Shown here: one piece after another, positions 1-64,000 of the stretch | Numbering within the stretch: the stretch's first letter is position 1 | Layout of the letters: every line of letters starts with the position of its first letter | Source of the DNA: Dictyostelium discoideum | Lineage: Eukaryota | Assembly: GCA_000004695.1 (NCBI GenBank) | Contig: CM000153.2 | Span: forward strand, 4,640,001-4,704,000 | Reading direction: 5' to 3' | DNA length: 64,000 nt | The notes under the pieces: model-generated | Database searches by the model: none | What the model saw: only the letters and a program-made list of their open reading frames with translations | What the model was told of the DNA's origin: nothing | Made by a program: the position numbers and the translations under genes

Positions 1-1270
1 CTTCCTTAAAGTTCTCTACATATGAATAGTAGGTTAATTTAGAGAGTGCGAATGCTTTGAGGATGTTGGTTTTGGTTTTGATTGTTGAGTCAGTGGTTTT
101 CCATAGTACTAAGGATGATCTTATTGTGTTTAATATTTCTGGTATTTTTCTTGTTATCCCTTTGCCTGTGAAGAAGTATCCCAAGTATCTTTCTGGATTT
201 GTAGATATTGGTATTCTTTGGTTGGTATTGTCTGGGTTGCCTATAAGAATTGATGAAGATTTGTCGATGTTTAGTTTTGAGGAAGTGGCTTTGCAAAATG
301 AATTGAAGTGTTGTAGTACTAATTCAAGTTGTTGAGAGTCTGGGACCATTGAAGCCGAGTCGTCTGCAAAGCTTTGGAATTTCTCTCTGTGGTCGCTGTT
401 GTTTAGAGGAAGGCCAGTAATTCGGTCATCTTGTAAAATTTTTCTAGCTAAAGCCTCTATTACAAGGACGAACAGGGTGGGTGATAGTGGATCTCCTTGT
501 TTGACTCCTCTTTTGATCTCAAAGGGTATAGTAGTTCTACCATTAATTTCAATTCTTGCTTCAGATTTGGTGAGTAGATTCATTATCAGGTTGATTATAT
601 TGGTTGGAATGTTGATGTGTTGTAGTGATCTGAGTATTGAACCGTGTGAAATCGAGTCAAAAGCTTTTTCGAAATCATATAGTGTAATTATTCCGTTAAT
701 TCTTTTATCATTACAATAGTTGATTAATTCGTTCATTGATATGATATTATCTATAATGAATCTGCCTGGTACGAAACCTTTTTGATTGTGGTTGATCACT
801 TTCGTTAGTATTGGGATTATTCTATTGTTTATTAGTTTTGAGTGGATTTTATATATACAGTTAGCCAGTGTAATTGGTCTTCTGTTTTTGATTAGTTCGG
901 GGTCTCCCTTTTTAGGTATCGTGATAATGAGGCCTTCTTTGTAATTTTTGCTAATTAGATGAGGATTTCTTAGAGTGTCGTTGAATGCTGAGGCCAGTAT
1001 TGGAGCTAGTTTTTCTTTGTGTGTTATGTAGAATAAGTTTGGAATTCCATCTGGGCCTGGAGATTTGTGTGGGTTCAATTGTTTTATTACTTCTAGGATC
1101 TCTTGTGTTGTGAATTCATTTTCAAGGTTGTCCCATGTTGAGTCCCTGGTCACTGTCCAATTTTCCAACATTTCATAATACTGAATGAACCACGATCTTA
1201 AGTCACACGGATTTAACCAGACTTTCCTACCCTTGCTTTGGATGAAAATTATTTTCTTTAACGACATAAG
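1..1270 (-). mobile_element. Non-LTR (LINE-like, TRE-family) retrotransposon fragment. It covers the ORF2 reverse-transcriptase region, and the element continues past the window start.
   Basis: Reverse-complement translation from about 1267 down to 1 is one open frame with canonical RT motifs (KSPGPDGIP, PKKGDP..RPITL, QKGFVPGR, FEKAFDSISH, GVKQGDPLSPTLF, FADDSAS at about 330-350). The coding strand is A/C-rich, unlike the flanking host genes. The plus-strand ORFs 57-335 and 399-719 in the track are wrong-strand artefacts. Confidence 0.8.
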
Positions 1271-1319
1271 GCGTAGTTTAAATTTATGTTATCCAATTCA
1301 AAAAAAAATAAGGCGTAGT
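1266..1319 (+). mobile_element. Extremely 5'-truncated retroelement insertion (about 30 bp, TTAAATTTATGTTATCCAATTCAAAAAAAAA) flanked by a 12-bp target-site duplication ATAAGGCGTAGT.
   Basis: Direct repeat ataaggcgtagt at 1266-1277 and 1308-1319 brackets 1278-1307. The inserted gttatccaattcaaaaaaa matches the 3' terminus (gcgttatccaattcaaaaa, 44276-44295) of the TRE5-like element later in the window. Confidence 0.55.
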
Positions 1320-1694
1320 AATGAATTATAATTCATGAAAAACCATTTTTATCTATTTTAATTCAAAATCACTTTTTTTAAATTTAATTTTTTAATCATG
1401 ATTAAATGGTAATGTTCTGTTACTGAATGTCAAAATTTTATAACCAAAAAATCAAAAGAAAAAAATTAAAAAAATTGATCACTTCTTTTATTATAAATTT
1501 TATTAATATATTCTTTTTTTTTTTTTTTACAAATTTGGAGAGATATTTATATATTTTTTTAATATAAAATAATTATTAAAATAAATCATATAATAATTTT
1601 TTTTTTTTTTTTTTGAAATGTTTTTTTTGAAATTTTCTTTTTTTTTTTTTTTTTTAATAAATTATTTTTATTTTTTAAAACACAATGGTAAAAG

Positions 1695-2347
1695 ATGAAT
1701 GAAGAAAATGAATTAAAAACAAATACAACTACAACTAATACTACAACAACTAGTTCATTTTTACAATTTTTACCAACCTCTGGTTCATTTTCTAAATATA
1801 ATGTGAAAAAACCAGTATGTATTCAAATTGTTAATTTCAAATTGTTTAAATGTATTTGAAATTAATTTTTTTTTCTTTTTTTTTTTTTTAGGCATCAACC
1901 CAAACTATACCCAAATATATTGCATCTCATAATACAAACCCACCAAGTAAGTTAAATAAATAATAATACTTAAACATAAATATCACATATGTAGACTATC
2001 ATACTAATGATTATCTTTTTTTTTTTTTCATTTTAAAATTAGATGATGAATTTGTAAAAAATGAGGAAAATAATATATTAATTAGATCATTAACTAAAAA
2101 TTCTGTCAATAAAAGGTATATATATATATATATATATATAATAAAAGAAAAACAAAATCGTTTAAAACTAACTCTTATAAATTATTATTTTTATTATTTT
2201 CAATAGGATTAATGAACAAATTCCAAATGCAAATAGGCAACAAAAAAAGATAGATAGCAATTATAATGATGATAGTGATGGTGATAATGATGATCAACAA
2301 GTTTATTCTTCAGAAATAGATGATTTTAGTCCAAATAAAAGGTCAAG

Positions 2348-2354
<7 letters not shown>
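1695..2354 (+). CDS. Small 4-exon gene encoding a hypothetical protein of about 110 aa with acidic, Thr- and Asn-rich segments. Exons are 1695..1814, 1892..1946, 2043..2115 and 2207..2354.
   Basis: ATG at 1695 (the upstream ATG at 1685 runs into a stop). Donors are GTATGT, GTAAGT and GTATAT, acceptors follow T-rich tracts, and phases are consistent (0,1,2) through to TAA at 2352-2354. Not in the ORF track because the exons are short. Confidence 0.5.
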
Positions 2355-2399
<45 letters not shown>

Positions 2400-2560
2400 C
2401 CAGGAAAGTTATTTAAAAAATCAAAACTATATTTATCATTTGTTTGATGTATATGAATTTTTTTTTTTTTTTTTTTAAAAAAATTTATATCTTTCTATTT
2501 TTAGAAAAGAATTATACTGAAAACATATTTCATATTTTCGTGCATAAACAACAAAATGAA

Positions 2561-2598
<38 letters not shown>

Positions 2599-2678
2599 TT
2601 GCATTTTTAATTTTTTTTTTTTAATTTTTTTTTTTTCTTATGTTAACATAATCAAAAAGACGATAAATAAATAAAAAA

Positions 2679-4379
2679 ATGTTTCGAATAATTAAAAATG
2701 TTAATAAATTATTAATAAATAATAATAATAGTTATTATAATAATAATAGTAGAAATTTACAAATTAAAAATTATTTTGCATCATCTAAAAAGGAAATAGG
2801 TGAAATTATTGAAAAAAGGATGGATAGAGGAAAAATAAAAGAAAGGAAAAAAACCAAATTTGTAAGTCAAGCATATAGAAGTATAATAGAAAGAAGAGAA
2901 GAAGAGGTTGTTATTATTGATAAAATAAGGATGGATACAGGAGAAATAAAAGAAAGTCAGACAAATTATACAAGTGTTCCAGAAAGAGGAGAAACAGAGG
3001 ATATTGCTAATGATGAAAAAAAGTCAAATTCACCCAAATCATTACATATTACAGATTTAATAGAATTTTGTAATACACATAATCAAGAGATTGAACAAAA
3101 TTTAAAAGATAAATCAAAGAAACCAATGGCATTATGTTTTGCATACAATGGCTCCAAATATTATGGATCATCGTATTCTTTTGATATCAGATTTCCAGCA
3201 ATTGAAAACCTAATAGAGAAATCCTTAATTAGAAATGGTCATATAGCATTGGAGAATATTGGTAATTTAAAAAGAATAAAGTTAAGTAGAAGTAGTAGAA
3301 CTGATAAAGGTGTTCATTCAGTATCGACTGTTATTTCAGCATTTCTATTAATTGACAAAGAAACAGAGAGACTTGCCCAATTTGGCACGCCACCACAATA
3401 TTTCATTGATAATATTAATCGTTATTTACCATCTGATATAAGATTAATTTCAGCGACAAAACCAAGTCGTACATTTAGAGCAAGACCAGCATCCAAAAGT
3501 AGAGTTTATAATTATTTAGTACCAATGGATCATTTAAAAGATATTTCAATCGATCGAATGAATAGCATACTTTCAAATTTCATTGGTACTTCTTCTTTCC
3601 ATAATTACACTTATCAACGTTTTACTTATCTTGATAGTAATACATTAAAGAAATTATCAAAAATTAATGATACTCAAGATGAGAATGAAAATAATGACGA
3701 TGAGGAGGATGAGGAGGAGGATGATGAAGAAGATGGTAATGATAATACAAAAATTGATATTGAAAAAGAAGTTGAAGAATTAGAGAAATTAGAAAATAAA
3801 AAAAATATAGAAATAGATAGATTGGCTGAAAGTGAATTATTTAGAAAGAATCCAGTAAATGTTAGAACAATTATGAATTTTTATGTTGAAAAAGAAACTG
3901 TACTATTTGAAGGTAAACAATGGTATAGATTCGTTGTAGTTGGTGATTCATTTTTAATGTATCAAATTAGAAAAATGATGGGTTTCTTCCTTTCAGTTGT
4001 TAAAGGTTATCAAAATGAGATAGGACTCCAATTATCTTTGAAATCACCATTTTCAATCTGTTCTCCAATTTCACCTCCTTTTCCTTTATTTTTATATGAT
4101 GTTAATTTTCCAAGGGAAAAAATTTTACTCCCAGTATCCAGACAAATACAAAATGAATTTTTAAATTCTAAATTAATGCCACATCTCCACAAAATAGAAA
4201 ATGAAACTAATCAATTCTCTGAATTTTTTAATCAATTATCAACTTTTAATTTCCGTTTAGATGATATTGATCAATTAATAATATTAAATAAAGAATTTCA
4301 TGAAAAAATTGAACTAAAAAAAGCAGAAAGAGAAAAAAGAATAGAAGATTATAATAATAATTATAATAATAATAATAAT

Positions 4380-4456
<77 letters not shown>

Positions 4457-4526
4457 TAATAATTATAATTATAATAATAATTATAATAATATTTATAATA
4501 ATTATAATAATTATAAGCGTAAATAA
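2679..4526 (+). CDS. tRNA pseudouridine synthase of the TruA/Pus1-Pus3 family, with a long C-terminal poly-Asn tail.
   Basis: A 615-aa intronless ORF containing the TruA catalytic signature SRTDKGVHSVSTV (RTDxGVH) and surrounding TruA-like core. The C-terminus is an N-rich low-complexity region (AAT/AAC run 4340-4500). Confidence 0.8.
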
Positions 4527-4642
4527 ATAAATAAATAAATAAATGAAAAAATAAAAAAAGAAAGAAGGAATGTACATTTTTTATTTTATTTTATTATATT
4601 TTATTTTATTTTATTTTATTTTATTTTATTTTATTTTATTAT

Positions 4643-4987
4643 CTAATTTGAAGTAAATGTAATTAAAATTAAAAATGATGGATATATTATAAATGGAAGT
4701 AAAGCTGCAATTGAGTATCTTCTAATATGTTTATTTGGTTCTTGAATATACATTATTGAATAAATTAATGGGAAATATAATAATAATCCAATGAAAAAGA
4801 ATAATCTTGCATAATAATAATGTTTACATTTTATTTTATCTTGTCTAAAATCAATATAATTATTTTGTTTTTCTTGTTGATCTTGTGTGTATTTTTTTTC
4901 TTTATTTTTGAAATTAATATTATTATTTTCTTCTAATAAACTTTCACTATCATTTAAAATATAATTTTTATTATTTTGAAAAACCAT
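4643..4987 (-). CDS. Hypothetical small membrane protein (114 aa, two predicted TM helices).
   Basis: ORF-track ORF with two hydrophobic stretches (FFFIGLLLYFPLIYSIMYI and AALLPFIIYPSFLILITF). No recognisable domain. Confidence 0.3.
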   Translation of the reverse strand: MVFQNNKNYILNDSESLLEENNNINFKNKEKKYTQDQQEKQNNYIDFRQDKIKCKHYYYARLFFFIGLLLYFPLIYSIMYIQEPNKHIRRYSIAALLPFIIYPSFLILITFTSN

Positions 4988-5437
4988 TTTTATTTTTATT
5001 TTAATTATTACTTTAAAATGGTTATGTAAATTTTTAATTTTCTTTTTTTTCTTTTTATTTTCTCTTTTCTTTTATTTTTTTTTTTTTTTATTTTTTTTTT
5101 TTATTTTTATTTTCATTTTCATTAAAAATATTAATGAAATAACAAACCCATTGCATATTCATATATGGTTTCATTTTTTAAAAATTATTTTGAGTAATTT
5201 ATTGATTAGGTTTTAAAAATTATGTGTGGTATGAAAAATAATAATTAAAAAATCTAAACAACCACACCCACAACACATTATCATTTTTAAAAAATTTTTA
5301 AAATGTAAAAATGGTTTTTTTTTTTTGTTTAAAGAAAAAAAAAAAAAAAAAAATACTAAAATTAAAAATAAAAGGCATAGTTTAAGAAACTTTTAAACTA
5401 ATAAACAAATATATAATTTTATACTTAAAATAAATAA

Positions 5438-5722
5438 ATGACATTTGAAGAAATAGATTTAAAAGAAAATATAGATAAACATGTATTTGTTAAAACATGT
5501 CAATGTGGTATTAATTCATTCGATAATTCAGAATCAAAAAGATCAAAAATAATATTTATAATTGGTCACGTTTTTATTTTTATGCATTTATTTAATTTAC
5601 CAAAACTTTGGTCAAATAATGAAACTTCAAAAAGATATGCAATAGGTTCTTTATTTTGGTTAATTTTTTCAATTATAGTAATTTCTTATTCATTTTTATT
5701 TATTAAATTTAAAATGGTTTAA
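5438..5722 (+). CDS. Hypothetical small membrane protein (94 aa).
   Basis: An ORF with a CxC motif then two hydrophobic segments. No recognisable domain, and it could be spurious. Confidence 0.25.
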   Translation: MTFEEIDLKENIDKHVFVKTCQCGINSFDNSESKRSKIIFIIGHVFIFMHLFNLPKLWSNNETSKRYAIGSLFWLIFSIIVISYSFLFIKFKMV

Positions 5723-6320
5723 AACATTTTTAAATTAAATGTATAAAATTATCAAACTTTTAAAAAAAAATAAAAATAAAAATAAAAATAAAAATAAAAA
5801 TAAAAAATAAAAATAATAATTGTAATAACAAATAAAATTTTAATAATAAATCAAAATAATGTAAATCATCCTATTTTTTTTTTTTTTTTTTTTTTTCATT
5901 ATTATTTTTTTTATTTATATTTTATTTTTATTATTTTCATTATTATTATTTGAATATTTGTTAAAATTATTTCAACACACCAAACAATGTATAAAAACAA
6001 TAAATTACCCCCAAATAATTAATTTTATTAAGAATATTGAGGTGTGGTGTTTTTGTTTTATTCAATGAATTTCCTTTTTTTTATGACAGGTAGTGTGATA
6101 CTACAAGTTTGAAGAGCAAAATTATAAAAAAGATAAATATTTTGAATTTTATATTCAAATAAAATTCGAATATTTTAAATAATAATAATTTTTAATTTAT
6201 TTTTTATACATATAAAATAAATTTTTTTTTTTTTTTTATTTCTTTATTTAATTTTTTTTTTTTTTGATAGGATTTGATAATTAATTATAATACAAATCAA
6301 TTTTTTAAAAAAATTATATT

Positions 6321-7014
6321 ATGAAACTTTTAAATAGTCTTGTTTTATTAGCAGCTCTTTGTGCTATTACTGCAAATGGAAAAATTGTTGAAGGTAATTT
6401 TTCCTTTTTTTTTTTCTTTAAAAATTGGATTTTACCAATGTTAACATTTTCTTTATTAATTTTTAAAAACAATAGATACACCAGATCCATCAACAGTTTA
6501 TAATTTGTTTCAATTAAGTTCATCAGATGGAGGATGTGACCCAGCTGGTACCCATTCACCAGATGCCAATGTTAATGTATCAGTTGATAAATGTAGAAAT
6601 GTTTGTAACAAAAATATAAAGATCTCAAAGGGAACCTCAACAAATCAATTCACATTCCAAACTTATAATGATAATTCATGTAGTCAAGCCACATCAGATC
6701 AAGCATTATCATTCACATGTTCAGACAATGTTAAGAAACAATTAGGAACAAGTATTTATAGTGTCATTTGTAGTACTGGTAGTGATTCCACAAATCCAAC
6801 AAGTACTCCATCCACCACTCCATCTGCTACCCCAACTGTCACTCCATCCACCACTCCAACTGTTACCCCAACTGTCACTCCATCCACCACTCCAACTGTT
6901 GCCCCAACTGTTCCTCCAACTACTCCTCCATCCACAACAACTGGATCTGGTTCTACCGTGGTTGCATCATTTGGTTTAATTGTTTCTATTTTATTGGCTT
7001 CATTAGCTCTTTAA
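6321..7014 (+). CDS. PsA-like (prespore antigen family) cell-surface glycoprotein. It has a signal peptide, a Cys-containing globular domain, a Thr/Pro (PTVT-type) spacer and a GPI-anchor-like C-terminus. Two exons: 6321..6393 and 6476..7014.
   Basis: Exon 1 encodes MKLLNSLVLLAALCAITANGKIVE. The GTAATT donor is at 6394 and the acceptor at aacaatag ends at 6475, phase 1. Exon 2 has the TNQFTF motif, TPTVTPSTTPTVTPTVTP repeats and ends STTTGSGSTVVASFGLIVSILLASLAL. From memory this is close to D. discoideum PsA (NTNQFTF..PTVTPTVT..STTTGSASTVVASLSLIIFSMILSLC). Confidence 0.75.
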
Positions 7015-7354
7015 AATGATTTATTTGATTTTATTTTAACATTACTTTTTGTATCACCATAATTTTTTAAAAAATAAAAATAAAAAAAAACTTAACACGA
7101 AAAAAATAAATTATATTTTTTTTATATATTTTATTAGAAATTCCAAAAAAAAAAAAAAAATTATTATGGGTTATTTTAAATATAATTATTAATTATTTTA
7201 TTTTATTTTAGAAATGCACATAATTAAAAAAAAAAAAAAAAATATCTTCTTGATTTTTTAAAAAATTCCTTGGGTTAATTATTTTAAATATTATTATTAT
7301 TTTTATTTTATTTTTTTTTTTTTGATATTTTTAATACAGATTACTTTATTTTTT

Positions 7355-7397
<43 letters not shown>

Positions 7398-7467
7398 ATA
7401 TATTTATAGATTTTTTTTTTTTTTTTTTTTATTATTATTAATTAAAAAAAATCAAATTTAATAAGAA

Positions 7468-8340
7468 ATGAATAAAAAAGTAATTATTTTAACAGGTGGT
7501 ACAGATGGTATTGGAAGAAATTCATTAAATTATTTAATAAATGAAGATAATTTAAAATTAATTTTACCAATTAGAAATTTAGAAAAAGGTGAAAAGGTAA
7601 TTCAAGAATTAAAATTAATAAATTCAAATATTGATATTACAACTATGGAAATGGATTTATCATCATTTGAATCAATTAAATCATTTGTTAATGAATTTAA
7701 TAAATTGGGTTTACCATTACACACATTGGTAAATAATGCTGGTATTATGTCACCAATTTATAAAAAAACAGTTAATGGATTTGAGTCAACATTTGGTACA
7801 AATTATTTGGGTACATTTTTATTAACAAATTTACTTTTACCAAATTTAAAAAAATCAAATACTGAATCTGATAAAGGTAATATCGTTATTGTCACTAGTA
7901 GAATGCATTATTACGTCTCAACATTGGATATTGATAATTTGGAAAATATTAATGAATCCAATTTTTCAAGTGGTAATGAATATAATAAATCAAAAGTTTG
8001 TGATTTATTATTTGCATTTGAATTAAATAATAGATTAAAATCTGATGGTTATGATAAAATAATCAATGTTAATTCAATTCATCCTGGTTTTCAAATTACA
8101 TCATTGTCAAAAGATCATGGTTGGTTTTCAAATTATATAGTTTTACCAATTTTAACTTTTTTCTTGGGTAATAATATTAATGATATGGGTAAAGCCTTAG
8201 CTGAAATATCATTAAATAAATCAAATGTAAATGGTAAATACTTTCAATTAACTACTGAATCTCAACCTTCAAAATTAGTTACAAATAATGAAATTTCAAA
8301 ATCATTATGGGAAAAAACAATAAAATTACTTGAATTATAA
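7468..8340 (+). CDS. Short-chain dehydrogenase/reductase (SDR, retinol-dehydrogenase-like).
   Basis: A 290-aa ORF with the TGGTDGIGR Rossmann motif, an NNAG motif and catalytic YNKSK (YxxxK). Confidence 0.8.
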   Translation: MNKKVIILTGGTDGIGRNSLNYLINEDNLKLILPIRNLEKGEKVIQELKLINSNIDITTMEMDLSSFESIKSFVNEFNKLGLPLHTLVNNAGIMSPIYKKTVNGFESTFGTNYLGTFLLTNLLLPNLKKSNTESDKGNIVIVTSRMHYYVSTLDIDNLENINESNFSSGNEYNKSKVCDLLFAFELNNRLKSDGYDKIINVNSIHPGFQITSLSKDHGWFSNYIVLPILTFFLGNNINDMGKALAEISLNKSNVNGKYFQLTTESQPSKLVTNNEISKSLWEKTIKLLEL

Positions 8341-8422
8341 TTTAAAAATAAAATATTAATTATAAACAAACAATAAAAAATACTTTTATTATAACAAATA
8401 TAAATAATCCAAATAGTAATTT

Positions 8423-8455
<33 letters not shown>

Positions 8456-8883
8456 TTTTTTTCTTATACATTAACATTTAAATGTCAAACTATTATTTAT
8501 TGAATTAAAATGATATCATATTATTAATATAAGTAAACTTTTAGAATTTTAAAATTTATTATTTTTTTTTATTTTTTTTTTTTTATTTTTTTCCATATGT
8601 TTTTTTTTTTTTTTTTAAATAAAACATAGATAAATTAAAATAAAAAAAATAATATTTAAAAAAAAAAAACAGAATAAATTTAATTGATAAAGGAAAAAAA
8701 AATTGGATATATTTACCACTTTCTTTTTTTTTTCAAGATTATTGAATTATAAATCGAGGTATGGGGTGAACTTAGTAATTTTTTTAGTTTTTATTTTTTA
8801 TTTTTTATTTTTTTTTTTTTTTGGGTTTAAAAAATCTATAAATAATTTTTATTTTTTATTTTTTTTTTTTAACATTCTTATAT

Positions 8884-8918
<35 letters not shown>

Positions 8919-8920
8919 TT

Positions 8921-8950
<30 letters not shown>

Positions 8951-8951
<1 letters not shown>

Positions 8952-9433
8952 TGAAATTACTATTTGGATTATTTATATTTGTTATAATTTTCTCAGCAAT
9001 TAATTCTCAAAATATTGTTCAAAGTCCATTTAATTATTTTGAAATTTCAAATGCGTTTTGTGGAAATGTAATTACAACATATCAAATAAATGCAGAAAAT
9101 AATGGTTGTCTTAGATCATGTGAAGATACCAATGTATCAGCCAATTTTGTTAGAATAGTTCAAACAACAACCAATAATAATACTTTTACTGCCACAGAGT
9201 ATACTGATTCCACTTGTACAAATTTACCAGCTACCAATGGTCAAACATTTACATTCACATGTCAATATGATAATAATCAAGTTACACTTGATAATGGTCA
9301 AAGAGTAATATGTTATGATTTAAATACAAAAGCTCCAATTCCAAAGAATGTTAATGATAGTTCAGCATCAAGTAGATTAATTATTAGTTGTTCAATTTTA
9401 TTCCTTGGTTTCATTATTGCTTTATTATTATAA
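8951..9433 (+). CDS. PsA-like secreted/GPI-anchored protein, a paralog lacking the PTVT spacer.
   Basis: A 160-aa ORF with signal peptide MKLLFGLFIFVIIFSAINSQ, conserved Cys spacing and NTFTATEYTDSTC..QTFTFTC resembling the PsA N-domain, and a hydrophobic C-terminal tail (LIISCSILFLGFIIALLL). Confidence 0.6.
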
Positions 9434-9528
9434 GATAATAATTTTTTTTTTTAAAAAAAAAAAAAAATAATAAAAAAAAAAAGTTTTAAATTAATTATTT
9501 TAAAATAATATTATAAAATATATTTTAT

Positions 9529-11430
9529 TTATTTCTTCTTTTTATTTCCACTACTAACACCTGAAGAAGGTACAGCTTGAGCATGTTTAGTTTCTTTTAT
9601 ATGTTGGAATAATTTATTTCTACTTGGAAATTCACCTTTGCAAACATTACAAAATAATGATTCACCACTACCACCAGTTTGACCTTGTTGTTGTTGTTGT
9701 TGTTGTTTTTTCTCTTCTTTCTTTTCTCTTTTTTCTTTTGCTTTACCTTTACTCTTTGTTGTTGTTGTAGCTGATGTTGTTGTGGTCGTTGTAGTTGTTG
9801 TGGTATTTTTTTTATTATCTTTTTTATTATCTTTTTTAACTTTTTTATCTCCATCCTCTTCCTCATCTTCTTCTTCATCCTCATCATCATAATCATCATC
9901 CTCACGGTCTTCATTATTACTATCTTGTTCACTCTCATTTTCATCATCTTGAATTTTATTTTCTTTTTCTTCTTTTTCTCTTTGTTCTTTTAAATTTTTC
10001 TTTTTTTCTTTTGTTAAAACAAAATTCTTTAACATTGAAGTTACTAATAAATCATCTTCATCTTCAGAATTTAAATTATCATCATCATCATCATCATCAT
10101 CATTTGATAAATTTTTATTTTCTTTTAAATCTTCTTCTTCTTCTTCCTCTTCTTCAGATTCTATAAACTTTTGAGGTTTTGATTTCTTTTTATTTTTATT
10201 TACTAAACCAAAAACAAATTCATCACTCTTTTCATTAAACATTTGTGAATTTATAACTTTTTTTGATTTCTTTTTAGCTTTTTTAGATTTCTTTGATTTT
10301 TTATTTTTATTATTATCTTCATCATCTTCATCTTCATCCTCATTACTATCATTTCCATTGGTATTATTATTATTACTACTATTATTATTACTATTATTAT
10401 TACTATTATTATCTTCAGGTAATAATTCATCATCTAATGAAACAGCTTTTCTAATTCTAGCTAATTCTTGTTTATGTTTATTTGAATTTTGATGATTTTC
10501 TAATTGACCTTCAGATTTAAAAGCTTTATCACAAATTATACAAAAATTTGAATTATTTGAATTATCTTGATAAAGATTATCATCATCATCTTTATAGAGA
10601 CCTTGTTGTTTGGCAAGTTGATATTCTCTTTGTTTCTCTTCTTTGAATTTTTTAATTTGTTTTTGTCTTTCTTCTTCATCTAATTGTTTTTGAATTTCAG
10701 CTTCTCTTTGTTTTCTTTCAGTTTCTTCTAAACATTTCTTTTGATATTCTGTTATTCTCTTATCATGATTATAGATGAATGATGCTAAATGTCTAACCCT
10801 TTCGTTGTAGGCTGATCTTGCTTTCGATCTTTCCTTTTGATTCTCTTTCTCCATTAAACGTTTGATTTGTCTATTTGGTGCATCTGATAAATGGTAGAGA
10901 TCAGATGATGTGAATTTCTTTTTTGTTACAAAATCTTTCCAAAAACTGTAAAATTTTAAAACCTCTGCAATCGGTGTTGTTGAATCACCAAATTTTGGTG
11001 GATGGTGGTGATATTCGTTGATGGTTTCTTCACCTTCTTCGATTTTGTCAATGATTTCAAAAATTCTTGAATAAATTTTAAAGAAACCAGTTTCATCATT
11101 ATCATTGAATGATGTGAAAATCGATGTATTGAAATATGGCCATAAATTAATTTCATCATCATCGTCATCACCATCACCTGAACCACCTCTACCACCACGT
11201 AAAATCGCTTCCCTATGATCATCATACCATTTTCTTTCATTTGGATCTGATAATACTGTATAAGCATTATTAATCTCTTTAAATTTCTCTTCTGCAATTG
11301 ATAATTGATGTTGATTCTTATCTGGATGCCACATTAATGCTAATTTTCTATAAGATATTTTAATTTCATCTTGTTTTGCTGATTTTTCAATACCTAATAC
11401 TTCATAATAACATCTTAATTTTGTATTCAT
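9529..11430 (-). CDS. DnaJ homolog subfamily C member 21 (DNAJC21/Jjj1-like): an N-terminal J domain plus two C2H2 zinc fingers.
   Basis: A 633-aa ORF with a J domain (YYEVLGI..WHPDKN HPD motif), a charged KE-rich middle, and two C2H2 fingers ([25 protein letters not shown] and [24 protein letters not shown]). This is the DNAJC21 architecture. Confidence 0.8.
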
Positions 11431-11708
11431 TTTTTTTTTTTTTTTTTTTTTTTTATAAATCTAAAATTATTATAGATTTATAGATATGAATATGATATTT
11501 TACAAAAATTGTAAAATAAATAAATTTAAAAAAAAATAAATAAATAAAAAAAAAAAAAAAAAAATTAAAAAATGAAAAAAAAAAAAAAAGTAAAAAATTC
11601 AAAAAAATTCGTTTTAGATATTATTTTCATTTTTTTTATCTTTTTTATTTCTCAATAAAAATAAAATAAAATAAAAAAACTAAACAGTGTGTGATTTTAT
11701 TTTATTTT

Positions 11709-11746
<38 letters not shown>

Positions 11747-11767
11747 GTAATAATATAAAAATAGAAA

Positions 11768-12761
11768 ATGGAATTAATTGAAGAGATTATTAATTTAGAT
11801 GAAGCAATTCAAGGTGAAACTAGAACAGAAATTATTTATACAAAATCACAAACACCATCAAATATAAAAATAATTGTAATTGCAGGTAATCCAGGTATTG
11901 AAAGTTTTTACCAAGAATTTGTAAAAGTTTTAAATTTATCATTTAATTCAAAATATGATATATATGGTGGTAAGTTGTATACAAAAATTTTATTTTATTA
12001 TTATTATTATTATTAATATTTTTATTAATATTTTTATTTATTTTTTAGTTGGACATATCGGACATTGTGGTAAAATTGAAAATAAAACATTTTCAGTTGA
12101 AGAACAAATTAAACATAAAGAATTATTTTTAGAATATTTATTAAAGAATAAGTATGGTGATAAGGATAGAAAAGATATAAAATTTATATTAATTGGTCAT
12201 TCAGTTGGAAGTTATATAAGTTTAAAAGTTGTGTCAAGGTTTAGTGAAAAGTTTGAATTCTTATCAGTGGTTAATCTATTCCCAACTTTTAAAAACCTTT
12301 ATGACGGCTTATCACCATTCATTAAAATGGTAGTCATGCGAGAATCTACACGTAATGGTTTATCAACATTCTTGCATTACATCCCATCCATTGTAGTTTC
12401 CAACGTATTGAAATGGATACTACCGTCGGACGAATCCCGAATAGCGGTCCAAAGTAAGATAAACTATTACTCAGCTTTGAATATCCTCTATATGGCATAC
12501 ACCGAAACTGAAGACATCAAAGAAATCGATGACGAATGTCACTCGGTTTTTAATTCACGTTTAAATCAATTACTTTTCATTTATGGTCAAACTGATAGTT
12601 ATACACCAAAATCATTCTATGATGAAATGAAACAGTTGTATCCAGCTGGAAATATCGAATATTCATCCTCTTATGTTCCACATGCTTTTGTATTACATCA
12701 TTCTCAAGAAGTTGCTTTAAGAGTTTCTGAATGGTTATCTTTAAACATTTTAAAAAATTAA
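11768..12761 (+). CDS. Alpha/beta-hydrolase, lipid-droplet-associated hydrolase (LDAH/UPF0554)-like. Two exons: 11768..11969 and 12049..12761.
   Basis: Exon 1 ends ...KYDIYG at the GTAAGT donor (11970). The acceptor ttttttag ends at 12048 and phase 1 is continuous. Exon 2 carries the GHSVG nucleophile elbow (GxSxG) and a C-terminal His region. Confidence 0.65.
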
Positions 12762-13099
12762 TTTTAAAATAAAAATAAAAATGAAAAAAAAAAAAACAGA
12801 TCAAAATTAAAAAAATAAAAATAAAAATAAAAAATTAAATTTTATTTTTTATTTTTTTTTTTTATTTTTATTTTTTTTTTTTTTAATAATTTAATTTTCT
12901 TTTAAAATTTTTTTCTCAATTTATTTTTTGTTTTTTTTTTTTTTTTTTAAATTATCAAGTTTTCAATTTTTTAATTTATTTTTCTATAATATTTCTCTTT
13001 GTATAATACAATTTATATCTTTTTTTAATTGTATTATATTACTATTGTAAAAAAAAAAAAAAAAAAATAAAACAACAGAAATAAAACAAAAGAAATAAA

Positions 13100-15469
13100 A
13101 TGGATCAGTTGGCAGAATTAAGAAAACAAAGACATTTGGAATATTTACAAAAAAAAGAGAAAGAAGATGCAGAAAGATTAGAGCTTGAAAGAATTCAAAT
13201 AGAAAATGCTGAAGCTTTAAGATTATTAAATCCAAATAATGAAAATCTTGAAGATGAAATTACTGCAACCACCACCACCACTACCACCACTACCACAATG
13301 ACAAATAATGATATAGAATTTAATGAAGAAGAAGAAGAAGAAGAAAATGAAGAAGAAGAGGTAGAAGAGGAAGAGGTAGAAGAAGAAGAAGAAGAAGAAA
13401 ATGATATAGAAGAAGAAGAACCAAATTTTAATGGTCCACCATTACCTCAACCACCTGTTTATCAACCAATTTTCAAACCCCATGCAACAAATCATCATTA
13501 TGGTCATTATAATAATAATAATCAACCATATTTCCCACCAGTATTTAATCCAAATCTATTTGGTGGAGGTGGTCATCATGGTCCAAATCATAATATATTC
13601 AATCATGGTGGAATTCATAATAATGCAGGACCAGGTTATTTATTAAACTCTGATAATAATAATAACAATAATAATTATAATAATCCATTTACATTATCAA
13701 ATAATAATAATAATAATAATAGTCCACCACAATCAACTGAACCAACAACAAAAGAAGAGAAAAGATCAGCATTTTTAAATTCAATTGAGAGTAGATATAA
13801 TAAATCACCAGAATTAGTATCAGTGAATAATGAAATTGATAAACAAAAACGAAAAATAATTCATAGAATACCAAAAGATTATTCAGTAAAGAAATTGGTT
13901 GATCTATGTTTAGCAAAGATGTCAATTGATTTAACATTATTTCAATCTCAATTAAAGTTAATGTCTGGTGAATTAATTCAAAGATTAATTGAATTGATGG
14001 TATCATCTAATCGTTTAACTAGAAAGAAAATGGACCAAATCGTTGCAAGTGGTGCTCGTATCTACTCATTGGACCTTAGTCATCAATTTGCAGTTGTAAA
14101 TAATGATTTCCTTTTAAATTGTTTCAAATACATGGCTGAATTATCAAATGTTTATTTTAGAAATTGTGAAAATCTAAATGATATTGGTTTACAAATTTTC
14201 CGTCAACCAAATTTTGAAAAAAATTTAAAAACTTTAGATTTAAGAGATAATCGTATTACTGATGTTGGTATTAGAAATTTAAAAGGTAAAAATATTTTTA
14301 ATTATTTTATATATTTTTATAAAAATAAAATAAATACTAATTTATTTATTTATTTATTTATTTTTTTATTTATTTATCTAAATAGGTTTATTAAATTTAG
14401 AAGAATTATATTTAGGATCAACAGGATGTACAGATATAGGTTTAGCATTATTATGTAATTTATTAAAATTAAAAACATTAGATGTATCAAAATGTAATAT
14501 CACAGATTCTTCAATGGATATTATTTGTAGATTTACAGAACTTAAATTCTTATATCTATCTGGTACTCAAGTAACTGATAAAGGTATAAATACAATTTCA
14601 AAGTTACCAAACTTAATTCAACTTTATGTTTCAAATTGTTTAAGAATTACAAATCAATCTTTATTCTTTTTAGCATGTAAATATATCTATATAAATTTAT
14701 TTTATTAATTATTGTTGGTTGGTTGTTTATTTTTATTTAAAACTTTAACAATATTAATAATCTATTTTTTATCATAGATTTAGGTAAAACATTAAAATTA
14801 TTAGACATTTTTCAAACAAAGATTGGATTAAATGGATTTATTCAATTAAGAATGTTTAAACAATTACAATTTTTAGTATTACCAGGTAGAGATTCGATTA
14901 ATGATGCAACAATTGGTCATTTAAATTCATTAAGTAATTTAAGAAAATTGGATTTATCAGATTATCGTAATATCTCTGATTTATCACCATTGACAAATTT
15001 ACAAAGTTTAACAGAATTGTTACTATCAAATACAAAGATTTCTGATAATTCAATTATAAATTCAATAAAGACAATGGATTCATTGGAAGTGTTATCATTA
15101 AATAAAACTGAAGTTACAACTGAAGGTGTCTCTCAATTAGTAAATTTAAATTTAACATCACTTTCATTATCATCAACTAAAATAGATGGAAAATCATTAT
15201 ATTATTTAGGTCAAATGAAATCATTACAAAAGTTGGATATCTCTTTTAATGACATCACAGATAATAGTATGGATTATTTGAAACCAATCGCCGATACTTT
15301 GTCTCATATTGATCTTAGAGGTACTGATACTTTTCGTTCTCTCCATATGTTTAATGAAAAAATTGTAAGACCCCCTGTAAAAAATATCATAAAATCACCA
15401 AATAATAATGAAGAAGATGGTGATAATAATGATGATGATGATGATGATGAAAATGAACCACTTTGGTAA
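13100..15469 (+). CDS. Leucine-rich-repeat (RNI/FBXL-like cysteine-containing LRR) protein with N-terminal coiled-coil, poly-Thr and acidic (E-rich) regions. Three exons: 13100..14285, 14386..14676 and 14778..15469.
   Basis: Intron 1 runs from GTAAAA at 14286 to aaatag at 14385. Intron 2 runs from GTAAAT at 14677 to atcatag at 14777. Phase is 1 at both junctions and joins ORFs 13100.., 14514.. and 14852.. into consecutive LRRs (LKTLDLRDNRITDVGIRNLKG|LLNLEELYLGSTGCTDIGL...LACKY|LGKTLKLLDIF...). Confidence 0.7.
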
Positions 15470-15552
15470 TAATGAAATTAATAATAATAATAATAAACAC
15501 ATAATAATTTATAAAAATAATAATTAATAAAATAAAATATTTAAAATATATG

Positions 15553-16260
15553 TTATATTATTATTAACAATAATATTATTGTTAATAATAATAATAATAA
15601 ATTTAATTTATTAATTTTTTTAAAAAATAATGATGGCGGTGATGATATTGATGTTGATAAACTATTAAATTGAAAATGCCTAATTTCTTTTAAAATTATT
15701 GAATTTGATTTAAATGATTTTATATTTCTATTATCACATGCTTTACAATTTTCATTACATGATTTAAAATAAATTATATCACCCTCTTCTGAACAATAAT
15801 ATTTTTTATTACCTTCAAGACAAGTATTATTTGAAAATGATTCAACTGTTGTAACTTCTTTTGATAATTTTATAACATAATTACATAATCCATCCAATAG
15901 TATTGGGGAGGTTGTATTTGAAATATTTATAATTACTGATGAATTATCATCATATTTAATACACTTATTTAAGTCATAGAATATTATTGGATTGTAATTA
16001 TCGCAATGGGAATCTTGACTAATGAATATGTTGGGTGAGTATCCTAATCTTTCTATTTCACCTTTATTTATATCACCAACTTTCATATATAACCCATCCT
16101 TTTGACATGGTGTTATGGTTTTTATAAATGTTGCATTACCTTTACATTCGAAATTATTATTTTCATATACAAAAAATGAAATCTTATATCCATTTATTTT
16201 TATAACAAATATTAATAATAATAATATAATATTATATATAAAATTTATTTTAATCATCAT
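15553..16260 (-). CDS. Secreted Cys-rich protein with a C-terminal hydrophobic (GPI-like) tail. It is a paralog of the gene at 30086-30910.
   Basis: A 235-aa ORF with a signal peptide, conserved Cys pattern (CKG...C..C...CNENCKAC) and a hydrophobic C-terminus. Alignable to the 30086-30910 protein. Confidence 0.6.
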   Translation of the reverse strand: MMIKINFIYNIILLLLIFVIKINGYKISFFVYENNNFECKGNATFIKTITPCQKDGLYMKVGDINKGEIERLGYSPNIFISQDSHCDNYNPIIFYDLNKCIKYDDNSSVIINISNTTSPILLDGLCNYVIKLSKEVTTVESFSNNTCLEGNKKYYCSEEGDIIYFKSCNENCKACDNRNIKSFKSNSIILKEIRHFQFNSLSTSISSPPSLFFKKINKLNLLLLLLTIILLLIII

Positions 16261-17115
16261 TCATTAATTAAAAATTGACAATAAATAATTAATATTAAAA
16301 ATAAAAATAAAAATAAAAATAAAAACAAAAAATAAAAATAAAAATAAAAATAAAAATTATATTTGAAAAAAAAAATAAATAAATAAATTAAATAAATTAA
16401 ATAAATAAAAATAAAAAAAAAAAAAAAAAAAAAAAAGTGTATGTGTGTGTCTATTTTAAAAAATTATTTTTATCACTCTGTAAAAATATTTTTAATTCAT
16501 TCCAAAACTCATAATTAACAAAAGATAAAAAATTTAGATATGTATATAAAAATAAAATTTATTATTTAAATAATAGATTTCAATTTATTGGCAAAATAAC
16601 CTCTTTTTTTTTTATATTAAATAAAAAAAAAAAAAAAAAAAAGAGTATTTATATTAGGTTGTGATGGTAATAAATCAAAAAAACTTATTACTACATAAAA
16701 ATTATTAAATTTTATTTTTTAATTGAAAAATTGTTCTTTTTTTTTTTTTTTTTTATTTTTTATTTTTTTTTTTTTTTCCCCAATACTTAATTTAATCTAA
16801 ATTGGTGAATTTAAAAATAAAAATAAAAATTAAAAAAAATTAAAAAAAACACCTCACTCATTTTTTTGGGTGTGGAAATGAGATTTAATCTTATTATTTT
16901 TAATTTTTTTTTATTTAAAAAAATTAAATTTGGGAAAATAAAAAAAAATTAAGCACATTAATATTTTTTTTTTTTTTTTTTTTTATTCTTATTTTATTTT
17001 TATCCTTTTTGAACACTAAATTATTATTTTTTTTATATATATCAAACACACACTTCACACACAAACACAAACACCATTTTAAAACATAACATTTCTTTTT
17101 TCCTCTCACCACGCA

Positions 17116-17529
17116 ATGTTTTCTCCCAGGGATAGTTTCAATTTCTTTGATGACCCAACTTTTGGTATTAACCTCCAACCTCTCACAACGACGTATGTTG
17201 AAGTGGAAGATTTGGAAAATGATATCAAAAGATTATCAAGTCTGTTCTATGAAGAGACTGTTCATCTTAGTTATAAATTACCCAATTCTTTAAAGAAGTC
17301 TCGAAATTTCTTACAACCATACCTTAATATTAAACCTATTAAACATTCAAGACAAAACTATACACAATTAACAAACTATATAGACCAATCAAAAGACTTA
17401 GTTCAAGAGTGTAAGTCTTGTTTTAGTGATAATGTTGGTGTCAATGATATATTAAGGGATATACTGCGTGATATGGATAGGTTAAAGGTACATTATTGTT
17501 CAGATGGTGGTATATTTTCATCTTTATAG
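17116..17529 (+). CDS. Small uncharacterised protein (137 aa), copy 1 of a five-member tandem family. Its GC content is atypically high for the locus.
   Basis: Intact ORF MFSPRDSFNFFDDPTFGINLQPLTTTYVEVEDLENDIKR...KVHYCSDGGIFSSL. It is preceded by a CA-rich element (17044-17075) and is 90-95% identical to copy 2. Confidence 0.6.
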   Translation: MFSPRDSFNFFDDPTFGINLQPLTTTYVEVEDLENDIKRLSSLFYEETVHLSYKLPNSLKKSRNFLQPYLNIKPIKHSRQNYTQLTNYIDQSKDLVQECKSCFSDNVGVNDILRDILRDMDRLKVHYCSDGGIFSSL

Positions 17530-17850
17530 TTAATACTATAAAAATGGATTTATGCAATCATATTTTAATTTTTACTATTTATATATTCTTTATTTCATTC
17601 TTTTTTTTTTTTCTCTTTCTCTTTTATTTTTGTTTTTTTTCTTTTGTGTAACAAAAATACAAACTTCCAAAACTAAAAAAAAGTAAAAAAACAAAATCAA
17701 ACAAAATCAAACAAAATCAAACAAATAATTTAAAAATCAAATACAAAATCAAAAACAAAGGTAACAGAAAAAATGAAAAAAAAAACAAAATGAAATAAAA
17801 AATATATAAATAATAAAAAAAAAGTTTATCAAACAATACAAATTAAAAAT

Positions 17851-17914
17851 ATCCTTCCTTCTAATCAACTTTCAATGTATGAATATACATTGAAGGTTGA
17901 TTAGAAGGGAGGAT
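17851..17914. repeat. Near-perfect inverted repeat (hairpin) with about 30-bp arms and a 4-nt loop. It is followed by a short second palindrome (aatgtatcggatacatt) and a conserved 200-bp block C.
   Basis: Left arm atccttccttctaatcaactttcaatgtat against reverse complement of the right arm atcctcccttctaatcaaccttcaatgtat gives 28/30 matches. The same element recurs at 20296-20360, 27512-27575, and (degenerate) at 22620 and 25378-25458. Confidence 0.8.
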
Positions 17915-18459
17915 ATTCAAATCAAATCCCAATGTATCGGATACATTCCTTAGTTAGAATGAAGGGTTTTCTGTTTAGTTTAAAAGAAAAGTGAAATTCT
18001 GTTGCAATATCGATATCTGGTGTCTTAGAGTCAAACTATTTTCTCAATGGCATTCCAATCAATTTCCAAAATACATTCCAGTTTTTCAATCAAAGAAATT
18101 CTATAAATAAACCATTTTAATCCTCTTAAAAAATATTGTTTTGATTTTTTTTTTTTTTTTTTTGATTTTTTTTTTTTTTTAGTTAAATTACTCCTATTAT
18201 TTAAAAAATATTTTTTAACTTCCTTTTATCATTTTTAAAATAATAATTATACCAAAATGTATTTTTCATTTTATAATAGTGAAAATAAAAAATCATTATT
18301 GATGGAATATATTTTAAAAAATGAAAGGACAAAACTAATCCATTTTTTTTTTTTTTTTTTAAGAATATTGGTTTTTTTTTTTTTTTTTTAATCTTATTCA
18401 TAATAAATAGAATAAAATAATAAATACTAATATCTTTTTTTTTTAATTATATCTTTATA

Positions 18460-18718
18460 TTTTTTAAAATTAAATGGTGAACTAATAACATTGCAAATCA
18501 AGGCAAATGCAAATAATGTATATGAAAGTGGTGATCAATGTGGTAATTCAACATTTACTTCATTTAATTACAATAATAATAATGTTAAAACATTTATTAC
18601 AATGTCACCTCATCCTGGTAATGTAGTTGAATTTTATAAATATTATACAAATTTTAAAATTAATGGAATTAATTTCAACAATTTCACAAAATGTAAATTA
18701 AATAAAAAAATTAAATAA
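18460..18718 (+). pseudogene. Decayed 5' fragment of the beta-helix surface-protein gene (array unit 1).
   Basis: Similar to 28530-28930 (GELITLQINANGNNVY.SGDQCGNSTFT ... KTFIT.SP..GNVVE.YK...FKINGINFNNF) with an internal deletion. Confidence 0.6.
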
Positions 18719-18740
18719 AATAATAATAATAATATAATAA

Positions 18741-18827
18741 AATAAAATTAAATAAAATAAAATAAAATAAAATAAAATAAAATAAAATAAAATAAAATAA
18801 AATAAAATAAAATAAAATAAAATAATA
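18741..18827. repeat. (AAATAA)n microsatellite.
   Basis: Visible hexanucleotide run after the unit-1 surface-gene fragment. Confidence 0.9.
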
Positions 18828-19531
18828 CAATTGTAACTTCTTTTGATAATTTTATAGCATAAATTAAAATTAAAATAATTCTTGAAAAAAAAAAAATTAA
18901 ATAAATATATAAATAAATAAATAAAAATAAAATTGAAAATAAAAAGTGTATCTGTGTCTATTATAAAAATTAATTTTATCAATCTGTAAAAATATTTTTA
19001 ATCAATTTTAAAACTCATAATTAACAACAGATAAAAAATTAAGATATGCATATATATAAAAAAAAAATTATTATTATTATTAAATAAAAGATAACAAATT
19101 AACCTTCTATTTATTACTATATAAAATTTTTTATTTTACATGAATAATTGGTTTTTTTTTTTTTTTTTTTTATTTTTTTTTTTTTTTGTTTAATATCAAG
19201 ATTGGTGAATTTAAAAATAAAAATAAAAATTTAAAAAAAATTAAAAAAAAACACCTCACTCATTTTTTTGGGTATGGAAATGAGATTTAATCTTATTATT
19301 TTTTTTAATTATTTTTTATTTTTATTTAAAAAAATTAAATTTGGGAAAAAAAAAAAAATTAAGCACCACATTAAGGGTTTTTTTTTTTTTTTTTTTTTAA
19401 TTCTTTTTTTATTTTTATCCTTTTTGAACACTAAATTAAATTAATTATTATTTTTATATATATATATATATATATCCAACACACACACCATTTTTAAAAA
19501 ATAACATTTCTTTTTTCCTCTCCACCACGCA

Positions 19532-19945
19532 ATGTTTTCTCCCAGGGATAGTTTCAATTTCTTTGATGACCCAACTTTTGGTATTAACCTCCAACCTCTC
19601 ACAACGACGTATGTTGAAGTGGAAGATTTGGAAAATGATATCAAAAGATTATCAAGTCTGTTCTATGAAGAGACTGTTCATCTTAGTTATAAATTACCCA
19701 ATTCTTTAAAGAAGTCTCGAAATTTCTTACAACCATACCTTAATATTAAACCTATTAAACATTCAAGACAAAACTATACACAATTAACAAACTCTATTGA
19801 CTATGCAAAAGTCTTTGTTCAAGAGTGTACGGCATGTTTTGATGATAATGTTGGTGTCAATAATTTATTAAGGGATATACTGCGTGGTATGGATAGTTTA
19901 AAGGTGCATTATTGTTCAGATGGTGGTATATTTTCATCTTTATAG
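19532..19945 (+). CDS. Small uncharacterised protein (137 aa), family copy 2.
   Basis: Intact paralogous ORF. The upstream (TA)n and CA-rich element (19476-19490) are conserved. Confidence 0.6.
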   Translation: MFSPRDSFNFFDDPTFGINLQPLTTTYVEVEDLENDIKRLSSLFYEETVHLSYKLPNSLKKSRNFLQPYLNIKPIKHSRQNYTQLTNSIDYAKVFVQECTACFDDNVGVNNLLRDILRGMDSLKVHYCSDGGIFSSL

Positions 19946-20592
19946 TTAACACTATAAAAATGGATTTATGCAATCATATTTTAATTTTTACTATTTATAT
20001 ATTCTTTATTTCATTCTTTTTTTTTTTTTCTCTCTTTTATTTTTGTTTTTTTTTGTTTTTTTTTCTTTTGTATATAACAAAAATACAAACTTCCAAAACT
20101 AAAAAAAAGTAAAAAAACAAAATCAAACAAAATCAAACAAAATCAAACAAAATCAAACAAAAAATTTAAAAATCAAATACAAAATCAAAAACAAAGGTAA
20201 CAGAAAAATTGAAAAAAAAAAAAAAAAAAAAAAAAAAATGAAATAAAAATATATAAATAATAAAAAAAAGTTTATCAAACAAAACAAATTAAAAATATCC
20301 TTCCTTCTAATCAACTTTCAATGTATGAATATACATTGAAGGTTGATTAGAAGGGAGGATATTCAAATCAAATCCCAATGTATCGGATACATTCCTTAGT
20401 TAGAATGAAGGGTTTTCTGTTTAGTTTAAAAGAAAAGTGAAATTCTGTTGCAATATCGATATCTGGTGTCTTAGAGTCAAACTATTTTCTCAATGGCATT
20501 CCAATCAATTTCCAAAATGCATTCTAGTTTTTCAATCAAAGAAATTCTATAAATAAACCATTTTAATCCTCTTAAAAAATATTGTTTTGATT

Positions 20593-20635
<43 letters not shown>

Positions 20636-20924
20636 TTCAATTACTCCTATTATTAAAAAAATATTTTTTAACTTCCTTTTATCAATTTTAAAATAATAAT
20701 TATACCAAAATGCATTTTTCATTTTATATAAGTGAAAATAAATAATCATTATTCATGGATTATATTTTAAAAAATGAAAGGACAAAACTAATCCATTTTT
20801 TTTTTTATTTTTTAAAATTTTGTTTTTTTTTTTTTCATCTTATTCATAATAAATAGAATAAAATAATAAATACTAATATCTTTTTTTTTTTTTTTTTTTA
20901 ATTTTAGCTTTAAATTTTTTAAAA

Positions 20925-21382
20925 TTAAATGGTGAACTAATAACATTGCAAATCAATGCAAATGGAAATAATGTATATGAAAGTGGTGATCAATGTGGTA
21001 ATTCAACATTTACTTATAATTCAATAAATGCAATTTCTTATTTTGAAACAATTAAAGTATATAATCAAACCTCAAAAATTTAAATTTATCCACATTGAAA
21101 TTACTTTAGATGACTCTTTATAAAATTGGTAATCCATTAATACTTTTTCAAAATAAAATTGAAATTTCGCCTTTAAATCAAAAATCTAAAAATGTAATCA
21201 TTGATGATTCTTCAATTAATAACAATAATAATAATAATAATACTAAAACATTTATTACAATGTCACCTCCTCCTGGTAATGTAGTTGAATCTTATAAATC
21301 ATATACAATTTTTAAAATTAATGGAATTAATTTCAACAATTTAACATTTACAATTGTAACTTTTGATAATTTTATAGCATAA
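20925..21382 (+). pseudogene. Decayed 5' fragment of the beta-helix surface-protein gene (array unit 2).
   Basis: Collinear with 28520-29000. There are in-frame TAA stops (for example ATT TAA ATT at about 21080). Confidence 0.6.
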
Positions 21383-22032
21383 ATTAAAATAAAAATAATA
21401 TTTGAAAAAAAAAATTAAATAAATATATAAATAAATAAATAAAAATAAAAATAAAAATAAAAAAAAAAGTGTATGTGTGTCTATTTTAAAAAATTATTTT
21501 TATCGCTCTATAAAAATATTTTTAATTCATTCCAACTCATAATTAACAACAGATAAAAAATTAAGATATGTATATATATAAAAAAAAAAATTATTATTTT
21601 TATTTAAATAATAGATAACAAATTAACCTCATTTTTATTACTATATAACAGTAAAAAATAATATTAACACTTTTTTTTTAAAAAAAAAAAAAAAAAAAAA
21701 ATAATAAAAAAAAAAACTGATCACTTAATTTTAGGTGAAAAAAAAAAATAAAAAATAAAAAAAAATAAAAAAAAAATATATATTTTGTTAAGGAATTTAC
21801 AAACAACAAAAAAAATTAATTTTTTTTTTTTTTTCTATTTTTTTTTTTATTTTTTTTATTTTTTTTATATTCACCTAAAATTTTTTTTTTTTTCTCATTT
21901 TTTTTTTTTTTTTTTTTTTTTTATAACACTATAATTAAATTAATAATAATAAAATAATAAAATAATTTAATTGTTTTTTTATATATCAAAAACACATATA
22001 TAATATTTTAAAACTCAAACTTTTCTACTACA

Positions 22033-22341
22033 ATGTCTTCTCAAGAAGGTGACCTTCCCCCTCTCAGCGATTACCCAGATGCAACTAAAGTGGATGAATT
22101 ATGGTGTAAAATCATTGCCCAATCAACTACTCCCCTTGAAATAACCAATTTATTGAACCAGTTTTCCCATTTCTTAAAGCCATGCCAAGTTAACTCACTT
22201 TCAAAGAACCCACAAACGAAAAAATTACTAGAACATTTAGAAAAGTGTAGGGGCCCATGTAATAATGATAATACCAACAATTTATTAAGCGATATGATAC
22301 AGAATGTCCAAAATTTAATTATATTATTAATGATCCCATAA
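22033..22341 (+). CDS. Divergent small-protein family member (102 aa), copy 3.
   Basis: It occupies the same slot in unit 3. It has weak but collinear similarity (CRGPCNNDNTNNLLSDMIQNVQNL versus CKSCFSDNVGVNDILRDILRDMDRL) and the same downstream flank (tatagttaactactataaa...). Confidence 0.4.
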   Translation: MSSQEGDLPPLSDYPDATKVDELWCKIIAQSTTPLEITNLLNQFSHFLKPCQVNSLSKNPQTKKLLEHLEKCRGPCNNDNTNNLLSDMIQNVQNLIILLMIP

Positions 22342-22949
22342 AGCAATAATAATTATATCATGTAATGGTATATTTTCAACTTTATAGTTAACTACTATAA
22401 ATATGGATTTATGCAATCACTATAGTTTAATTTTTATTATTTAAATTTTATTTATATAATATTTATTTCATTCTTTTTTCTTTGTTAACAAAAATACAAA
22501 CATCCCACACAATACAAAATCAAAAACAAAGATAAAAGAAAAACAAAAAAAATGAAATAAATAATATATAAATAATAAAAAATTAAATAATAAAAGTCAA
22601 ACAAATTAAAAATATGCTTTGATACATTCGTTTGTTACAAGGAGGGATTTTCTGTTAAATTTCGTTGCAATATCTGGTACCTTAGAGTCAAACTATTTTC
22701 TTGGTGTCATTCTAGTCAATTACCTAAATGTTTCCTGTTTCAATCAAAGAAATTCTCTAAATAAATTTAAAAACCTTACAAAAACTTTTTTTTTTTTTTT
22801 TTTTTTTTTATTTTATTTTATTTTTTTTTTTAATTTTAATTATCCATAATAATCAATCAAAACATTAAAAAAAAAAAAATAAAAAAAAATAAAATGATAA
22901 CATGTATATATATATTTTTTTAATTTTAACTTTTTATTTTTTAAAATTA

Positions 22950-23198
22950 AATGGTGAACTAATAACATTGCAAATCAATGCAAATGGAAATAATGTATAT
23001 AAAAGTGGTGATCAAAGTGGTAATTCAGCATTTAAATGTAATTCAATAAATGATGCAATTTCTTATTTTGAAACAATTAAAGTATATAATCAATCATTGA
23101 TGGCACCGATTAATAACAATAATAATACTATTAAAATATTTATAACAATATCACCTCTCCTCCTCTTGGTAATATGGTTGAATAAAAATAAAAAATAA
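22950..23198 (+). pseudogene. Decayed 5' fragment of the beta-helix surface-protein gene (array unit 3).
   Basis: ORF 22902..23198 retains the signal peptide and GELITLQINANGNNVYKSGDQSGNSAFKCNSINDAISYFETIKVYNQS. It then skips about 50 codons present in the full gene. Confidence 0.55.
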
Positions 23199-23745
23199 AA
23201 AGTGGTTGTGTATCAATCTTAAAATTTTATTTTATCACTCTGTAAAAATATTTTTAATTCATTCCAAAAATCATAATTAACCACAGATAAAAAAAATATA
23301 TTGTTTAAATAATAGATATTTTATTACCAATTAACCTCACTTATTTTGCTATATAAAAAGTGTTGATTTATATTATTACTTTAAAAAAAAAAAATAATAA
23401 CATTGGGATTTAATTTTATTTTTTACTCCAAAAAATTATCATTATTTTTTTTTTTTTTTTTTTTATAATATTAAATTAAAAAAAATAAATAAAATTAAAA
23501 AAACATGTTCTCTTATTTTTTTGGGTTAAAATGAAAATGAGATTTAATTTAATTATTTTTTTTTTCCACTCCCAAAATTTTTTAATTTTTTTTTATTTTT
23601 TTCATTTTTAAATTTTTTTTTTTTAGACACCATTTTTTTTTTTTTTCATTCCTTTTTTTATTTTCATCCATTTTGCACTATAATTATTATAATTATTTTT
23701 AAACACACACACTATTTTAAACATTTCTTTCCTTTCTTCCACGCA

Positions 23746-24138
23746 ATGTTTTCTACCTGGAATTTCTTTGATGACCCTCCTGGTATTAACCTCGAACCTC
23801 TCACAGCGACCTACGTCGAAGTGGAAGGGATAGAGAATGATATCAAGAGAGGATCGAGTCAATTCTATGAAGATACTGTTCATCTTTGTTTTAAATTACC
23901 CAGGTTTTTAAAGAAATCTCGCAATTTCTTACAGCCGTACCTTGATATTAAACATTCGAGACTAAACTATACACAATTAACAAACTCTATAGACTATTCA
24001 AAAGTCTTTGTTGAAGAGTGTATAGCATGTTTTGGTGATAATGTTGGGGTCAATAATTTATTAAAGAATATTCTGCGTGATATGGATAGGCTAAAGGTAC
24101 ATTATTGTTCAGATGGTGGTATATTTTCATCTTTATAG
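23746..24138 (+). CDS. Small uncharacterised protein (130 aa), family copy 4.
   Basis: Paralogous ORF (MFSTWNFFDDPPGINLEPLTATYVEVEGIENDIKR...KVHYCSDGGIFSSL) with a short N-terminal deletion relative to copies 1 and 2. Confidence 0.55.
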   Translation: MFSTWNFFDDPPGINLEPLTATYVEVEGIENDIKRGSSQFYEDTVHLCFKLPRFLKKSRNFLQPYLDIKHSRLNYTQLTNSIDYSKVFVEECIACFGDNVGVNNLLKNILRDMDRLKVHYCSDGGIFSSL

Positions 24139-24228
24139 TTAAAACTATAAAAATGGGTTTATACAATCATAGTTTAATTTTTATTCTTTATTATTACTAT
24201 TTCATTCTCTTTTTTTTACTTTCACCTT

Positions 24229-24285
<57 letters not shown>

Positions 24286-24419
24286 TTACAAAATACAAAC
24301 ATCACACACAACAAAAAATAACAAAAAACCAAAACAAAATCAAACAAAATCAAACAAAATCAAATATGAAGGGTAAAAGAAAAAATGAAAAAAAAAAAAA
24401 ATAATCAAAAAAGTCAAAC

Positions 24420-25560
24420 TATACAAATTAATAATATCCTTCCTTCTAACCAACCTTCATTGATATATCCGACGATAATACACCGAATGTTCAACAGAAG
24501 GAAGGAATTCAAATCTACCTCAATGTATCCTACGAGGATACATTGCGAGCTCCCAAGGATATTCAAATCTATCTCATTAGAATGAAGGATATTCAAATCT
24601 ACCCCAATGTATCCTATGAGGATACATTGCGAGCCCCCAAGGATATTCAAATCTATCTTCAATGAATCCGATGGATAATATTGGACACTCATTAGAATGA
24701 AGGATATTCAAATCAACCCCAATGTATCCTACGAGGATACATTGCGAGCCCCAAGGATATTCAAATCTATCTTCAAAGTATCCAATTGATAATACCTTGA
24801 AAACTAATTAGAATGAAGGATATTCGCCCCAATCTTCAATGTATCCGATAGGATACATTGAACCCTCTCAAGAAGGATATTCAATCTATCCTCAATGTAT
24901 CCAATTGATAATACCTTGAACACTCATTAGAATGAGGGATATTCAAATAAACCTTCGATGTATCCGATAGGATACATTGAACCCTCACCGAAATGATATT
25001 CAAATCTATCTTCAATATATCCAATGGATAATATATTGAACACTCAGTAGAAGGAAGGATATTCAAATCAACCTTCAATGTATCTGATACATTGAACCCT
25101 TATCAGAAGGATATTCAGTCTATATTCAATGTATCCGATGGATAATACATTGAACACTCAATAGAAGGAAGGATATTCATATCAACCGGTCAGATACATT
25201 GAACACTCATTAGAATGAAGGATATTCAAATCAATCTCCAATGTATGGGATAAATTCATCGGTTAGAAGGAAGGATATTTAATCAACCTTCAATGTATTC
25301 GATCGGATACATTTAACGCTCACTAGAAAGAAGGATATTCAAATCAATATCCAATGCATCCCATCGGCATACAGAACGCTCACTAGAGAAGGATATTCAA
25401 ATCAACCTCCAATGTATTGGATACATTCGTTGATTTGGGTCCTTCTCTAGTGAGCGTTCAATGTATGCCGATGGGATGCACTGAACGCTGATTAGAAGGA
25501 AGGATATTCAAATCAATGCCAATGTATGGAATACATTCATTGGTTAGAAGGAAGGATTTA
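24420..25560. repeat. 1.1-kb satellite-like tandem array of 55-60-bp units (an AB dimer of about 112 bp). Each unit carries the short palindrome CAATGTATCCGAT(A)GGATACATTG and a GGATATTCAAATC motif.
   Basis: By eye there are about 20 successive units. The array ends in a larger inverted repeat (cgctcactagagaagga ... tccttctctagtgagcg, 25378-25458). It sits where other units have the single hairpin. Confidence 0.8.
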
Positions 25561-25954
25561 AAAACAGAAAAAACTAAAAAAAGAAAAGTGAAATTCCATG
25601 TGCCTTGGAGTCAAACAATTTTCCCATTGAAATTCCAGTCAATTACCAAAATGCATTGCTGTTTCAATAAAGAAATTCTCTAAATAAATTTCAATACCAT
25701 TTTAATCCTCTTAATCAAAACAATAGTTTTTTTTTTTTTTTTAAATTAGTCCTTTTAGATTTTATTAAATAAAAAATATTTTTTTAACATCCATTTAATA
25801 ATAATAATTAAACCAAACGTATTTTTCATCATTAATAATAAAAAATGAAAAGACTATTTTTTTTTTTTATTATTATTCATATTAAATAGTATAAAATAAT
25901 AAATAATAATATCTTTTTTTTTTTAATTTTTAACTTTTTATTTTTTATAATTAA

Positions 25955-26450
25955 ATGGTGAACTAATAACATTGCAAATCAATGCAAATGGAAATAATAT
26001 GAAAGTGGTGACCAATGTGGTTATTCAACATTTACATGTAATTCAATAATTAATGCAATTTCTTATTTTAAAAAAATTAAAGTATATAATCAATCCTCAG
26101 AAATTTAAATTTATCAACCATTGAAATTACTTTTAGATGATTGTATATATAAAATTGGTAATCAATAATATTTTTTCAATATAATATTGAAATTTTGCCT
26201 TTAAATCAAAAATCTAAAAATGTAATCATTAATGATTCTTCAATTAATAACAATAATAATAGTATTAAAACATTTATTATAATATCACCTCCTGGTAATG
26301 TGGTTGAATCTTATACAATTTTTTAAACTAGTGGAAATAAATTCAACAATTTCACATTTACAATTGTAACTTCTTTAAATAATTTTTAACATAATTACAT
26401 AATCCATCCAATAGTATTGGTGGGGTTGTATTTGAAATATTTATTTTTTA
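25955..26450 (+). pseudogene. Decayed 5' fragment of the beta-helix surface-protein gene (array unit 4), fused to about 60 bp derived from the antisense strand of the Cys-rich gene at 15553-16260.
   Basis: 26382-26450 (aacataattacataatccatccaatagtattggtggggttgtatttgaaatattta) matches 15870-15935. The upstream part matches 28530-28960 with indels. Confidence 0.55.
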
Positions 26451-26464
26451 CATGTATAAAATTG

Positions 26465-26523
<59 letters not shown>

Positions 26524-26772
26524 CTAGTATGAATTTAAAATAAAAATTAAAAGCAATTAAATTAAAAAATCACTTCTCTCATTTTTTTAAGTTTTGTGTA
26601 AAATATCTCGAGATTTAATCTAATTATTTATTTTTTTTTTTTTTTTTTTTAATTTTTAAATTTTTTTTTTTTTTTTTTTCACCTTTAAATTTGATTTTTT
26701 TTTTTCATTCTCTTTGAATAAGACCTTACTGTTTTAATTTTAATATTTCTTTTTTTCCCATCCACCACGGCA

Positions 26773-27159
26773 ATGTTTTCTCCCGGGGATAGTTTCAATT
26801 TCTATGATGACCCAACTCTTGGTATTAACCTCCAACCTCTCACAACGACGTATGTTGAAGTGGAAGATATAGAGAATGATATCAAGAGAGTATCAAGTAT
26901 GTTCTATGAGGACACTGTTCTTCTTAGTTATAAATTACCCGAGCATTTAAAGAAATCACGTAATTTCTTACAGCCATACCTTGATATTAAACATTCAAAA
27001 TTAAACTATACACAACTAACAAACTCTATTGACTTTGCAAAAGTCTTTGTTAAAGAAGGTATAGCTTGTTTTGGTGATAATGTTGGTATCAATAATTTGT
27101 TAGAAGATATATTGCGTGATATGGATAGGTTAAAGGTATATTATATTGAAATAGTGTAG
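26773..27159 (+). CDS. Small uncharacterised protein (128 aa), family copy 5. The C-terminus is altered and it may be decaying.
   Basis: Paralogous ORF ending ...RLKVYYIEIV instead of KVHYCSDGGIFSSL. Confidence 0.45.
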   Translation: MFSPGDSFNFYDDPTLGINLQPLTTTYVEVEDIENDIKRVSSMFYEDTVLLSYKLPEHLKKSRNFLQPYLDIKHSKLNYTQLTNSIDFAKVFVKEGIACFGDNVGINNLLEDILRDMDRLKVYYIEIV

Positions 27160-27431
27160 CATATTTTCATTTTTATAGTTAACATTATAAAAATGGATTT
27201 ATGCAACAATATTTTAATTTTTATTATTATTTTAATTTTTATATTATTTATTTCATTCTTTTTTTTTCTTCTTTTTTTTCTTTATTTTTTTCTTTTTTTT
27301 GTTTGTACTTCCCACACAACAACAAAAAAAAAAAAAACAAAAACAAAAAAATAACAAAAGATAACCAAACAAAATCAAACAAAATCAAACAAAATCAAAT
27401 AAAATCAAAAACAAAGGTAATAGAAAAAATG

Positions 27432-27468
<37 letters not shown>

Positions 27469-28006
27469 AAATATATAATATATAAATAATAAAAAAAGTT
27501 TATCAAACAATATTAAAAATATACTTCCTTCTAATCAAACTTCAATGTTTGGATACATTGAAGGTTGATCAGAAGGAAGAATATTCAAATCCCAATGTAT
27601 CGGATACATTCCTTGGTTAGAATGAAGGGTTTTCTGTTTATTTTAAAGAAAAGCGAAATTCTGTGGCAATATCGACATCAGGTGCCTTAGAGTCAAACTA
27701 TTTTTTCAATAACATTCCAATCAATTTTCAAAATGCATTCCAGTTTTTCAATCAAGGAAATCCCCTAAAATAAATTTAAATACCATTTTAATACATAAAA
27801 ACTGTAACTTTTTTTTTTTTTTTTTTTTTTTTTAGTTCAATTACTCCTATTTTATTAAAAAATATTTTTTAACTTTCTTTTACCATACCAAATGTATTTT
27901 TCATTTTAAATGTAATGAAAATCATTATTTGAAGAATATATTTTAAAAAATGAAAGGACAAAACTTACCCAGATTTTTTTTTTTTGGATTTTCAAGAAAA
28001 AAAATA

Positions 28007-28037
<31 letters not shown>

Positions 28038-28189
28038 GAGTAAACTTTGTCTTTTTAAATTTTATTAAATAAAAAAATATTTTTTTAACATCTATTTAAA
28101 TAATAATTAAACCAAATTTATTTTTCATCATTAATAATAAAAAATAATTATTATTCAAACAATTTATTTTAAAATAAAATGGAAAGACG

Positions 28190-28410
28190 ATTTTTTTTGA
28201 GGTTTTATAGAAAACCTTCATTTTCTTGAAACACACAATTTTATTTATTTTTATTTTTATATTTTTAAATTTTTTTTTTTTGGGTTTTAAAGAAAAACCA
28301 TCTTTTTCCCAATAACTACAATTTTATTTATTTTTATTTTTATTTTTTTTAATTTTTTTTTTGGATATTTTCTTAAAAACAGACCATTTTGATTTTATTT
28401 TCTATTTTTT
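28190..28410. repeat. Tandem triplication of an about 85-bp AT-rich unit (..gg[gt]tttta[at]agaaaa[ac]c.tc.ttt...caattttatttatttttattttt..).
   Basis: Three successive similar units at 28195-28275, 28282-28360 and 28363-28410, immediately upstream of the full-length surface-protein gene. Confidence 0.5.
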
Positions 28411-28475
28411 TTTTTTTTTTTTTATTTTAATCATTCGATCGAAACATTAAAAAAAAAAAAAAAAAAAATTATAAA

Positions 28476-29993
28476 ATGATAAAATATATTTTTCCATTTT
28501 TTTTAATTTTAACTTTTTATTTTTTAAAATTAAATGGTGAACTAATAACATTGCAAATCAATGCAAATGGAAACAATGTATATAAAAGTGGTGATCAGTG
28601 TGGTAACTCAACATTTACATGTAATTCAATAAATGATGCAATTTCTTATTTTGAAACAATTAAAGTATACAATTAATCATCAGAAATTCAAATTTATCAA
28701 CCATTGAAATTACTTTTAGATGATGGTATTTATAAAATTGAAAATCAATTAATACTTTTTGAATATAATATTGAAATTTCACCTTTAAATCTAAACTCTA
28801 AAAATGTAACCATCGATGGTACCTCAATTTATAACAATAATAATAATAATATTAAAACATTTATTACAATATCACCTCCTACAGGTAATATAGTTGAATC
28901 CTATAAATCCCATAGCATTTTTAAAATTAATGGAATTAATTTCAATAATTTCACATTTACAATAATTTACATTTATAAAACTTATTTAAATGTAGTAGGA
29001 TCATTTGAAAATTGTAATTTTAATAATTTTAAAAGTGAATTTCCAATGTTTTACCTAATTAATAATAATAATAATAACATAATAAGTAATTTATATTATA
29101 ATATAAATTCATCATTTGCTTTAACGAATTGTTCAATGATCAGTAATTCAAATATAGGTTATAATTCATCTATAATTAATAGTAAAAAATTCAGTGTACT
29201 TATTTATCGATCAAAATTCCAATCAATTAATGAATGTAATAATTTTGGTTACTTTTATGATAGTTCTCGATTAACAATTTATAATAGTTCAATAAATAAT
29301 AATAATTGTAAAATAATTTTCAATATAAATAAAATTAATAAGTTAGATGTATTCAATACAAAATTTGAAAATAATAATGGAACAATATTCAATATTAAAT
29401 TTAATTCAAATGAAGGTTTAATTTCAATTAAAAATAGTAGCTTTATCAATAATTATGGTGGTAGTATTATTAATTTAGAATCAAATAATAATATTCCTTT
29501 TGAAAATTTAAAAAAAAATCCACAACTATTTAGAGACTCTACATTTTTTAATAATTCATTCAATGGAAATGGAAGTATAATTAATTCAATTGGTGCTTAT
29601 TTTATTGTTTCTGGTGAATTTGAAAATAATAAAGCATTAAATCACCAAGGTGATTTATTTTATTTACAAGATAGTTATTGTTTAATAGAAGATTCAAAAA
29701 TAAATCAAGTTAATAATTTACCAAGTGGTAAAGGTTCAATAATTTATTTACAAAAATCAGAATTAGAAATATCAAGTGGTAATTTCAAACTAGATGGTTC
29801 ACTTGTTTGTAATTCTTCAAAAATAAAACTTTTACGAAATACAATTGTTTTTAAACCTACTATTGACTGTCAAAATTGTACCTTTAATAACAATAATTAT
29901 TGTGAACTTAATTTTGGAATAAAAAATAAAATATCAATTCTTTTAAATTTAATAATATTATTACTATTATTATTATTATCACTATCAATATAA
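28476..29993 (+). CDS. Secreted/GPI-anchored beta-helix-like surface protein with polymorphic-membrane-protein-type repeats (FxxN and GG[AS]I-like). It is full length but carries an in-frame TAA at 28674-28676, so it is either a pseudogene or N-terminally truncated.
   Basis: ORF 28476..28676 (signal peptide MIKYIFPFFLILTFYFLKLNG...) and ORF 28704..29993 (TTG-initiated in the track) are in the same frame and separated only by the TAA. Repeats include FINNYGGSIIN and FNGNGSIINSIGAYF. The C-terminal tail is hydrophobic ([18 protein letters not shown]). Confidence 0.5.
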
Positions 29994-30085
29994 TTAATAA
30001 AATAAACAAGAAATAAAAAAAAAAATCACTTTTATTTTTAATTTTTAATTTTTAATTTTTATTTTTAATATTTAATTTTTAATTT

Positions 30086-30910
30086 TCAAAGTGATATTAA
30101 TAAAATTAATAATGATACAATTGTTGAAATAATATTAATATTTAAAAAAGAACTAGATGAATCAAAGTCATTTGATGATGATGATGATGATAATGAAGAT
30201 AATTGAGAATCAAAAGAAAATGAAGGAGTTGTATAATTTACAGTTTGATTGATTGGATTTGAATCAGTGAGGAAATTAAACATTTTTAAGGATTTGAAAT
30301 TATCACAATTTGTACTATTTGAAGGATATGTTTGTTTTAAAATACATGATTGCGGTTTACAATCACTTGTTAAACATTCATAAACATTAATTGTCATACC
30401 ATCTTTACCAATACATTCTCTCCTTTGATATCTAATTGTTGTACTATTATTACTATTATCATTTGAAGACGTTTCTAATTTTAATGGATCATTACCAAAA
30501 TTCATTTTAATACATGTATTATTTCTATAAGAATTTATGAAATAATTTTCACAATTAAAATAATTTACTTCATTACAATAGGTATCTATATTTCTTGGAT
30601 TAAACTCTGAATCGTTTATGATATATTGATATGATGTACCATCAGTGTTTAAATAACATTGTTTGGTTTGTACAAATTCTGTTATATCTCGTTCGATTGA
30701 ACATTGATCTTGATTATTAACTTTTGTGATTGCTAATTTACCACCTGCTCCTTTTTGAAAGTATGAATATCTTGAACAATTTGTACTACCAATTGTAAAT
30801 AATAATTCTCCTTTACATAATATATTACTATATTTAATTATATGTACTTCAAATCCAATTATTTTTTTAATTAAAAATATAATAAATATAATTTTTATTA
30901 TTAATTTCAT
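30086..30910 (-). CDS. Secreted Cys-rich protein with Ser-rich stalk and C-terminal hydrophobic (GPI-like) tail. It is a paralog of 15553-16260.
   Basis: A 274-aa ORF with a signal peptide and Cys pattern shared with the 15553-16260 product. Confidence 0.6.
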   Translation of the reverse strand: MKLIIKIIFIIFLIKKIIGFEVHIIKYSNILCKGELLFTIGSTNCSRYSYFQKGAGGKLAITKVNNQDQCSIERDITEFVQTKQCYLNTDGTSYQYIINDSEFNPRNIDTYCNEVNYFNCENYFINSYRNNTCIKMNFGNDPLKLETSSNDNSNNSTTIRYQRRECIGKDGMTINVYECLTSDCKPQSCILKQTYPSNSTNCDNFKSLKMFNFLTDSNPINQTVNYTTPSFSFDSQLSSLSSSSSSNDFDSSSSFLNINIISTIVSLLILLISL

Positions 30911-30954
30911 GTCTTTTTTTTTTTTGATTTAATTTAAATACATTTATTATTTGG

Positions 30955-30987
<33 letters not shown>

Positions 30988-31349
30988 AACACAAAACTGT
31001 ATAGAAAAAAAAAAAAATTTTAAAAATAAAATAAAATAAAAAATCTCAAACTACAATTAACACACATACATACACACAAACCCAACAAAATAAATAAAAA
31101 AAAATAAAAAAATAATTAAAAAAATAATTAAAAAAATAATAAAAAAAAAAAAATAATTAAAAAAAAAATTCAAATCATTTAATTAATTAAAAATAGATAG
31201 CAGAAAAAAAAAAAAAAAATAAAAATAAAAATAATAATAATAATAAAAATATCATTTTCACTCACTTTTTTTTATATATTTAAAACTTTATTTTTTATTT
31301 CCATTGCATTTCATTTAATTTTTTGGAACTATATTGAATTTGATGCTTT

Positions 31350-31393
<44 letters not shown>

Positions 31394-31664
31394 AAAAATA
31401 AAAATAAAAATAAAAATAAAAATAAAACAAAATTAAAAAAAAAAACCAAAATTAAAAATTTTTTTTTTTTTTCGCCCACATATAAGTTTCAATTTGAAAT
31501 TTAAAAGACACCAGTGTCTTCAAAAAAAAAGAGTTAATAGGTTTTTTTTTTTTTTTCAATCTTCTCTTTTATTTATTTTATTTATTTCATTTTTTTTTTT
31601 TTTTTTTTTCATTTTTTTTATAAATTATACATATTCAATTAAATAAGCGCATAAAAAAAAAAAA

Positions 31665-32491
31665 ATGACAATTCTAACCAAACCTCACCAATTACAAAAT
31701 TGTGAAAAATTCCATCCATGGGCAAAAACATGCACATCATCAGCATCACAAATTTGGTTTGCAGTATTCCTTGCAGGTTTAAAACTATACGCACCATTAT
31801 TTTTAGTTCCTGCATTAATATTTAAAAGAAAAAGGTAATAAATTTCATACAAACAACAATAAACAAACAAACAAACAAACAAACAAACAAACAAACAAAC
31901 AAACAAACAAACAAACAAACAAACAAACAAACAAACAAACAAACAAACAAACAAACAAAAAGATATTGAAAGAGAGAAACAATTGGAAATAATAATAATA
32001 ATTATTATTAAAATAATAATTAAATAACATTAATATTAATATGATTTTTTTAATAATAAATTTATTATTTAAAAATTGAAAATAGTATACAATTTTTAGT
32101 ACAAAGAACATTACCAGAAATATTAAGAAGTTCAGTATTTTTAGGAACATATGCAGGTGTATATGCAGGAGCGATTTGTTTAATTAGACGTATTGTAGGT
32201 AGAGATTTAAAATCAATGGCAGCAATTAGTGGTTTCTTTGCAGGTTTATTATCGATTTTAATAGAGAAAAAGAGTAGAAGATCAGAATTGGCTTTATATT
32301 GTTTAAATCAAGCTATTGAAGTAGTTTGGAAAATGGCTGCTGCCAGAAAATTAGTTCCATTATTTAAGAATGGTGAAGTTTTAGTCTATATGATTGCAAG
32401 TTCAATCTTATTGTATTTCTATCAAAATGAACCTGATAGTTTAAGAAGTAATATGAATGGTTTATTAAAATTCTTTATTGGTAAAAATTAA
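31665..32491 (+). CDS. TMEM135 N-terminal-domain homolog (Tim17-like peroxisomal/mitochondrial membrane protein, about 190 aa). Two exons: 31665..31834 and 32086..32491.
   Basis: Exon 1 encodes MTILTKPHQLQNCEKFHPWAKTC...LKLYAPLFLVPALIFKRK. The GTAATA donor is at 31835, the acceptor aaaatag ends at 32085, and phase is 2. Exon 2 encodes ...LPEILRSSVFLGTYAGVYAGAICLIRRIVGRDL...LIEKKSRRSELALYCLNQAIEVVWKMAAARKLVPLFKNGEVLVYMI.... From memory this is collinear with the human TMEM135 N-terminus ([73 protein letters not shown]). Confidence 0.75.
31861..31967. repeat. (AAAC)n / (CAAA)n microsatellite of about 26 units inside the intron of the TMEM135-like gene.
   Basis: Perfect tetranucleotide run visible in the sequence. 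Confidence 0.95.
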
Positions 32492-32736
32492 TAATAATAA
32501 AAGTAGTAATAATAAAATAAATAAAAAAATTTAAAAAATAAAATTTAAAAAAAAAAAAAAAAAAAAAAAGATATACTTTATTATATTCATATATATATAT
32601 ATTGTTAAATTATATAAATATTTAAAACTTAATTTATTTATTTTATTTATTTATTTCTAATGTTAAAATTTTATTATCATTTTTATTAGTATTATTATTT
32701 ACAAGTGGTTTATATTTATATTGGGGGTTAACATTT

Positions 32737-33728
32737 TTAATGTTGGTTATAAAATCTTTTATTTGAAGTGAAACCATTACTATTATTATTATTTTTATTA
32801 TTAAATCTTGTTGGTTGGTCTTCTAAATCAATTATTTCAAGTTCTTGATCAGTATTATTTCCTTTACCATTATGATAGTGATGATGAGTATGATTATGAA
32901 TTGGTACAGCATTTGGTGGTATTGGGAAACCCATTTGTTTATTACTACCACTATTATTAAAAAGTTGATTATTATTATTATGATGATGATTAAAATTTGA
33001 ATTCATACTATTCATTATATGTGTACTTCTTGGTGTATAAAATAATGAGTTACTATTATTACTTTGATCATCATCACCATCACTATTACCATTATTATGA
33101 AAAGTATGAGTTAAATGACTAGCACCACCAGTACTAGCACCAAAACTTGTGGAGTTAAAATTACTCATACCAAAACTTGAATTACCCATACTACCCAAAT
33201 TAAAATTACTTTTATCAAAAATCTTTTTTGAATTATTACTAATATTACTAAAACCTTTACTATTATTAGAAGAGGTTGAATATTTTAATGAACTTCCACT
33301 TGTGTCAACTGTATCATTAAATTCTAATGGTGTTGATGATAAAAATGATGGATTTATATCTTTATAATTTATTGATTGATTCATACTATTATTACTTTGT
33401 TGTTGTTGTTGTTGTTGTTGTTGTTGATAGTATTGATTTTGAGATTGTTGTTGAGATTGTTCATTAAAGTTTATATTTGGCATTGAAGTATTATTTAAAA
33501 ATGGGGATTTTTGATTTTGATTTCTATCGAAATTTACAGATTTGCTAATTTGTTCATTTGTAGTTGTTGGATTTAAATTTAAATTCTTTAAAGGTGAAGA
33601 AATTACTTTATAATTTAAACTTGTAGTAATATTATTATTGTTATTGTTTTGATTCGTACTTGCACTATTATAGAATAATGATGATTGATTATTACCATTA
33701 TTTATAGATGAATTTCTATTACTACTAC

Positions 33729-33777
<49 letters not shown>

Positions 33778-34548
33778 GTTATTATTTTTATTATTATTGT
33801 TATTATTACTACTATTATTACTCTTTAGCATTGATTCATCTAAAAATTGGCTATTGTTGTTTTGATCACCATTTTGGTGTTGTTGAAATTGAAACTCTTG
33901 ATATAAATGATTAATTGGTTGACCATTTTTATCATAAAATATTTCCACTTGAGTTGCTGATTCATTATATATACTACTATTATTATTATTATTATTCTCA
34001 AATATTAAATCACTATTATTACTACTACTTGTATCACCTCTACTATAAATTGAATATTGATTTCTATCTTCATTAAATTCAACTTTTGATTCTCTACCAC
34101 TTAATTTATTTATACTATTATTATAGTTATTATTATTATTATTGATATTGGTGTTATTACTGTCAATACTATTATTATTATTATTAATTTTCTTTGATTT
34201 GGTTGATGAGGAGAATGTTAAATTATTACTATTTATATCATTTTCATCATTTATTTCGTCATTATTATCGCCATCATCATCATCAATAAATAAAGTACTA
34301 TTATGTGTATTGTTATTATTATTACTACTACTATCGTTTCTATTTATATCCCCACCATCATTATTGTTATTATTATTACCGTTATTTATATTTTTATTAT
34401 TATTATTATTATTTTCAGAAGAGGTACTACTTGTGAAAAATGCAAATTTTGAAGGTGTATTCTTTAAAGAAGAACGTAGTTGTTTTGATGAGGATGTGGA
34501 AATAGAATTTTGATGATTTTTATGAATTGGTGTAATTGTTGAAAATGG

Positions 34549-34597
<49 letters not shown>

Positions 34598-35106
34598 GTT
34601 TTATTATTGCTTTTTATTGAAAAAGATGTAGACGATGTTTGTGATGTTTGTGATGTTTGTGGTGGTGGTGGTGGTGATGGTGTTTTTATTGGTGTTGTTA
34701 TTTTATTTATAATTTCATTTTGTTTCTGTTGTTGTTCTTGTTCTTGTTCTTGTTCATCATCAGTATTATTATTTTCATCTTGTTGATATTTAAAATTATG
34801 ATTATGTTGATGATTAATTTTATTATTAAAGTTTTGATTATTATTAATTATATTATTTTTTAAAGGTGTTTTAGTTAATATTGAATCTAATGGTGAAGAT
34901 TCTGGGTGTATTATAATATTTCTTAATTGGTCGATTCTGGGTGTTGAAAGTGCAAAATGTTCTTGTATACAATCAATACCAAATAATAAGGTTATCTTTA
35001 TCACTTCATTCCATTGTTGTTCTGGAAATAATTGAAGATATGAATTTATTGCTTTTGATGCTTTAGAAATACTAAAAGATGTTGAATTAATATTCTTATC
35101 TTTCAT
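32737..35106 (-). CDS. Hypothetical low-complexity (poly-Asn/Gln/Ser-rich) protein of 789 aa with a short structured N-terminal domain.
   Basis: Long intact ORF. Only the first about 70 aa (…AINSYLQLFPEQQWNEVIKITLLFGIDCIQEHFALSTPRIDQLRNIIIHPES) look globular, and no domain is recognised. Confidence 0.5.
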
Positions 35107-35218
35107 TTTCTTTTTCTTTTTTATTATTTATTTTTTTTTTTATATTTTTATTTTTTTTTTTCTATAAATTATTATTAATTTTTATTTTTATTTCTTTAAT
35201 ATATTTGTTTTAATCAAT

Positions 35219-35261
<43 letters not shown>

Positions 35262-35754
35262 AAAATTTGGAAAAGATTTAAATTGAAAAAAAAAAAAAAG
35301 CGCCAAAAAAAACACTTTTTCTTTTTTTTTTTTTTTTATTTTTATTTATTTTATTTTTTAATTTTTTTATTTTGAATGTTAGCATAAAAAATTGACGTGA
35401 ACTTATTATTAGAATTTTTATTAATTATTTCAAATAATATTACAACTTCAAAACACACATTAAAAAAAAAAATAAAAAATTAAAAAATTAAAAAATAATA
35501 ATAAAAAAAAAAAAATTAATTTAAAAAATAATAAATTAATAAAAAACAAAATGAATAAAAATTTGGGTCAAAATAAAATTTTCATATATATTAAAACAAA
35601 CAAATACATACATAAATAAACAAATACATAAATAAAAAAAATAAAAAATAAAAAATAAATAATAAAAAAAAATAAAAAAAAAAAAAAAAATAAAAAAAAA
35701 TAAATAAAAAAAATAAATAAATTAAAAATTAAAAATTAAAAATTAAAAATTAAA

Positions 35755-36272
35755 ATGGAAATACCAAATTTATCAGGATATTGTATTGATATAAATAAAA
35801 AAGAATATAATTCATTTGGTAAAGGAAGTAAAAGTGAAGGTGGTAATTGTTATCAATTAAACATTTATAAAGAAGTTGTATTAAAAGATCAAAAGAGATT
35901 AGAGGATGCACCAAAAAGTTTAAAGAATATTGATGTTTATGGTGGAGAGATTGGTGATTCAGAATATGAACCCATTGGATATAGAATAGGTGATTTAAAA
36001 AATAATATAAATGCAATCACCTTTTCAAATTTAACTATTGGTAAAAATTTAAATTCAACAACCATTGATTTATATCAAAATCAATATGGTATAATTTTTG
36101 AACCAAATGATATTCCAACTAAAATTTCAATTAATCCATTATCAAACTCTAATGATAATGATCCGACAAGTAAATTATTTTATCAAAATTTTCAAGATAT
36201 TCAATTTGAATTAAATCAACATTTTTGTTTATCAATTGGTTCTGTAATTTTTAAAATTATAAATAATAATAA

Positions 36273-36308
<36 letters not shown>

Positions 36309-37179
36309 TTCATCGTCATCATTTTCTTCTTCTTGCTCAACAATTGGAGAATTTTGTCAAATACCTGGTATTGAAAATGAATCAATTTATAAATTATTAG
36401 AACAAGATCCAATTAAATTTGTAAATAATTATTGTAATGCAAGTAATAAAGATTATTTAGATTTAAAAAAGTTTATTCAAAGATTACATTCAATATTTAA
36501 TCTCGTAAATTGGTCAATAGATTTTCAAAATTATCCAGCTTTATTATTTTTAATTTCAAATATCTATAGAGAAATTAATGAACAACATAAAGAATATCAA
36601 TTAGGAGTTGCAAAAAGATTAGAATATATCATTGAATTACCATTGATTTTACCATCAAATGAAATAAATCAATCATTTTCAAATCAATTATTAAATTTAT
36701 TTAAAGAAAATAATCAATTTCAAAAACCATTATTATTAAATTTATCTTTATTAATAAATAATAATATTAATAATAATAATAATAATAATAATAAATCAAA
36801 TAATGATGATATTTTTAAATTAATAATTAATAATGATAAATTTTTAAATTTATTTAAATCATTATTATCAAAAAATAATGAACAAGAAATTAAAAAACAA
36901 TATTATTTTACAACTAATATTAATCAATTTGAACCAATTTCAAAACAAATTATTAATGAAGAATTCATTTTAAAATTAGTTTCAATTATTAAATCTAATG
37001 GTATAAATGGTTTAATATTAAATAAAGATAGATCACCTTATTTAATTTTACCATCATCAAATTGTTTAATTGAACCATCAACTATTAAATTTGATGATTC
37101 ATTAACAAATCTTTATTCAAAAGAAAATCAAAACAAAACAATTAAATTTTTAGAAAAATTAAATAATATTAAAAAATAA
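35755..37179 (+). CDS. Hypothetical protein (474 aa) with a poly-Ser tract.
   Basis: Intact ORF with a canonical ATG and A-rich upstream context. No domain recognised. Confidence 0.5.
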
Positions 37180-37267
37180 TAAAAATTTAAAAATAAAGCG
37201 AAAGCAATCATGATGTTTTTTTTTTAAAAAAATAATAATACACAATATTTTATTTATTTATTTATTT

Positions 37268-39169
37268 TTAATCATTACCTAATTTTTTTAATTTATTTAA
37301 ACCAACTTTAATATTTGTTTGATTTCTTTTATATAATATAAAACCAACAATTATGAAAATTGTAGAACCAACAACACCAACAACTACACCTATAGTAATT
37401 TTTACCCATTCCCTTGATTTTTCATTATTACATCCTTGTTCATTTGTTGATGAAGTATGATCAATAAAAATACTAAAAGATGGATCCATTTGAATTAAAT
37501 TTTCATAATGTGGTATATTAATTGCTATTGATAAATTTGTTGAATTCGTAAATAAATATGAATTTGATAATGTTGTTATTGTACCATCAACAATACCTCT
37601 TTTTATAAAATTACAATTTAATGATCTATCATTTAATTTAATTTTAAAATTATCTAAATTATTATATATATTGATTGAATTAGTTGGACAATCATTTTCA
37701 ATTTGACTATCAACTTGACTTTGAATTATTAATTTCAAAGTATTTAAATCACTTTCAAATGAATAACTTGAAATTTCTATATTAAATTTTAAAGAATATG
37801 GTTCAATTTTAATTTCTTGGTTTGCAAATTTAATTTTATTATTAACATTTGAATCAATATCTTTATACCAATTAAATAATACTTTAATTTCTGTAGATTT
37901 ATTTAATGATTTTGAAATTGATGTTGAATTAATAGTTGTATTATAAAAATAGGTTTCAATTTGTTTGGTATCATTAATGGTTTGATTATTATATGACCAT
38001 AATATTGATTCTAAATTATATTGTTTTATAATTTTATCTTGAAAATCAAGTTCATTTAATGATTTAATTATAATTAATGATTTAAATTTTGAATTTTCAA
38101 ATAATTCTGTATTTGGACTTTTTAAATTAAATGATGTAGTTGAATTTTTGGATGGTTCTAAATTTGGAAAAGTGGGAGTTATTATTATACAATTCGTATT
38201 ATTATTAGTAAGAGTGAATGGACAATCACAACTATATGTACCAATTTTATTATTACAAATAAAATTTATTGGACAAGTATAATTATTAAAATCGCCATCT
38301 GAAATTAAACATTCATCAATATCAATACAATCACCTTTAGCATTTAATTTAAAACCTGGACTACAATAACAATCTGCATTGACTCTATCACATGTTCTAT
38401 TACCAACACATGGATTAATTGGTTGATCACAAAAATTAATTCTACAAAATTCATCAATTTGATATGCTTTATCACATAAACATTTACTATTATTTACACA
38501 TTTTCCATAATTACAATTTGGACATTTAAATTCTGCATACCAAAAAGTTGAATAATATGAATTTATTGCACCAAATTGTTTACAATAACCATTTCCATTT
38601 GTTTCATTTAAAACCAATAATGATGAATTAAAATTTGGTATGAAATATGTGATATTATTTGAACAACTTTGAATAATTAAATCTTTTTCAATTTTATAAT
38701 TAACTGTTTTAATAAAGGAATCACTTGAATTTAAACAATTTTTTCCAAAATTATAAATATTTGTAGTATAAAAATTTGAGTAACAATTTGTAACTGGTAA
38801 ATTACCATTTTCAATTGTATAATAATTTGTTCTACCTATTTCTGCGTATCTAATTTTAATTAATTAATATTTAGAGAAAAAAAAAAAAAAAAAAAATGAA
38901 AAAAAAAAAAAAAAAAAATTATCTTACATTGGAGGTGAAGTAGGTGTTATAATAGGACATTTAGGTTGAATTGTAAAGACATAGCTATTTGAATAACCAA
39001 TAGATTTACACATGACTCCTTGAATTTGTTCATTTTTTATATTAGAACAACCATAATTTGTATAATTTGAAACTGATGAGCATTGTGAAAAAACAAAATT
39101 ATTTTTGTTTAAGTGAACTATAAATAATAATATTAATATTATTTTGATATTACCAAATATTTTAACCAT
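37268..39169 (-). CDS. Type I membrane protein with EGF-like/calcium-binding EGF domains. Two exons: 38928..39169 and 37268..38849.
   Basis: Exon 1 has a signal peptide (MVKIFGNIKIILILLFIVHL..) and ends ..TSPP at the GTAAGA donor. The acceptor is aattag and phase is 2. Exon 2 has multiple Cys-rich EGF modules including cbEGF DIDECL...C.C, a long N-glycosylation-rich stalk, a TM segment (ITIGVVVGVVGSTIFIIVGFILY) and a short cytoplasmic tail. Confidence 0.65.
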
Positions 39170-39455
39170 TTTATATCATTTAATAATAAAATAAATTAAA
39201 TGATTTATAAAAAAAAAAAAAAAAAAAAAAAAATTTCGTTAAAACTTGATCTATCTAAAAAAAAAACAATTTGGTTAAAACTTGATTTATAATATTTTCA
39301 GAAAAAAAAGTTTTTTTTTGTCAAAATTGTTGTCCTATTAAAATTTATAAAACATAAGGAGTCTCATATAAATTTTTTTAATTTTTTTTTTTGTCTAATA
39401 CATATATATTTTATCTTTACTAATTTCAGTCATTTTTAAACTTTCACCAATAGTT

Positions 39456-40028
39456 GTGCCATGTAAAATATGTGGCCAAAAGGTATCACTTTCTGATATA
39501 AAAAATCATATTTTAGATGAATGTATACCAGTTTTTTTAGACATTTATGGTTTAAGGCATCAATTACCAAATCAAAATGAATATAAATCCCTATTGGAAG
39601 AAAACAATAAATTAAAACATGAAGTTTACATTTTAAAAGAAGAAAATTCTAAACTAAGATATATATCATCCTCAAACTCAACAATTTCATCAAGATCAAG
39701 CGATGTATATCCAGTAGTATCAAATGAAAATAATGATAGCGAATTAGTAAAAAAGGAACCAATAGAATATAAAGAGTCAGAAATTAAATTTTATGATGAA
39801 TTTATAGATGTAGATTTAAATAATGATGCTTCAACATGCTTTTTAGCACAAACTTTTAAAGAAAAAAGTGAAGATGATAAAATAATTAATGTAATACATT
39901 GTCCTAAACCAGCAAGGGGGAGTTTAATAATTGATGTAATCCATGGTAATTATTCTATCACAGTGTGTAAATTTACACATTTTACAGAAATGAAATCATT
40001 GGAGGCGATTAGAAAAATATTTATGTAG
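39456..40028 (+). CDS. Hypothetical protein with an N-terminal C2HC-type zinc-finger-like motif (CKICGQKVSLSDIKNHILDEC) and a coiled-coil region. Start uncertain: the track M is a GTG, and a 5' exon may be missing.
   Basis: A 190-aa ORF immediately upstream of the Harbinger-like transposase gene. It could be co-mobilised, and it has no Myb/SANT signature. Confidence 0.3.
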   Translation: MPCKICGQKVSLSDIKNHILDECIPVFLDIYGLRHQLPNQNEYKSLLEENNKLKHEVYILKEENSKLRYISSSNSTISSRSSDVYPVVSNENNDSELVKKEPIEYKESEIKFYDEFIDVDLNNDASTCFLAQTFKEKSEDDKIINVIHCPKPARGSLIIDVIHGNYSITVCKFTHFTEMKSLEAIRKIFM

Positions 40029-40134
40029 TTTCCAAAAGGTGTTGGAAACTACATAAATATTGAAATTCATATTGGTTATTGGTAATCCAGATGATTTTAT
40101 TTTTAAATGATCTGTACATTTAAAACCACATACA

Positions 40135-41317
40135 ATGCATTTTCCAATTCTTAATGGATCAGCTTTATTTACATCTTCTTTTTTTGAATCTAAAGTCATT
40201 GGAGCTCTTAGAATTTTTAATAATACTAGTTTAAAAGTGTGGAAAAATTATCATGAAAGTAAGTATTTTTATATTAATTTAAAAATTTTAATTTTAATAT
40301 TTATTAATATTTTGATATATTAGTTTTAGAAGAAAAAAATAATAAATTAGTAAATCATACACAACATAAAATAAACAACATTGCCACAGAAGAAACAATT
40401 GATGATACAACTTCAAGTAATCAAAGTGAGCCAAGTAAGCCAAGCAAGCCAAGTAAGCCAAGTGAGCCAAGTGAACCAAGTGAGCCAAGTGAACCTGTTA
40501 ATGCAACTACAACAATAGAAGGTAAAAAAAGAAAATACACAAAAAAAAAATAAAAAAAAAATAGTAGTTTATTAAATAATTTATAAATTAATTAAGACTT
40601 CTATTGTTTTTTAATTTTATTATTATTTTTTCATACTAATATTAGTATATTTGTTTTTAAAAAGGATTAAATGATAAAGATTTTAAATCGTTAATTGGGA
40701 TTACTAAGATTCAATTTCAAGATTTATTAAATAAAATTTCACAAAAAACAAAAAAAAAGAGATAACAGGGGGAGATCAAGTATTTATAATGTAAAAGGTA
40801 AACTTATTATAACTATGATTTGGCTTCGTCATTATCTCAAACCGATTATTTTTAAAATTTTATTTAAAGTGAGAATGTTATAAGAAATTATACAGATCAA
40901 ATAGTTGAAATTTTATATTTATTATCTTTTGATAGTTTTAATTATCACACAATTAATAGGATTAATCAAAAAGCAGTTTTTATTAATGAATTAAATGAGC
41001 AATGTATTGTTACATCCATTGTGGATAGATCAGAGCAAAGATCAGTAGTTGCATTGGATAAAATAGCTAAAATTAACAACTTCAGTGCTAAAAAAGGATA
41101 TCCTACATTAACCAAATTCGTTTTTTGTAGCCCTGATGGTAAAATACAATATTTATCGAAAAGTAGAAATGGATCAAGGAATGACCAATCCATGATGTAT
41201 GAAGTTAGTGAATTTATTAATAAATTCGATGACTCTTGTGAACATATAATGGGCGATAAAGGCTTTCAAGGATCCGATAAATTATATTCTAAATTTTTAG
41301 TAATTTCGAGAAAAACC

Positions 41318-41369
<52 letters not shown>

Positions 41370-41659
41370 TAATAATAATAATAATAATAATAAAAATAAT
41401 AATGATGGTGATATAAATGGAGAATGTTTTGAACCAGAATATTATATAAGCGATGAAAAAGAATCAGAAGCAAGGTTTAAATCGATTAGAATAATAATTG
41501 AAAATGTTTTTGCTCATTAAAAAATATTCAATTACCTGTCTCACTTTTAGATTTAAGAATAAGATTGAATCAACAACTTTATTGGACTATCATCATAAAA
41601 TTTGGTGTGTTGTTGCATTTTTGGTTAACTTGTATGTTGAAATTAGAAAGAAAGAATAA
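40135..41659 (+). mobile_element. Degenerate Harbinger/PIF-superfamily DDE transposase gene (DDE_Tnp_4-like). Upstream exons are 40135..40256 and 40324..40499. The main exon from 40667 has an HTH region, three frameshifts, an internal poly-Asn insertion, and a D..D..E core.
   Basis: Spliced in phase as ...KNYHE|ILEEKNNKLVNH...SEPSKPSKPSKPSEPSEP...TTIEG|GLNDKDFKSLIGITKIQFQDLLNKISQKTKKKR. After a +1 shift in an A9 run comes RDNRGRSSIYNVKGKLIITMIWLRHYLKPIIFKILFK (GRPR/WLR.Y Harbinger motifs). After another shift comes SENVIRNYTDQIVEIL...QCIVTSIVDRSEQ...KKGYPTLTKFVFCSPDGKIQYL...HIMGDKGFQGS... (41021-41416 ORF in the track). Then (N)17, then ESEARFKSIRIIIENVFAH|LKKYSITCLTFRFKNKIESTT...IWCVVAFLVNLYVEI (a -1 shift at GCTCATTAAAAAAT). 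Confidence 0.7.
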
Positions 41660-42181
41660 ACTCTCATATTAATTTAATATGAAAAAAACATTTTCATTTC
41701 AAAAAAAAAACTTTTTTTTCTGAATATATTATAATATGAATAAAATAAAATTTAATTTACCCCAAAAATATCTTACACAAAGGATTTAATTTTTATTTTA
41801 AAAAGATTTTTCGGCATTATATTTTAATCAAAGGGGCTGCCAGGAATGAAAATATCTTAAGCCTATAGAATTTTCTAAATTTTTTTTTTTTTTGAGACCA
41901 CCTTTTCCATATCACTCACCTTGGAATTTCTTTTTTTTTTTTTTTTTATTTTTTTTTAATATTGATTAATCATAGTTTATACTTAAAGGAAATACACAAT
42001 AACTAATAGTTTTATTTAGAAATTTTTTTACTTCATTTTATAATTTAGTTTTTCGATTTTGGTTTGAATTTTAAAATAGTGTTGTTGGTTTTGTTATTAT
42101 TATATTATATTATTTTTTTTTTTTTTTTATATTTTATTTATATGAATTGGTTGAATGAGATGAGATTTGGTCGCACAAAGT

Positions 42182-42747
42182 GTTTTCCGAGACGATTTTT
42201 TTTTTTTTTTTTTGATATAAATAAACTATTGTAGTATACAATTAGTATGTTATTTTTATTTATTTATTTTAGGTTTTTTAGTTTTTGTGAATTTAAAATG
42301 GTATGTTATTTTAGATTAGGTAATTAATAATTAATTGGTGGTGTAATTGTTGGAATTGGTTCATAAGTGTTTATGCTCCATTCTTTTTTAAATTTTTTGA
42401 TTGTTTCGGACCATTGGGTTTCTTTTTGAGTTTTTGTGAGGTTGTTTTTAATTGAGTAATGGTTGAAGTTTGATAATGTTCTTGAATATTCCAATCTTAT
42501 TAGCTTGTGCCATTTTGATTTTAATATATCATAATCTAGTGTTGTGTTGTTTATTTGGTTGTTCCAATTATCAATTGATTGAGTTATATTGATGTCAAAT
42601 AATGATTTGCATAACCATATCCATATTTGGTGAATAACTAATGAGATTATGTTCCAATATGCATGTGTTCTGACTAGATCAAGATTTGTGTTTATATAAT
42701 TCCAGTTGAACCTGTATTTTTTATATTGTGCGTTTTCCGAGACGAGA
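42182..42747 (-). mobile_element. 5'-truncated non-LTR retroelement (TRE3-like) inserted about 45-55 nt downstream of the tRNA gene, just past its external B box. It has a poly(A) tail and a 14-bp target-site duplication GTTTTCCGAGACGA.
   Basis: TSD copies are at 42182-42195 and 42732-42745. Poly(T) on the plus strand (poly(A) of the element) is at 42196-42213, abutting the first TSD. The minus-strand ORF (42324..42764 in the track) covers the 3' end of ORF2, and the plus strand is G/T-rich like the element at 1-1270. Confidence 0.65.
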
Positions 42748-42762
42748 ATCGAACACTCGACC
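42737..42762 (-). promoter_or_regulatory. External B box (ex-B, RNA polymerase III TFIIIC site) downstream of the tRNA gene.
   Basis: The minus strand reads GGTCGAGTGTTCGATTCTCGTCTCGG. GTGTTCGATTCTC matches the B-box consensus GGTTCGANTCC and lies about 33-45 nt 3' of the tRNA, which is the typical Dictyostelium ex-B position. Confidence 0.55.
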
Positions 42763-42788
42763 AATTTCCCCTGTAAAAAAAAAAAAAT

Positions 42789-42884
42789 TGGAGAAGAAGG
42801 GTATCGATCCCTTTACCTTATGGAAATCTGATTATCGTTGCTGTTTATGCAAACCATACGCTCTACCATATGAGCTACATCCCC
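42789..42884 (-). tRNA. tRNA-Ala (anticodon UGC) with a 23-nt intron between positions 37 and 38.
   Basis: The minus strand reads GGGGATG TA GCTC ATATGGTA GAGC G TATGG TTTGCA [TAAACAGCAACGATAATCAGATT] T CCATA AGGTA AAGGG ATCGATA CCCTT CTTCTCC A. It has a 7-bp acceptor with G3:U70 (Ala identity; U6:U67 mismatch), a 4-bp D stem, a 5-bp anticodon stem, a 5-bp T stem, and an A box TAGCTCATATGG. The 5' half and T arm are near-identical to the human tRNA-Ala as recalled from memory. Confidence 0.8.
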
Positions 42885-42915
42885 ATTGACGAAAAAATTT
42901 AATTAATAGCAGTTA

Positions 42916-43768
42916 CCATATTAATAGTGTAATCAGAAACAACAACAACAACAAAACAACAACAAAACAAAATCAACTACAACTACAACTACACTGGCAA
43001 TGCAAGCAAGCATGGACCCAATTAAAAACTCCACAAAATAAACAAACACACTACGAACACCTCCCAAAATTAAAAAAAATATACGAGGATATGATGACAA
43101 CTCAATCTCCAGAACACAACAAATTCATACCAACTCCTGGCCAAAAAGAAATAATGACCAAAATTAATAGCAAACACCTTCCATTTAAAGAAATCAAAAA
43201 AATAATAAACATGAAAGGTAGAGATCTATTATGGAGATACACACTGAAAGCATTACCAAAAATATACAACATGCCATGCCAACAGTGTGGGGAAGATGAG
43301 ACTTCAGAACATATATTCTTCAACTGCAAAGCCCACATCAAAAACACACAAGAAATATTCAACTACACCCTAACTAAGTGTGGACACACCACTCACACCT
43401 GGAATGTGAAGATTTTAAACCATCTACAAATCGCACTAGTAGCCAATTTAATAGCTATTATATTCGAAAGAATCTGGCACAAAAGAAATAAACTCATTCA
43501 CGATGAAAAAGAAATAATAATTCACAGACAACAAGTCATACGTGAACTGATTAAAACACAAAGAGCTGCATGGGACAGGACACAAGCGGTTATAAACAAA
43601 ACATTAAGAATCAAATCAAAGCAACGGCCAGAAGAACAAAATAAATTAGACTCCTTAATTTCGGTAAAGCTATTCCAATTTAGCAGACAAGGGAACTCCC
43701 CTTTTTCCCCAAAAAAAATTTCCGAAACATTTCAAAAAAAAAAAAAATTCCCCCGGGCTTTTTTTTAA

Positions 43769-43844
<76 letters not shown>

Positions 43845-44138
43845 TGGGAACCCAAGTTAATCAGAAAATTTCCAGATTTTTAACTTTTTAAAGAAAAATA
43901 AAAAAAATAGAAAGAAAATAAAATGAAAATCACAAACAACACCACAAATATTAAGCAACACAAATGCCTACAAAAAATAAGCGAAATTGTGGATAAAACT
44001 CAATTAAAAAAAAAACAATTCAAATACGTCATAAACATCAATCACGAACCAGACGATAAAATAAAAAAAGATTTAGAAAAAAGTTTGGACAAAAAAGATG
44101 TTTTAATCAAAAGTAATAATACAATTCAAAATTCGAAA

Positions 44139-44184
<46 letters not shown>

Positions 44185-44285
44185 CCAACCCCTCTTTTAG
44201 AGACCCTGTAAAAAAAAAAAAAAAATAAAATAAAATGAGATCTAGCATCTCAAGGAGAAGCAAATAATAATTGCGTTATCCAATT

Positions 44286-44318
<33 letters not shown>

Positions 44319-44331
44319 ATATTAATAGTGT
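42916..44331 (+). mobile_element. TRE5-A-like non-LTR retrotransposon, 5'-truncated (about 1.39 kb: ORF2 C-terminus, oligo(A), C-module-like 3' region, terminal poly(A)). It is inserted 46-47 bp upstream of the tRNA-Ala gene and flanked by a 15-bp target-site duplication CCATATTAATAGTGT.
   Basis: TSD copies are at 42916-42930 and 44317-44331, and the element body is 42931-44316. An open ORF runs from the 5' junction to 43768 with a CCHC-like motif (CQQCGEDETSEHIFFNCKAH) typical of the ORF2 C-terminus. An A69 run is at 43773-43841, followed by about 450 bp of 3' sequence and A30. The 47-bp distance and divergent orientation match TRE5-A targeting upstream of tRNA genes as I recall it. Confidence 0.7.
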
Positions 44332-44749
44332 TACAATTCAAAAAAAAAAAAAAAACATATTAAGATGGTTATTAAGGAAGAATTATATTAGTAATTCTAG
44401 AGAAAAAGTAACGAATAATTTAGTGATTTTGCGAGGTGAGATTTGATTAAGAAAATTAAACTATCTTGTTCAATCCTTATAAATAAAATTTAATAGCTCT
44501 ATTTATCGCCTTTTTTATCCTAACTTTGTGTAAAAGAATATCCACAATTTCATCAAAAACCTAGATCCTTAAAAATAAATTTAATTTAAATTATTATATA
44601 ATTGTTTAAAATCAAATAAAGAAAAATCTTGATAAGGTCATAAAAGGCAAAAGAATGTTTAATTAATATAAAAAAGTCAATAATATATTAATATCTAAAA
44701 ATAAAAAAAAATGGGTAACACTTTTTTATAATTATTTAATTAATTTATT

Positions 44750-45012
44750 TTATTTTATTTTTGAAATCAAATCATTTTTGAAATAGAATGAATAATCAAT
44801 ATCACTATCTTTTATAAAATCAAGCAATTCCAAGTCATTAGCTAACAATGCTCTTTTGTTAATTTCTTCAAAATCCCAAACGAAAAAGTCTTTGTGATTC
44901 TTGAAAATATAGATAAACAAATCTTTATTTTGAACAAATATTGAAGCAGATAAATAATCATCTTTAATGAATGAATTATCTCTATTTAAAATTTTAATAT
45001 CAACATTATATC

Positions 45013-45043
<31 letters not shown>

Positions 45044-46825
45044 ACTATTACTATTATCATCTTTTTCAGGTTGATTAAAATTACTATAAATAATATTAAC
45101 TATTTTTAATATTTTATTTATATTGGGTAATAGGATTTGAAAATCATTATGAACTAAAATATGATGAAGTATAATTGTTGAATGAATTGGATAGTTAATA
45201 TTATTTTCAACCAATAATTTCATATAACATAATTGATCTTCAATTCTAACTTTTTTTGTATTGAATAAACTTTTGGTAGTTTGAGGTGCATAACTATCTC
45301 TTAATGAAAGTGCTTTTGAAATTTCTTTTGTTTTATAACATTTATTAACTATTTCAACTATATTATAATCACTATAATAATTTGCAATTCCTAATAAAAT
45401 ATTACAAGTTGTATTTAAAGTTGACAATGGTGATAAAATTTTCGACAAATATGATGATAATGAACTATATTCACCACATTCTCTAGTGAAATCAGTGATA
45501 ACTCTAATTAAAGTATTTGTATTTGTAATATTTTTAGTTGTTACTAAAAAATCAAATATAAAAATTCTTTTAATTTCAATTTCTTGGGAAACTTTTTTTT
45601 CTTTTTTAAATTTTAATTTATTTTTTAAAATTGATAAAGTACCTTGTTGTTCATTATTATTACTATTATCATTATTAGGTGAAGAATTAATATTTAAAGT
45701 TGTTGTTGTTGTTGTTGTTGTTGTAGTTGTAGTTGTTGTTATATCATTATTTTCTAATCTTTCAATTTTTGATAATAATATATTATAATAATTACTATTA
45801 GATTCAGTTGAAATAAAACCTAAACTTGCAACATAAATTGAAGATTTAATAAATGGAAGATATTCTTTTTTAAAATTAACTTTTTCTGAAGAAAATGTAT
45901 CATTTAATTTATTATCTAATAAATAAGTAAAAGATCTATCAGAATATAATAATGGTGAACCCATTTGATAAAGACGTTTAAATACTTTTAAATCTAATAA
46001 AAGTAAATTTGAAAAATAATTATCAAATGAACCTGTATGTTTTTTTGGTGGATCGTAATTTAATTCATCTAATAAATATTTAACTACAAATGATCTATTG
46101 ATTGACATTAATGAATAATGTAATGCTTTTTGATGATCTTGTAAGCTTAAACCCATATGTTTATGAACATATTTTATAATTTCTAAATTTCCATATTTTA
46201 ATGCAACATCTAATAAATCTTCATCTTTTGAATAGGTTATTGAGTTTCTATCAGTTTCATGAAATAAACAATTACTACCATTACTAAATTTATTAGGATC
46301 TTCATTTACCATTTTAAAAAATTCAAAACAATTCATATGAATTGCAAATTTAATCAATGAAATATTTCTATAATGTGTAAATATTGGATGATGTAATTCA
46401 CTTTGAAATAAATTTTCTGAATTTGTTTTAAAAAATTCTTTTAAAACTTTTAAACCATTTTTACCAATTAAATTATTTTTATAATTTTTTTGATTTTGAT
46501 CATTTTTATCTTCATTACCATTATCATCATTATTATTATTATTATTATTACAATAATCGTTATTATCTAATTCTTTAAGATATTCAAATAAAAACATTAA
46601 ACCATTATATGATAAATCACTCTTTTTAAAATGATAATTTGATTTAAGTTTATCTTTTAATAATGAATAATTATTATTTTTTGATATCCATTCAAGTGTT
46701 ATTTTATCATATCTTGAAACTGAAATTTTAAATTTTGAATTAATTTCATAAACATAATTAAAAATAATATTTGATATATATTTATTTCTAAATACTAATT
46801 TATATAATCTATATTGATTTTCCAT
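44750..46825 (-). CDS. Hypothetical protein (691 aa) with poly-Thr and poly-Asn tracts, possibly with degenerate ankyrin-like repeats in the middle.
   Basis: Intact ORF, and no confident domain assignment. Confidence 0.5.
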
Positions 46826-47511
46826 TATATTTTATATTATATTATCTATATTATTTATATTATTTATTTATATTATTTATTTATATTATTAATTAATTTA
46901 TTTATTTTTTTTTTTTTTTTTTTTTTTTAATTAATAAAAAAAAGGTCCAAAAGAATTTGTTTTATTGATTGAAAAAAAAAAAAAAAAAAAAAAAATCTTT
47001 TTTTTTAATTTCTCAAAAAAAAAAAAAATTAAAAATAAAAAAAAATAATTAAAATTAGATTTTAAAAAGAAATTCAGAGAATAACACCAAAATTTTCAAT
47101 TGTGAAAACACTGAAATTGTGTTGGTTAAAATCAATATTTTTTTTTTTTTTTTTTATTTATTTATTTATAATACTGATGATACTAAATGTGTTTATTGAA
47201 TCTTCTAATAATGTGTTGTTGATAATAATGTATAATCTAATGTTTTTTGTAATCAGTAATAATATTATACATAAATTTTTTTTTTTTTATTTATTTATTA
47301 TTTTTTTATATTAGTTTAAAAATAAAAAATATAATAGGATTTTTAAAAAGAAATTCAGAGAATAACACCAAATTTTAAATTGTTTACAACAACACTGAGA
47401 TTGTGTTGTTTAAAATGAATTTTTTTTTTTTTTTTTTTTTTTTATTTATTTATTTTTATTATAAAAAACATGAAACTCCAACCTAATGTGTTGATTCTAA
47501 TAATGTATAAT

Positions 47512-48323
47512 CTAATGTTTTTTGTTATCAGTAATTATATCAGGCATTATTCTTAGAATTTTTAAATATTCTTCGATATCAACTAATGATGGATATTGTT
47601 CTGGAATAAGTGGTATTGAATCTGGCCATTGTAAACCCATAACATCACAAATTAAAAATTTAGAATATGTATGACAATTTACATCTCTATTCCATTGAAC
47701 TGGTAAAATACTAGAATGTTGATGTTTTTCAATGAAACTATCAAATGATTCTTCTGCAAACTTAAGTAACTCCCAACCTCTTTTAAACTGATGATTAAAC
47801 TTTCCAGCCAAAGCGACCTTTTTAACATATTTTGATTGCTGTTTTCTATAAAAGCTAGCAGAGATGATATTTAAAAGAGGGTTATCTTCCTTTACTAATG
47901 TAAGGTGCATATCATATCCAGCGATATTTATTGGTTTATCAGCATCACCTTCTGAAGCACCAAGAAAATCAAGTTCAACAGACATATGACCTGAGCTTGT
48001 ACCAATCAATGCATCTGATTCATTTGAAATTACACCCTTTGGATGACATAATACCTAAATTAATTTTAAAGATTGAAACAATCCAATGGGGGAACAATTA
48101 GATTATCTCTATGTTATTTTCATATATTTATAATAATAGTACTGCTACGAATATTTTAAAAATAAAATAAATCCGAAAAAAATAATCATCCTATGTTAAT
48201 TTAATAGTAGATACATACAACGTAGACATTGTTTTTCTTTTCTTCATCAACAACATTGTCTGGTAATGGTATATAGTCCATATCTTCAATTTGTTTTTGA
48301 GAAGTAAATATATAATAGACCAT
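47512..48323 (-). CDS. Hypothetical protein of about 213 aa, a possible 2H-phosphoesterase-superfamily member (two H-x-S-x motifs). Two exons: 48219..48323 and 47512..48054.
   Basis: Exon 1 encodes MVYYIFTSQKQIEDMDYIPLPDNVVDEEKKNNVYV. The GTATGT donor is at plus 48213-48218 and the acceptor is atttag, phase 0. Exon 2 encodes VLCHPKGVISNESDALIGTSSGHMSVELDF...EKHQHSSILPVQW.... The HMSV and HSSI motifs suggest a LigT/CPDase-like fold, but this is weak. Confidence 0.45.
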
Positions 48324-48791
48324 TTTTTAAAAAACTTTGTGCTTTTTATAACAAAAAAAATAATATTTTATTTTATTTTAAAATAAATATATGAAATAAT
48401 ATACAAAAATAAAAAAAAAAATTAAATTAAAATTAGTTAAAATTAACAAACGTGTGCCAAATTAAACTTTTTTTTATTTTTTTTTTTATTCCAATTTTTT
48501 AAATTTATAGAATAATTGAAATAAAACAGTTGTTTAAAAAGGAAAAAAAATCCCATATTCAATATTTATGATCTCTATTTAAGTAATCTTTAATGATTTC
48601 AAGATTTTTTTTATTTTAGGTAATGTTTTCAAGTTTAAGGTAAAATTGCCAATTGATTCATTGGGTAAATTTAAAATAAAAAAAAAAAAAAAAAAAAAAA
48701 TAATAAAAAAAAAATACAAGTTTATCATTAATCTCAATTTATACCAAATAATGAATTATCAATTTTTTAAAAATTCAGATTAAACCATTCA

Positions 48792-48824
<33 letters not shown>

Positions 48825-49076
48825 GGCCTTATTCATACCAAATAAAGATTCCAATAGAAATATGTATCATCAATTTTTAAAAAAATTCAGATTAAACCAT
48901 TCAATAATATTATCAAAAAAAAAAAATTAAATAAAATAAAATAAAACCTTTATTTTTTTATTTTTAATAAAATTTTTTTATTTGTTTTGTTTTGTTTTTT
49001 TTACGCTTTTAATAATACTTGTCTTTAAACTTTTTTTTTTTTTTTTTTTTTTAAAGGATCGATCGATCGAAACAAT

Positions 49077-49117
<41 letters not shown>

Positions 49118-49122
<5 letters not shown>

Positions 49123-50587
49123 CAGTTGTTACAGTTTTGGCTAAATTTTTTGGACGATCTGGGTCAATATTTTTACAAATTGCCATTTCATAAGCTAATA
49201 ATTGTAATGGAATTGCAGCTAAAAGTGCAGTTAAAATACCATTACTTGGAATTAAAATGGTATCATGAGCGATATGTTTAGCCAAAGTTGAATTATTTGT
49301 AATGACGATAGTATGAGCACCTCTTGCTTTTACTTCTTCAGCGGCGACTCTCATTAATGGAGAATTACTATCATCTAAAATGATCAAGATAATTGGTGTA
49401 TCTTGTTCAATGAGAGCGAATGGACCATGTTTAAGAGCACCACCACTATAACCTTCAGCATGACAATAGGTGATTTCTTTAATTTTCAAAGCACCTTCAA
49501 ATGCGATTGGTTCAGCGAAACCTTTACCCAAAACAAAGATTGAATTCTTTTTATAAATTTTTTGAGCGATTGCTTTACATTGTTCACGAACACGTAATGC
49601 CATACCCAAATTTGTTGGTAAACGATGAAGAGAATCGATTAACTGACGTCTTTTACCCTCTTCGATGCCTCTATGTTGAGCGAACCAATTTGCAACCAAT
49701 GATAATACTGTAACTTGTGATGAGAATGCTTTGGTTGAAGCTACAGCATGTTCACGACCTGCATTTAAATAGACACCACAAATTGAACTTCTTGCAATCA
49801 ATGAACCAACGGCATTTACAATTGAGAATCTTGGAATACCCGACTCTTCAGCCAATGTTAGGATACGTGCAACATCTTTAGTTTCACCACTTTGTGAAAT
49901 CATTAAAACACCGGCATGATTATGTGGGAGGGTATCTCTAATGATTTCAGCGGCATCAAAAACTTGAACTGTATCGAATGCACCTAAATATCTCATAATT
50001 CTTGCACCGAATTGAGCAGCAAAGAAACTTGTACCACAACCTGTAATAATTAAATTTTTAATTGGTAACAATAAATCTTTTGCATCTTCAAGACCACCCA
50101 ATTTAACACGAGACTCATCAGAGATACGACCACCATAATTCAATGCTCTTGAGATTGACATTGGTTGCTCCATAATCTCCTTAATGGTCCAATGTGGATA
50201 TGGTTCAGGTGATAAAGCAATGGTTTCATGTGCTGCCATTTCAATTCTACTTAAATCCAATGAATGTCCATCAGCTTTCAATACTGCAATCTCACCATTT
50301 TCCATTGAAATAAACTCTTTGGTATGTCTTGAAAATGCACCTGGTTCACTTGCAATAAACATACGATCCTTTCCAATACCAATTAATAATGGACTACCAT
50401 TTCTTGCTGCTACAATTTGATCAGGATTATCCTTACAAACTACTGCAATACCCCATGTACCTTGTAATTTCTTTTGTGTTTCTTTAATTGCATCAACAAT
50501 TTGTAATCCTTGATCTAAAAATAAACCAATCTAAAATTGAAAATATATTAATATTTATATATAAAAAGAATACAAAATAAAATACAA

Positions 50588-50661
<74 letters not shown>

Positions 50662-51291
50662 CATACTAATTGTGCAATAACTTCAGTATCAGTTTCTGAT
50701 CTAAAAACAATACCTTTCTTTTCAAGTTCTTCTTTTAATATAATATTATTTTCAATTACACCATTATGAATAACTGCAACTCTATCTTTATAATCAAGAT
50801 GTGGATGTGCATTTTTATCAGTTTTACCACCATGAGTTGCCCATCTTGTATGTGCAATACCAATAACATGACCTTTATGTAACTTTTTTTTTTTTTTAAA
50901 AAAATTTAAAAAAAAAATTAAAAAATTTAGTATTTGTATAGATTTAATTTATAATAAAAAAAAAACATACATGTGCTACAGATTTTAATCTTGTAATTGC
51001 ATCACTAGTTGTATTTAAACTTGCATATTTTGAAGTAACTAAATCATTATCTGATGAAATAGTTGTAACACCAGCAGAATCATAACCTCTATTCTCTAAA
51101 ATTGCTAAACCTTCTAATAAATAATTAATTGCTTCCTCTTTACCAACAAAACCAATGATACCACATGTATCTGATGATTCTAATCCATCAAATGAATCTG
51201 AACTATTATGTTGATATTGTTGTTGTTCTTGTTGTTGCTCTAATAAATGTCTTTGAGTAACCTGTAATCTTCTAATTGTATTTTGATTCAT
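49118..51291 (-). CDS. Glutamine:fructose-6-phosphate amidotransferase (GFAT / glucosamine-6-phosphate synthase, GlmS). Three exons: 50971..51291, 50667..50882 and 49118..50530.
   Basis: Exon 1 has a 42-aa Q-rich leader then the Ntn glutaminase start [11 protein letters not shown]...[17 protein letters not shown]. Exon 2 has ..[23 protein letters not shown]...[10 protein letters not shown]. Exon 3 has ..IGLFLDQG...[19 protein letters not shown].. plus two SIS domains (GTSFFAA.., SQSGETKDV.., [24 protein letters not shown]) ending ..AKTVTTD. Donors are GTATGT and acceptors AG, all phase 0. Confidence 0.85.
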
Positions 51292-51734
51292 TCTTTATAA
51301 TATACAATTTAATTTTATATGTTTTTTTATTTCTTTTTTTTTTTTTTTTTATTTTCTTTTTTTTAATTGGATTGATAATATCTTTTTTGAATAAAAATAA
51401 TAATTCTTTATAAATTAATAAATAGGAAAAAAAAAAGTCTAAATTTTAAAATTATAGAAATTAGTTTTTGAATTATAATAAATGTATTTTATTTATAATT
51501 AAAAAAAATAAAAAAAAAAAAAAAAAATTGAAAAAATAAAAAAATAAAAAAATAAAAAAACATAATTTATGTTGTTGGAAATAAATAATTACGATAGTAT
51601 TTGATTTAAATAAACCCAATAATGGTTAGTTAATAATATATTTTAAAAAAATAAACAAAAAAAAACCACAAAAATTCAATGAGAATTTGATATCTTTCTA
51701 AATTAATCCAGTAATTAATTAGTTAATGAATTTA

Positions 51735-51774
<40 letters not shown>

Positions 51775-52421
51775 CCTTGGTTTCCTCCTTAAGAAATTTA
51801 TTTTTTGAAATGTTTTTTATTTCTATAGTAAGTTATATATTATTATTATTATTTTTTTTTTTCTATATTTGATAATTTGTAAGAAGAATAATAAATGTAA
51901 ATTAAAATGTACAAATAAATATTTAAATTTTAATTATTTTTATTATTATTAATATTATTTTTTTATTATTATTATTTTTATTATTATTATTATTATTATA
52001 TTTTTTAACACACATAAAATTTAAAAAAAATAAAAAAAAATACCCCTTATTTGTAGAGTGATTATCACCACACCTTTTTTTTTTTTATTATTGTTCTTTA
52101 ATTTTCATTTAATGTTATATTGTTGTTGAAATGAATAAAATAAAATAAAATAAATAAAAAATAAAAAATTAAAACAAAAGATGAACAGATAATCAAAAAA
52201 CAGAATAGCTTTTACAACACTTACAATTTGAATAATAATAATAATAAGTGTTTAATTTTAAATTTTATTTTATTTTATTTTTTTATTTTTTTTTTAAAAA
52301 ATACAAAATCTTTTTTTTTTTTTTTTTTTTTTTTTTTAGGGCTATGACAAGGCTTTGATTTGATAAAAACACGTCGGTTGGATTGTTCAACTGTTTTTAA
52401 TTTTCAAAATAAAAATAAGCG

Positions 52422-52462
<41 letters not shown>

Positions 52463-52606
52463 ATTTTTAATTTTATTTTTGATTAAGCGACACTATTTAA
52501 TATTGAAAAAATAGGTAAAATTTTCTTTGTTCCAATTTTTCACTATTATTTTTTTTTTTTTTTAAAAATATAAATTATAATTTTAAAAATTATATAAAAT
52601 CTTTTT

Positions 52607-52650
<44 letters not shown>

Positions 52651-52758
52651 CCCATATAATTTTAAAAATTTTTTTTTTTTTTATTTTATTTTATTTATAC
52701 AAATTTTTATTATTATTATTTTTTAATTTTTAATTTTTAATTATTAATTATTAAAAAT

Positions 52759-55030
52759 TTATTTTTTAAACCAACCTTTTGAAGAACTTTTTAATTTTTC
52801 CATTTCTTTTTCATAATCCTCAACTGCTCTGAGGTAATGAATTGGTGGCCATTGATTATCTTCAATATGTTTTTTAGTTTTATCATCTAATAAAGCAAAT
52901 TCTTTACGTCTACGCATTGGTTGATAATTTGAAGAGATGAAATGAAGACAAAACTTTTCTAATTGAGGAGCGTTATGTCTTTGAGCACAAATTAATAAAC
53001 CGATAATATCCAACTCCGATCTGAAAATACCAATTGTAGTAGCACGTTCAATCTCTTTTGAAATGTAAAGTTCACATAAGGAAACTAATCTACGTAAATC
53101 GAAACGATTGCCTAATACCAAAATACCAACACTATCACCCTCTTCAATTGGAGCATGAGCAGTGTACAAATATTCTAAAATCGCCATGAATGAATCAAAA
53201 GTTACATCATCAGACATTTCAACCTTGCCTTCTCTTTCAATGAAATTTCTACCAATTAGCGCATTTACAACATTTGAACGTGAGAAAATCAATGCTTTAT
53301 GTGCAAAAATTGATCTGCCTTCAACGATGAATTGAATATCAGATAGAATCTTTTTAGTAAAGAATAGCTCTTTACTAGTTTCACCCAATTGGTCATTTAA
53401 GAAAGTGCCAATCGATGGATTCAAATCTTCATTACCACCCAACACATTCTTACAAGCACTTGCTAAATACTTGAAGCCGACACTCTCTGCCAATGCAATT
53501 GTCTCTTGAAGTTGGTCATTCTTATCAAGGTAATTCAACACACCAGTGTAAAGAAACTCAATGAATCTATTGAAAACACGACGATTTATTGAACTGTCGA
53601 TTGAGATCTCGACAAATTCACCACTTGATTTAGTGCCGTCATCATTCTTTTCGTTTGGTTTAATTGTAACACTACGAATATTTTTAACCTTACCCTCATT
53701 TAAATCATCCAATTTGAACTCAGCTTGGTCAGAGGATAATGTGTATCCAAATACCCTTCTAAAGAATTCAGATGCTGAGCATAATATAACACGATGTGCA
53801 TAAACTGGTCTCTCTTCAAAAAATGTAAATTTAACATCACTAAATGATTCACTATTTAATGTTTCTCTCATCTCTTTATCATAAGAACTTGTAATAATAT
53901 CAATCCATGGTGCTTTACCTGCTGGTGGCATAACTGGTGGAATTGGTACTGATTTCTCTGATGATTTTGATGAAGATGATGATGATGAAGATGAAGAAGA
54001 TGAAAAGAATCCACCCTTTTTTTTAGCTGATGCTGATTTTGGACTTGTTGCTGTTCTAATTGCTAAACTAAATAATTCTCTTAAATTTGTTTGTAAAAGT
54101 GCACTAGTTTCAACATATCCTGAAAATCCTAATTCTCTAACTAAATTATTTGCTTCTGCTGCACTAACTTCTGGTCTCTTTAAATCATGATGTCCTCTTA
54201 AATCATTCTTTGTACCAACTAATACAATTGGTATATTTGGTGCATGATGTAAAATTTCTTTTTTTTTAAAATAAATAAATAAATAAATAAATAAAAAATA
54301 TTAATAAAACTAAATTATATTATATTATATTAAAAAAAAAAAACTTACCAGGATACCATTTTGCTCTAATATTTTCAAATGATGCTCTTGAAACAATTGA
54401 AAAACAAATTAAGAAAACATCAGTTTGTGGATATGAAAGTGGACGTAAACGATCATAATCTTCTTGACCTGCAGTATCCCACTATTTAAAAAAAAAAAAA
54501 AAAAAATAAAAAAAAAAAAAAATTGTAAATTAAAATTAATGAAATTGAAAAGATATTTTTAATTTTTTATACATACAAGACCAAGATTGAATGGTTTACC
54601 ATCAATCATTACATTGGCGCTATAATTACTATAATAATTTTAATAATATAATTAAATATAATTTTTAGTGTGAGAAAAGGACATGATCTAGTTTTTGATA
54701 TCCAATTTGGATTTTTTTTTTTTTTTTTATATATATTTATTATTTATATATATTATTTATTTTATTTTTATTTTAATTAGGTTATGCTTACTCAAAAACT
54801 GTTGGTACATATTCTCCTGGAAATGCATTGGTTGTATATGCAATTAATAAACAACTTTTACTATAATAATTTTCATTTTAGGTATATATTTTTGGTGTGA
54901 GAAAAGGTAATTTGGAATTTTTTTTTTTTTTATATTTTATTATTATTTTTTATTTTTTTTTTTAATTTTAATTAACTTATGCTTACCCTACAGCACCATC
55001 ACCTACTACTACTAATTTAATTGCTTGCAT
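52759..55030 (-). CDS. racA: RhoBTB-type atypical Rho GTPase (Rac-like GTPase domain plus two BTB/POZ domains), a D. discoideum RacA-like protein of 598 aa. Five exons: 54987..55030, 54792..54860, 54577..54628, 54349..54481 and 52759..54257.
   Basis: The exons encode [15 protein letters not shown]|[23 protein letters not shown]|[17 protein letters not shown]|[28 protein letters not shown]...KWYP|[21 protein letters not shown].... Donors are GTAAGC, GTAAGC, GTATGT and GTAAGT, and phases are 2, 2, 0 and 1. The final exon contains a Ser/Asp-rich linker and two BTB domains (ORF 52759..53931). Confidence 0.8.
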
Positions 55031-55307
55031 GATTATTATATTTTTTTATATGTATGAAAAAAAAAAAAAAAAAAAAAAAATGGTTTGTTGATTGTTTTTT
55101 CAAATCAAAAAAAATCTTGATTAAAAAAAAAAAAATAAAAAAAAAAAAATAAAAAAAAAAATAAAAATAAAAATTGTGAAATTTTTTAATCGAATATTTT
55201 TATTTGAAATCATTCTCTAATAATAGACCATAAAAAAAAAAAAATTTAGTTTTTTATTTTAAAAAGTTTCAAATTTGATTTTTCTTTTATTTATTTCATT
55301 TATTTAA

Positions 55308-55342
<35 letters not shown>

Positions 55343-55788
55343 TTTTTTTATTTTCTTTTTTCTTTCTATTTTTTTTTATTTTTTCAAAGGCCATTGAAAA
55401 ATTTTTCACCCTTCTTTTTTTTTCTGACCACATTTTTTTTATGTGGGAAAAAATTTATTTAGTTTTTAACTAATTATATACTTTTTTGGAGTATTAATAA
55501 AATGTATTGGCCAAATTTGATAATATAGTTTAATATAAAAAAAAAAAAAAATAAGCATACTAAAAATTATAAATTTTTTTTTTTTTTTATTTAAATTAAG
55601 GGTGAAAAAATGAGTTAGTAATGATATAATTTTATTTATTTTTAATATAAATTTAGTTTATAAAAATAATGCATTAAAAAATACACAAAATGATATAAAA
55701 TATATAAAAAAAAAAAAAAAAAAGTTGCCATTCTGTTTTTTGAATTATTTTAATTAATTTTTTTATTTTTTTTTATTTTTATTTTTTA

Positions 55789-56839
55789 TTAATCAAGTTT
55801 ATAATTAATTTTTTTTAAATATTCTTCAAAACTTGTTAATTTTTTAATATTATGGGCAATTGAACGATCACCACCGTAAATATTAAAACCACCATATTCA
55901 TTAAAAAAAGCAAGCATCAATGAAACTTCTAAATCGTATGATTTTCCATATTCCACTGGATCAATAAATTGATAGGAAACTTTTTTATTTGTAACTTTGG
56001 ATATAATTTCAACGATTTGAATTGGTGTTAAAATTTCTGAAGAGAAAGGTACTGTTTCACCAGAGAATTTAATTGGATTTTTAAAGATTTCTCTTACCAG
56101 TAAACCCAATTCATCAATATCGCCATAATCCAATGACACTTTTGGATCACATGCCCATTTTAAAATGTATTTATCACTGGTACTACTTTCTTTTTCAGGT
56201 TGATAATAGTTTATAAAATTTTGAAAATACCAAGGTGCAATAACAAATGATGAAATAAATTCTGGATTTGATTTTGATAATTGTCTGATATGTTGTTCAA
56301 TTTCAACTTTGTTATCTAAATCTGGTGATTTAAATTTACCATTTGATAATTTATTTGGACCTGGTACAGTACTAAATATAAAATGTTTAACCCCACATTT
56401 CAATGCCACATCTGCTACCTTTATACCATATTCAATTTCTTTTTCACAATATCCTTGCGAGTTTGTAACAAGATATACACAATCACAACCTTTCATTACT
56501 TTTTCAATTTCTTCCTTTGGTTGTGATTCATCACATTTAATTACATCTGCTCCTAATTTCTTTAATTCTTTACATTTTTCTGATTCTGGATTTCTACTTA
56601 ATGTAATTACTTTAAATGAATCATCTTTTAATAATTCTCTTACAACTGATCCACCCTTTTTTTTTATTAATTATAAATATTATAAAAATAATAATAAAAA
56701 GAAGAATAATAATAATTTATTTTAATAATTTATTTTAATAATTGATTTAAAATTAAATAAAATTAATAAAAAAAATAAAAATAAAAATAAAACACACCTG
56801 ATATCCAGTCCCGCCAAAAACTAAAACTTTTTTACTCAT
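55789..56839 (-). CDS. NmrA-like family NAD(P)-binding protein (302 aa). Two exons: 56798..56839 and 55789..56655.
   Basis: Exon 1 encodes MSKKVLVFGGTGYQ (GxxGxxG). The GTGTGT donor is at 56792-56797 and the acceptor is aaaaag. Exon 2 encodes GGSVVRELLKDDSFKVITLSRNPESEKCKELKKLGADVIKCDE... and continues into ORF 55789..56496. Confidence 0.7.
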
Positions 56840-57071
56840 TTTTTATAATAATATTTAAAAATTGAAAAAAAAAAATATAGATTTTTTGAAAAAAAAAAAA
56901 TATAATAACATTTTGTAAAAAATAAAATATATACTTTTATTCCAAATAAAAGAAATTATTTTTTTGGGGTGAAAAATTAATTAATTATTTATTTTTTATT
57001 TATTTTTGAAATTTGTGTGTGTGTGGAAATTAAATAATTTTTATTTATTATTATTTTTTTATTTTTTTATT

Positions 57072-58683
57072 TTAATTTTCTCCAAGTGTATCATTAATAG
57101 GTATATCATTTGTAGTATCAATTGATGGTGGTGGTGGTGATAATTTTGACATTCTAATTTTGGATTGTCTTTTTTCACTACCACTACCACTACTACCACT
57201 AGTATTAGTTGTACTAGTTGTTTCTGAACCTAATTTAATGAAATCATTTAAACCACATTTTTTTAAAATCCATTTCAATTTTTCACTTTCTTTCCAAATT
57301 TGAATAACGATTGGATCTAAACCATAACCAATGAAAATACAAAAACCTAAAATACTTACTACTACAACATTTAATGCTTTCAATTCGTAACCTGGTGCAT
57401 GTAATTCACATTGTGATGGATCACCTTTACTAATACATTCTGCCCAAACTGCAATTGCATCAAAATAAGTATCCATTTTATCTTCCATATAAAATTTTAA
57501 TGATGATGCAAACGTTAAATTAAATAATAAAATTAAACTTGTTATAATTATTTTAATCTATACAAATTTAAAATTATTGTTAAGAAAATAATAAAAATAA
57601 TAATAATAATTAAAATTATAATTAAAATTTACATTAAAAAATAAAATTCTTCTATTTGGTGATTTCATATACATTTTTGAAACATTAATAACAGATAAAA
57701 TTGAAAATAAACAAAGTAAACCCATTGCACACCATGATGGTATATAAAATGATATATATTGCCAAGCTGATCCATCATCTGAATTTATCCAACAACTTGT
57801 TGCAACTGTTGCACTATATTTTCCTCCGAATGCTGGTAATGCTGTTAAAACAAATATTAATGACCAAATACCAATTCTATATAAACCAAATTTTCTAATT
57901 TTACCTAAATTTTTTACAAAAAAAAATATTAAATTAATTAATTTTATAATATTTTATATTATATTAATTTTTTTTAATTTTTTTTATTAATTATTTTAAA
58001 ATATATACATACTTAATCTTGAAGTTATATAAAAATCATATGCAATCATTGGAGCCCAAAATATTGAAGTAATCGCACCAAATTGGAAAATTAAACCAGT
58101 TAATAAACATAAATAGTCTGATTGCGATTTGAATCTACCTGGATCTGAACTACAATTAAAATTATCTTGTCTTGATTGAATGAATAACGATAATGCTGTA
58201 ATACAACCACCACACGCAAATGATAGAATAGATTCCATACGATGAGTTATTTTATTTGGTAAAACACCAAATGTTAAAATCATGAAAAAACAAGTTATAA
58301 ATGATATACTTGTTAATGTATAATTTGTTTTATCCAATATTTTAGTTTTACCTGGATAAATTTCAAATGGACAATCTAAAATACAACTATCAGTAATATA
58401 ATAATAAGTTGTTTTACCTGGTATAACATGATCTTTGGAATTTAATAATGGTGCAGGACAATTTATAACTGATGACGAATTATCATAAATTATATTATCA
58501 TTACACTCAACATTAAAATTGAAATCAAAATTACCACTCTCTTTAAATTCAAAATCAGTCGAATTTATTGGAAACATTGGTACACCATTTGAAAATTTTG
58601 AGCTACATGATAAATCTTTTAAAAAATTATCAATAAATATTTTACATGGTGTTTCTGCAATTACTATTATTTTTTATTATTAT

Positions 58684-58741
<58 letters not shown>

Positions 58742-59136
58742 TACTAATTATAATAATAATAGTTAATTTAATTTTACTTACAACATATTGAATTACATGG
58801 TAGTGATGGTAAATTAAATATAATATTTGTATTATTTGATAATGTTTCGTTATGTGTTTCACATTTTGGATATGATTTTAAACAAATTAAATTAATTGCA
58901 TTTGGTTTACATTCTGGTGTTGTAAATTCTAACATTCGAATAATATCTGAAACATTTTTATTTAATTGAGTGATTGAATCACCTGGTTGTAAATAAAAGT
59001 CTGTATAATTTAATTTTGAAAAACATGGTGAATTTGAATCAATTAATTCACAACTACCACCAAGTTTTAAATCTTGTGAATTTACAAATAAAAATAAAAT
59101 ATTTATAATACATATTAAAAAATTTAATTTTTTCAT
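57072..59136 (-). CDS. Frizzled/Smoothened-like 7TM receptor (Fsl/Fsc family; Frizzled-type Cys-rich domain plus 7TM plus K[TS]xxxW-like motif), tandem copy 1. Four exons: 58782..59136, 58013..58663, 57633..57904 and 57072..57557.
   Basis: Exon 1 has a signal peptide and CRD (C..C....[18 protein letters not shown]...LPCNSIC). Exon 2 has the rest of the CRD and TM1-4. Exon 3 has TM5-6 ([34 protein letters not shown]...). Exon 4 has TM7 and tail ([13 protein letters not shown]...). Donors are GTAAGT, GTATGT and GTAAAT, and phases are 1, 1 and 0. Confidence 0.7.
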
Positions 59137-59814
59137 TTCTTCTTTTTTTAAAAGGAGATATATAATAAAAATAAAGTAAAAAAAGTAAAAAGTAAAAAGT
59201 AAAAAGAAAAAAAAAGTGTTTATGACCACAAATATATATAACTAAAAAAAATTTTTTGGCCGCTTGATAAATTAAGACTTTGTAATTTGATTATATTTTT
59301 TTTATTTTTTATTTTTTATTTTTTATTTTTATTTTTTTTTATTCAAAAAATCTGAATTTTTATGAAAAGAATGAAAATGGGGCTTCTATCGAGATTTTTT
59401 TTTTATTTTTTTTAATGGTATTTTATAAAAAAAAAAAAAATCAAATCGTATTTTATAAAAGTCTTTCGAATTTTATTTTTATTTTACATTTTTTTTTTTT
59501 ATCAAAAAATTAAATAATTACTTTGAAAATTAAAAAAAGAAATCTAAAATTTTTTTTTTTTTAACAATAAAACAAAAATTATGTAAAAAATTATTTCATT
59601 TTATTCTATGTGTTTTGCTTTACTAAAAAAAAAAAAAAAGAATAAAAAAAAAAAAAAAAAGTTTAAAAAAAAACAATAAACTTTACAACTAGGTTATTCA
59701 ATTTACTGTATATATTTAATAATATTAATTAATTTAAATGAAATATTATTTATTATTACATAAAAACTAAGATTAAATAGTTTTTTTTTTTTTTTTTAAA
59801 GTTTTTAATTTACA

Positions 59815-61830
59815 TTATGGTTGTTGATTTATTTCAGTAGACTTTAAATTTGACATTTTTACAGTTGTTTGTTTTCTTTCATTACCAGATGATGTTGAAG
59901 CAGTTTCGTTGTTATTATTATTGCTATTATTAATAGAATTATTTAATTTTATTATTTTATCCAATCTACATTTCTTTAAAACCCACTGGAATTTTTTACT
60001 TTCCATCCAAATATGAATAACAATTGGATCTAAACCATAACCAATGAAAACTGTAAAACCTAAAATACCAATAACAACTATATTCAATGCTTTTAAATCA
60101 TAACCTGGTGCATGTAATTCACATTGTGATGGATCACCTTTACCAATACATTCTACCCAAACTGCAATCGCATCAAAATAAGTATCCATTCTTTCTTCCA
60201 TGTAAAATTTTAATGATGATGCAAATGTTAAAACAAATAAAAATAATAAAAGTGTAATTAAAATTTTAATCTGTACAAAAATTAAAAATAAATATTAAAT
60301 ATTAATATGTTTGTCTGAAAAAAAAAAAAAAAAAAAAAAAAAAAATTAAATGAAATGATTTAATACTTTACATTAAAAAATAAAATTCTATTATTTGGTG
60401 TTTGAATATACATTTTTGAAACATTAATAACAGATAAAATTGAAAATAAACAAATTAAACCCATTGCACACCATGATGGTATATAAAATGAAACGTATTG
60501 CCAAGCTGATCCATCATCTGAATTTATCCAACAATTTGTTGCAACTGTTGCACTATATTTACCTCCGAATGCTGGTAATGCTGTTAGAACAAAAATGAAT
60601 GACCATAATACAATTCTATATAAACCAAATTTTCTAATTTTACCTGTTTTTTTTTAAAAAAAAAAAATTAAACATTAATTAATTTAGTTTTTTTTAAAAA
60701 AAAAATAATAAAAATAAAATATATATATAATTACCTAATGTTGAAGTTATATAAAAATCATATGCAATCATTGGTGACCAAAATATTGAAGTAATTGCAC
60801 CAAATTGGAAAATTAAACCAGTTAATAAACATAAATAGTCTGATTGCGATTTGAATCTACCTGGATCTGAACTACAATTAAAATTATCTTGTCTTGATTG
60901 AATGAATAACGATAATGCTGTAATACAACCACCACACGCAAATGATAGAATAGATTCCATACGATGAGTTATTTTATTTGGTAAAACACCAAATGTTAAA
61001 ATCATGAAAATACAAGTTATAAATGATATACTTGTTAATGTATAATTTGTTCTATCCAATATTTTAGTTTTACCTGGATAAATTTCAAATGGACAATCTA
61101 AAATACAACTATCAGTAATATAATAATAAGTTGTTTTACCTGGTATAACATGATCTTTGGAATTTAATAATGGTGCAGGACAATTTATAACTGATGACGA
61201 ATTATCATAAATTATATTATCATTACACTCAACATTAAAATTAAAATTACCACTCTCTTTAAATTCATAATCTGTGGAATTTATTGGAAACATTGGTGCT
61301 CCATTTGAAAAATTTGAATTACACGATAAATCTTTTATAAAATTATCAATAAATATTTTACATGGTGTTTCTGCTTTTACTATAATTATTTTTAAAAAAA
61401 AAAAAAAAAAAAAAAAATTAACATTTAAACAAAACATTAATTATAAAAAAATTATTTAATTTTACTTACAACATATTGAATTACATGGTAATGATGGTAA
61501 ATTAAATATAATATTTGTATTATTTGATAATGTCTCATTATAAGTTTCACATTTTGGATATGATTTTAAACACATTATATTAATTGCATTTGGTTTACAT
61601 TCTGGTGTTGTAAATTCTAACATTCGAATAATATCTGAAACATTTTTATTTAATTGAGTGATTGAATCACCTGGTTGTAAATAAAAGTTTGTATAATTTA
61701 ATTTTGAAAAACATGGTGAATTTGAATCAATTAATTCACAACTACCACCAAGTTTTAAATCTTGTGAATTTACAAATAAAATTATAAATAAATAATAAAT
61801 TATTAAAATATTTATTAAAAATGAATTTTT

Positions 61831-61833
<3 letters not shown>
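59815..61833 (-). CDS. Frizzled/Smoothened-like 7TM receptor, tandem copy 2 (about 578 aa). Four exons: 61470..61833, 60735..61379, 60372..60643 and 59815..60270.
   Basis: Same exon structure and about 90% protein identity to copy 1. Donors are GTAAGT, GTAATT and GTAAAG, acceptors are tatag, cag and cag, and phases are 1, 1 and 0. Confidence 0.7.
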
Positions 61834-61875
<42 letters not shown>

Positions 61876-61925
61876 TTTTTTTTAAAACAATGCAATGAAA
61901 AATTCTATTTTTAAATTGAATTGCA

Positions 61926-61965
<40 letters not shown>

Positions 61966-63128
61966 AAAAAATATTTAAAAAAAGTGTCTTCTTGTCTCGG
62001 AAAAAAGAAAAAAATTTGAAAAAAAAAAATTAATACCAATAAAGTGTGATTGTAAAATATCTGATATTTTAAAAAAAAAAAAATATCTTTTTTTTTTTTT
62101 TTTTTTTTTTTCCACCAAAAATCCGTTTCACTGGTAGTTTTTTTTATTATTATTATAATTTTATAATAATTTAAAAAAAAATAAAAAAAAAATAAAAAAT
62201 TTAAAACAACATGTTCGAATTTTTAAAAATAAAACATGTCCAAATATTTTCATTTTTTTTTTTATTTTTTTTTTTTTTTTTTTTTTTCAAAACAAATTCA
62301 TTTTTTTTAAAAATTTTAACATGATTAAAAATTAATTTAAATAATACAATATTTTTAAATACTAATAAAAAAAAAATTATTTGATTTTTTGATTTTTTTT
62401 TTTTATATTTAAAAAAAAGTCAGCCCAATCTGATTTAGTCATATAATAAAAAAAAAAAAAAAAAATGAAAAAAAATGGAATTAAAGTTAGAACCAGCACA
62501 CATAAAAAAGTCCGTCCTTTTTCGACAATTAAAATAAATGAATAAATAAATAAATAAATAAATAAATAAATTAATCACACACTTTTATTAAATAAAAGAG
62601 ATGCTATAGATAAGTGAAAATAGATAGTGTGGAGATAATAATTAAACAAATGATAGATCAATATTACTGATGTCTTGGTTGTTTAGTTCTGATTTAAATA
62701 AAATCAATTTTTGGAATTAAAAAAAAAAAAATAAAAATAAAGTTTAAATAATTTATAAATTTTTTATTGGTAATCGCATTAGGTGATTTTTTTTATTTTA
62801 AGAAAAAAAAAAGTTGGTTGAAAAAAAAAAAAAAAAAAAAAAGTAATAAATTAATTTAACTATTATAATTATTATTATTAGATTTTATATTGATTTGGGC
62901 CGTCATCTTCTTCAATACTTGGTCCATTTTCATTTTGTTCAGTAATTGAGGAAGTATCAATTAAACAAAAAGAAAAATGTGAATTAAAAAAAAAAAAAAA
63001 AAAAATTTTTTTTTAATTTTTTGTTGTTCACAAAAAAAAAAAAAAAAAAAAAAAACAGAAATGTATTGATTTTAATTAAAATACAAAGGGTTTATTATTT
63101 TTAGTTTTATTTTAAATTTTTTATATAA

Positions 63129-64000
63129 TCAAGGTATAATAAAAAATGAATTTCCTCCACCCGCTTTAACTAAACTTTTATCATTTCCTTTGATTGAAGG
63201 TAATAGTTGTGGAAATGATTTATTATCACCATCTTTACCAATTATAATTGGTTCACAAAGACCTAATTGATAATGTTCATTCCAACCAAATGAATATATA
63301 TTATTATTATTATTATTATTATTAATATCATTTGAATAAACTTGAATTAAGATATGCTCAGAACCAATTGAAAAGTTTTTAATTTTATTTCCATTAAAAG
63401 ATTCGCTATTTAATAGTTTAAATTGATTTGAATTACTATTATCAAGTGATAGATCTCTATTATCACCTAAAATACCATACTCACCACGACCACATATATA
63501 TAATTTATCTTGGTTCGTCAATAAACAACTATTACTCCAACCACATTGTATCTCTTTTATTTTAATATGATTTTGATGTAGAAGTTGGTAATATAAATGA
63601 TGAAATATCAATCACACAAGGATTTGATTGATCAATGAAATTACCATTACCTAATTGTCCGAATTTATTTTGACCAAATGATAATACATTTTTAAAATTA
63701 ATATCCAATAAAAGAGTATGCTGAAATCCACATGAAATTTGAATGATTTTAATTTCATTTTTAAAATTAATTAGTTTTGGTGAATCTTGAACCATTGGAT
63801 CAGCAATATCATTGATATTATTATTATTATTATTACTCTTTAAACTATTTCCATCAATTAAATTTGATAATTGACCAAATTTATTACAACCCCAACCGTA
63901 TACATCATTTTCACTTGATAAAGCAATTGAATGTCTCATTCCACATGATACACTAACTATTCTAATTTTATTATTAAATAAAATTTCAATTAACTTTGGT
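63129..64000 (-). CDS. RCC1-repeat (regulator of chromosome condensation-like) protein. This is the 3' part of a gene that continues beyond the window end, and it has a frame discontinuity at about 63562-63611.
   Basis: RCC1 signatures in ORFs 63562..63939 and 63129..63611 include VYGWGCNKFGQLS, SFGQNKFGQLGNGN, IKEIQCGWSNSCLL, LYICGRGEYGILG and IYSFGWNEHYQLG. The two ORFs are in different frames and overlap by about 50 nt. Confidence 0.55.

Follow-up and report, generated by a model that had tools for sequence, protein, structure and literature searches.

A window of 64,000 nucleotides of the Dictyostelium discoideum genome carries five small open reading frames (ORFs) in tandem, which an initial annotation described as a five-member family of domain-less proteins with atypical base composition and CA-rich upstream elements. 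This raises the question of whether the five belong together, whether they encode a protein, where that protein came from and how it is controlled. Overall, we consider it probable that the locus holds an orphan protein-coding family that was tandemly amplified in D. discoideum, is induced early in starvation, and carries a control element in the form of a stem-loop at its 3′ end.

Structure and copy number of the tandem array

All five ORFs were recovered exactly where first placed, together with the quoted peptide and DNA strings, and all lie on the plus strand. Four of them are intact paralogues of 128–137 aa with mutual identities of 72–91%: W1 (17116–17529) and its recent duplicate W2 (19532–19945), both of type 1 and 137 aa long, W4 (23746–24138, type 2, 130 aa), and W5 (26773–27159, type 3, 128 aa, with a variant C-terminus). 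These are arranged head-to-tail in units of 2.4–3 kb, and a further slot of the same kind is filled by c3 (22033–22341), an ORF of 102 aa with no detectable relationship to them. Each duplication also carried along a 5′ piece of the large downstream gene, which is intact at 28476–29993: one such truncated fragment lies on the plus strand at 20893–21382, and others lie at 18438–18720, 22902–23198, and 25915–26370.

The claim of five members thus stood for four. The c3 protein was not related to the family by BLASTP (E = 4.3) or by the family HMM (1.5 bits, not above 999 shuffles), and global alignment gave z = 1.1–3.2. Its promoter-side and 3′ flanks, the latter with the hairpin described below, are nonetheless collinear with those of the other units. 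On this sequence comparison, c3 is a positional homologue only, and family membership at the protein level is not demonstrable.

Copy number differs between genomes: D. citrinum and D. dimigraforme have one copy each, the divergent isolates L001 and L002 three each, and the AX4-like window four plus the aberrant c3 unit. In the ancestor of the three species the gene would have been single-copy, with amplification in D. discoideum proceeding via tandem segmental duplication of a 2.4–3 kb unit made up of promoter, ORF, 3′ stem-loop, hairpin repeats, and the 5′ piece of the next gene. The locus therefore offers a compact natural experiment on the birth of a gene family, from one ancestral copy to three and then to four plus one, with isolates differing in number and one unit, c3, in which the regulatory frame was retained and the ORF turned unrecognisable.

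Coding status and predicted product

Family ORFs were intact in 12 of 12 cases across the three species, with indels in frame. Between species, pN/pS ranged from 0.38 to 0.57 with bootstrap upper bounds of 0.54–0.77, i.e., significantly below 1, and dN/dS was ~0.35–0.4 after Jukes–Cantor correction. Because of these intact frames, in-frame indels, and dN/dS values, the pattern of sequence change marks the family as protein-coding. The constraint on the protein is weak, since dN/dS is high (about 0.35–0.55) and reaches ~1 between the youngest duplicates.

The product is predicted to be soluble and acidic, ~15 kDa in size, with three long helices and a disordered N-terminus that includes a conserved motif (DDP...L.PLT), and an inter-helix loop, KKSRNFLQPYLNIKH, is highly conserved among the family peptides. 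Judging from a medium-confidence structure model with a generic fold, it would most likely serve as a non-enzymatic protein–protein interaction module of early starvation and aggregation. The description of small proteins without a recognisable domain was borne out: a Pfam search with the four main ORFs gave nothing above noise, and neither curated protein families nor the PDB nor fold matches yielded a significant relative.

Taxonomic range, base composition, and origin

Searched with a profile HMM, 1.84 billion representative proteins gave matches beyond D. discoideum only in D. citrinum and D. dimigraforme, and a 5.8-billion-protein database returned the same three Dictyostelium species. 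The search of other organisms and of bacterial and viral databases that had been suggested at the outset hence led only to these orthologues: neither collection held bacterial, viral, transposon, or other eukaryotic homologues, and the phage families of PHROG gave no match. The orthologues are syntenic with the D. discoideum array, and no dispersed copies were found, the gene occupying a single syntenic slot in five genomes. It is thus a taxonomically restricted, or “orphan”, protein-coding gene.

The compositional oddity is real in part. Family GC3 in the window is 0.25–0.33, and the 23 other window ORFs average 0.127 (sd 0.066, range 0.05–0.34), which puts the family at two to three times its neighbors yet still inside the local range. 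The orthologues show the same shift (0.29–0.35 vs 0.09–0.15 for their own neighbors). The initial annotation had considered a horizontally acquired or element-borne gene, and a domesticated gene of either kind would explain why the genes are GC-rich with rare codons and why hairpin repeats lie next to them. Highly expressed Dictyostelium genes are expected to show a bias toward C-ending codons, and the rare codons of the family are G-ending rather than C-ending. Moreover, the only local ORF of similar GC3 (43091–43768) has a DDE transposase fragment (41021–41416) ~1.7 kb away, and palindromic repeats directly follow the genes in D. discoideum. However, these repeats are missing from D. citrinum and D. 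dimigraforme, neither protein collection held a homologue outside the three species, and transposase, gag, reverse transcriptase, or known-element ORF homology was absent from both the Pfam and the 1.84-billion-protein profile searches, which also speaks against the ORFs being fragments of a transposon ORF. Since each sister species carries one syntenic copy, horizontal transfer or transposon origin is unsupported, and we regard it as highly improbable. The raised GC has been stably inherited with the gene and does not mark it as foreign.

Early induction and upstream elements

Three AX4 gene models, all chimeric, cover these loci: DDB_G0286585 and DDB_G0286587 (Q54LL4), whose ORF portions correspond to W1 and W2, respectively, and DDB_G0286789. 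Rosengarten et al. 2015 (Additional file 7, PMC4403905) place all three under “suspension_UP Hr03/Hr04 gradual”, and none is in the filter-development lists. The published lists show that the family is up-regulated early, 3–4 h into cAMP-pulsed starvation, although they were built on the chimeric models and reads may be shared among paralogues. Developmental co-induction, as anticipated, was therefore seen at both Hr03 and Hr04 of pulsed suspension. The three reference models are due for re-annotation as five simple single-exon genes.

Control by the G-box binding factor (GBF) had been proposed from the upstream sequence. Ahead of W1, a CA-rich run (17043–17076, plus strand) lies between a TATA-like TATATATA (17033–17041) and the ATG, with inherited copies ahead of W2 (19476–19490) and W4 (23701–23712). 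These runs sit 40–75 nt before the ATG, immediately 3′ of TATATATA, and this position makes them probably part of the 5′ UTR or initiator region. Their sequences identify them as copies that go back to a single ancestral run rather than arising independently. Contrary to the proposal that each ORF is preceded by such a run, they occur in types 1 and 2 only: the ORF at 26773, like every type-3 copy, lacks one, as does D. dimigraforme, and in D. citrinum a short CA-containing stretch is all that is left.

A better G-box-like candidate than the CA run is GGGTGTGG (16868–16875), within TTTTTTTGGGTGTGG (16861–16875, plus strand) ~250 bp upstream of W1, which is kept in L001 and L002; units 2 and 4 have degenerate versions of it, and D. 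citrinum has a related GT-rich stretch. Farther out, the GT box GTGTATGTGTGTGTC (16437–16451, plus strand) lies ~560–680 bp upstream of the ORFs, in a divergent intergenic region common to a minus-strand 235-aa gene. This box, said to be carried by the repeat unit, is exact only there; variants of it occur at 18946 and 21469, and D. citrinum has retained it.

A post-aggregative or prespore family whose CA/GT-rich boxes act as CAE/G-box elements bound by GBF would account for the runs ahead of W1, W2, and W4, for the retention of the G-box-like motif in L001 and L002 and of the GT box in D. citrinum, and for the co-induction of the copies. Against this, the runs trace back to a single ancestral sequence, are unconserved across types and species, and probably belong to the 5′ UTR or initiator, and the GT box is nearer to the divergent minus-strand gene. 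The recorded induction is also early, with the genes off the filter lists, and Pfam did not confirm the “PsA-like” neighbors invoked alongside. GBF control of this kind is, in our assessment, unlikely.

A conserved stem-loop at the stop codon

Each unit carries one copy of a stem-loop, which has no further instance in 146 kb. In W1 it is a 23-bp stem (17504–17561) spanning the stop codon UAG (17527–17529) and the start of the 3′ UTR; its counterparts lie at 19920–19977 (W2), 24113–24170 (W4), and 27153–27210 (W5), where the outer stem has been rebuilt by compensatory changes and the stem-loop as a whole reaches ~31 bp when folded in context. The c3 hairpin (22362–22420) is 90–96% identical to that of W1 and is situated 3′ of the c3 stop codon; all five are on the plus strand. 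In most copies the hairpin overlaps the final eight codons, and the place of the stop codon relative to it varies between types.

For the W1 hairpin, the folding energy is −20 kcal/mol (z = −5.2). Across 12 distinct sequences, pairing was preserved in 96.7% of cells, compared to 30–49% for slid controls. Double compensatory changes were seen at four pairs, and the covariation score exceeded 500 of 500 shuffles. The aligned hairpins are nonetheless paralogous to one another, their double changes correspond to only about four independent events, and a single member served as the source of the structure. Because of G·U pairs, the element is strand-specific (68–96 bits on the plus strand vs 33–57 on the minus strand). 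In D. dimigraforme, identity is 83% for the hairpin vs ~62% for the coding sequence. In 146 nt of context, the minimum-energy fold of D. dimigraforme does not contain the full hairpin, and that of c3 contains it only in part. Taken together, these comparisons show that compensatory changes keep the stem-loop and that it has been conserved better than the coding sequence.

The stem-loop probably serves post-transcriptional control. Within the inner stem, the 3′ arm contains a UAUAAA hexamer; CA follows after ~15 nt, succeeded by a U-rich tract, and a canonical AATAAA lies ~230 nt farther downstream. The stem-loop might offer a docking site to a dsRNA-binding factor or might occlude the hexamer; either role would set mRNA stability, 3′-end choice, or translation. 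A conserved RNA hairpin at this stop codon seems not to have been described before, and, as far as we know, reports of cis-acting RNA structures in Dictyostelium mRNAs are very few. A covariation-supported stem-loop present in three species and in fast-evolving paralogues provides a concrete, mutable element for the study of post-transcriptional control during early development.

Protein or RNA as the selected product

D. discoideum carries a second kind of hairpin at this locus. A perfect 33-bp hairpin repeat lies ~290 nt 3′ of W1 (17848–17917, plus strand), with copies at 20294–20363 and 27518–27585 and an expanded array 3′ of W4 (24433–25560, plus strand) that includes a 126-nt near-perfect hairpin (25355–25480). 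Neither D. citrinum nor D. dimigraforme has these repeats, which therefore arrived later than the gene.

The selected product could then be RNA, the unit being an expression cassette (promoter and 3′ stem-loop, possibly supplying the small-RNA machinery together with the downstream hairpins) with the ORFs as tolerated passengers. The stem-loop is indeed better conserved than the coding sequence, dN/dS is high, c3 retains the promoter-side flank and the hairpin around an unrelated ORF body, the downstream repeats have miRNA-like Rfam matches, all below the gathering threshold, and both the stem-loop (23 bp) and the repeats (at least 33 bp) reach the stem length of at least ~21 bp expected of an miRNA precursor or Dicer substrate. 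However, 23 bp is short for an mRNA-embedded Dicer substrate, neither kind of hairpin matched the D. discoideum miRNAs in the supplement of PMC6161686, and the family frames are intact throughout three species, with in-frame indels, pN/pS significantly below 1, and a strongly conserved peptide motif, KKSRNFLQPYLNIKH. We consider an RNA product quite improbable. It is a slim but somewhat better prospect that the selected unit is a post-transcriptional cassette of early-development promoter and stop-codon stem-loop, with coding sequences turning over inside it. On this view, the c3 unit would represent an ORF replaced, or born de novo, within a conserved regulatory frame, the stem-loop may be read by the RbdB/DrnB dsRNA machinery or another dsRNA-binding protein, and the D. 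discoideum-specific perfect hairpin repeats would form a second, lineage-specific RNA layer. The preferred reading remains the orphan protein-coding family with its 3′ control element.

Comparison with known systems

Histone mRNA stem-loops bound by SLBP, Roquin CDEs, and Staufen-binding stems likewise are conserved stem-loops at or just after the stop codon with compensatory substitutions. Unlike these, the family hairpin overlaps the last codons in most copies, and histone (6 bp) and CDE stems are far shorter than its bulged 23-bp stem. A histone-type 3′ stem-loop (6-bp stem, 4-nt loop) was rejected on stem length, sequence, and the lack of any match in an Rfam search of the stem-loop. The HIV-1 poly(A) hairpin also holds a hexamer within its stem, a structural analogy only, and differs in that the family has a canonical AATAAA downstream, its UAUAAA being a putative signal. 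For the protein, the closest known systems are generic up-and-down helical bundles, i.e., designed four-helix bundles, Rop, pectin methylesterase inhibitor, and talin rod domains.

Among gene clusters, the nearest are small developmental clusters confined to this lineage, e.g., the hssA/2C/7E family of the D. discoideum group, which encodes Gly/Ser/Cys-rich peptides. Neither it nor any other protein showed a sequence relationship to the present family in the 1.84- and 5.8-billion-protein searches. Both consist of small, domain-less tandem ORFs that are lineage-restricted, developmentally induced, and fast-evolving. Unlike hssA/2C/7E, the family described here has a product predicted to be a helical bundle without low-complexity tracts, and a 3′ stem-loop on each copy.

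A tandem array of an orphan Dictyostelium family

In this AT-rich window (21% GC), the family occupies an array of five tandem units of 2.4-3 kb each. The small ORFs lie exactly where the initial annotation had placed them: W1 (17116-17529, 137 aa), W2 (19532-19945, 137 aa), W4 (23746-24138, 130 aa) and W5 (26773-27159, 128 aa) are intact paralogues with 72-91% mutual identity, and c3 (22033-22341, 102 aa) fills the fifth slot. The unit order is promoter region, small ORF, conserved 3′ box (a stem-loop sequence around the stop codon), T-rich and (CAAAAT)n tracts, at least one palindromic hairpin repeat and a truncated 5′ fragment of a downstream large gene, which is intact solely past the last unit (28476-29993). 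The fragments, one per duplicated unit and decaying (18438-18720, 20893-21382, 22902-23198 and 25915-26370), comprise the signal peptide and first exon region of this 429-504-aa gene, and mark duplication breakpoints within it.

The AX4 annotation covers these loci with three chimeric models: DDB_G0286585 (17116-18718) fuses W1 to a large-gene fragment, DDB_G0286587 (19141-20350) joins W2 to an “exon” that actually corresponds to an arm of the downstream hairpin, and DDB_G0286789 (22033-27190) is a fusion of c3, a fragment, W4 and W5. Judged by cross-species conservation, five simple single-exon ORFs would be the better fit. An intron at a conserved AAG/GTA...TATAG near the 3′ end was rejected: it would be just 42 nt long, its GT is missing in D. 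citrinum and D. dimigraforme, and the AX4 models using such splices are chimeras.

A search of 5.8 billion proteins returned matches in D. discoideum alone, and a profile HMM run against 1.84 billion representatives added a single protein each from D. citrinum and D. dimigraforme (a further match was a spurious repeat protein); a broader profile recovered no further relatives. The family ORFs had no Pfam match above noise, and PHROGs, PDB sequence and Rfam searches gave noise only. Each of the two sister species carries a single copy, located in D. citrinum in the same slot, between the orthologues of the minus-strand 235-aa gene and the large gene, and in D. dimigraforme between a 276-aa gene and the large gene. 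In the latter (L004 10001-13134), the large gene is inverted and lies tail-to-tail with the small gene, a local rearrangement of an otherwise conserved neighbourhood. Two other D. discoideum assemblies, L001 and L002 (GCA_054859355.1, GCA_054859385.1), have flanking genes ~98% identical to the window and carry three copies each, which are the basis of paralogue types 1, 2 and 3; the window has type 1 doubled (W1, W2), type 2 (W4), type 3 (W5) and c3. These copy numbers and positions indicate that one ancestral gene gave rise to three and then to 4+1 via segmental tandem duplication. Compared to the AX4-like window, L001 and L002 differ by ~2% in flanking coding sequence, by ~9-12% over whole syntenic blocks and by 7-15% at synonymous sites of the family orthologues. 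This divergence seems large for a single species. A literature search returned no publication describing the genome of either D. citrinum or D. dimigraforme.

Coding status, composition and origin

All 12 family ORFs are intact, with every indel in frame. Interspecies pN/pS was 0.38-0.57 (bootstrap upper limits 0.54-0.77) and dN/dS ~0.35-0.4 (Jukes-Cantor corrected), while the ratio was 0.3-0.6 between paralogue types and ~1 between the youngest duplicates. Synonymous divergence was ~3x that of flanking genes, i.e., the family pS against D. citrinum reached 0.46-0.53 versus third-position differences of ~0.16. These sequence comparisons indicate that the family encodes a genuine protein, on which purifying selection acts weakly. 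The protein (~15-16 kDa, pI 4.7-5.6; family peptide SRNFLQPYLNIK) has neither signal peptide nor transmembrane segment. An AlphaFold2 model built from a 9-sequence alignment (pLDDT 68.6, pTM 0.63) predicts disorder at residues 1-24 and long helices at 27-54, 82-102 and 107-129 (pLDDT 85-92), with the most conserved peptide, KKSRNFLQPYLNIKH, in the predicted loop joining helices 1 and 2. From this model, we infer that the protein most likely acts as a non-enzymatic interaction module.

The atypical base composition reported initially stands: family GC3 is 0.25-0.33, against a mean of 0.127 (sd 0.066, max 0.34) for the 23 other window ORFs. Its reading as a mark of foreign origin, however, is unsupported. 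C3 and G3 are both elevated, G3 by as much as C3, and the rare codons ACG, CTG, AGG, TCG and CCG are used, which is not ordinary translational codon bias and rules out translational selection behind the high GC3. High values also characterize the orthologues (D. citrinum 0.35, D. dimigraforme 0.29; their neighbours 0.09-0.15); being shared by three species, the raised GC3 is a long-standing, stable trait of the gene and not the signature of a recent transfer. Nor does the proposed horizontal transfer or mobile-element ORF find support in the distribution of relatives, which in the two protein databases occur outside D. discoideum only in sister Dictyostelium, one copy each; a very old domestication is a possible but unlikely source of the gene.

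The fifth slot

The family had been described as five-membered, and four related ORFs do stand in tandem, but a protein relationship of c3 to them is undetectable. As a family protein, c3 was rejected by BLASTP (E=4.3), by an HMM built on 11 family sequences (1.5 bits, on a par with 999 shuffles) and by global alignment against shuffles (z=1.1-3.2, marginal at best). The c3 unit is collinear with the other units, its upstream flank showing 68.5% identity across 584 nt and its 3′ box 82% identity, and DNA similarity of the ORF to the family is limited to 34 nt. The ORF body (22033-22260) is flanked on both sides by homologous sequence; no source for it was found in the window or loci, and the 5.8-billion-protein search returned one self-match. 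c3 is found in AX4, with its N-terminus within model DDB_G0286789, and is missing from the two other D. discoideum assemblies. It may represent an ORF replacement or a de novo ORF.

Expression and upstream elements

The DDB_G identifiers and Q54LL4 appeared in no paper's main text in our literature search. All three models are in the “suspension_UP” lists Hr03_gradual and Hr04_gradual (up-regulation with a look-back of up to 4 h, FDR<=0.01; Rosengarten et al. 2015, Additional file 7, PMC4403905), with the caveats that a read may be assigned to several paralogues and that the models themselves are chimeras; the filter-development sheets of the same file contain none of the three. These lists indicate transcription of the family and an early, joint induction of its members. 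According to the discussion in PMC4403905, cAMP pulses in suspension were at full amplitude from 2 h. The anticipated developmental co-induction is thus seen early and in suspension lists, but its timing argues against a classic post-aggregative/prespore programme.

The CA runs previously singled out upstream of the ORFs are real, but all derive from a single ancestral run. They lie 40-75 nt ahead of the ATG and directly 3′ of TATATATA, a position that probably corresponds to an initiator or 5′ UTR. Type 1 has a long run and type 2 a short one, type 3 and D. dimigraforme have none, and D. citrinum keeps a short CA-containing stretch. A better G-box-like candidate than these runs would be GGGTGTGG (16868-16875), ~250 bp upstream and kept in the other D. 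discoideum assemblies. The divergent intergenic region contains a GT box (16437-16451), also conserved in D. citrinum, which is closer to the 235-aa gene on the minus strand. Control of the family by GBF is possible. The PsA-like neighbours invoked in the initial annotation were not recovered, as no PsA-like domain was detected. The neighbouring genes at 30086-30910 (-) and 37268-38617 (-) gave two matches, one to CfaA/B/C (counting-factor-associated; weak, under the Pfam threshold) and one, clear, to ComC supersandwich/EGF, which points to a neighbourhood rich in secreted developmental proteins.

Downstream hairpin repeats

Perfect or near-perfect palindromic repeats, distinct from the 3′ box, follow the family ORFs at 17848-17917, 20294-20363 and 27518-27585, and a hairpin-repeat array spans 24433-25560 (including 25355-25480). 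The motif GGATATTCAAATC...CAATGTAT occurs in 16 copies, all of them in the region of the family units. A 33-bp hairpin repeat folds at -53 kcal/mol, and a 126-nt hairpin at -91 kcal/mol (z=-17). Rfam matches to the repeats were miRNA-like and sub-threshold, and an assignment to known miRNAs was rejected, as the Liao 2018 supplement contained no matching sequence. All three D. discoideum assemblies have the repeats, and neither D. citrinum nor D. dimigraforme does; a MITE or a thug-like element is a possible identity for them. Elsewhere in the window, a DDE_Tnp_4 (PIF/Harbinger-type) transposase fragment (41021-41416, Pfam E=2e-12) and, ~1.7 kb from it, a 225-aa ORF (43091-43768; GC3 0.34) carrying a zinc-knuckle-like motif, CQQCGEDETSEHIFFNC, are probably transposon remnants.

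A conserved stem-loop at the stop codon

Every unit has one 3′ box, and the 146 kb searched contain no others. The box is kept in all three species despite type differences in C-terminal frame and stop position: the stop is UAG in the inner 5′ arm for types 1 and 2 and D. dimigraforme, UAA in the loop for the type-3 copies of L001/L002, UAG at the base of the 5′ arm for W5, and UGA upstream of the hairpin for D. citrinum. The “DGGIFSSL” tail quoted initially as protein sequence is the hairpin 5′ arm.

The box folds as a 23-bp hairpin (W1, 17504-17561: -20 kcal/mol, z=-5.2), which in a 146-nt context is kept in W1, W5 and D. citrinum and partially in c3; in D. dimigraforme, it is not the minimum-energy fold in this context. 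Across a 13-sequence alignment, standard pairs fill 96.7% of cells, falling to 30-49% when partners are slid, and two-sided changes affect four pairs (~four independent events); at 0.187, the covariation score exceeded 500/500 shuffles (mean 0.117, sd 0.016). G.U pairs in ~26 cells of the alignment, together with covariance-model scores of 68-96 bits on the plus strand versus 33-57 bits on the minus strand, point to the sense RNA. The hairpin is more conserved than the CDS: against D. dimigraforme, the two show 83% and ~62% identity, respectively, and identity between the W1 and c3 hairpins is 90-96%.

We infer from these patterns that the stem-loop, for which Rfam returned no matching family, would be a post-transcriptional control element. 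Plausibly, a double-stranded-RNA-binding protein would bind the putative element, or the stem would occlude a UAUAAA hexamer in its 3′ arm. Taken together, the family is an orphan, early-development and compositionally odd one, and the structured RNA element common to every copy is its previously unnoticed feature.

Follow-up and report, generated by a model that had tools for sequence, protein, structure and literature searches.

Long hairpins and a strain-variable palindromic minisatellite in a tandem gene array of Dictyostelium discoideum

Minisatellites (VNTRs) are composed of tandem units of 10-100 bp. Inverted repeats are known from other settings: fold-back at DNA breaks generates templated inverted duplications of 5-34 bp (PMC11724301), and short-range template switching is described in PMC7954356. 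In Dictyostelium, compact palindromic shapes are further encountered in MITEs and thug-type non-autonomous elements; long near-perfect stems characterize new amoebozoan miRNAs, and 1770 hairpin-forming palindromes have been catalogued in strain AX4 (Drewell et al. 2023, PMC10111430, Table S1). Here we describe a locus on chromosome 4 of D. discoideum that shares features with each of these systems.

Like a minisatellite, the locus contains head-to-tail monomers of 49-63 bp, with strain-variable copy number and alternating monomer types; unlike in a minisatellite, each monomer descends from a 66-70-nt hairpin and forms a decaying inverted repeat in its own right, and a secondary inverted duplication is present in the array. 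As in templated inverted duplications and quasi-palindrome template switches (PMC11724301, PMC7954356), an inverted copy of ~30 nt lies beside its template, which gave rise to a perfect hairpin around a 4-nt loop, and relatives still show the single-copy state. Unlike those mutations, the product was fixed here, multiplied as part of a gene array and finally grew into a satellite, and the mechanism is deduced from the end product. Two 70-mers of the locus are listed in the table of Drewell et al. (2023), outside its 11 bisulfite-resistant sites, and their origin, satellite and strain variation are not described there. The locus does not amount to a new class of element. It is probably a palindromic minisatellite of recent, lineage-specific origin that resulted from replication or repair errors, and neither a mobile element nor a selected structure.

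The window, i.e. the whole 64-kb stretch of DNA that was analysed, corresponds to D. discoideum AX4 chr4:4,640,001-4,704,000, and a motif search across it gave matches at positions 17851-27650 only. Its features are as follows:

17116-17529, + strand: gene A (DDB_G0286585), an orphan ORF of 137 aa lying immediately upstream
19532-19945, 23746-24138 and 26773-27159: gene A paralogues
22033-22341: diverged gene A relative of unit 3
17530-17847, + strand: spacer from gene A to hairpin 1, starting T-rich, continuing with (AAACAAAATC)n at 17689-17725 and then an A-rich tract
17848-17917, no strand: hairpin 1, one intact monomer made up of the left arm (inverted copy M', 17848-17880), the GAAT loop (17881-17884) and the right arm (M, 17885-17917)
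17918-17970, no strand: decayed second monomer of unit 1; its left arm is truncated, its core palindrome is AATGTATCGGATACATT at 17931-17947 and its right half, GATACATTCCTTAGTTAGAATGAAGGG, is of ancestral type
17971-18136, + strand: conserved non-coding segment, found behind the repeat in every unit and ending at AATAAA
20294-20363, no strand: hairpin 2, matching hairpin 1 at 100% identity
20364-20416: decayed second monomer after hairpin 2
22621-22648, no strand: single right-half module of unit 3 (GATACATTCGTTTGTTACAAGGAGGGAT), without left arm or hairpin; fold z = 0.1
24433-25557, no strand: palindromic minisatellite in unit 4, which opens with a degraded hairpin monomer and continues with ~18 monomers of 49-63 bp
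25374-25459, no strand: 86-bp long inverted repeat inside the satellite; DNA fold -32.8 kcal/mol, z = -11.8
27518-27585, no strand: hairpin 5, a decayed copy with stem core 27524-27579 and mismatches A.A, A.C and A.G
27586-27633: second monomer after hairpin 5
~20417-20582, 22649-22786, 25558-25720 and 27634-27800: other copies of the conserved segment

The spacer layout (T-rich tract, repeat, A-rich tract) recurs in units 2, 4 and 5. An earlier note on this DNA had ascribed a hairpin to every array unit; this fails for unit 3, which has only the half-module, and in unit 4 the first monomer retains the hairpin in degraded form. AX4 carries four A-type units in addition to the hairpin-less unit 3, strains L002 and L005 carry three each, and 'cf. 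discoideum' has a single unit, of the unit-3 type.

Hairpins 1 and 2 are 70-nt palindromes with 33-nt arms around the GAAT loop, and contain two non-Watson-Crick positions, both T.G on the + strand. As DNA they fold with -28.6 kcal/mol (z = -12.2), with equally good folds in 0 of 200 shuffles, and as + strand RNA with -47.7 kcal/mol (z = -13.4). The complementarity of the arms proposed in the earlier note thus withstood refolding, as did the 4-nt loop, with arms slightly longer than the 30 bp given there. Its third hairpin, placed at 27512-27575, is likewise present, but lies ~6 nt further right and contains three mismatches (fold z = -8.7). The small palindrome that it noted after the hairpins was recovered behind all three, AATGTATCGGATACATT recurring at 17931-17947, 20377-20393 and 27594-27610. 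When the whole window was scanned for palindromes (arm at least 18, at most 2 mismatches, loop at most 10, arm GC at least 0.2), these hairpins accounted for three of the four matches, and the same scan on 20 block shuffles returned no match in 19 and one match in the remaining one. In the genome-wide AX4 table of Drewell et al. (2023, Table S1), hairpins 1 and 2 appear at chr4:4657848-4657917 and chr4:4660294-4660363, and are the only two such entries.

In unit 4 the hairpin position is occupied by the satellite. Hairpins 1 and 5 align in register with its monomers, and the long hairpin is one intact monomer, comprising an inverted left arm, loop and right arm. Delimiting the monomers by junction-motif anchors yielded 18 of them, mostly of 49-63 bp; the exceptions are a 30-bp monomer and a composite of 111 bp, within which lies an inverted copy. 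Tandem Repeats Finder reported periods of 54-58 and 114-119 bp, and the head-to-tail monomers themselves lie within the unit range of VNTRs; the longer period (~114-119 bp) is seen in the 5' part, where two monomer types partly alternate. In all, the array at 24433-25557 has ~19 monomers of 49-63 bp, where roughly 20 tandem units of 55-60 bp had previously been proposed. The suggestion that each unit has its own palindrome does not hold, as a perfect palindrome of at least 7 bp is kept in 11 of the 18 AX4 monomers and lost in the other 7. Many monomers retain perfect palindromes of 10-12 bp, and several GATA/TATC cores are present per monomer. In the monomer at 24992, the core palindrome carries two changes that compensate each other (CAATATAT/ATATATTG). 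Conservation within the monomers is highest at the junction motif AAGGATATTCAAATC: 13 of the 18 satellite anchors are at most 1 mismatch from GGATATTCAAATC, and this conservation could reflect function instead of recent amplification. The long inverted repeat said to close the satellite was located at 25374-25459 with a strong fold; it originated when the monomer before it was duplicated in inverted orientation, and all three D. discoideum strains share it.

That these structures might be assembly artefacts, a concern raised with the original observation, was ruled out by a second, identical assembly and two other strains: region 24290-25640 is 100% identical in the separate AX4-like assembly GCA_054883475.1, and orthologous hairpins and satellite are present in GCA_054859385.1 and GCA_054859355.1. 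The array hairpins and the 1.1-kb block are therefore real, and differ between D. discoideum strains. The satellite shows the copy-number polymorphism of a VNTR, AX4 having 18 monomers, GCA_054859385.1 having 20 and GCA_054859355.1 having 23. Its 3' half is collinear among the three strains, its 5' part has turned over faster, and gains and losses are strain-specific.

The origin of the hairpin is illuminated by copies that lack it. Both AX4 unit 3 and the 'cf. discoideum' locus (L004) contain AAAAATATGCTCT-GATACATTCGGTGGTCAGAAGGAAGGAT-TTTTCTG, that is, the right arm alone followed by the conserved segment. Judged from these sequences, the half-module is the ancestral state, the direction of change being based on one outgroup genome and AX4 unit 3. 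Since the right arm stands alone at both sites, the left arm is a local inverted duplication; the copy lies next to its template and a single-copy form is on record, as in templated inverted duplications. The ancestor had one ~30-bp module M (GATACATT..AGAAGGAAGGAT) just 3' of a gene-A-type orphan ORF. Within the D. discoideum lineage, M was then copied in inverted orientation (M') directly upstream of itself, giving a perfect hairpin with a 33-bp stem; fold-back or a short-range template switch is the likely mechanism, and a presumed AAAAT common to both junctions would suit a template switch. The M'-loop-M unit was doubled head to tail, as seen in the two monomers of units 1, 2 and 5, and expanded in unit 4 to ~19 monomers, most likely by slippage or unequal exchange, with an additional inverted duplication at 25374-25459; the whole structure multiplied together with the gene-A units of 2.4-3 kb. 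Decay at an apparently neutral rate has followed, with monomer number still shifting between strains. The repeat is also probably transcribed from the + strand, within gene A's terminal exon or long 3' UTR.

Comparisons of substitution levels are consistent with such decay. Between AX4 and L002, identity is 92.9% in the hairpin, 94.4% in the ORF, 95.5% in the leader and 96.4% in the conserved segment; between units 1 and 5 it is 88.2% in the hairpin, 87.0% in the ORF and 88.4% in the conserved segment, the hairpin rate being drawn from 70 nt with only 3-8 substitutions and thus compatible with weak constraint. All 5 strain differences in the arms of hairpin 1 are one-sided and pair-breaking, at positions that differ by strain, and the parsimony ancestor of the three strains' hairpin 1 is a perfect palindrome. 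Compensated pairs were absent from the long stems in three strains and two paralogous hairpins. Mismatches of hairpin 1 in AX4 and L002 are all T.G on the + strand, and hairpin 5 brings A.C and C.A; across hairpin 5 and all strains, the stem transitions amount to 4 G.T vs 2 A.C on the + strand, therefore no strand bias is seen, and this sign of selection at the RNA level was rejected. A selected RNA or DNA structure is likewise not supported, as the stem rate equals the flank rate and the long stems lack compensation. At the sequence level, the hairpins most likely change as fast as their flanks and decay neutrally, without selected pairing. Of the two alternatives in the earlier note, that such perfect hairpins are unstable unless selected or recently formed, the second is favoured, the ancestor being perfect and later changes one-sided. 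The hairpins and satellite may nonetheless have acquired a function later.

Gene A homologues were found by homology search only in this array, and dN/dS between diverged copies is 0.3-0.5. A literature search with the gene identifiers and the motif returned nothing relevant. The segment downstream of the repeat is also found in 'cf. discoideum'; a coding role was discarded, since there is no frame open in every copy and no conserved start codon, and it is therefore treated as non-coding. A protein search with the 92-aa ORF through the satellite gave no matches in other loci or species. Three Cufflinks models (CUFF_3818_1, 3819_1 and 3820_1; Rosengarten 2017, File S7) encompass ORF, repeat and conserved segment in units 1, 3 and 5, and end within the conserved segment. 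An antisense lncRNA interpretation of these models was dismissed, as 98.6-99.5% of the reads in their regions are sense and the authors warn of strand-switch artefacts; for the same reasons the models were used only for sense-transcript extent. From model extents and read-strand counts we infer, with moderate support, that transcription proceeds through the hairpins.

If so, the 33-bp stem of the + strand transcript might be cut by a Dicer-like enzyme (DrnA or DrnB) into candidate small RNAs, which could target all gene-A paralogue transcripts, including the ~19 M copies of unit 4, because the left arm is antisense to M. New miRNA genes reportedly arise from inverted duplication of a transcribed segment, which the origin of this hairpin fits. 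The fold of -47.7 kcal/mol, in which both mismatches are G.U, and the RNA-seq-derived models extending over the hairpins also favour this interpretation, as does the proposal that long near-perfect hairpins mark amoebozoan miRNAs of recent evolutionary origin (PMC11014262), whose recent, near-perfect long stems and probable transcription the locus shares. Even so, we regard it as unlikely. The stems lack both compensatory changes and strand bias, the stem-loops of hairpins 1 and 2, at 70 nt with a 4-nt loop, fall below the 75-125 nt usual for Dictyostelium pre-miRNAs (PMC11014262), and the arms are absent from the miRNA catalogues as represented in the text supplements of Liao 2018 (PMC6161686) and Edelbroek 2024 (PMC11014262). 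At gathering score, Rfam recognized in the whole window only a tRNA, elsewhere in the window; at E-value thresholds it returned MIR6288 (42.9 bits, gathering 74) and MIR5649 (51 bits, gathering 100), the latter on both strands, and these matches reflect structure only, because they are far sub-threshold and, for MIR5649, both-stranded. There is only a slender chance that the locus is a hairpin-RNA gene in the 3' UTR of a young gene family, with left-arm RNAs acting in trans on every paralogue and the unit-4 array serving as target or sponge; if true, it would represent a self-regulating dosage circuit at its birth in an amoebozoan.

Other interpretations assign the activity to the DNA. A cruciform or hairpin could stall forks or break DNA, thereby driving the copy number of the gene array. 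The variation in A-type units between genomes, the polymorphic satellite length, and the 100% identity of units 1 and 2 across the hairpin and the next monomer would all suit such a hotspot, but tandem arrays change copy number even without palindromes, and known fragile palindromes are far longer than 70 nt. Furthermore, mismatches between units 1 and 2 number 0 in 17086-17377, 17 in 17378-17490 and 9 in 17491-18160, a mosaic over the entire unit, so that hairpin-centred gene conversion was rejected. The earlier idea of a hotspot driving the array thus finds no specific support, and we consider it quite improbable. Slightly less probable still is binding of a dimeric factor, either to the CAATGTATC(N3-5)GATACATTG core palindrome or to the invariant motif GGATATTCAAATC, the candidate array affecting neighbouring transcription or chromatin. 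GGATATTCAAATC does occur 16 times at no more than 1 mismatch, all on one strand, amid the 10-12-bp palindromes and GATA/TATC cores described above. Against this, the element is missing in unit 3 and 'cf. discoideum', where genes and conserved segment are kept, 7 of the 18 monomers have lost the palindrome, the motif was not found elsewhere in the 64 kb, and young tandem arrays are expected to be conserved even without function. A remnant of a MITE or foldback transposon inserted behind the gene, as the earlier note had also entertained, is extremely improbable. The element is indeed nearly all terminal inverted repeat, but hairpin-less sites (AX4 unit 3, L004) still have the right arm and downstream flank, only the left arm being missing; the left arm was therefore copied locally, not inserted. 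There is no target-site duplication (flanks ..ACAAATTAAA|AATATCC.. and ..GGATATT|CAAATCAAAT...), and unlike thug-type elements, which have dispersed copies, every copy in the window lies at the equivalent place of a paralogous unit within a single array, with only the two entries in the genome-wide AX4 palindrome list. A pattern scan of metagenome contigs gave 4 matches, all by chance, in unrelated bacterial contigs of 27-56% GC.

As a palindromic minisatellite born of replication or repair errors, the locus would provide a clean natural case of a perfect hairpin that arose by local inverted duplication, then seeded a minisatellite and then spread by segmental duplication, with before and after states side by side: unit 3 vs units 1, 2, 4 and 5, and 'cf. 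discoideum' vs D. discoideum. In practical terms, it supplies a hypervariable strain marker on chromosome 4 and a concrete candidate for existing small-RNA data. It also carries a warning for annotation, since coding exons are modelled in the hairpin and satellite: in two annotations, the gene models draw coding exons from one or the other.

The best explanation for the repeat of the gene A array is that inverted duplication and slippage formed a palindromic minisatellite, young and decaying neutrally. The array units share a common order: a piece from the 5' end of a large secreted-protein gene, gene A (an orphan ORF of 128-137 aa), (AAACAAAATC)n between a T-rich and an A-rich tract, the repeat itself, and a conserved non-coding segment of ~160 nt with AATAAA at its end. 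In unit 1 this AATAAA is near 18100, and a predicted intron occupies about 17517-17824. The principal forms of the repeat are:

17848-17917 (chr4:4657848-4657917), hairpin 1, in unit 1
20294-20363 (chr4:4660294-4660363), hairpin 2, in unit 2, identical in sequence to hairpin 1
27518-27585 (chr4:4667518-4667585), hairpin 5, in unit 5, with 3 mismatches
24433-25557 (chr4:4664433-4665557), satellite, a 1125-bp array in unit 4

Hairpins 1 and 2 are 70-nt palindromes with 33-nt arms and a GAAT loop; they have two mismatches, each of them T.G when read on the + strand. They fold strongly both as DNA (-28.6 kcal/mol, z = -12.2) and as + strand RNA (-47.7 kcal/mol, z = -13.4), an equal fold being reached by 0 of 200 shuffles in either case. 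A scan of the whole 64-kb window recovered four non-low-complexity palindromes, three of them hairpins 1, 2 and 5; among 20 block shuffles, 19 gave no match and one gave a single match. The near-perfect hairpins described in the earlier note were thus borne out, as was the small palindrome following them, AATGTATCGGATACATT being present 3' of each. Their supposed occurrence in every unit was not, for unit 3 has no hairpin and carries a single half-module at 22621-22648. The AX4 palindromes at chr4:4657848 and chr4:4660294 appear in Drewell et al. 2023 (Table S1); as they start at 17848 and 20294 here, the window corresponds to AX4 chr4:4,640,001-4,704,000. The same table lists the fourth palindrome of the window (40016-40061, chr4:4680016-4680061; AATATTTATGTAGTTTCCAAAAGGTGTTGGAAACTACATAAATATT, 20-nt arms, 6-nt loop), which overlaps the stop codon of an ORF at 39456-40028 (+).

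The satellite of unit 4 comprises 18 anchor-defined monomers, mostly of 49-63 bp, with two monomer types alternating in part within its 5' portion and an inverted repeat at 25374-25459 (fold z = -11.8). Its presence agrees with the previous description, which had also given every monomer its own palindrome; a perfect palindrome of at least 7 bp is kept in 11 of the 18. The sequences CAATGTATCCGATAGGATACATTG and GGATATTCAAATC are candidate factor-binding motifs. Monomer alignment identifies the long hairpin as an intact monomer, laid out as TTC(T/A)AATCAACCTTCAATGTAT, loop, and GATACATTGAA..TTAGAAGGAAGGATATT, and the small palindrome 3' of each hairpin as the core of a further monomer, one that has decayed.

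The right half occurs alone in AX4 unit 3 and in one 'cf. discoideum' genome (L004), with AAAAATATGCTCT before it and the usual conserved segment after it. Hence, on sequence comparison, the left arm is a derived element, copied locally and in inverted orientation from a segment already in place. The inverted copy would have been generated by fold-back, which PMC11724301 describes as yielding such copies, or by short-range template switching, to which PMC7954356 attributes the same outcome; tandem copies would then have followed via slippage or unequal exchange. A MITE-like remnant, proposed earlier, is ruled out by the locally copied left arm, by the failure to find a target-site duplication at the hairpin, and by the confinement of the repeat to one array, as seen in the window motif scan and the AX4 genome-wide palindrome table.

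An assembly artefact was likewise rejected. The orthologous locus was taken from five other assemblies via the neighbouring gene DDB_G0286589. Overall identity to the window is 99.3% for GCA_054883475.1, which matches it at every base across 24290-25640, the stretch that holds the satellite. Orthologous hairpins occur in two more D. discoideum strains. Compared with 18 monomers in AX4, the satellite has 20 in GCA_054859385.1 and 23 in GCA_054859355.1; the satellites are collinear over their 3' halves, and each strain shows gains of its own, C14-C20 tracts among them. In the strain locus L005 (reverse-complemented), C20 and C14 runs (4256-4275 and 4453-4466) are expanded inside satellite monomers, which is unusual given a genome of ~20% GC. 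The two 'cf. discoideum' genomes have no hairpin and a single unit each, with no array. Array copy number (16300-28500) varies also among D. discoideum strains: AX4 has five units, including the hairpin-less unit 3, and two others (L002, L005) have three A-type units, without unit 3. Orthologous units differ by 4-7% between these strains, with gene A dS of 0.09-0.24. The second 'cf. discoideum' locus (L003, reverse-complemented) lacks, at about 8040, the whole ~250-bp stretch holding the right-arm module and conserved segment; this corresponds to L004 8948-9205 (reverse-complemented), flanked by AAATAAAAAATAT-like direct repeats, and the difference represents either a microhomology deletion or a discrete insertion.

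Such hairpins had been thought to be either selected or recently formed. Recent formation is favored by parsimony across three strains, which reconstructs the ancestral hairpin 1 as a perfect palindrome; all five arm differences are one-sided and pair-breaking, at differing positions. Selection is disfavored by the flank-like rate and the want of compensation. Identity between AX4 and L002 is 92.9% in the hairpin and 94.4-96.4% in the flanks, and the corresponding values for units 1 and 5 are 88.2% in the hairpin and 87.0-90.5% around it; the hairpin changes at the pace of its surroundings, though these counts are small and weak constraint may exist. No compensated pairs were found in the long stems of hairpins 1 and 5 in the strains compared. 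A compensated change does occur within the short core of one satellite monomer; for this, quasi-palindrome template switching without selection can suffice. A + strand G.U bias of the AX4 stem mismatches fails with hairpin 5 (4 G.T vs 2 A.C).

Three transcript models of Rosengarten et al. 2017 (File S7), which places DDB_G0286585, the gene A of unit 1, at 4657116-4657529, consistent with the window position given above, each cover the ORF, repeat position and conserved segment:

16974-18136, labelled antisense, CUFF_3818_1
21883-22786, labelled antisense, CUFF_3819_1
26748-27960, labelled antisense, CUFF_3820_1

The authors cautioned about strand-switch artefacts, and sense-strand reads constitute 98.6-99.5% in these regions. 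We infer that the models mirror sense mRNA, which would place the hairpin inside a 3' UTR of ~600 nt, within which the hairpin or minisatellite is probably transcribed. The arm sequences were not found in the searchable text supplements of two miRNA catalogues, and Rfam returned only sub-threshold, structure-driven miRNA matches. At 100-150 nt 5' of each hairpin there is a perfect (AAACAAAATC)3-5 microsatellite (17689-17725, 20115-20162, 24332-24364, 27367-27406), preceded by a T-rich tract that includes a 58-T run in unit 4. Such an arrangement is reminiscent of a promoter with its 5' leader in Dictyostelium, and by this analogy a separate short transcript may start there.

Several gene models draw coding exons from the repeat: hairpin 2 (20270-20350) supplies the C-terminal VYQTKQIKNILPSNQLSMYEYTLKVD of DDB_G0286587; ACTFIT_005327 terminates within hairpin 5 (27500-27571); GCA_054883475.1 has a 115-aa gene inside the satellite (about 24721-25474); and ACTFIR_011498 is built on the palindrome and conserved segment. 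These exons are probably mis-annotations driven by locally higher GC content.

Homologues of gene A are confined to the array locus, and its dN/dS is ~0.3-0.5 between diverged copies. Units 1 and 2 (17086-17490 vs 19502-19906) show 0 mismatches over 292 bp (17086-17377) and 17 per 113 bp at 17378-17490, within the gene A ORF, a mosaic that suggests patchwise gene conversion between the paralogous sequences; the hairpin is not at the centre of the pattern. A 96-nt tRNA at 42789-42884 (-), matched by Rfam at 49 bits and not reported by ARAGORN in bacterial mode, presumably has an intron. The array is bracketed by genes at 30086-30910 (-) and 15553-16260 (-), both with small, secreted-looking, Cys-containing products. 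DDB_G0286589, named like DDB_G0286585 by exact look-up of the D. discoideum AX4 protein, has a weak, sub-threshold Pfam match to CfaA_B_C, counting factor-associated protein (E = 0.0035).

Follow-up and report, generated by a model that had tools for sequence, protein, structure and literature searches.

When a single in-frame stop codon interrupts an otherwise full-length gene, does the gene still make a protein? DDB_G0286791 of Dictyostelium discoideum AX4 raises this question. It lies in a 64,000-nucleotide stretch of chromosome 4 (assembly GCA_000004695.1, contig CM000153.2, positions 4,640,001 to 4,704,000; hereafter the window, in whose numbering coordinates are given). The full-length copy occupies 28476-29993 on the forward strand and comprises 505 conceptual codons and a terminal stop, with one internal TAA. 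Translation confirmed what an earlier reading made from the letters alone (the sequence-only reading) had described, namely two open reading frames (ORFs; 28476-28676 and 28704-29993) in the same frame, separated solely by the TAA at 28674-28676, which is codon 67. The sequence has a base composition of about 20% G+C, and the 438 open codons beyond the TAA have a chance probability of about 1e-20, estimated from a stop frequency of about 0.099 per codon at 81% A+T; the longest ORF across 2000 shuffles, by comparison, reached 104 codons. Exact-sequence look-ups in public assemblies with the AX4 gene model, the 429-aa downstream ORF (with L or M as its first residue) and the 66-aa upstream ORF returned no record. 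A literature search found no paper naming DDB_G0286791, and a search on pseudogenes gave no relevant result.

We consider it likely that DDB_G0286791 in AX4 is a young, lineage-specific pseudogene, created by a recent change of CAA to TAA and masked by a spurious annotated intron; as such it is an ordinary young pseudogene that involves no new decoding or splicing mechanism. Its product, present or only recently lost, would be a secreted protein in which a signal peptide precedes a right-handed beta-helix and the C-terminus ends in a hydrophobic or GPI-type tail. In the AX4 lineage a single transition converted codon 67 from glutamine to a stop. Only one start carries a signal peptide, and translation from it would yield no more than 66 residues; the AX4 allele is therefore most probably null, that is, a loss of function. 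The rest of the ORF is still intact, the lesion being recent, and the reference annotation sidesteps the stop with a 99-nt intron drawn between a fortuitous in-frame GT and AG.

The architecture of the conceptual protein is that of a predicted cell-surface or secreted molecule. Its hydropathy peaks at residues 1-20 and 481-505. The first peak corresponds to a putative signal peptide (MIKYIFPFFLILTFYFLKLNG; 28476-28538, forward strand), modelled as a helix at residues 5-18 and with a putative cleavage site; the second and stronger corresponds to a C-terminal hydrophobic tail of 20 residues (29931-29990, forward strand; model helix 482-503), which could be either a GPI-signal-like sequence or a membrane anchor. 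Between them lies a repeat body, and the protein carries 14 N-x-S/T glycosylation sequons and 11 cysteines, a combination typical of an extracellular protein. From these features, secretion or anchoring of the product would be expected. The AlphaFold model shows a right-handed parallel beta-helix of the pectate-lyase type, with three-strand coils stacked as a solenoid and similar to solved structures, at only 6-17% sequence identity to all structural matches. The likeness extends to autotransporter passengers (Bordetella Vag8), chlamydial Pmp proteins, the PfbA adhesin, polysaccharide lyases and phage tailspikes. Whereas autotransporters end in a beta-barrel, this eukaryotic protein combines a signal peptide with a C-terminal hydrophobic tail modelled as a single helix, and the Pfam autotransporter beta-barrel domain gave no match to it. 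No catalytic residues were identified in the protein. The gene had been described from its letters as beta-helix or Pmp-repeat-like; the modelled fold bears out the first half of that description, but the second half does not hold at the level of Pfam, where neither the focal protein nor its intact orthologue (P0001) matched any family at E<=1. Two of 13 family members did match Chlam_PMP (PF02415; best E 6.8e-07).

Homologues were retrieved with the conceptual protein of 28476-29993 as query, which returned the AX4 protein of the locus (P0002) together with gene models of further Dictyostelium assemblies. The family is small, and members turned up solely in group-4 Dictyostelium. AX4 itself has a further, apparently intact paralogue, DDB_G0268844 (P0010, 581 aa), on a different contig of 4,923,596 bp. 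It shares with the focal protein an N-terminal CGxxTFTCNSIxDA cap motif, a repeat body, and a C-terminal cysteine motif followed by a tail, but the two are only about 32-34% identical. For DDB_G0268844, supplementary tables of PMC4403905 list low RNA-seq counts in early development.

We compared the locus with three assemblies, GCA_054859355.1 (L001), GCA_054859385.1 (L002) and GCA_054883475.1 (L003), and with that of D. cf. discoideum (L004). The flanking genes occur in the same order in all four, which establishes the orthology of the DDB_G0286791 copies. L003 is nearly identical to the window over 9524-31432 (99.6% identity, 13 mismatches and 13 gaps); it shares the TAA at codon 67, and the only other difference within the gene is E96Q. 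Codon 67 is CAA in the syntenic but diverged L001 and L002, and the homologous codon is likewise CAA in all paralogous fragments of AX4, L003, L001 and L002. The TAA (28674-28676, forward strand; Q67*) is thus the derived state, through a C>T change at 28674. This agrees with the earlier suggestion of a strain-specific stop, the TAA being limited to AX4 and the one near-identical assembly.

Q67* is therefore real, an assembly error being very unlikely. A base-calling error in the 2005 AX4 reference is, in our estimation, an exceedingly improbable source of the TAA: CAA and TAA differ by a single base, but the separately assembled GCA_054883475.1, with a contig of 5,576,411 bp against 5,450,249 bp in AX4, carries the same T. 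L003 might be a re-sequenced laboratory strain derived from AX4 rather than an independent isolate, in which case it would confirm the base call and leave the spread of the allele unaddressed. Given the divergence of L001 and L002 (dS about 0.07), D. discoideum proper may carry the stop as a fixed rather than a polymorphic allele. As a separate observation on these assemblies, L001 and L002, both labelled D. discoideum, share only 88-90% identity with AX4 over 10 kb (window 28005-38167), with dS of about 0.065-0.085 in flanking genes, whereas GCA_054883475.1 differs by only about 0.06%; GCA_054859355.1 and GCA_054859385.1 may represent a cryptic or mislabelled lineage. A literature search found no paper describing the new Dictyostelium assemblies.

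The length of the ORF beyond the stop had been taken to argue against old pseudogenization, and the pattern of indels backs this view. Within the gene, six indels separate AX4 from the intact L001 orthologue, and every one has a length divisible by three; of 22 indels in the non-coding flanks, 6 do. This implies coding constraint through most of the AX4-L001 divergence and hence a recent lesion. A recent lesion is also sufficient to explain why the ORF past the TAA is intact, so that readthrough need not be invoked. The pairwise dN/dS between AX4 and L001 is 0.67, compared with 0.21 and 0.42 for two downstream genes, a pairwise value that is not assignable to the AX4 branch; together with the exclusively in-frame indels, it would fit rapid evolution of the gene or a loss that is very recent.

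How the stop is treated in the annotations turns on a 99-nt GTAATT..TTTTAG interval at 28621-28719 (forward strand), which spans codons 49-81 and is annotated as an intron in AX4 and in L003 (the ACTFIT assembly). The AX4 protein (P0002, 411 aa) has exons that match the window exactly at 410 of 411 residues; the ACTFIT model of the same gene has 472 aa, and its sole single-intron solution is 28621-28719. The sequence-only reading had stated that no GT..AG pair with a length divisible by three spans the stop, which proved incorrect: there are 39 such pairs, 36 of which leave an open frame. The annotated interval is one with GT..AG ends and a frame-keeping length, and removing it computationally gives an open product with the junction ...NSTFT/YDGIYK.... 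Other properties expected of an intron (non-coding composition, lack of coding conservation and splice-site conservation in orthologues) were each absent. The G+C content of the interval is 20.2%, against 18.9% in the exons of DDB_G0286791, and so shows no drop, while introns recovered from neighbouring models have 4-15% G+C against about 29% in the exons of those genes. Conservation of the interval at the protein level holds for P0001, P0003, P0004, P0005 and the wider family; distant homologues from D. dimigraforme and D. citrinum, like the intact L001 orthologue, translate straight through it. In the alignment of 13 family members it contains the invariant C49, N50, D54 and A55 and the near-invariant Y58, Q75, L77 and L81. 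Four differences separate AX4 from its diverged orthologues here, three of them synonymous at third positions and the fourth the nonsense change itself, and L001 has no indels relative to AX4 within it. In the AlphaFold model the interval forms a helix (residues 52-62) and the first strands (72-81), with pLDDT of about 69-89 over 10-residue blocks. The acceptor AG reads GG in L001 and L002, whose gene models read across the interval. Judged on these comparisons, the 28621-28719 intron is almost certainly an annotation artefact, laid over a stretch that appears to have coded ancestrally for the N-terminal beta-helix cap.

It is nevertheless worth asking whether the interval is truly spliced in the AX4 lineage through a pre-existing cryptic GT/AG pair, which would bypass the stop and yield a 472-aa secreted protein lacking 33 residues. 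We regard this as unlikely. In its favour, the interval is in frame, 99 nt long and bounded by GT..AG with an open product; two independent annotation runs selected it; its GTAA donor and TTTTAG acceptor resemble the sites of real neighbouring introns; and its length is close to the 79-101 nt of introns recovered in neighbouring models. Against this, its G+C content is exon-like, and it encodes the best-conserved motif of the family along with a well-modelled cap helix and the first rung, the invariant Cys49 among them, so that a spliced product would probably misfold. A joint origin of the acceptor AG (28718-28719) and the stop in AX4 was considered and rejected, as the L001 and L002 fragments also read TTTTAG; the AG is therefore ancestral, and the G in the full-length copies of L001 and L002 derived. 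The AG is thus fortuitous rather than acquired with the stop, and it is missing in the intact orthologue. Gene predictors, moreover, draw comparable 'introns' over lesions in a dead upstream fragment (c2, discussed below; DDB_G0286775 and P0006) and in the frameshifted L002 gene (P0003), which indicates that the artefact is systematic. Such splicing, if real, would be a true 'intronization' caught in the act in AX4, in which the nonsense mutation had triggered the conversion of coding sequence at 28621-28719 into an intron; the secreted beta-helix protein of 472 aa would then have lost its ancestral cap. We hold this, too, to be unlikely. A new mechanism would be at work at DDB_G0286791 only if this interval were really spliced.

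A second intron of the AX4 model, reconstructed at 29805-30010 (206 nt, forward strand), deletes the last 63 codons, and with them the conserved C-terminal cysteine motif and the hydrophobic tail, so that the AX4 model ends in ...GSLK. The C-terminal cysteine pattern and tail are conserved in P0001, P0003, P0004 and P0005, and the tail is retained in the ACTFIT model and in all homologues. This intron, too, is probably an artefact.

Two further routes to a functional product lead around or past the stop. Were the TAA read through at a useful rate, a full-length 505-aa protein would be made, and the 438 downstream codons, intact and in frame, are what this would predict; a recent lesion, however, predicts an intact ORF equally well. 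The stop stands in the context TAA TCA TCA, with none of the known readthrough contexts (such as UGA-CUAG or UAG-CARYYA) present, and the frameshift losses in other lineages point to dispensability, which together make readthrough highly improbable. UAA, moreover, terminates translation more efficiently than the other eukaryotic stops, and it is the one that genes of the A+T-rich D. discoideum genome usually carry. Alternatively, a shorter protein could be made from the first in-frame ATG past the stop (codon 192, at 29049) and act without a signal peptide. The long ORF that is left would allow it, but this ATG lies 125 codons beyond the stop; the product would be missing its signal peptide and cap along with several rungs of the helix, whereas all homologues place the fold between a signal peptide and a hydrophobic tail; and the sequons and cysteines noted above are of extracellular type. 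We judge this route highly improbable.

The reading of DDB_G0286791 as a young pseudogene is placed in context by its fate in other lineages. The L001 orthologue is intact (P0001, 504 aa) among the same neighbouring genes. In L002 the gene has a 12-bp in-frame deletion followed by 17-bp and 1-bp frameshifting deletions, and the stretch between the latter two is out of frame and rich in stops; the syntenic orthologue in L004 is broken into pieces that lie in different frames. On this comparison the gene has been broken independently in two other lineages while remaining intact in L001; it is repeatedly lost and probably fast-evolving. The losses in L002 and L004 indicate that the gene is dispensable. 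A side observation is that the L002 gene (10001-11485) is annotated as coding despite its state, as a 437-aa model (P0003) that skips two stretches of the frameshifted sequence. In its genetics the AX4 locus resembles known lineage-specific (polymorphic or unitary) nonsense pseudogenes masked by an annotated intron: a single disabling lesion sets it apart from an undamaged orthologue at the syntenic position, its ORF is otherwise whole, and a short in-frame GT..AG interval skips the stop. Its one distinguishing feature is that inactivation also took place independently in at least two further lineages (L002 and L004).

Upstream of the full-length copy lies a tandem array (17116-27159, forward strand), in whose units a small gene (128-137 aa) precedes a 5' fragment of the focal gene. 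The small gene is present as four tandem paralogues (MFSPRDSFNFFDDP...HYCSDGGIFSSL) at 17116-17529, 19532-19945, 23746-24138 and 26773-27159, all on the forward strand. Pfam gave no significant match to it. L001 and L002 each have three called copies, and tblastn found none in the syntenic L004 locus. The four fragments, also on the forward strand, each carry their own lesions. Fragment c1 (18340-18688), a 5' piece, is internally deleted and lacks the homologous ATG. Fragment c2 (20795-21354) contains frameshifts, CAA at 21066-21068 and TAA at 21081-21083. Fragment c3 (22805-23183) keeps the ATG, has CAA at 23091-23093 and diverges past codon 68, with a 98-aa ORF at 22902-23198. Fragment c4 (25884-26364) has a 4-bp deletion, CAA at 26091-26093 and TAA at 26106-26108.

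By BLAST and alignment all four fragments end near codon 160 of the focal gene, which places a duplication breakpoint at about this codon inside the gene. The dead 5' fragments would be older by-products of the tandem duplication of a unit made up of the small upstream gene and the first ~160 focal codons. The possibility, raised in the sequence-only reading, that every copy is a pseudogene thus holds within AX4, where the four fragments are truncated near codon 160 and bear lesions of their own and the full copy has the nonsense codon. The same reading had the array copies carrying CAA at the codon of the focal stop and TAA two codons later; the CAA is found in c2, c3 and c4, but the TAA lies five codons on, and in c2 and c4 it aligns with CAA 28689-28691 of the full gene. 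A link between the fragment TAA and the full-gene TAA was considered and rejected, the former lying five codons downstream and being common to the fragments in all genomes, which makes it an older, independent lesion.

The annotations of the array show the same behaviour as that of the focal gene. DDB_G0286775 (20922-21373) is the dead fragment c2 annotated as protein-coding in AX4, in which a 26-nt 'intron' (21060-21085) skips the lesions, and the annotation of the ACTFIT assembly (L003 10001-11844) joins c2 and the small gene upstream of it in one 271-aa model (P0020). The value of the locus for curation is chiefly that DDB_G0286791 and DDB_G0286775 are probably mis-modelled in AX4, with introns drawn over pseudogene lesions, an artefact that recurs in newer Dictyostelium annotations. 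The locus also illustrates birth-and-death turnover in a lineage-specific family of secreted beta-helix proteins, with one allele intact, one nonsense, one frameshifted and one decayed, and could interest those who work on the fast-evolving surface proteins of social amoebae.

Several features of the neighbourhood are recorded here in their own right. A minisatellite at 24496-25422 has a basic unit of about 57-59 nt (TRF periods 54, 58, 114, 119 and 234) and a higher G+C content than its surroundings; the unit contains an inverted repeat, CAATGTATCC..GGATACATTG, adjoining AAGGATATTCAAATC. Elsewhere in the array the unit recurs in one or two copies (17885-17970, 20331-20416 and 27548-27633), and it is also present in L001 and L002. 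A 102-aa ORF (MSSQEGDLPPLSDYPDATKVDELW...) at 22033-22341 on the forward strand precedes c3 in the sole array unit without the small gene; L003 likewise has it as a called gene (12491-12799), and Pfam gave no significant match. Pfam searches on the small array gene and the other neighbours gave sub-threshold matches only. Among these, the convergent downstream gene at 30086-30910 on the reverse strand (274 aa) has a sub-threshold match to CfaA_B_C, counting factor-associated protein (E 0.0035; 17.8 bits against a cutoff of 28.6).

Follow-up and report, generated by a model that had tools for sequence, protein, structure and literature searches.

The window analyzed here, a stretch of 64,000 nucleotides from the genome of Dictyostelium discoideum AX4, raises the question of whether the interrupted coding region at 40135-41659 is a host gene or what is left of a mobile element, and, in the latter case, to which family the element belongs. 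The first-pass annotation described this region as a relic of a Harbinger-type DDE transposase, either from a dead family or domesticated by the host. We estimate a probability of roughly 0.9 that positions 39286-41736 of the window represent an old, inactivated, single insertion of a PIF/Harbinger (IS5-related, DDE_Tnp_4) cut-and-paste DNA transposon. The relic is 2451 bp long and contains a single gene, a pseudogene for a transposase with HTH_Tnp_4 and DDE_Tnp_4 domains. The limits first given for the feature, 40135-41659, turned out to be too narrow, as the element reaches from a left TGA at 39283 to a right TGA at 41739 (39283-41739 when both flanking triplets are included). A search of the rest of the 64-kb window, which has a GC content of about 15 to 29% throughout, revealed no second copy or further fragment of the family and no terminal inverted repeat (TIR) of the type present in the wild-strain copy L003.

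The assignment to the DDE_Tnp_4 family is based on the 3' part of the element. The conceptual translation of 40661-41656 (plus strand, as for all features below unless stated otherwise) carries the Harbinger blocks in five frame segments (40661-40759, 40752-40871, 40868-41368, 41368-41517, and 41513-41656), which implies four frame changes. The protein stitched from these segments matches Pfam DDE_Tnp_4 with an E value of 6.6e-15 (55.5 bits; cutoff, 24.8), which bears out the original identification of a Harbinger-type transposase relic and answers the Pfam check that had been suggested with it. The second Pfam family named for that check, Plant_tran, gave no match to the stitched protein at E values up to 1. 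The single unbroken frame 40868-41320 matches DDE_Tnp_4 on its own (E = 4.3e-10), so the assignment is independent of frame stitching. The upstream HTH region (40663-40871) resembles HTH_Tnp_4, but it is split by the first frameshift and its match is weak (E = 0.015). In translation, the conserved blocks read GRSS..KGKLIITMIWLRHY (40770-40835), IVDRSEQ (41018-41038), IMGDKGF (41246-41266), IIIENVF (41491-41511), and HHKIWC (41591-41608). The first part of the DDE core, which gives the DDE_Tnp_4 match and is aligned in A3 and A5, spans 40868-41368 and contains the first catalytic Asp (41024-41026), where the relic has DRSEQ and the family DGSEQ, and the second catalytic Asp (41255-41257) in GDKGF (A3 and A5). 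The catalytic Glu (41500-41502) lies in the block RFKSIRIIIENVFAH (41368-41517). The triad aligns throughout the family as DGSEQ / GDKGF / IIIENVF. The C-terminal block, LKKYSIT..HHKIWC..LVNLYVEIRKKE with its stop codon (41513-41659), aligns with the family proteins P0002, P0003, and P0040.

Three frameshifts had been proposed in this region, and all three are real: one in an A9 run (40750-40758), one at TTTAAAG (40863-40869, with the frame change within 40863-40871, TTTAAAGTG, aligned with VVFGLSKNT of the related copy L001), and one at GCTCATTAAAAAAT (about 41511-41524, with the frame change at about 41516-41518). A further one had been missed. It lies at about 41369, within an (AAT)29 array (41318-41403) found by TRF, where AATAATAAT is followed by AT and then AATAAT, with one base missing. 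The same array encodes, in frame, the run of 17 asparagines that had been noted before. The poly-Asn tract of the relic sits in the loop that separates the second Asp from the Glu, and the length of this loop varies across all members of the family (A5). Assembly errors at the homopolymers had been named as a possibility to be ruled out. Between 39034 and 43650, an AX4-like assembly (GCA_054883475.1, CM142510.1) agrees with the window at 100% of positions, and differences at 43654-43765 lead us to take it as independent. As an apparently independent assembly carries identical sequence, the frameshifts and other lesions cannot be put down to errors in the reference assembly. All three catalytic residues are still encoded, but no full transposase can be translated from the relic, and the AX4 copy as such is unremarkable genomic debris. 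The AX4-like assembly was recently annotated with a gene for 292 amino acids exactly at 40135-41659 and another, for 174 amino acids, over the upstream zinc-finger open reading frame (ORF); these two models would be better annotated as one transposon pseudogene.

The upstream zinc-finger ORF (39456-40028) had been regarded as a possible partner protein of the transposase. However, the full-length family members begin with a C2HC zinc finger that matches this ORF, P0070 aligns with it, and alignment A5 is continuous from one end of the protein to the other. The ORF is therefore the N terminus of the same transposase, and the zinc-finger and DDE parts are fused in frame in P0070, P0044, P0043, P0071, and P0079. 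With residues 1-173 of P0070, tblastn gave a match at 39423-40019, and with alignment A5 the N-terminal block can be placed at 39441-40022. Encoded within this block are a C2HC zinc finger, PCKICG..H....C (39459-39524), a region resembling a coiled coil, and a Cys/His module, HCPKPARG..VIHGNYSITVCKFTHF. The ORF opens with GTG, and the ORF listing has no start ATG before 39456. At the other end, the ORF is terminated by a TAG that is created by a palindromic junction, AATATTTATGTAGTTTCCAA / AAGGTG / TTGGAAACTACATAAATATT (40016-40061), read directly from the sequence. The palindrome is perfect, with arms of 20 bp (40016-40035 and 40042-40061), and it sits at the left breakpoint of an inversion. 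The inverted segment, of about 180 bp (40041-40221, minus strand; breakpoints good to about 5 bp on either side), was found by tblastx against L001, and P0002 and P0070 match it on the minus strand. It encodes LLKILRAPMTLDSKKED..KCIVCGFKCTDHLKIKSSGLPITN on the minus strand, from 40226 down to 40050, and the family counterpart, LIRQILRIPMSMDS...KCSACGNKCTDRLKIKPSGLP, is on the plus strand in L001 and L002. The segment is putatively the first half of an FCS/MYM-like finger, a label taken from the CxxC...FCxxxC pattern alone. When about 40041-40221 is flipped back, one open frame results from 39441 to 40257.

This also changes the picture of the two 5' exons that had been predicted. Most of the first (40135-40260, with an ATG at 40135) is a chance ORF that runs antisense through the inverted segment, and only its end, NNTSLKVWKNYHE (40219-40257), is homologous to the family: the end of the zinc-finger exon, which has kept its original orientation (40222-40258; NTSLKVWKNYHE), aligns with SNISVKNWREK of P0002 and with the family in A5. 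It is followed by a putative short intron, GTAAGT...TTAG (40259-40322), for which in-phase splicing can be predicted from the sequence. The second predicted exon contains the SEPSKP repeat, a 9-bp tandem repeat at 40424-40492 detected by TRF, and corresponds to the low-complexity linker of the family (40323-40523). It is followed by a basic stretch, KKRKYTKKK (40524-40553), and by a putative intron, rich in AT, that extends to 40662. P0002, P0040, and P0069 have an acidic/basic linker at the same position, and there is a low-complexity linker there in every member.

The ends of the element were defined from its TIRs. A repeat search placed the left TIR (TTTATAATATTTTCAGAAAAAAAAGTTTTTTTTT) at 39286-39319, with an outer end that is uncertain by about 4 nt, and a repeat search together with the terminus alignment placed the right TIR at 41702-41736 on the minus strand. 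As a pair, 39287-39319 and 41702-41734 are 97% complementary over 33 nt, and the termini of the relic align with the ends of the related copies L001, L003, and L004 (alignment A1). The outermost 4 to 5 nt of the relic are unlike those of other subfamilies, and its exact ends, hence its target site duplication (TSD), are therefore assigned by analogy. The putative TSD copies, read directly from the sequence, are TGA at 39283-39285 and TGA at 41737-41739. A reading of the MAFFT alignment that would give the relic TTA/TAA flanks was dropped for the TGA/TGA pair located 4 to 5 nt further out. We infer the latter because TGA is the proven duplication of the family and is symmetric at both ends. TGA is present on both flanks of L002, L003, L004, and the window relic, and the single visible end abuts TGA in L001 (left) and L011 (right). 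The first-pass annotation had anticipated other copies with TIRs and TAA/TTA duplications; the copies, the TIRs, and the 3-bp length were found, but the triplet is TGA, which stands beside every copy examined, and not TWA (TTA/TAA). The orientation of the TGA relative to the element is constant in all copies, and in some of them the triplet could belong to the element ends. Only one pair of filled and empty sites, L004 and L006, settles the duplication directly.

This pair comes from wild strains of D. discoideum. Strain GCA_054859385 has two copies on different chromosomes, L003 (10007-11476) and L004 (9423-10962), which share 96 to 99% identity along about 1.5 kb, with TIRs of about 58 bp. 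The site of L004 is empty in strain ACTFIW (GCA_054859355; L006), where it reads ...ACAATGAGTAGG... (also quoted as ...ACAAAAACAATGAGTAGGAGAT...). The filled site reads ...ACAATGA, followed by the element, TAATAAAG...CTTTATTA, and then TGAGTAGG...; in a second quotation it reads ...ACAATGA, followed by TAATAAAGTCAATTT...AAATTGACTTTATTA and then TGAGTAGGAGAT... The empty site has one TGA and the filled site has two, which is proof of an insertion that is polymorphic between strains and has duplicated the 3-bp TGA. The near-identical, strain-polymorphic copies contradict the idea of a now-dead family: judged from these genomes, the family is evidently not extinct and continues to be active in wild strains of D. 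discoideum.

The history of the AX4 copy can be followed in part by comparison with D. citrinum. In this species (L010), the ComC-like gene next to the insertion is intact and the relic is absent from the matching site, where the sequences that flank the relic (39169-39284 and 41740-41832) are about 115 bp apart, according to an alignment that is approximate in this AT-rich, low-complexity DNA. In two wild D. discoideum strains (L005 and L009), 4.57 kb (window 38167-42738) is replaced by 36 to 69 bp, a deletion that takes the relic and half of the ComC-like gene. As the whole region is deleted, these strains are uninformative on the insertion. The AX4 copy would have inserted 5' of the ComC-like gene, in intergenic DNA, after the split from D. 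citrinum. Subsequent decay would have included loss of the ATG, the micro-inversion of about 180 bp in the zinc-finger region, the four frameshifts, expansion of the poly-Asn tract, and a Gly-to-Arg change beside the first catalytic Asp. By analogy with the family, a single transposase may recognize the TAATAA-type inverted termini through its HTH and zinc-finger modules, and its RNase H-like DDE domain may then excise the element and reinsert it at a TGA triplet, which would be duplicated.

Homologues were gathered with the stitched protein and then with a family profile, and an exhaustive profile search yielded 3549 relatives at E values of 1e-3 or lower. The family is present in Heterostelium, Cavenderia, Polysphondylium violaceum, D. 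firmibasis, D. cf. discoideum, and wild D. discoideum, and Willaertia magna has a protein of similar layout. The genomes of Heterostelium, D. cf. discoideum, and wild D. discoideum each harbor several copies, and Cavenderia, P. violaceum, and D. firmibasis gave one annotated match each. Many of the relatives are metagenome proteins of 260 to 310 amino acids. The full-length members (P0070, P0069, P0079, P0071, and P0044) are 580 to 690 amino acids long, and intact relatives encode a single protein of about 640 to 690 amino acids with, from the N to the C terminus, a C2HC finger, a coiled coil, a Cys/His module, an FCS/MYM-like finger, an acidic/basic linker, HTH_Tnp_4, and DDE_Tnp_4. Relatives match DDE_Tnp_4 with E = 4e-23 and with up to 82 bits across the full-length model, and HTH_Tnp_4 scores above the Pfam cutoff in P0040, P0044, and P0069. 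The AlphaFold model of P0040 has a mean pLDDT of 65.7, with 75 to 92 in the core. The best PDB matches in a fold search with this model were Mos1 transposase, mouse mammary tumor virus (MMTV) integrase, and RNase H, all of them weak (E values above 1e-3), and a sequence search of the PDB found no solved homologue. The copies that we examined in detail are damaged in various ways. L001 is truncated and interrupted by a TGA in frame, and the Heterostelium copy L002 (2.27 kb, with 73-nt TIRs [82%] and TGA/TGA flanks) contains a single frameshift and a single stop. The frameshifts of L003 and L004 fall at homopolymer runs and may be long-read consensus errors, the protein P0041 being open at one shared site. 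L011 is truncated at its 5' end. This damage fits a selfish element, not a domesticated gene.

The combination of HTH_Tnp_4 and DDE_Tnp_4, TIRs, and a 3-bp duplication places the family with PIF/Harbinger, a superfamily that is evolutionarily linked to bacterial IS5 (PMC3673617). As in other PIF/Harbinger elements, HTH_Tnp_4 precedes DDE_Tnp_4, the duplication is made at a fixed triplet, and short, internally deleted copies (L003 and L004) exist beside long ones. Unlike in these elements, the target is TGA and not TTA/TAA, and a Myb/SANT-like second gene is lacking, whereas zinc fingers are fused N-terminally to the transposase. There is no second ORF, as the element in the window (2451 bp), that in Heterostelium (2.27 kb), and those in L003 and L004 (1.5 kb) are each filled by the transposase gene. 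In this respect, the ISL2EU type should also be considered, which is listed apart, with a link to IS4, in some classifications and merged into PIF/Harbinger in others. ISL2EU elements have a single transposase gene, whose product joins a zinc-binding DNA-binding domain at the N terminus to the DDE domain; the former is a THAP domain, and the duplications are 2 bp long. The family described here differs from ISL2EU in having C2HC and FCS/MYM-like fingers and a 3-bp duplication, and a Pfam search of the family proteins gave no THAP match.

Could the locus instead be a domesticated, HARBI1-like host gene, with introns or sequencing errors behind the apparent frameshifts? HARBI1 does have a catalytic domain of the DDE_Tnp_4 family, and the conserved catalytic triad, the two plausible short introns, and the two gene models of the AX4-like annotation would agree with such an origin. 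The four frame changes, though, fall inside conserved blocks that leave no room for introns, and they recur in a second assembly of identical sequence. Unlike HARBI1, the window copy has retained TIRs and TGA flanks and has accumulated many lesions, among them the inverted zinc-finger segment and the absent ATG. The locus is also absent at the corresponding position in D. citrinum and deleted from two wild strains, and the copies L001 to L004 and L011, from three species, likewise have stops, frameshifts, or truncations. We therefore regard domestication, which had been left as an option by the first-pass annotation, as highly improbable. Hardly any more weight can be given to a recent horizontal gain of a bacterial IS5-family insertion sequence that would not be a eukaryotic Harbinger-type element. 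The HTH and DDE domains are distant homologues of those of bacterial IS5, there are weak matches to the NCBIfam IS5 and IS982 transposase models (transpos_IS5_4, E = 8.6e-8 for P0040, far below the cutoff), and the many short metagenome relatives might be of bacterial origin. On the other hand, the best score of a dictyostelid protein with the NCBIfam IS5 models is 31.9 bits, compared to a cutoff of 140, so that these proteins fall outside the IS5 models. Moreover, the element has a Dictyostelium-like base composition, a eukaryotic gene structure with introns, a poly-Asn tract and a long linker, and added N-terminal zinc fingers of eukaryotic style, and the family is present across Dictyostelia and in Willaertia.

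A different possibility is that the PIF/Harbinger-type relic is a diverged copy of a DNA transposon already catalogued in D. discoideum. Tdd (Tdd-4/5) and DDT (DDT-A/B/S) elements are not candidates, as they encode integrase-like proteins, and the most plausible ones would be thug-S or thug-T. The family would then be a known one, whether or not its Harbinger affinity had been noticed. Like the relic, thug-S is a DNA transposon of the same host; its gene contains an intron and its copies are few, with a 0.1% share of the genome (PMC4894637, PMC5633606). The statement that Dictyostelium transposases have no similarity to known ones (PMC5633606) cites a 2011 review and may be outdated. Arguing against a thug origin, AX4 (DDB_G) and AX4-like proteins were absent from two homology searches and from the exhaustive profile search, in which wild strains gave many; this absence carries little weight, since AX4 protein sets may omit transposon genes. 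In addition, the small-RNA sequences extracted from PMC4894637, a paper that reports miRNAs derived from thug-S, are absent from the window and from L001 to L004, although perhaps none of them is the thug-S one. We consider a thug origin unlikely, and the comparison with thug-S and thug-T is one of descriptions only; with this reservation, the PIF/Harbinger-type family is probably undescribed for social amoebae.

Reviews of the DNA transposons of D. discoideum list only Tdd, DDT, and thug, with transposases unlike known ones (PMC5633606), and we found no report of a Harbinger-type element in Dictyostelium in the literature. In UniProt, the Heterostelium, D. firmibasis, and P. violaceum proteins are named "DDE Tnp4 domain-containing protein," so the domain assignment itself is not new. 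On balance, we somewhat favor a broader reading in which the relic is what AX4 retains of a so far undescribed PIF/Harbinger-type clade of Dictyostelia and the heterolobosean Willaertia. In such a clade, zinc fingers fused to the transposase would replace the separate Myb-like protein, integration would be directed to TGA, and transposition would continue in wild D. discoideum, with seemingly only debris remaining in the laboratory lineage. Such a family would extend the DNA transposon catalogue of this species, whose transposases had been called unlike known ones (PMC5633606). The "hypothetical" or "DDE Tnp4 domain-containing" proteins of other dictyostelid genomes are transposases. Compared with other Harbinger elements, the family departs only modestly from the usual plan in its TGA target and its fused zinc fingers. 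A strain-polymorphic cut-and-paste family would provide a new marker system for strain comparison and would be a possible source of an endogenous DNA transposon tool for Dictyostelium.

Elsewhere in the window, a TRE-type retrotransposon origin was considered for an ORF (42324-42764) that adjoins a tRNA gene; it has no Pfam matches. Other ORFs of the window match known proteins exactly, namely, DDB_G0286575, DDB_G0286579, DDB_G0286589, and part of XP_637560 (glutamine-fructose-6-phosphate transaminase).

AX4 differs from two wild D. discoideum strains by the presence of 4.57 kb at window 38167-42738; at the matching loci of these strains (L005 and L009), only 36-69 bp stand in its place. What the wild strains lack is the whole relic, together with the 5' half of a ComC_SSD/EGF membrane-protein gene on the minus strand (37268-39169). 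The right limit of the difference lies about 50 bp from a 96-nt tRNA gene on the minus strand (42789-42884), which matches Rfam at 49 bits. ARAGORN made no call there despite this match, and the gene presumably contains an intron. It is kept in the wild strains and has the reversed orientation in D. citrinum. Directly downstream of it, also on the minus strand, is an ORF of 146 amino acids (42324-42764), at which a gene is called in the annotation of the AX4-like assembly GCA_054883475.1. No Pfam family matches the ORF, which may be a piece of a tRNA-targeted retroelement.

The neighbourhood of the relic is a tandemly duplicated gene-family cluster. Several paralogous segments at 16000-29000 and 33600-39200 match the same stretches of L005 with 75-89% identity, and ComC_SSD/EGF-type genes also occur within these two intervals. 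At the left flank of the relic there is a 36-bp tandem duplication (39221-39290; 1.9 copies, 91% matches), which runs from the flanking sequence through the TGA into the initial bases of the element (..GTTAAAACTTGATCTATCT / ..GTTAAAACTTGATTTATAA). Within the relic, a stretch of about 180 bp is inverted (40041-40221). One junction of this micro-inversion is a perfect 20-bp palindrome (40016-40061), and at the other breakpoint a short stretch encoding IRKI / LLKIL is duplicated. The rearrangement resembles inversions arising from staggered breaks.

Related copies are found elsewhere. One wild D. discoideum strain (GCA_054859385) carries on different chromosomes two short elements of about 1.5 kb without the zinc-finger region (L003, 10007-11476; L004, 9423-10962), which have two frameshifts at homopolymer runs in common and one private frameshift each. 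Since P0041, a relative from D. cf. discoideum, is open at one of the common sites, some of these frameshifts are possibly not real lesions and may instead be long-read consensus errors. The D. cf. discoideum copy at L001 ends after KNFIV, and from 11508 onward it is followed by unrelated, GC-richer DNA. The copy encoding P0069 (L011, 1-3854) is 5' truncated and lies near an LTR-retrotransposon pol gene with RVT_1, RNase H, and integrase domains. Both copies look like nested transposon insertions. Outside the dictyostelids, Willaertia magna (Heterolobosea) has P0136, a protein of 515 amino acids whose layout resembles that of the dictyostelid family: it begins with a C2HC finger and also contains a DDE_Tnp_4 domain (E=2.8e-20). 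This is a hint that the family is more widely distributed or has passed horizontally between soil amoebae.

Follow-up and report, generated by a model that had tools for sequence, protein, structure and literature searches.

The closest described relatives of the elements reported here are Dictyostelium TRE5-A, formerly called DRE, and the TRE3 family (TRE3-A to -D). TRE5-A inserts upstream of tRNA genes with a modal distance of 47±3 bp (PMC5391098) and in opposite orientation to the tRNA (PMC5911963). Its targeting proceeds via the B box and TFIIIC/TFIIIB, and its ORF1 protein binds TFIIIB subunits (PMC5911963, PMC5633606). The element's B-module measures 290 bp and its C-module, with an essential stem-loop, 134-137 bp (PMC3159450); only TRE5-A has a further B-module at its 3' end, TRE5-B and TRE5-C lacking it (PMC3159450, PMC5006619). 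TRE5-A copies end in poly(A), have TSDs of variable length and are often 5'-truncated, as expected of target-primed reverse transcription. [quoted passage not shown] The family consists of non-LTR elements of about 4.7-5.3 kb with an ORF1, an ORF2 that encodes APE, RT and a zinc finger, and a terminal poly(A); the lengths of TRE3-A and TRE3-B are 5229 and 5279 bp. At least one TRE is found at 61% of D. discoideum tRNA genes according to the literature, and 13% of these genes, about one in eight, have both TRE5 and TRE3 (PMC5006619).

We are highly confident that a tRNA-Ala(UGC) gene in the window, the whole 64,000-nt stretch of D. discoideum nuclear DNA that was analysed, has been hit independently by TRE5-A upstream and TRE3 downstream, both of them tRNA-gene-targeted non-LTR (L1-like) retrotransposons (Table 1). 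The gene is an ordinary tRNA-Ala gene of D. discoideum that contains a small intron, and a truncated TRE5-A lies just 5' and a truncated TRE3 just 3' of it. The predicted limits of the locus, 42182 and 44331, coincide exactly with the outer edges of the two target-site duplications (TSDs). The GC content is 21.1%, and protein homologues of the element ORFs all come from Dictyostelium.

Table 1. Features of the tRNA-Ala(UGC) locus and its two flanking retroelements, in window coordinates.
Feature	Position	Strand	Remark
TRE3 TSD, distal copy, 14 bp, GTTTTCCGAGACGA	42182-42195	.	
5'-truncated TRE3-family fragment, 536 bp	42196-42731	-	assigned by position, orientation, tail, TSD and related copies
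TRE3 A18 tail (T18 on + strand)	42196-42213	-	
TRE3 ORF2 stop	42324-42326	-	ends the last ~127 ORF2 codons
TRE3 TSD, proximal copy, 14 bp	42732-42745	.	
ex-B box, TGTTCGATTCT	42745-42755	-	3' of the tRNA, +34 to +44; sequence reading
T13 run	42775-42787	-	begins 2 nt past the tRNA 3' end
tRNA-Ala(UGC) gene	42789-42884	-	Rfam RF00005, ARAGORN -i
tRNA exon 2	42789-42824	-	
tRNA intron, 23 nt	42825-42847	-	
tRNA exon 1	42848-42884	-	
TRE5-A TSD, proximal copy, 15 bp, CCATATTAATAGTGT	42916-42930	.	16 bp counting the preceding A
5'-truncated TRE5-A, whole	42931-44316	+	head-to-head with the tRNA
TRE5-A ORF2 C-terminal part, 279 codons	42931-43768	+	97% identity to DDB_G0276495
CCHC zinc knuckle of TRE5-A ORF2	43277-43327	+	
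A71 run, ORF2/B-module boundary	43771-43841	+	A21 in GCA_054883475.1
TRE5-A 3' B-module, 298 bp	43842-44139	+	L004 element match
A40 run, B-/C-module boundary	44140-44179	+	A31 in GCA_054883475.1
TRE5-A C-module and A30 tail, 137 bp total	44180-44316	+	94% match to L004 C-module
A30 tail of TRE5-A	44287-44316	+	
TRE5-A TSD, distal copy, 15 bp	44317-44331	.	

The tRNA gene is the sole tRNA in the window and was matched by Rfam RF00005 at 49.1 bits (gathering score 29). ARAGORN found no tRNA in its default mode because of the intron; with the -i option it recovered tRNA-Ala(tgc) with the intron at the canonical 37/38 position. The sequence itself shows G3:U70, A73 and a mismatch at U6:U67, along with an A box (TAGCTCATATGG) and a B box (GGATCGATACC). 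The original prediction of an intron-containing tRNA-Ala(UGC) with G3:U70 and both boxes was therefore borne out by two programs and by this reading. The T13 run just past the gene is presumably its Pol III terminator, judging from general knowledge of Pol III. Features expected of a functional tRNA-Ala are present, namely the cloverleaf, G3:U70, A73, an alanine anticodon, the A and B boxes and the terminator. We consider the gene intact and most likely functional, judging from its sequence.

An ex-B box had been expected at about +35-45 and was found one position closer. Boxes of the type GGTTCGATTC lie 28-34 nt downstream of five of the seven tRNA genes inspected, the D. citrinum orthologue included, and ex-B-like boxes occur at +28 to +31 in four tRNA loci besides that of the window. 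The box shares 1-2 nt with the proximal TSD copy of TRE3, in line with the 2-nt overlap noted earlier.

The same intron-bearing tRNA-Ala(UGC) stands beside the orthologous gene in D. citrinum, where its orientation with respect to the flanking genes is reversed. The exons of the two species agree at 73 of 73 positions, including U6:U67, and the introns at 22 of 23. No TREs were found at the D. citrinum orthologous locus. Its flanks are barely alignable and have diverged outside the tRNA and ex-B box, so it offers no base-exact empty site. Such exon identity amid diverged flanks points to a gene in use that is under purifying selection or concerted evolution. Introns in tRNA-Ala genes are rare among textbook model eukaryotes, and tRNA-Ala(UGC) is not known to have one in yeast or human. 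The intron had been called uncommon; this holds for such model organisms, but here it is a conserved feature. A search of the literature on Dictyostelium tRNA-Ala introns found nothing. Compared with D. citrinum, the D. discoideum locus is expanded by 5 kb, comprising TRE5-A, TRE3 and a Harbinger-type DDE gene. It is conceivable, though rather unlikely, that the intron-bearing tRNA-Ala(UGC) is a functional design peculiar to the D. discoideum group, considering its conservation in D. citrinum, and that the tRNA inversion and the expansion reflect mobile-element-driven rearrangement at a Pol III landmark.

Upstream, 46 bp separate position +1 of the tRNA from the first base of an element in head-to-head orientation, in agreement with published TRE5-A integration (about 47 bp, 44-54, opposite orientation). 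The prediction of a divergent TRE5-like element 46-47 bp upstream with a 15-bp TSD held, and the assignment could be refined to TRE5-A. The 3' end of the element is laid out as ORF2 tail, A run, B-module, A40, C-module and A30. The best named homologue of the ORF2 tail, DDB_G0276495 (dictyBase), is listed as 'TRE5-A ORF2' (PMC12405889), and the match of this tail to zf-RVT is weak (E=0.025). Further TRE5-A copies face tRNA-Leu and tRNA-Thr genes head-to-head at an upstream distance of about 50-54 bp.

Window positions 43794-44134 match the B-modules of the L004 element (TRE5-A.2-like; 97% for its 5' copy, 88% for its 3' copy), and positions 44201-44298 match its C-module. The 3' B-module holds a copy of the ORF1 start, with an ATG at 43923 and the first 67 codons identical to those of the 444-aa ORF1. 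Directly before the A30 tail, 57 nt fold into hairpins (-11.3 kcal/mol, z = -2.86). What had been described as a single 3' module is thus a B-module and a C-module with the A40 run between them; that run was absent from the earlier description. With its A30 tail, which is as long as predicted, its 15-bp TSD free of mismatches and its truncation to the 3' ~1.3 kb, the copy shows the hallmarks of target-primed reverse transcription (TPRT).

The A run behind ORF2 had been given as A69; it counts 71 and is probably inflated, considering its length in GCA_054883475.1. Neither the A71 run nor the ~115 bp on its left side agrees with that assembly at this locus or with an independent TRE5-A copy, and the last ~38 ORF2 codons are corrupted in the window's assembly. 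Run and preceding ~115 bp together have the appearance of a sequencing or assembly artefact, which they probably are. The window and GCA_054883475.1 (CM142510.1) are 99.4-99.6% identical. In the public annotation of GCA_054883475.1, the tRNA and the TRE3 fragment are joined in one spurious protein model.

Two further readings of the upstream region were rejected. One took the start of the element, AATCAGAAACAACAAC, as the 5' end of an A-module, implying internal deletion and not truncation; this sequence aligns colinearly inside the ORF2 of L003. The other took CAATTC-A16 in the flank beyond the distal TSD as an older TRE5 3' end, and was dismissed because the motif is undistinctive in AT-rich DNA (8 matches against 4.1 expected) and a similar motif occurs in D. 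citrinum.

Downstream, the fragment begins after 57 bp, has the orientation of the tRNA and contains the last ~127 ORF2 codons, a 3' UTR and the A18 tail. It had been placed next to the ex-B box together with its poly(A) and a 14-bp TSD. The position and the TSD were confirmed, but it is the truncated 5' end that abuts the box, and the poly(A) lies at the far end. The fragment's ORF shares 98% identity with fragments of D. discoideum, DDB_G0274719 among them, and longer related copies are represented by gene models with Exo_endo_phos (APE) and RVT_1 (RT). One such model belongs to a copy of ~5.3 kb (2471-7770 of L009). A zinc knuckle remnant, H-x4-C, is found in the protein P0026 upstream of the point at which the window's fragment is truncated. 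The 3' ~550 bp are common to two TRE3 lineages that diverge elsewhere. Of five further TRE3 copies examined, four start downstream of a tRNA gene and in its orientation, at 44 bp (L009), ~60 bp (L006), 84 bp (L004) and at most 122 bp (L008); the fifth (L007) had no tRNA within the fetched DNA.

Could the tRNA-like sequence be a pseudogene or a tRNA-derived repeat, with the retroelements as relics around a dead Pol III target? It deviates from a generic tRNA by the U6:U67 acceptor-stem mismatch and a non-consensus T-loop (A54, A60), and for the spliced RNA a structure other than the cloverleaf has the minimum free energy (-24.0 kcal/mol; cloverleaf -21.9 kcal/mol). The penalty on the intron also leaves the Rfam score moderate. 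However, the sequence retains G3:U70 and A73 as well as both internal boxes, the T13 terminator and an ex-B box, and the identity with D. citrinum, mismatch included, persists where the flanks barely align. A dead gene is thus very improbable, and we retain the functional tRNA-Ala(UGC).

The identity of each element can be questioned in the same way. That the upstream one is TRE5-B, TRE5-C or a new TRE5 variant might be suggested by its DNA identity of just 92.7% to one other copy, which itself sits head-to-head with a tRNA-Met gene, by protein matches that span 78-97%, and by the C-module, which is terminal in TRE5-C too (PMC3159450). The 3' B-module with its ORF1 codons is specific to TRE5-A and the best named homologue points the same way, making another TRE5 hardly credible; by these sequence features, the upstream element is TRE5-A proper. 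As for the downstream fragment, it could be another poly(A) retroelement, or the product of a segmental duplication with an incidental 14-bp repeat. No protein or paper was found that names it TRE3 when DDB_G identifiers were sought in papers and supplements, and no Pfam domain was found in the 536-bp remnant. Against this, the exact 14-mer GTTTTCCGAGACGA borders precisely a poly(A)-ended unit and occurs exactly twice in the window, with no chance occurrences expected. The placement of related copies downstream of tRNA genes, in their orientation, is the behaviour that defines TRE3, and the length of the ~5.3-kb copy fits TRE3-A or TRE3-B. We regard such an origin as barely tenable, and conclude that the downstream element behaves as TRE3, as judged by position, orientation, tail and TSD.

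Like the 14-mer, the 15-mer CCATATTAATAGTGT occurs exactly twice in the window (0.02 expected). Both predicted TSDs are perfect, each represented by two exact copies bordering its element. Each element has its poly(A) on the side that is farther from the tRNA and is severely 5'-truncated; with their perfect TSDs, both insertions thus bear the marks of TPRT. TRE5-A integrated 46 bp upstream, so that the 5' ends of element and tRNA face each other, and TRE3 integrated 57 bp downstream in tRNA orientation. The junctions would place the TRE5-A priming nick at -31/-32 on the tRNA-sense strand and its second-strand nick at -46/-47. For TRE3, the corresponding nicks would lie at +43/+44, on the distal ex-B border, and at +57/+58. 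The predicted empty alleles, each with a single TSD copy, read ...GTTA CCATATTAATAGTGT TACAATTC... for TRE5-A and, on the tRNA strand, ...GATTC TCGTCTCGGAAAAC ACTTTGTG... for TRE3. By analogy with published work, integration at this locus may have depended on TFIIIB and TFIIIC.

Empty sites were also sought across strains. Exact-protein look-ups of two single-exon flanking genes returned one assembly only, a cluster look-up had no match, and the window's 225-aa ORF and the AX4 protein P0027 had no record. A third search, for homologues, returned the D. citrinum orthologue and a paralogue and no other match.

The arrangement of TRE5-A, tRNA and TRE3 is not special in D. discoideum; TRE5 and TRE3 also surround one tRNA gene in two of the few fetched loci. 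The two copies here are dead fragments. The locus represents a clean textbook case of Pol III-directed TRE5-A and TRE3 integration with base-level junctions, which can be used for teaching or benchmarking and carries little weight beyond annotation. By-products are the probable artefact in the window's TRE5-A, the spurious model in GCA_054883475.1 and the conservation of the intron-containing tRNA-Ala(UGC) in D. citrinum.

Compared with known systems, the upstream copy resembles TRE5-A in its ORF2 C-terminus with a CCHC knuckle, its 3' B-module duplicating the ORF1 start, its C-module with terminal hairpins, its poly(A), TSD and 5' truncation, and its position 46 bp upstream in opposite orientation. 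It differs from a full TRE5-A in comprising the last ~1.3 kb of a 5.65-kb element, with the ORF2 end and first A run corrupted or inflated. The downstream copy resembles the TRE3 family in its poly(A), TSD, distance and orientation, and its longer relatives, which begin 44-84 bp past tRNA genes, code for APE and RT. The copy is inserted right at the ex-B box, some 55-70 bp away from the internal B box; this is nearer than the usual '~100 bp' but within 40-150 bp. Like canonical eukaryotic intron-containing pre-tRNAs (yeast tRNA-Ile(UAU), Leu(CAA) and Tyr), the tRNA has a short intron one nt 3' of the anticodon, and by our reading GCAA within the intron can base-pair with anticodon-loop positions U33-C36; the isotype differs, being Ala(UGC). 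The use of the Pol III complex as a landmark for safe insertion beside tRNA genes is shared with Ty3 and Ty1 of S. cerevisiae. These are, however, LTR elements that use an integrase and no TPRT, and they insert upstream only, yeast being without a counterpart that targets downstream (PMC5911963).

A single match to the Rfam tRNA model occurs in the 64 kb (42789-42884, minus strand; 49.1 bits against a gathering score of 29). ARAGORN found no tRNA without its intron option, and with -i called tRNA-Ala(tgc) with a 23-nt intron, as the original prediction had it. We set the exon and intron coordinates by assigning the intron to the canonical position, 37/38. The predicted G3:U70, A box (TAGCTCATATGG) and B box (GGATCGATACC) can all be read directly from the sequence, as can A54, A60, A73, a U6:U67 mismatch, a T13 terminator starting 2 nt past the tRNA 3' end and an intronic GCAA complementary to U33-C36. 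Energy evaluation of the spliced cloverleaf gave -21.9 kcal/mol. D. citrinum also has a tRNA-Ala(UGC) gene beside its orthologue of the flanking 691-aa gene, with identical exons (73/73, including U6:U67), 22 of 23 intron positions shared and surrounding DNA that barely aligns. This conservation of exons and intron, our stand-in for tRNAscan-SE, argues against a pseudogene.

Features of the tRNA-Ala(UGC) locus, in window coordinates unless a locus is named, and of related loci carrying TRE3 copies (L004, L006-L009)
Feature	Position	Strand	Relation to tRNA gene
tRNA-Ala exon 1	42848-42884	-	
tRNA-Ala intron, 23 nt	42825-42847	-	
tRNA-Ala exon 2	42789-42824	-	
ex-B box TGTTCGATTCT	42745-42755	-	+34 to +44 from tRNA-Ala
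TRE5-A fragment	42931-44316	+	
TRE5-A TSD CCATATTAATAGTGT	42916-42930, 44317-44331		
TRE3 fragment	42196-42731	-	
TRE3 TSD GTTTTCCGAGACGA	42182-42195, 42732-42745		
L009 TRE3 copy			tRNA-Ala(AGC) precedes; 44 bp from tRNA 3' end to element start
L006 TRE3 copy			tRNA-Thr precedes; ~60 bp, same measure
L004 TRE3 copy			tRNA-Gly precedes; 84 bp, same measure
L008 TRE3 copy			tRNA-Cys precedes; at most 122 bp, same measure
L007 TRE3 copy			no tRNA gene within fetched DNA; distance not applicable
tRNA-Thr AGU, TRE5-A upstream and TRE3 downstream	L006 4388-4459		
tRNA-Ala AGC, TRE5-A upstream and TRE3 downstream	L009 2354-2426		

By its sequence, the upstream element can be assigned as a TRE5-A cut down to its final ~1.3 kb. 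It starts within ORF2, 279 codons of which lead to a stop at 43768, and ends in A30. The ORF is 97% identical to DDB_G0276495, listed as 'TRE5-A ORF2' in a dictyBase-derived table (PMC12405889), and includes a C-x2-C-x7-H-x4-C knuckle (43277-43327) with a weak zf-RVT match. ORF2 is followed by an A run, 298 bp (43842-44139), A40, 107 bp and A30; the predicted 3' module is present, as two modules with A40 between them and not one. Both B-modules of a TRE5-A.2-like AB-ORF1-BC element at another locus (L004) match the 298-bp block, the 5' copy at 97% and the 3' copy at 88%, and 67 codons from the block's ATG at 43923 are identical to the 444-aa ORF1 of that element. Only TRE5-A has the duplicated 3' B-module, of 290 bp, and an essential stem-loop ends the C-module, which measures 134-137 bp (PMC3159450, PMC5006619). 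Here, the last block and tail total 137 bp and the end folds with z = -2.86. ORF2 identity, 3' B-module and C-module therefore together identify the element as TRE5-A.

This element lies 46 bp from the tRNA +1 in the opposite orientation, as predicted, which fits the published 44-54 bp window and 47±3 bp mode. Its 15-bp TSD occurs exactly twice in the window (0.02 expected). The native flank past the distal TSD copy (44332-44355), TACAATTC-A16, is similar to the 3' terminus of TRE5-A, CCAATTC-A(n), and D. citrinum carries CCAATTCGAAAAAAA (~12475-12495 of its locus) at an equivalent distance upstream of its tRNA. With 8 matches versus 4.1 expected, this motif does not stand out statistically in the AT-rich window.

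The A run after ORF2, predicted as A69, is indeed long in the window, but its length did not hold: it is A71 here and A21 at the same locus in a second assembly, GCA_054883475.1 (17900-18036 of L002, the fetched locus). The other runs compare as A40 versus A31 and A30 versus A28. Directly left of A71, ~25 neighbour-copying substitutions fall within ~115 bp, and at these positions L002 and an independent TRE5-A copy agree against the window. The pattern resembles post-homopolymer slippage, and the window's final ~38 ORF2 codons are accordingly not genuine; the interval 43654-43841 probably reflects a sequencing or assembly artefact of reading through a homopolymer.

The downstream fragment has the orientation of the tRNA gene and starts 57 bp past its 3' end. 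Its coding part is the final ~127 codons of an ORF with 98% identity to fragments from D. discoideum. Its poly(A) had been placed against the ex-B box; instead, the truncated 5' end abuts the box and A18 lies at the end distal to the tRNA. The predicted 14-bp TSD has exactly two copies in the window (0 expected), the proximal one overlapping the intact ex-B box by 1-2 nt. Comparable boxes lie 28-34 nt downstream of the tRNA in five of seven tRNA genes inspected, including that of D. citrinum. Because we found no source naming the fragment's family, we tested the integration behaviour of five further copies with the same 3' end (93-98% identity). All four with a preceding tRNA share its orientation. 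[quoted passage not shown] The L009 copy, with Exo_endo_phos and RVT_1 in its gene model, is ~5.3 kb long, in line with the length of TRE3-A (5229 bp) or TRE3-B (5279 bp). The last ~550 bp are 92-96% identical among copies (L007 7008-7540 and L008 7075-7633 versus L009 2471-7770), whereas the rest shows no relationship or, in the RT region, just ~65% identity. There are therefore two otherwise divergent TRE3 lineages with a common 3' end, the part present in the window.

Both insertions bear marks of target-primed reverse transcription. For TRE5-A, the junctions would put the priming nick at -31/-32 of the tRNA-sense strand and the second nick at -46/-47; for TRE3, they would put priming at +43/+44, where the ex-B box has its distal edge, and the second nick at +57/+58. 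According to published work, integration depends on TFIIIC and TFIIIB (PMC5911963, PMC5633606). The TSDs allow the empty sites to be reconstructed.

The window, D. discoideum nuclear DNA, has 21.1% GC, and protein homologues of both fragments are from Dictyostelium in every case. GCA_054883475.1 CM142510.1 encodes exact matches to the two single-exon proteins flanking the locus and is 99.4-99.6% identical to the window over ~31 kb, though not byte-identical. Its 146-aa 'hypothetical protein' ACTFIT_005311 (L002 16570-17115; window 42324-42869, minus strand) has a first exon (MVERMVCINSNDNQISI) that translates the tRNA-Ala D-arm, anticodon arm and intron, spliced to the TRE3 ORF2 fragment. This protein is a spurious chimera of the two.

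In D. citrinum (assembly GCA_054859145.1), the interval flanked by orthologues of the 691-aa and ComC_SSD genes (12124-12875 of its locus, L005) is TRE-free and spans 0.75 kb, versus ~5.5 kb in the window (39170-44750). The intron-containing tRNA gene is present in both species, in opposite orientations relative to the flanking genes. Within a 292-aa gene model (~40135-41659), a DDE_Tnp_4 (PIF/Harbinger-type) transposase domain (41021-41416, plus strand; E = 2e-12) lies ~0.8 kb past the TRE3 poly(A) end. Since neither this gene nor its 174-aa neighbour occurs in the syntenic D. citrinum interval, there may be a third mobile element beside the tRNA gene.

The same bracketing by TRE5-A and TRE3 recurs at two of the few loci fetched, L006 and L009; at L009, the stretch of TRE5-A homology comes as near as ~15 bp to the tRNA, which is nearer than usual. 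Among D. discoideum tRNA genes, 61% have at least one TRE and 13% have both TRE5 and TRE3 (PMC5006619). Considering these frequencies and the two similar loci, the arrangement at tRNA-Ala(UGC) is nothing new in kind.
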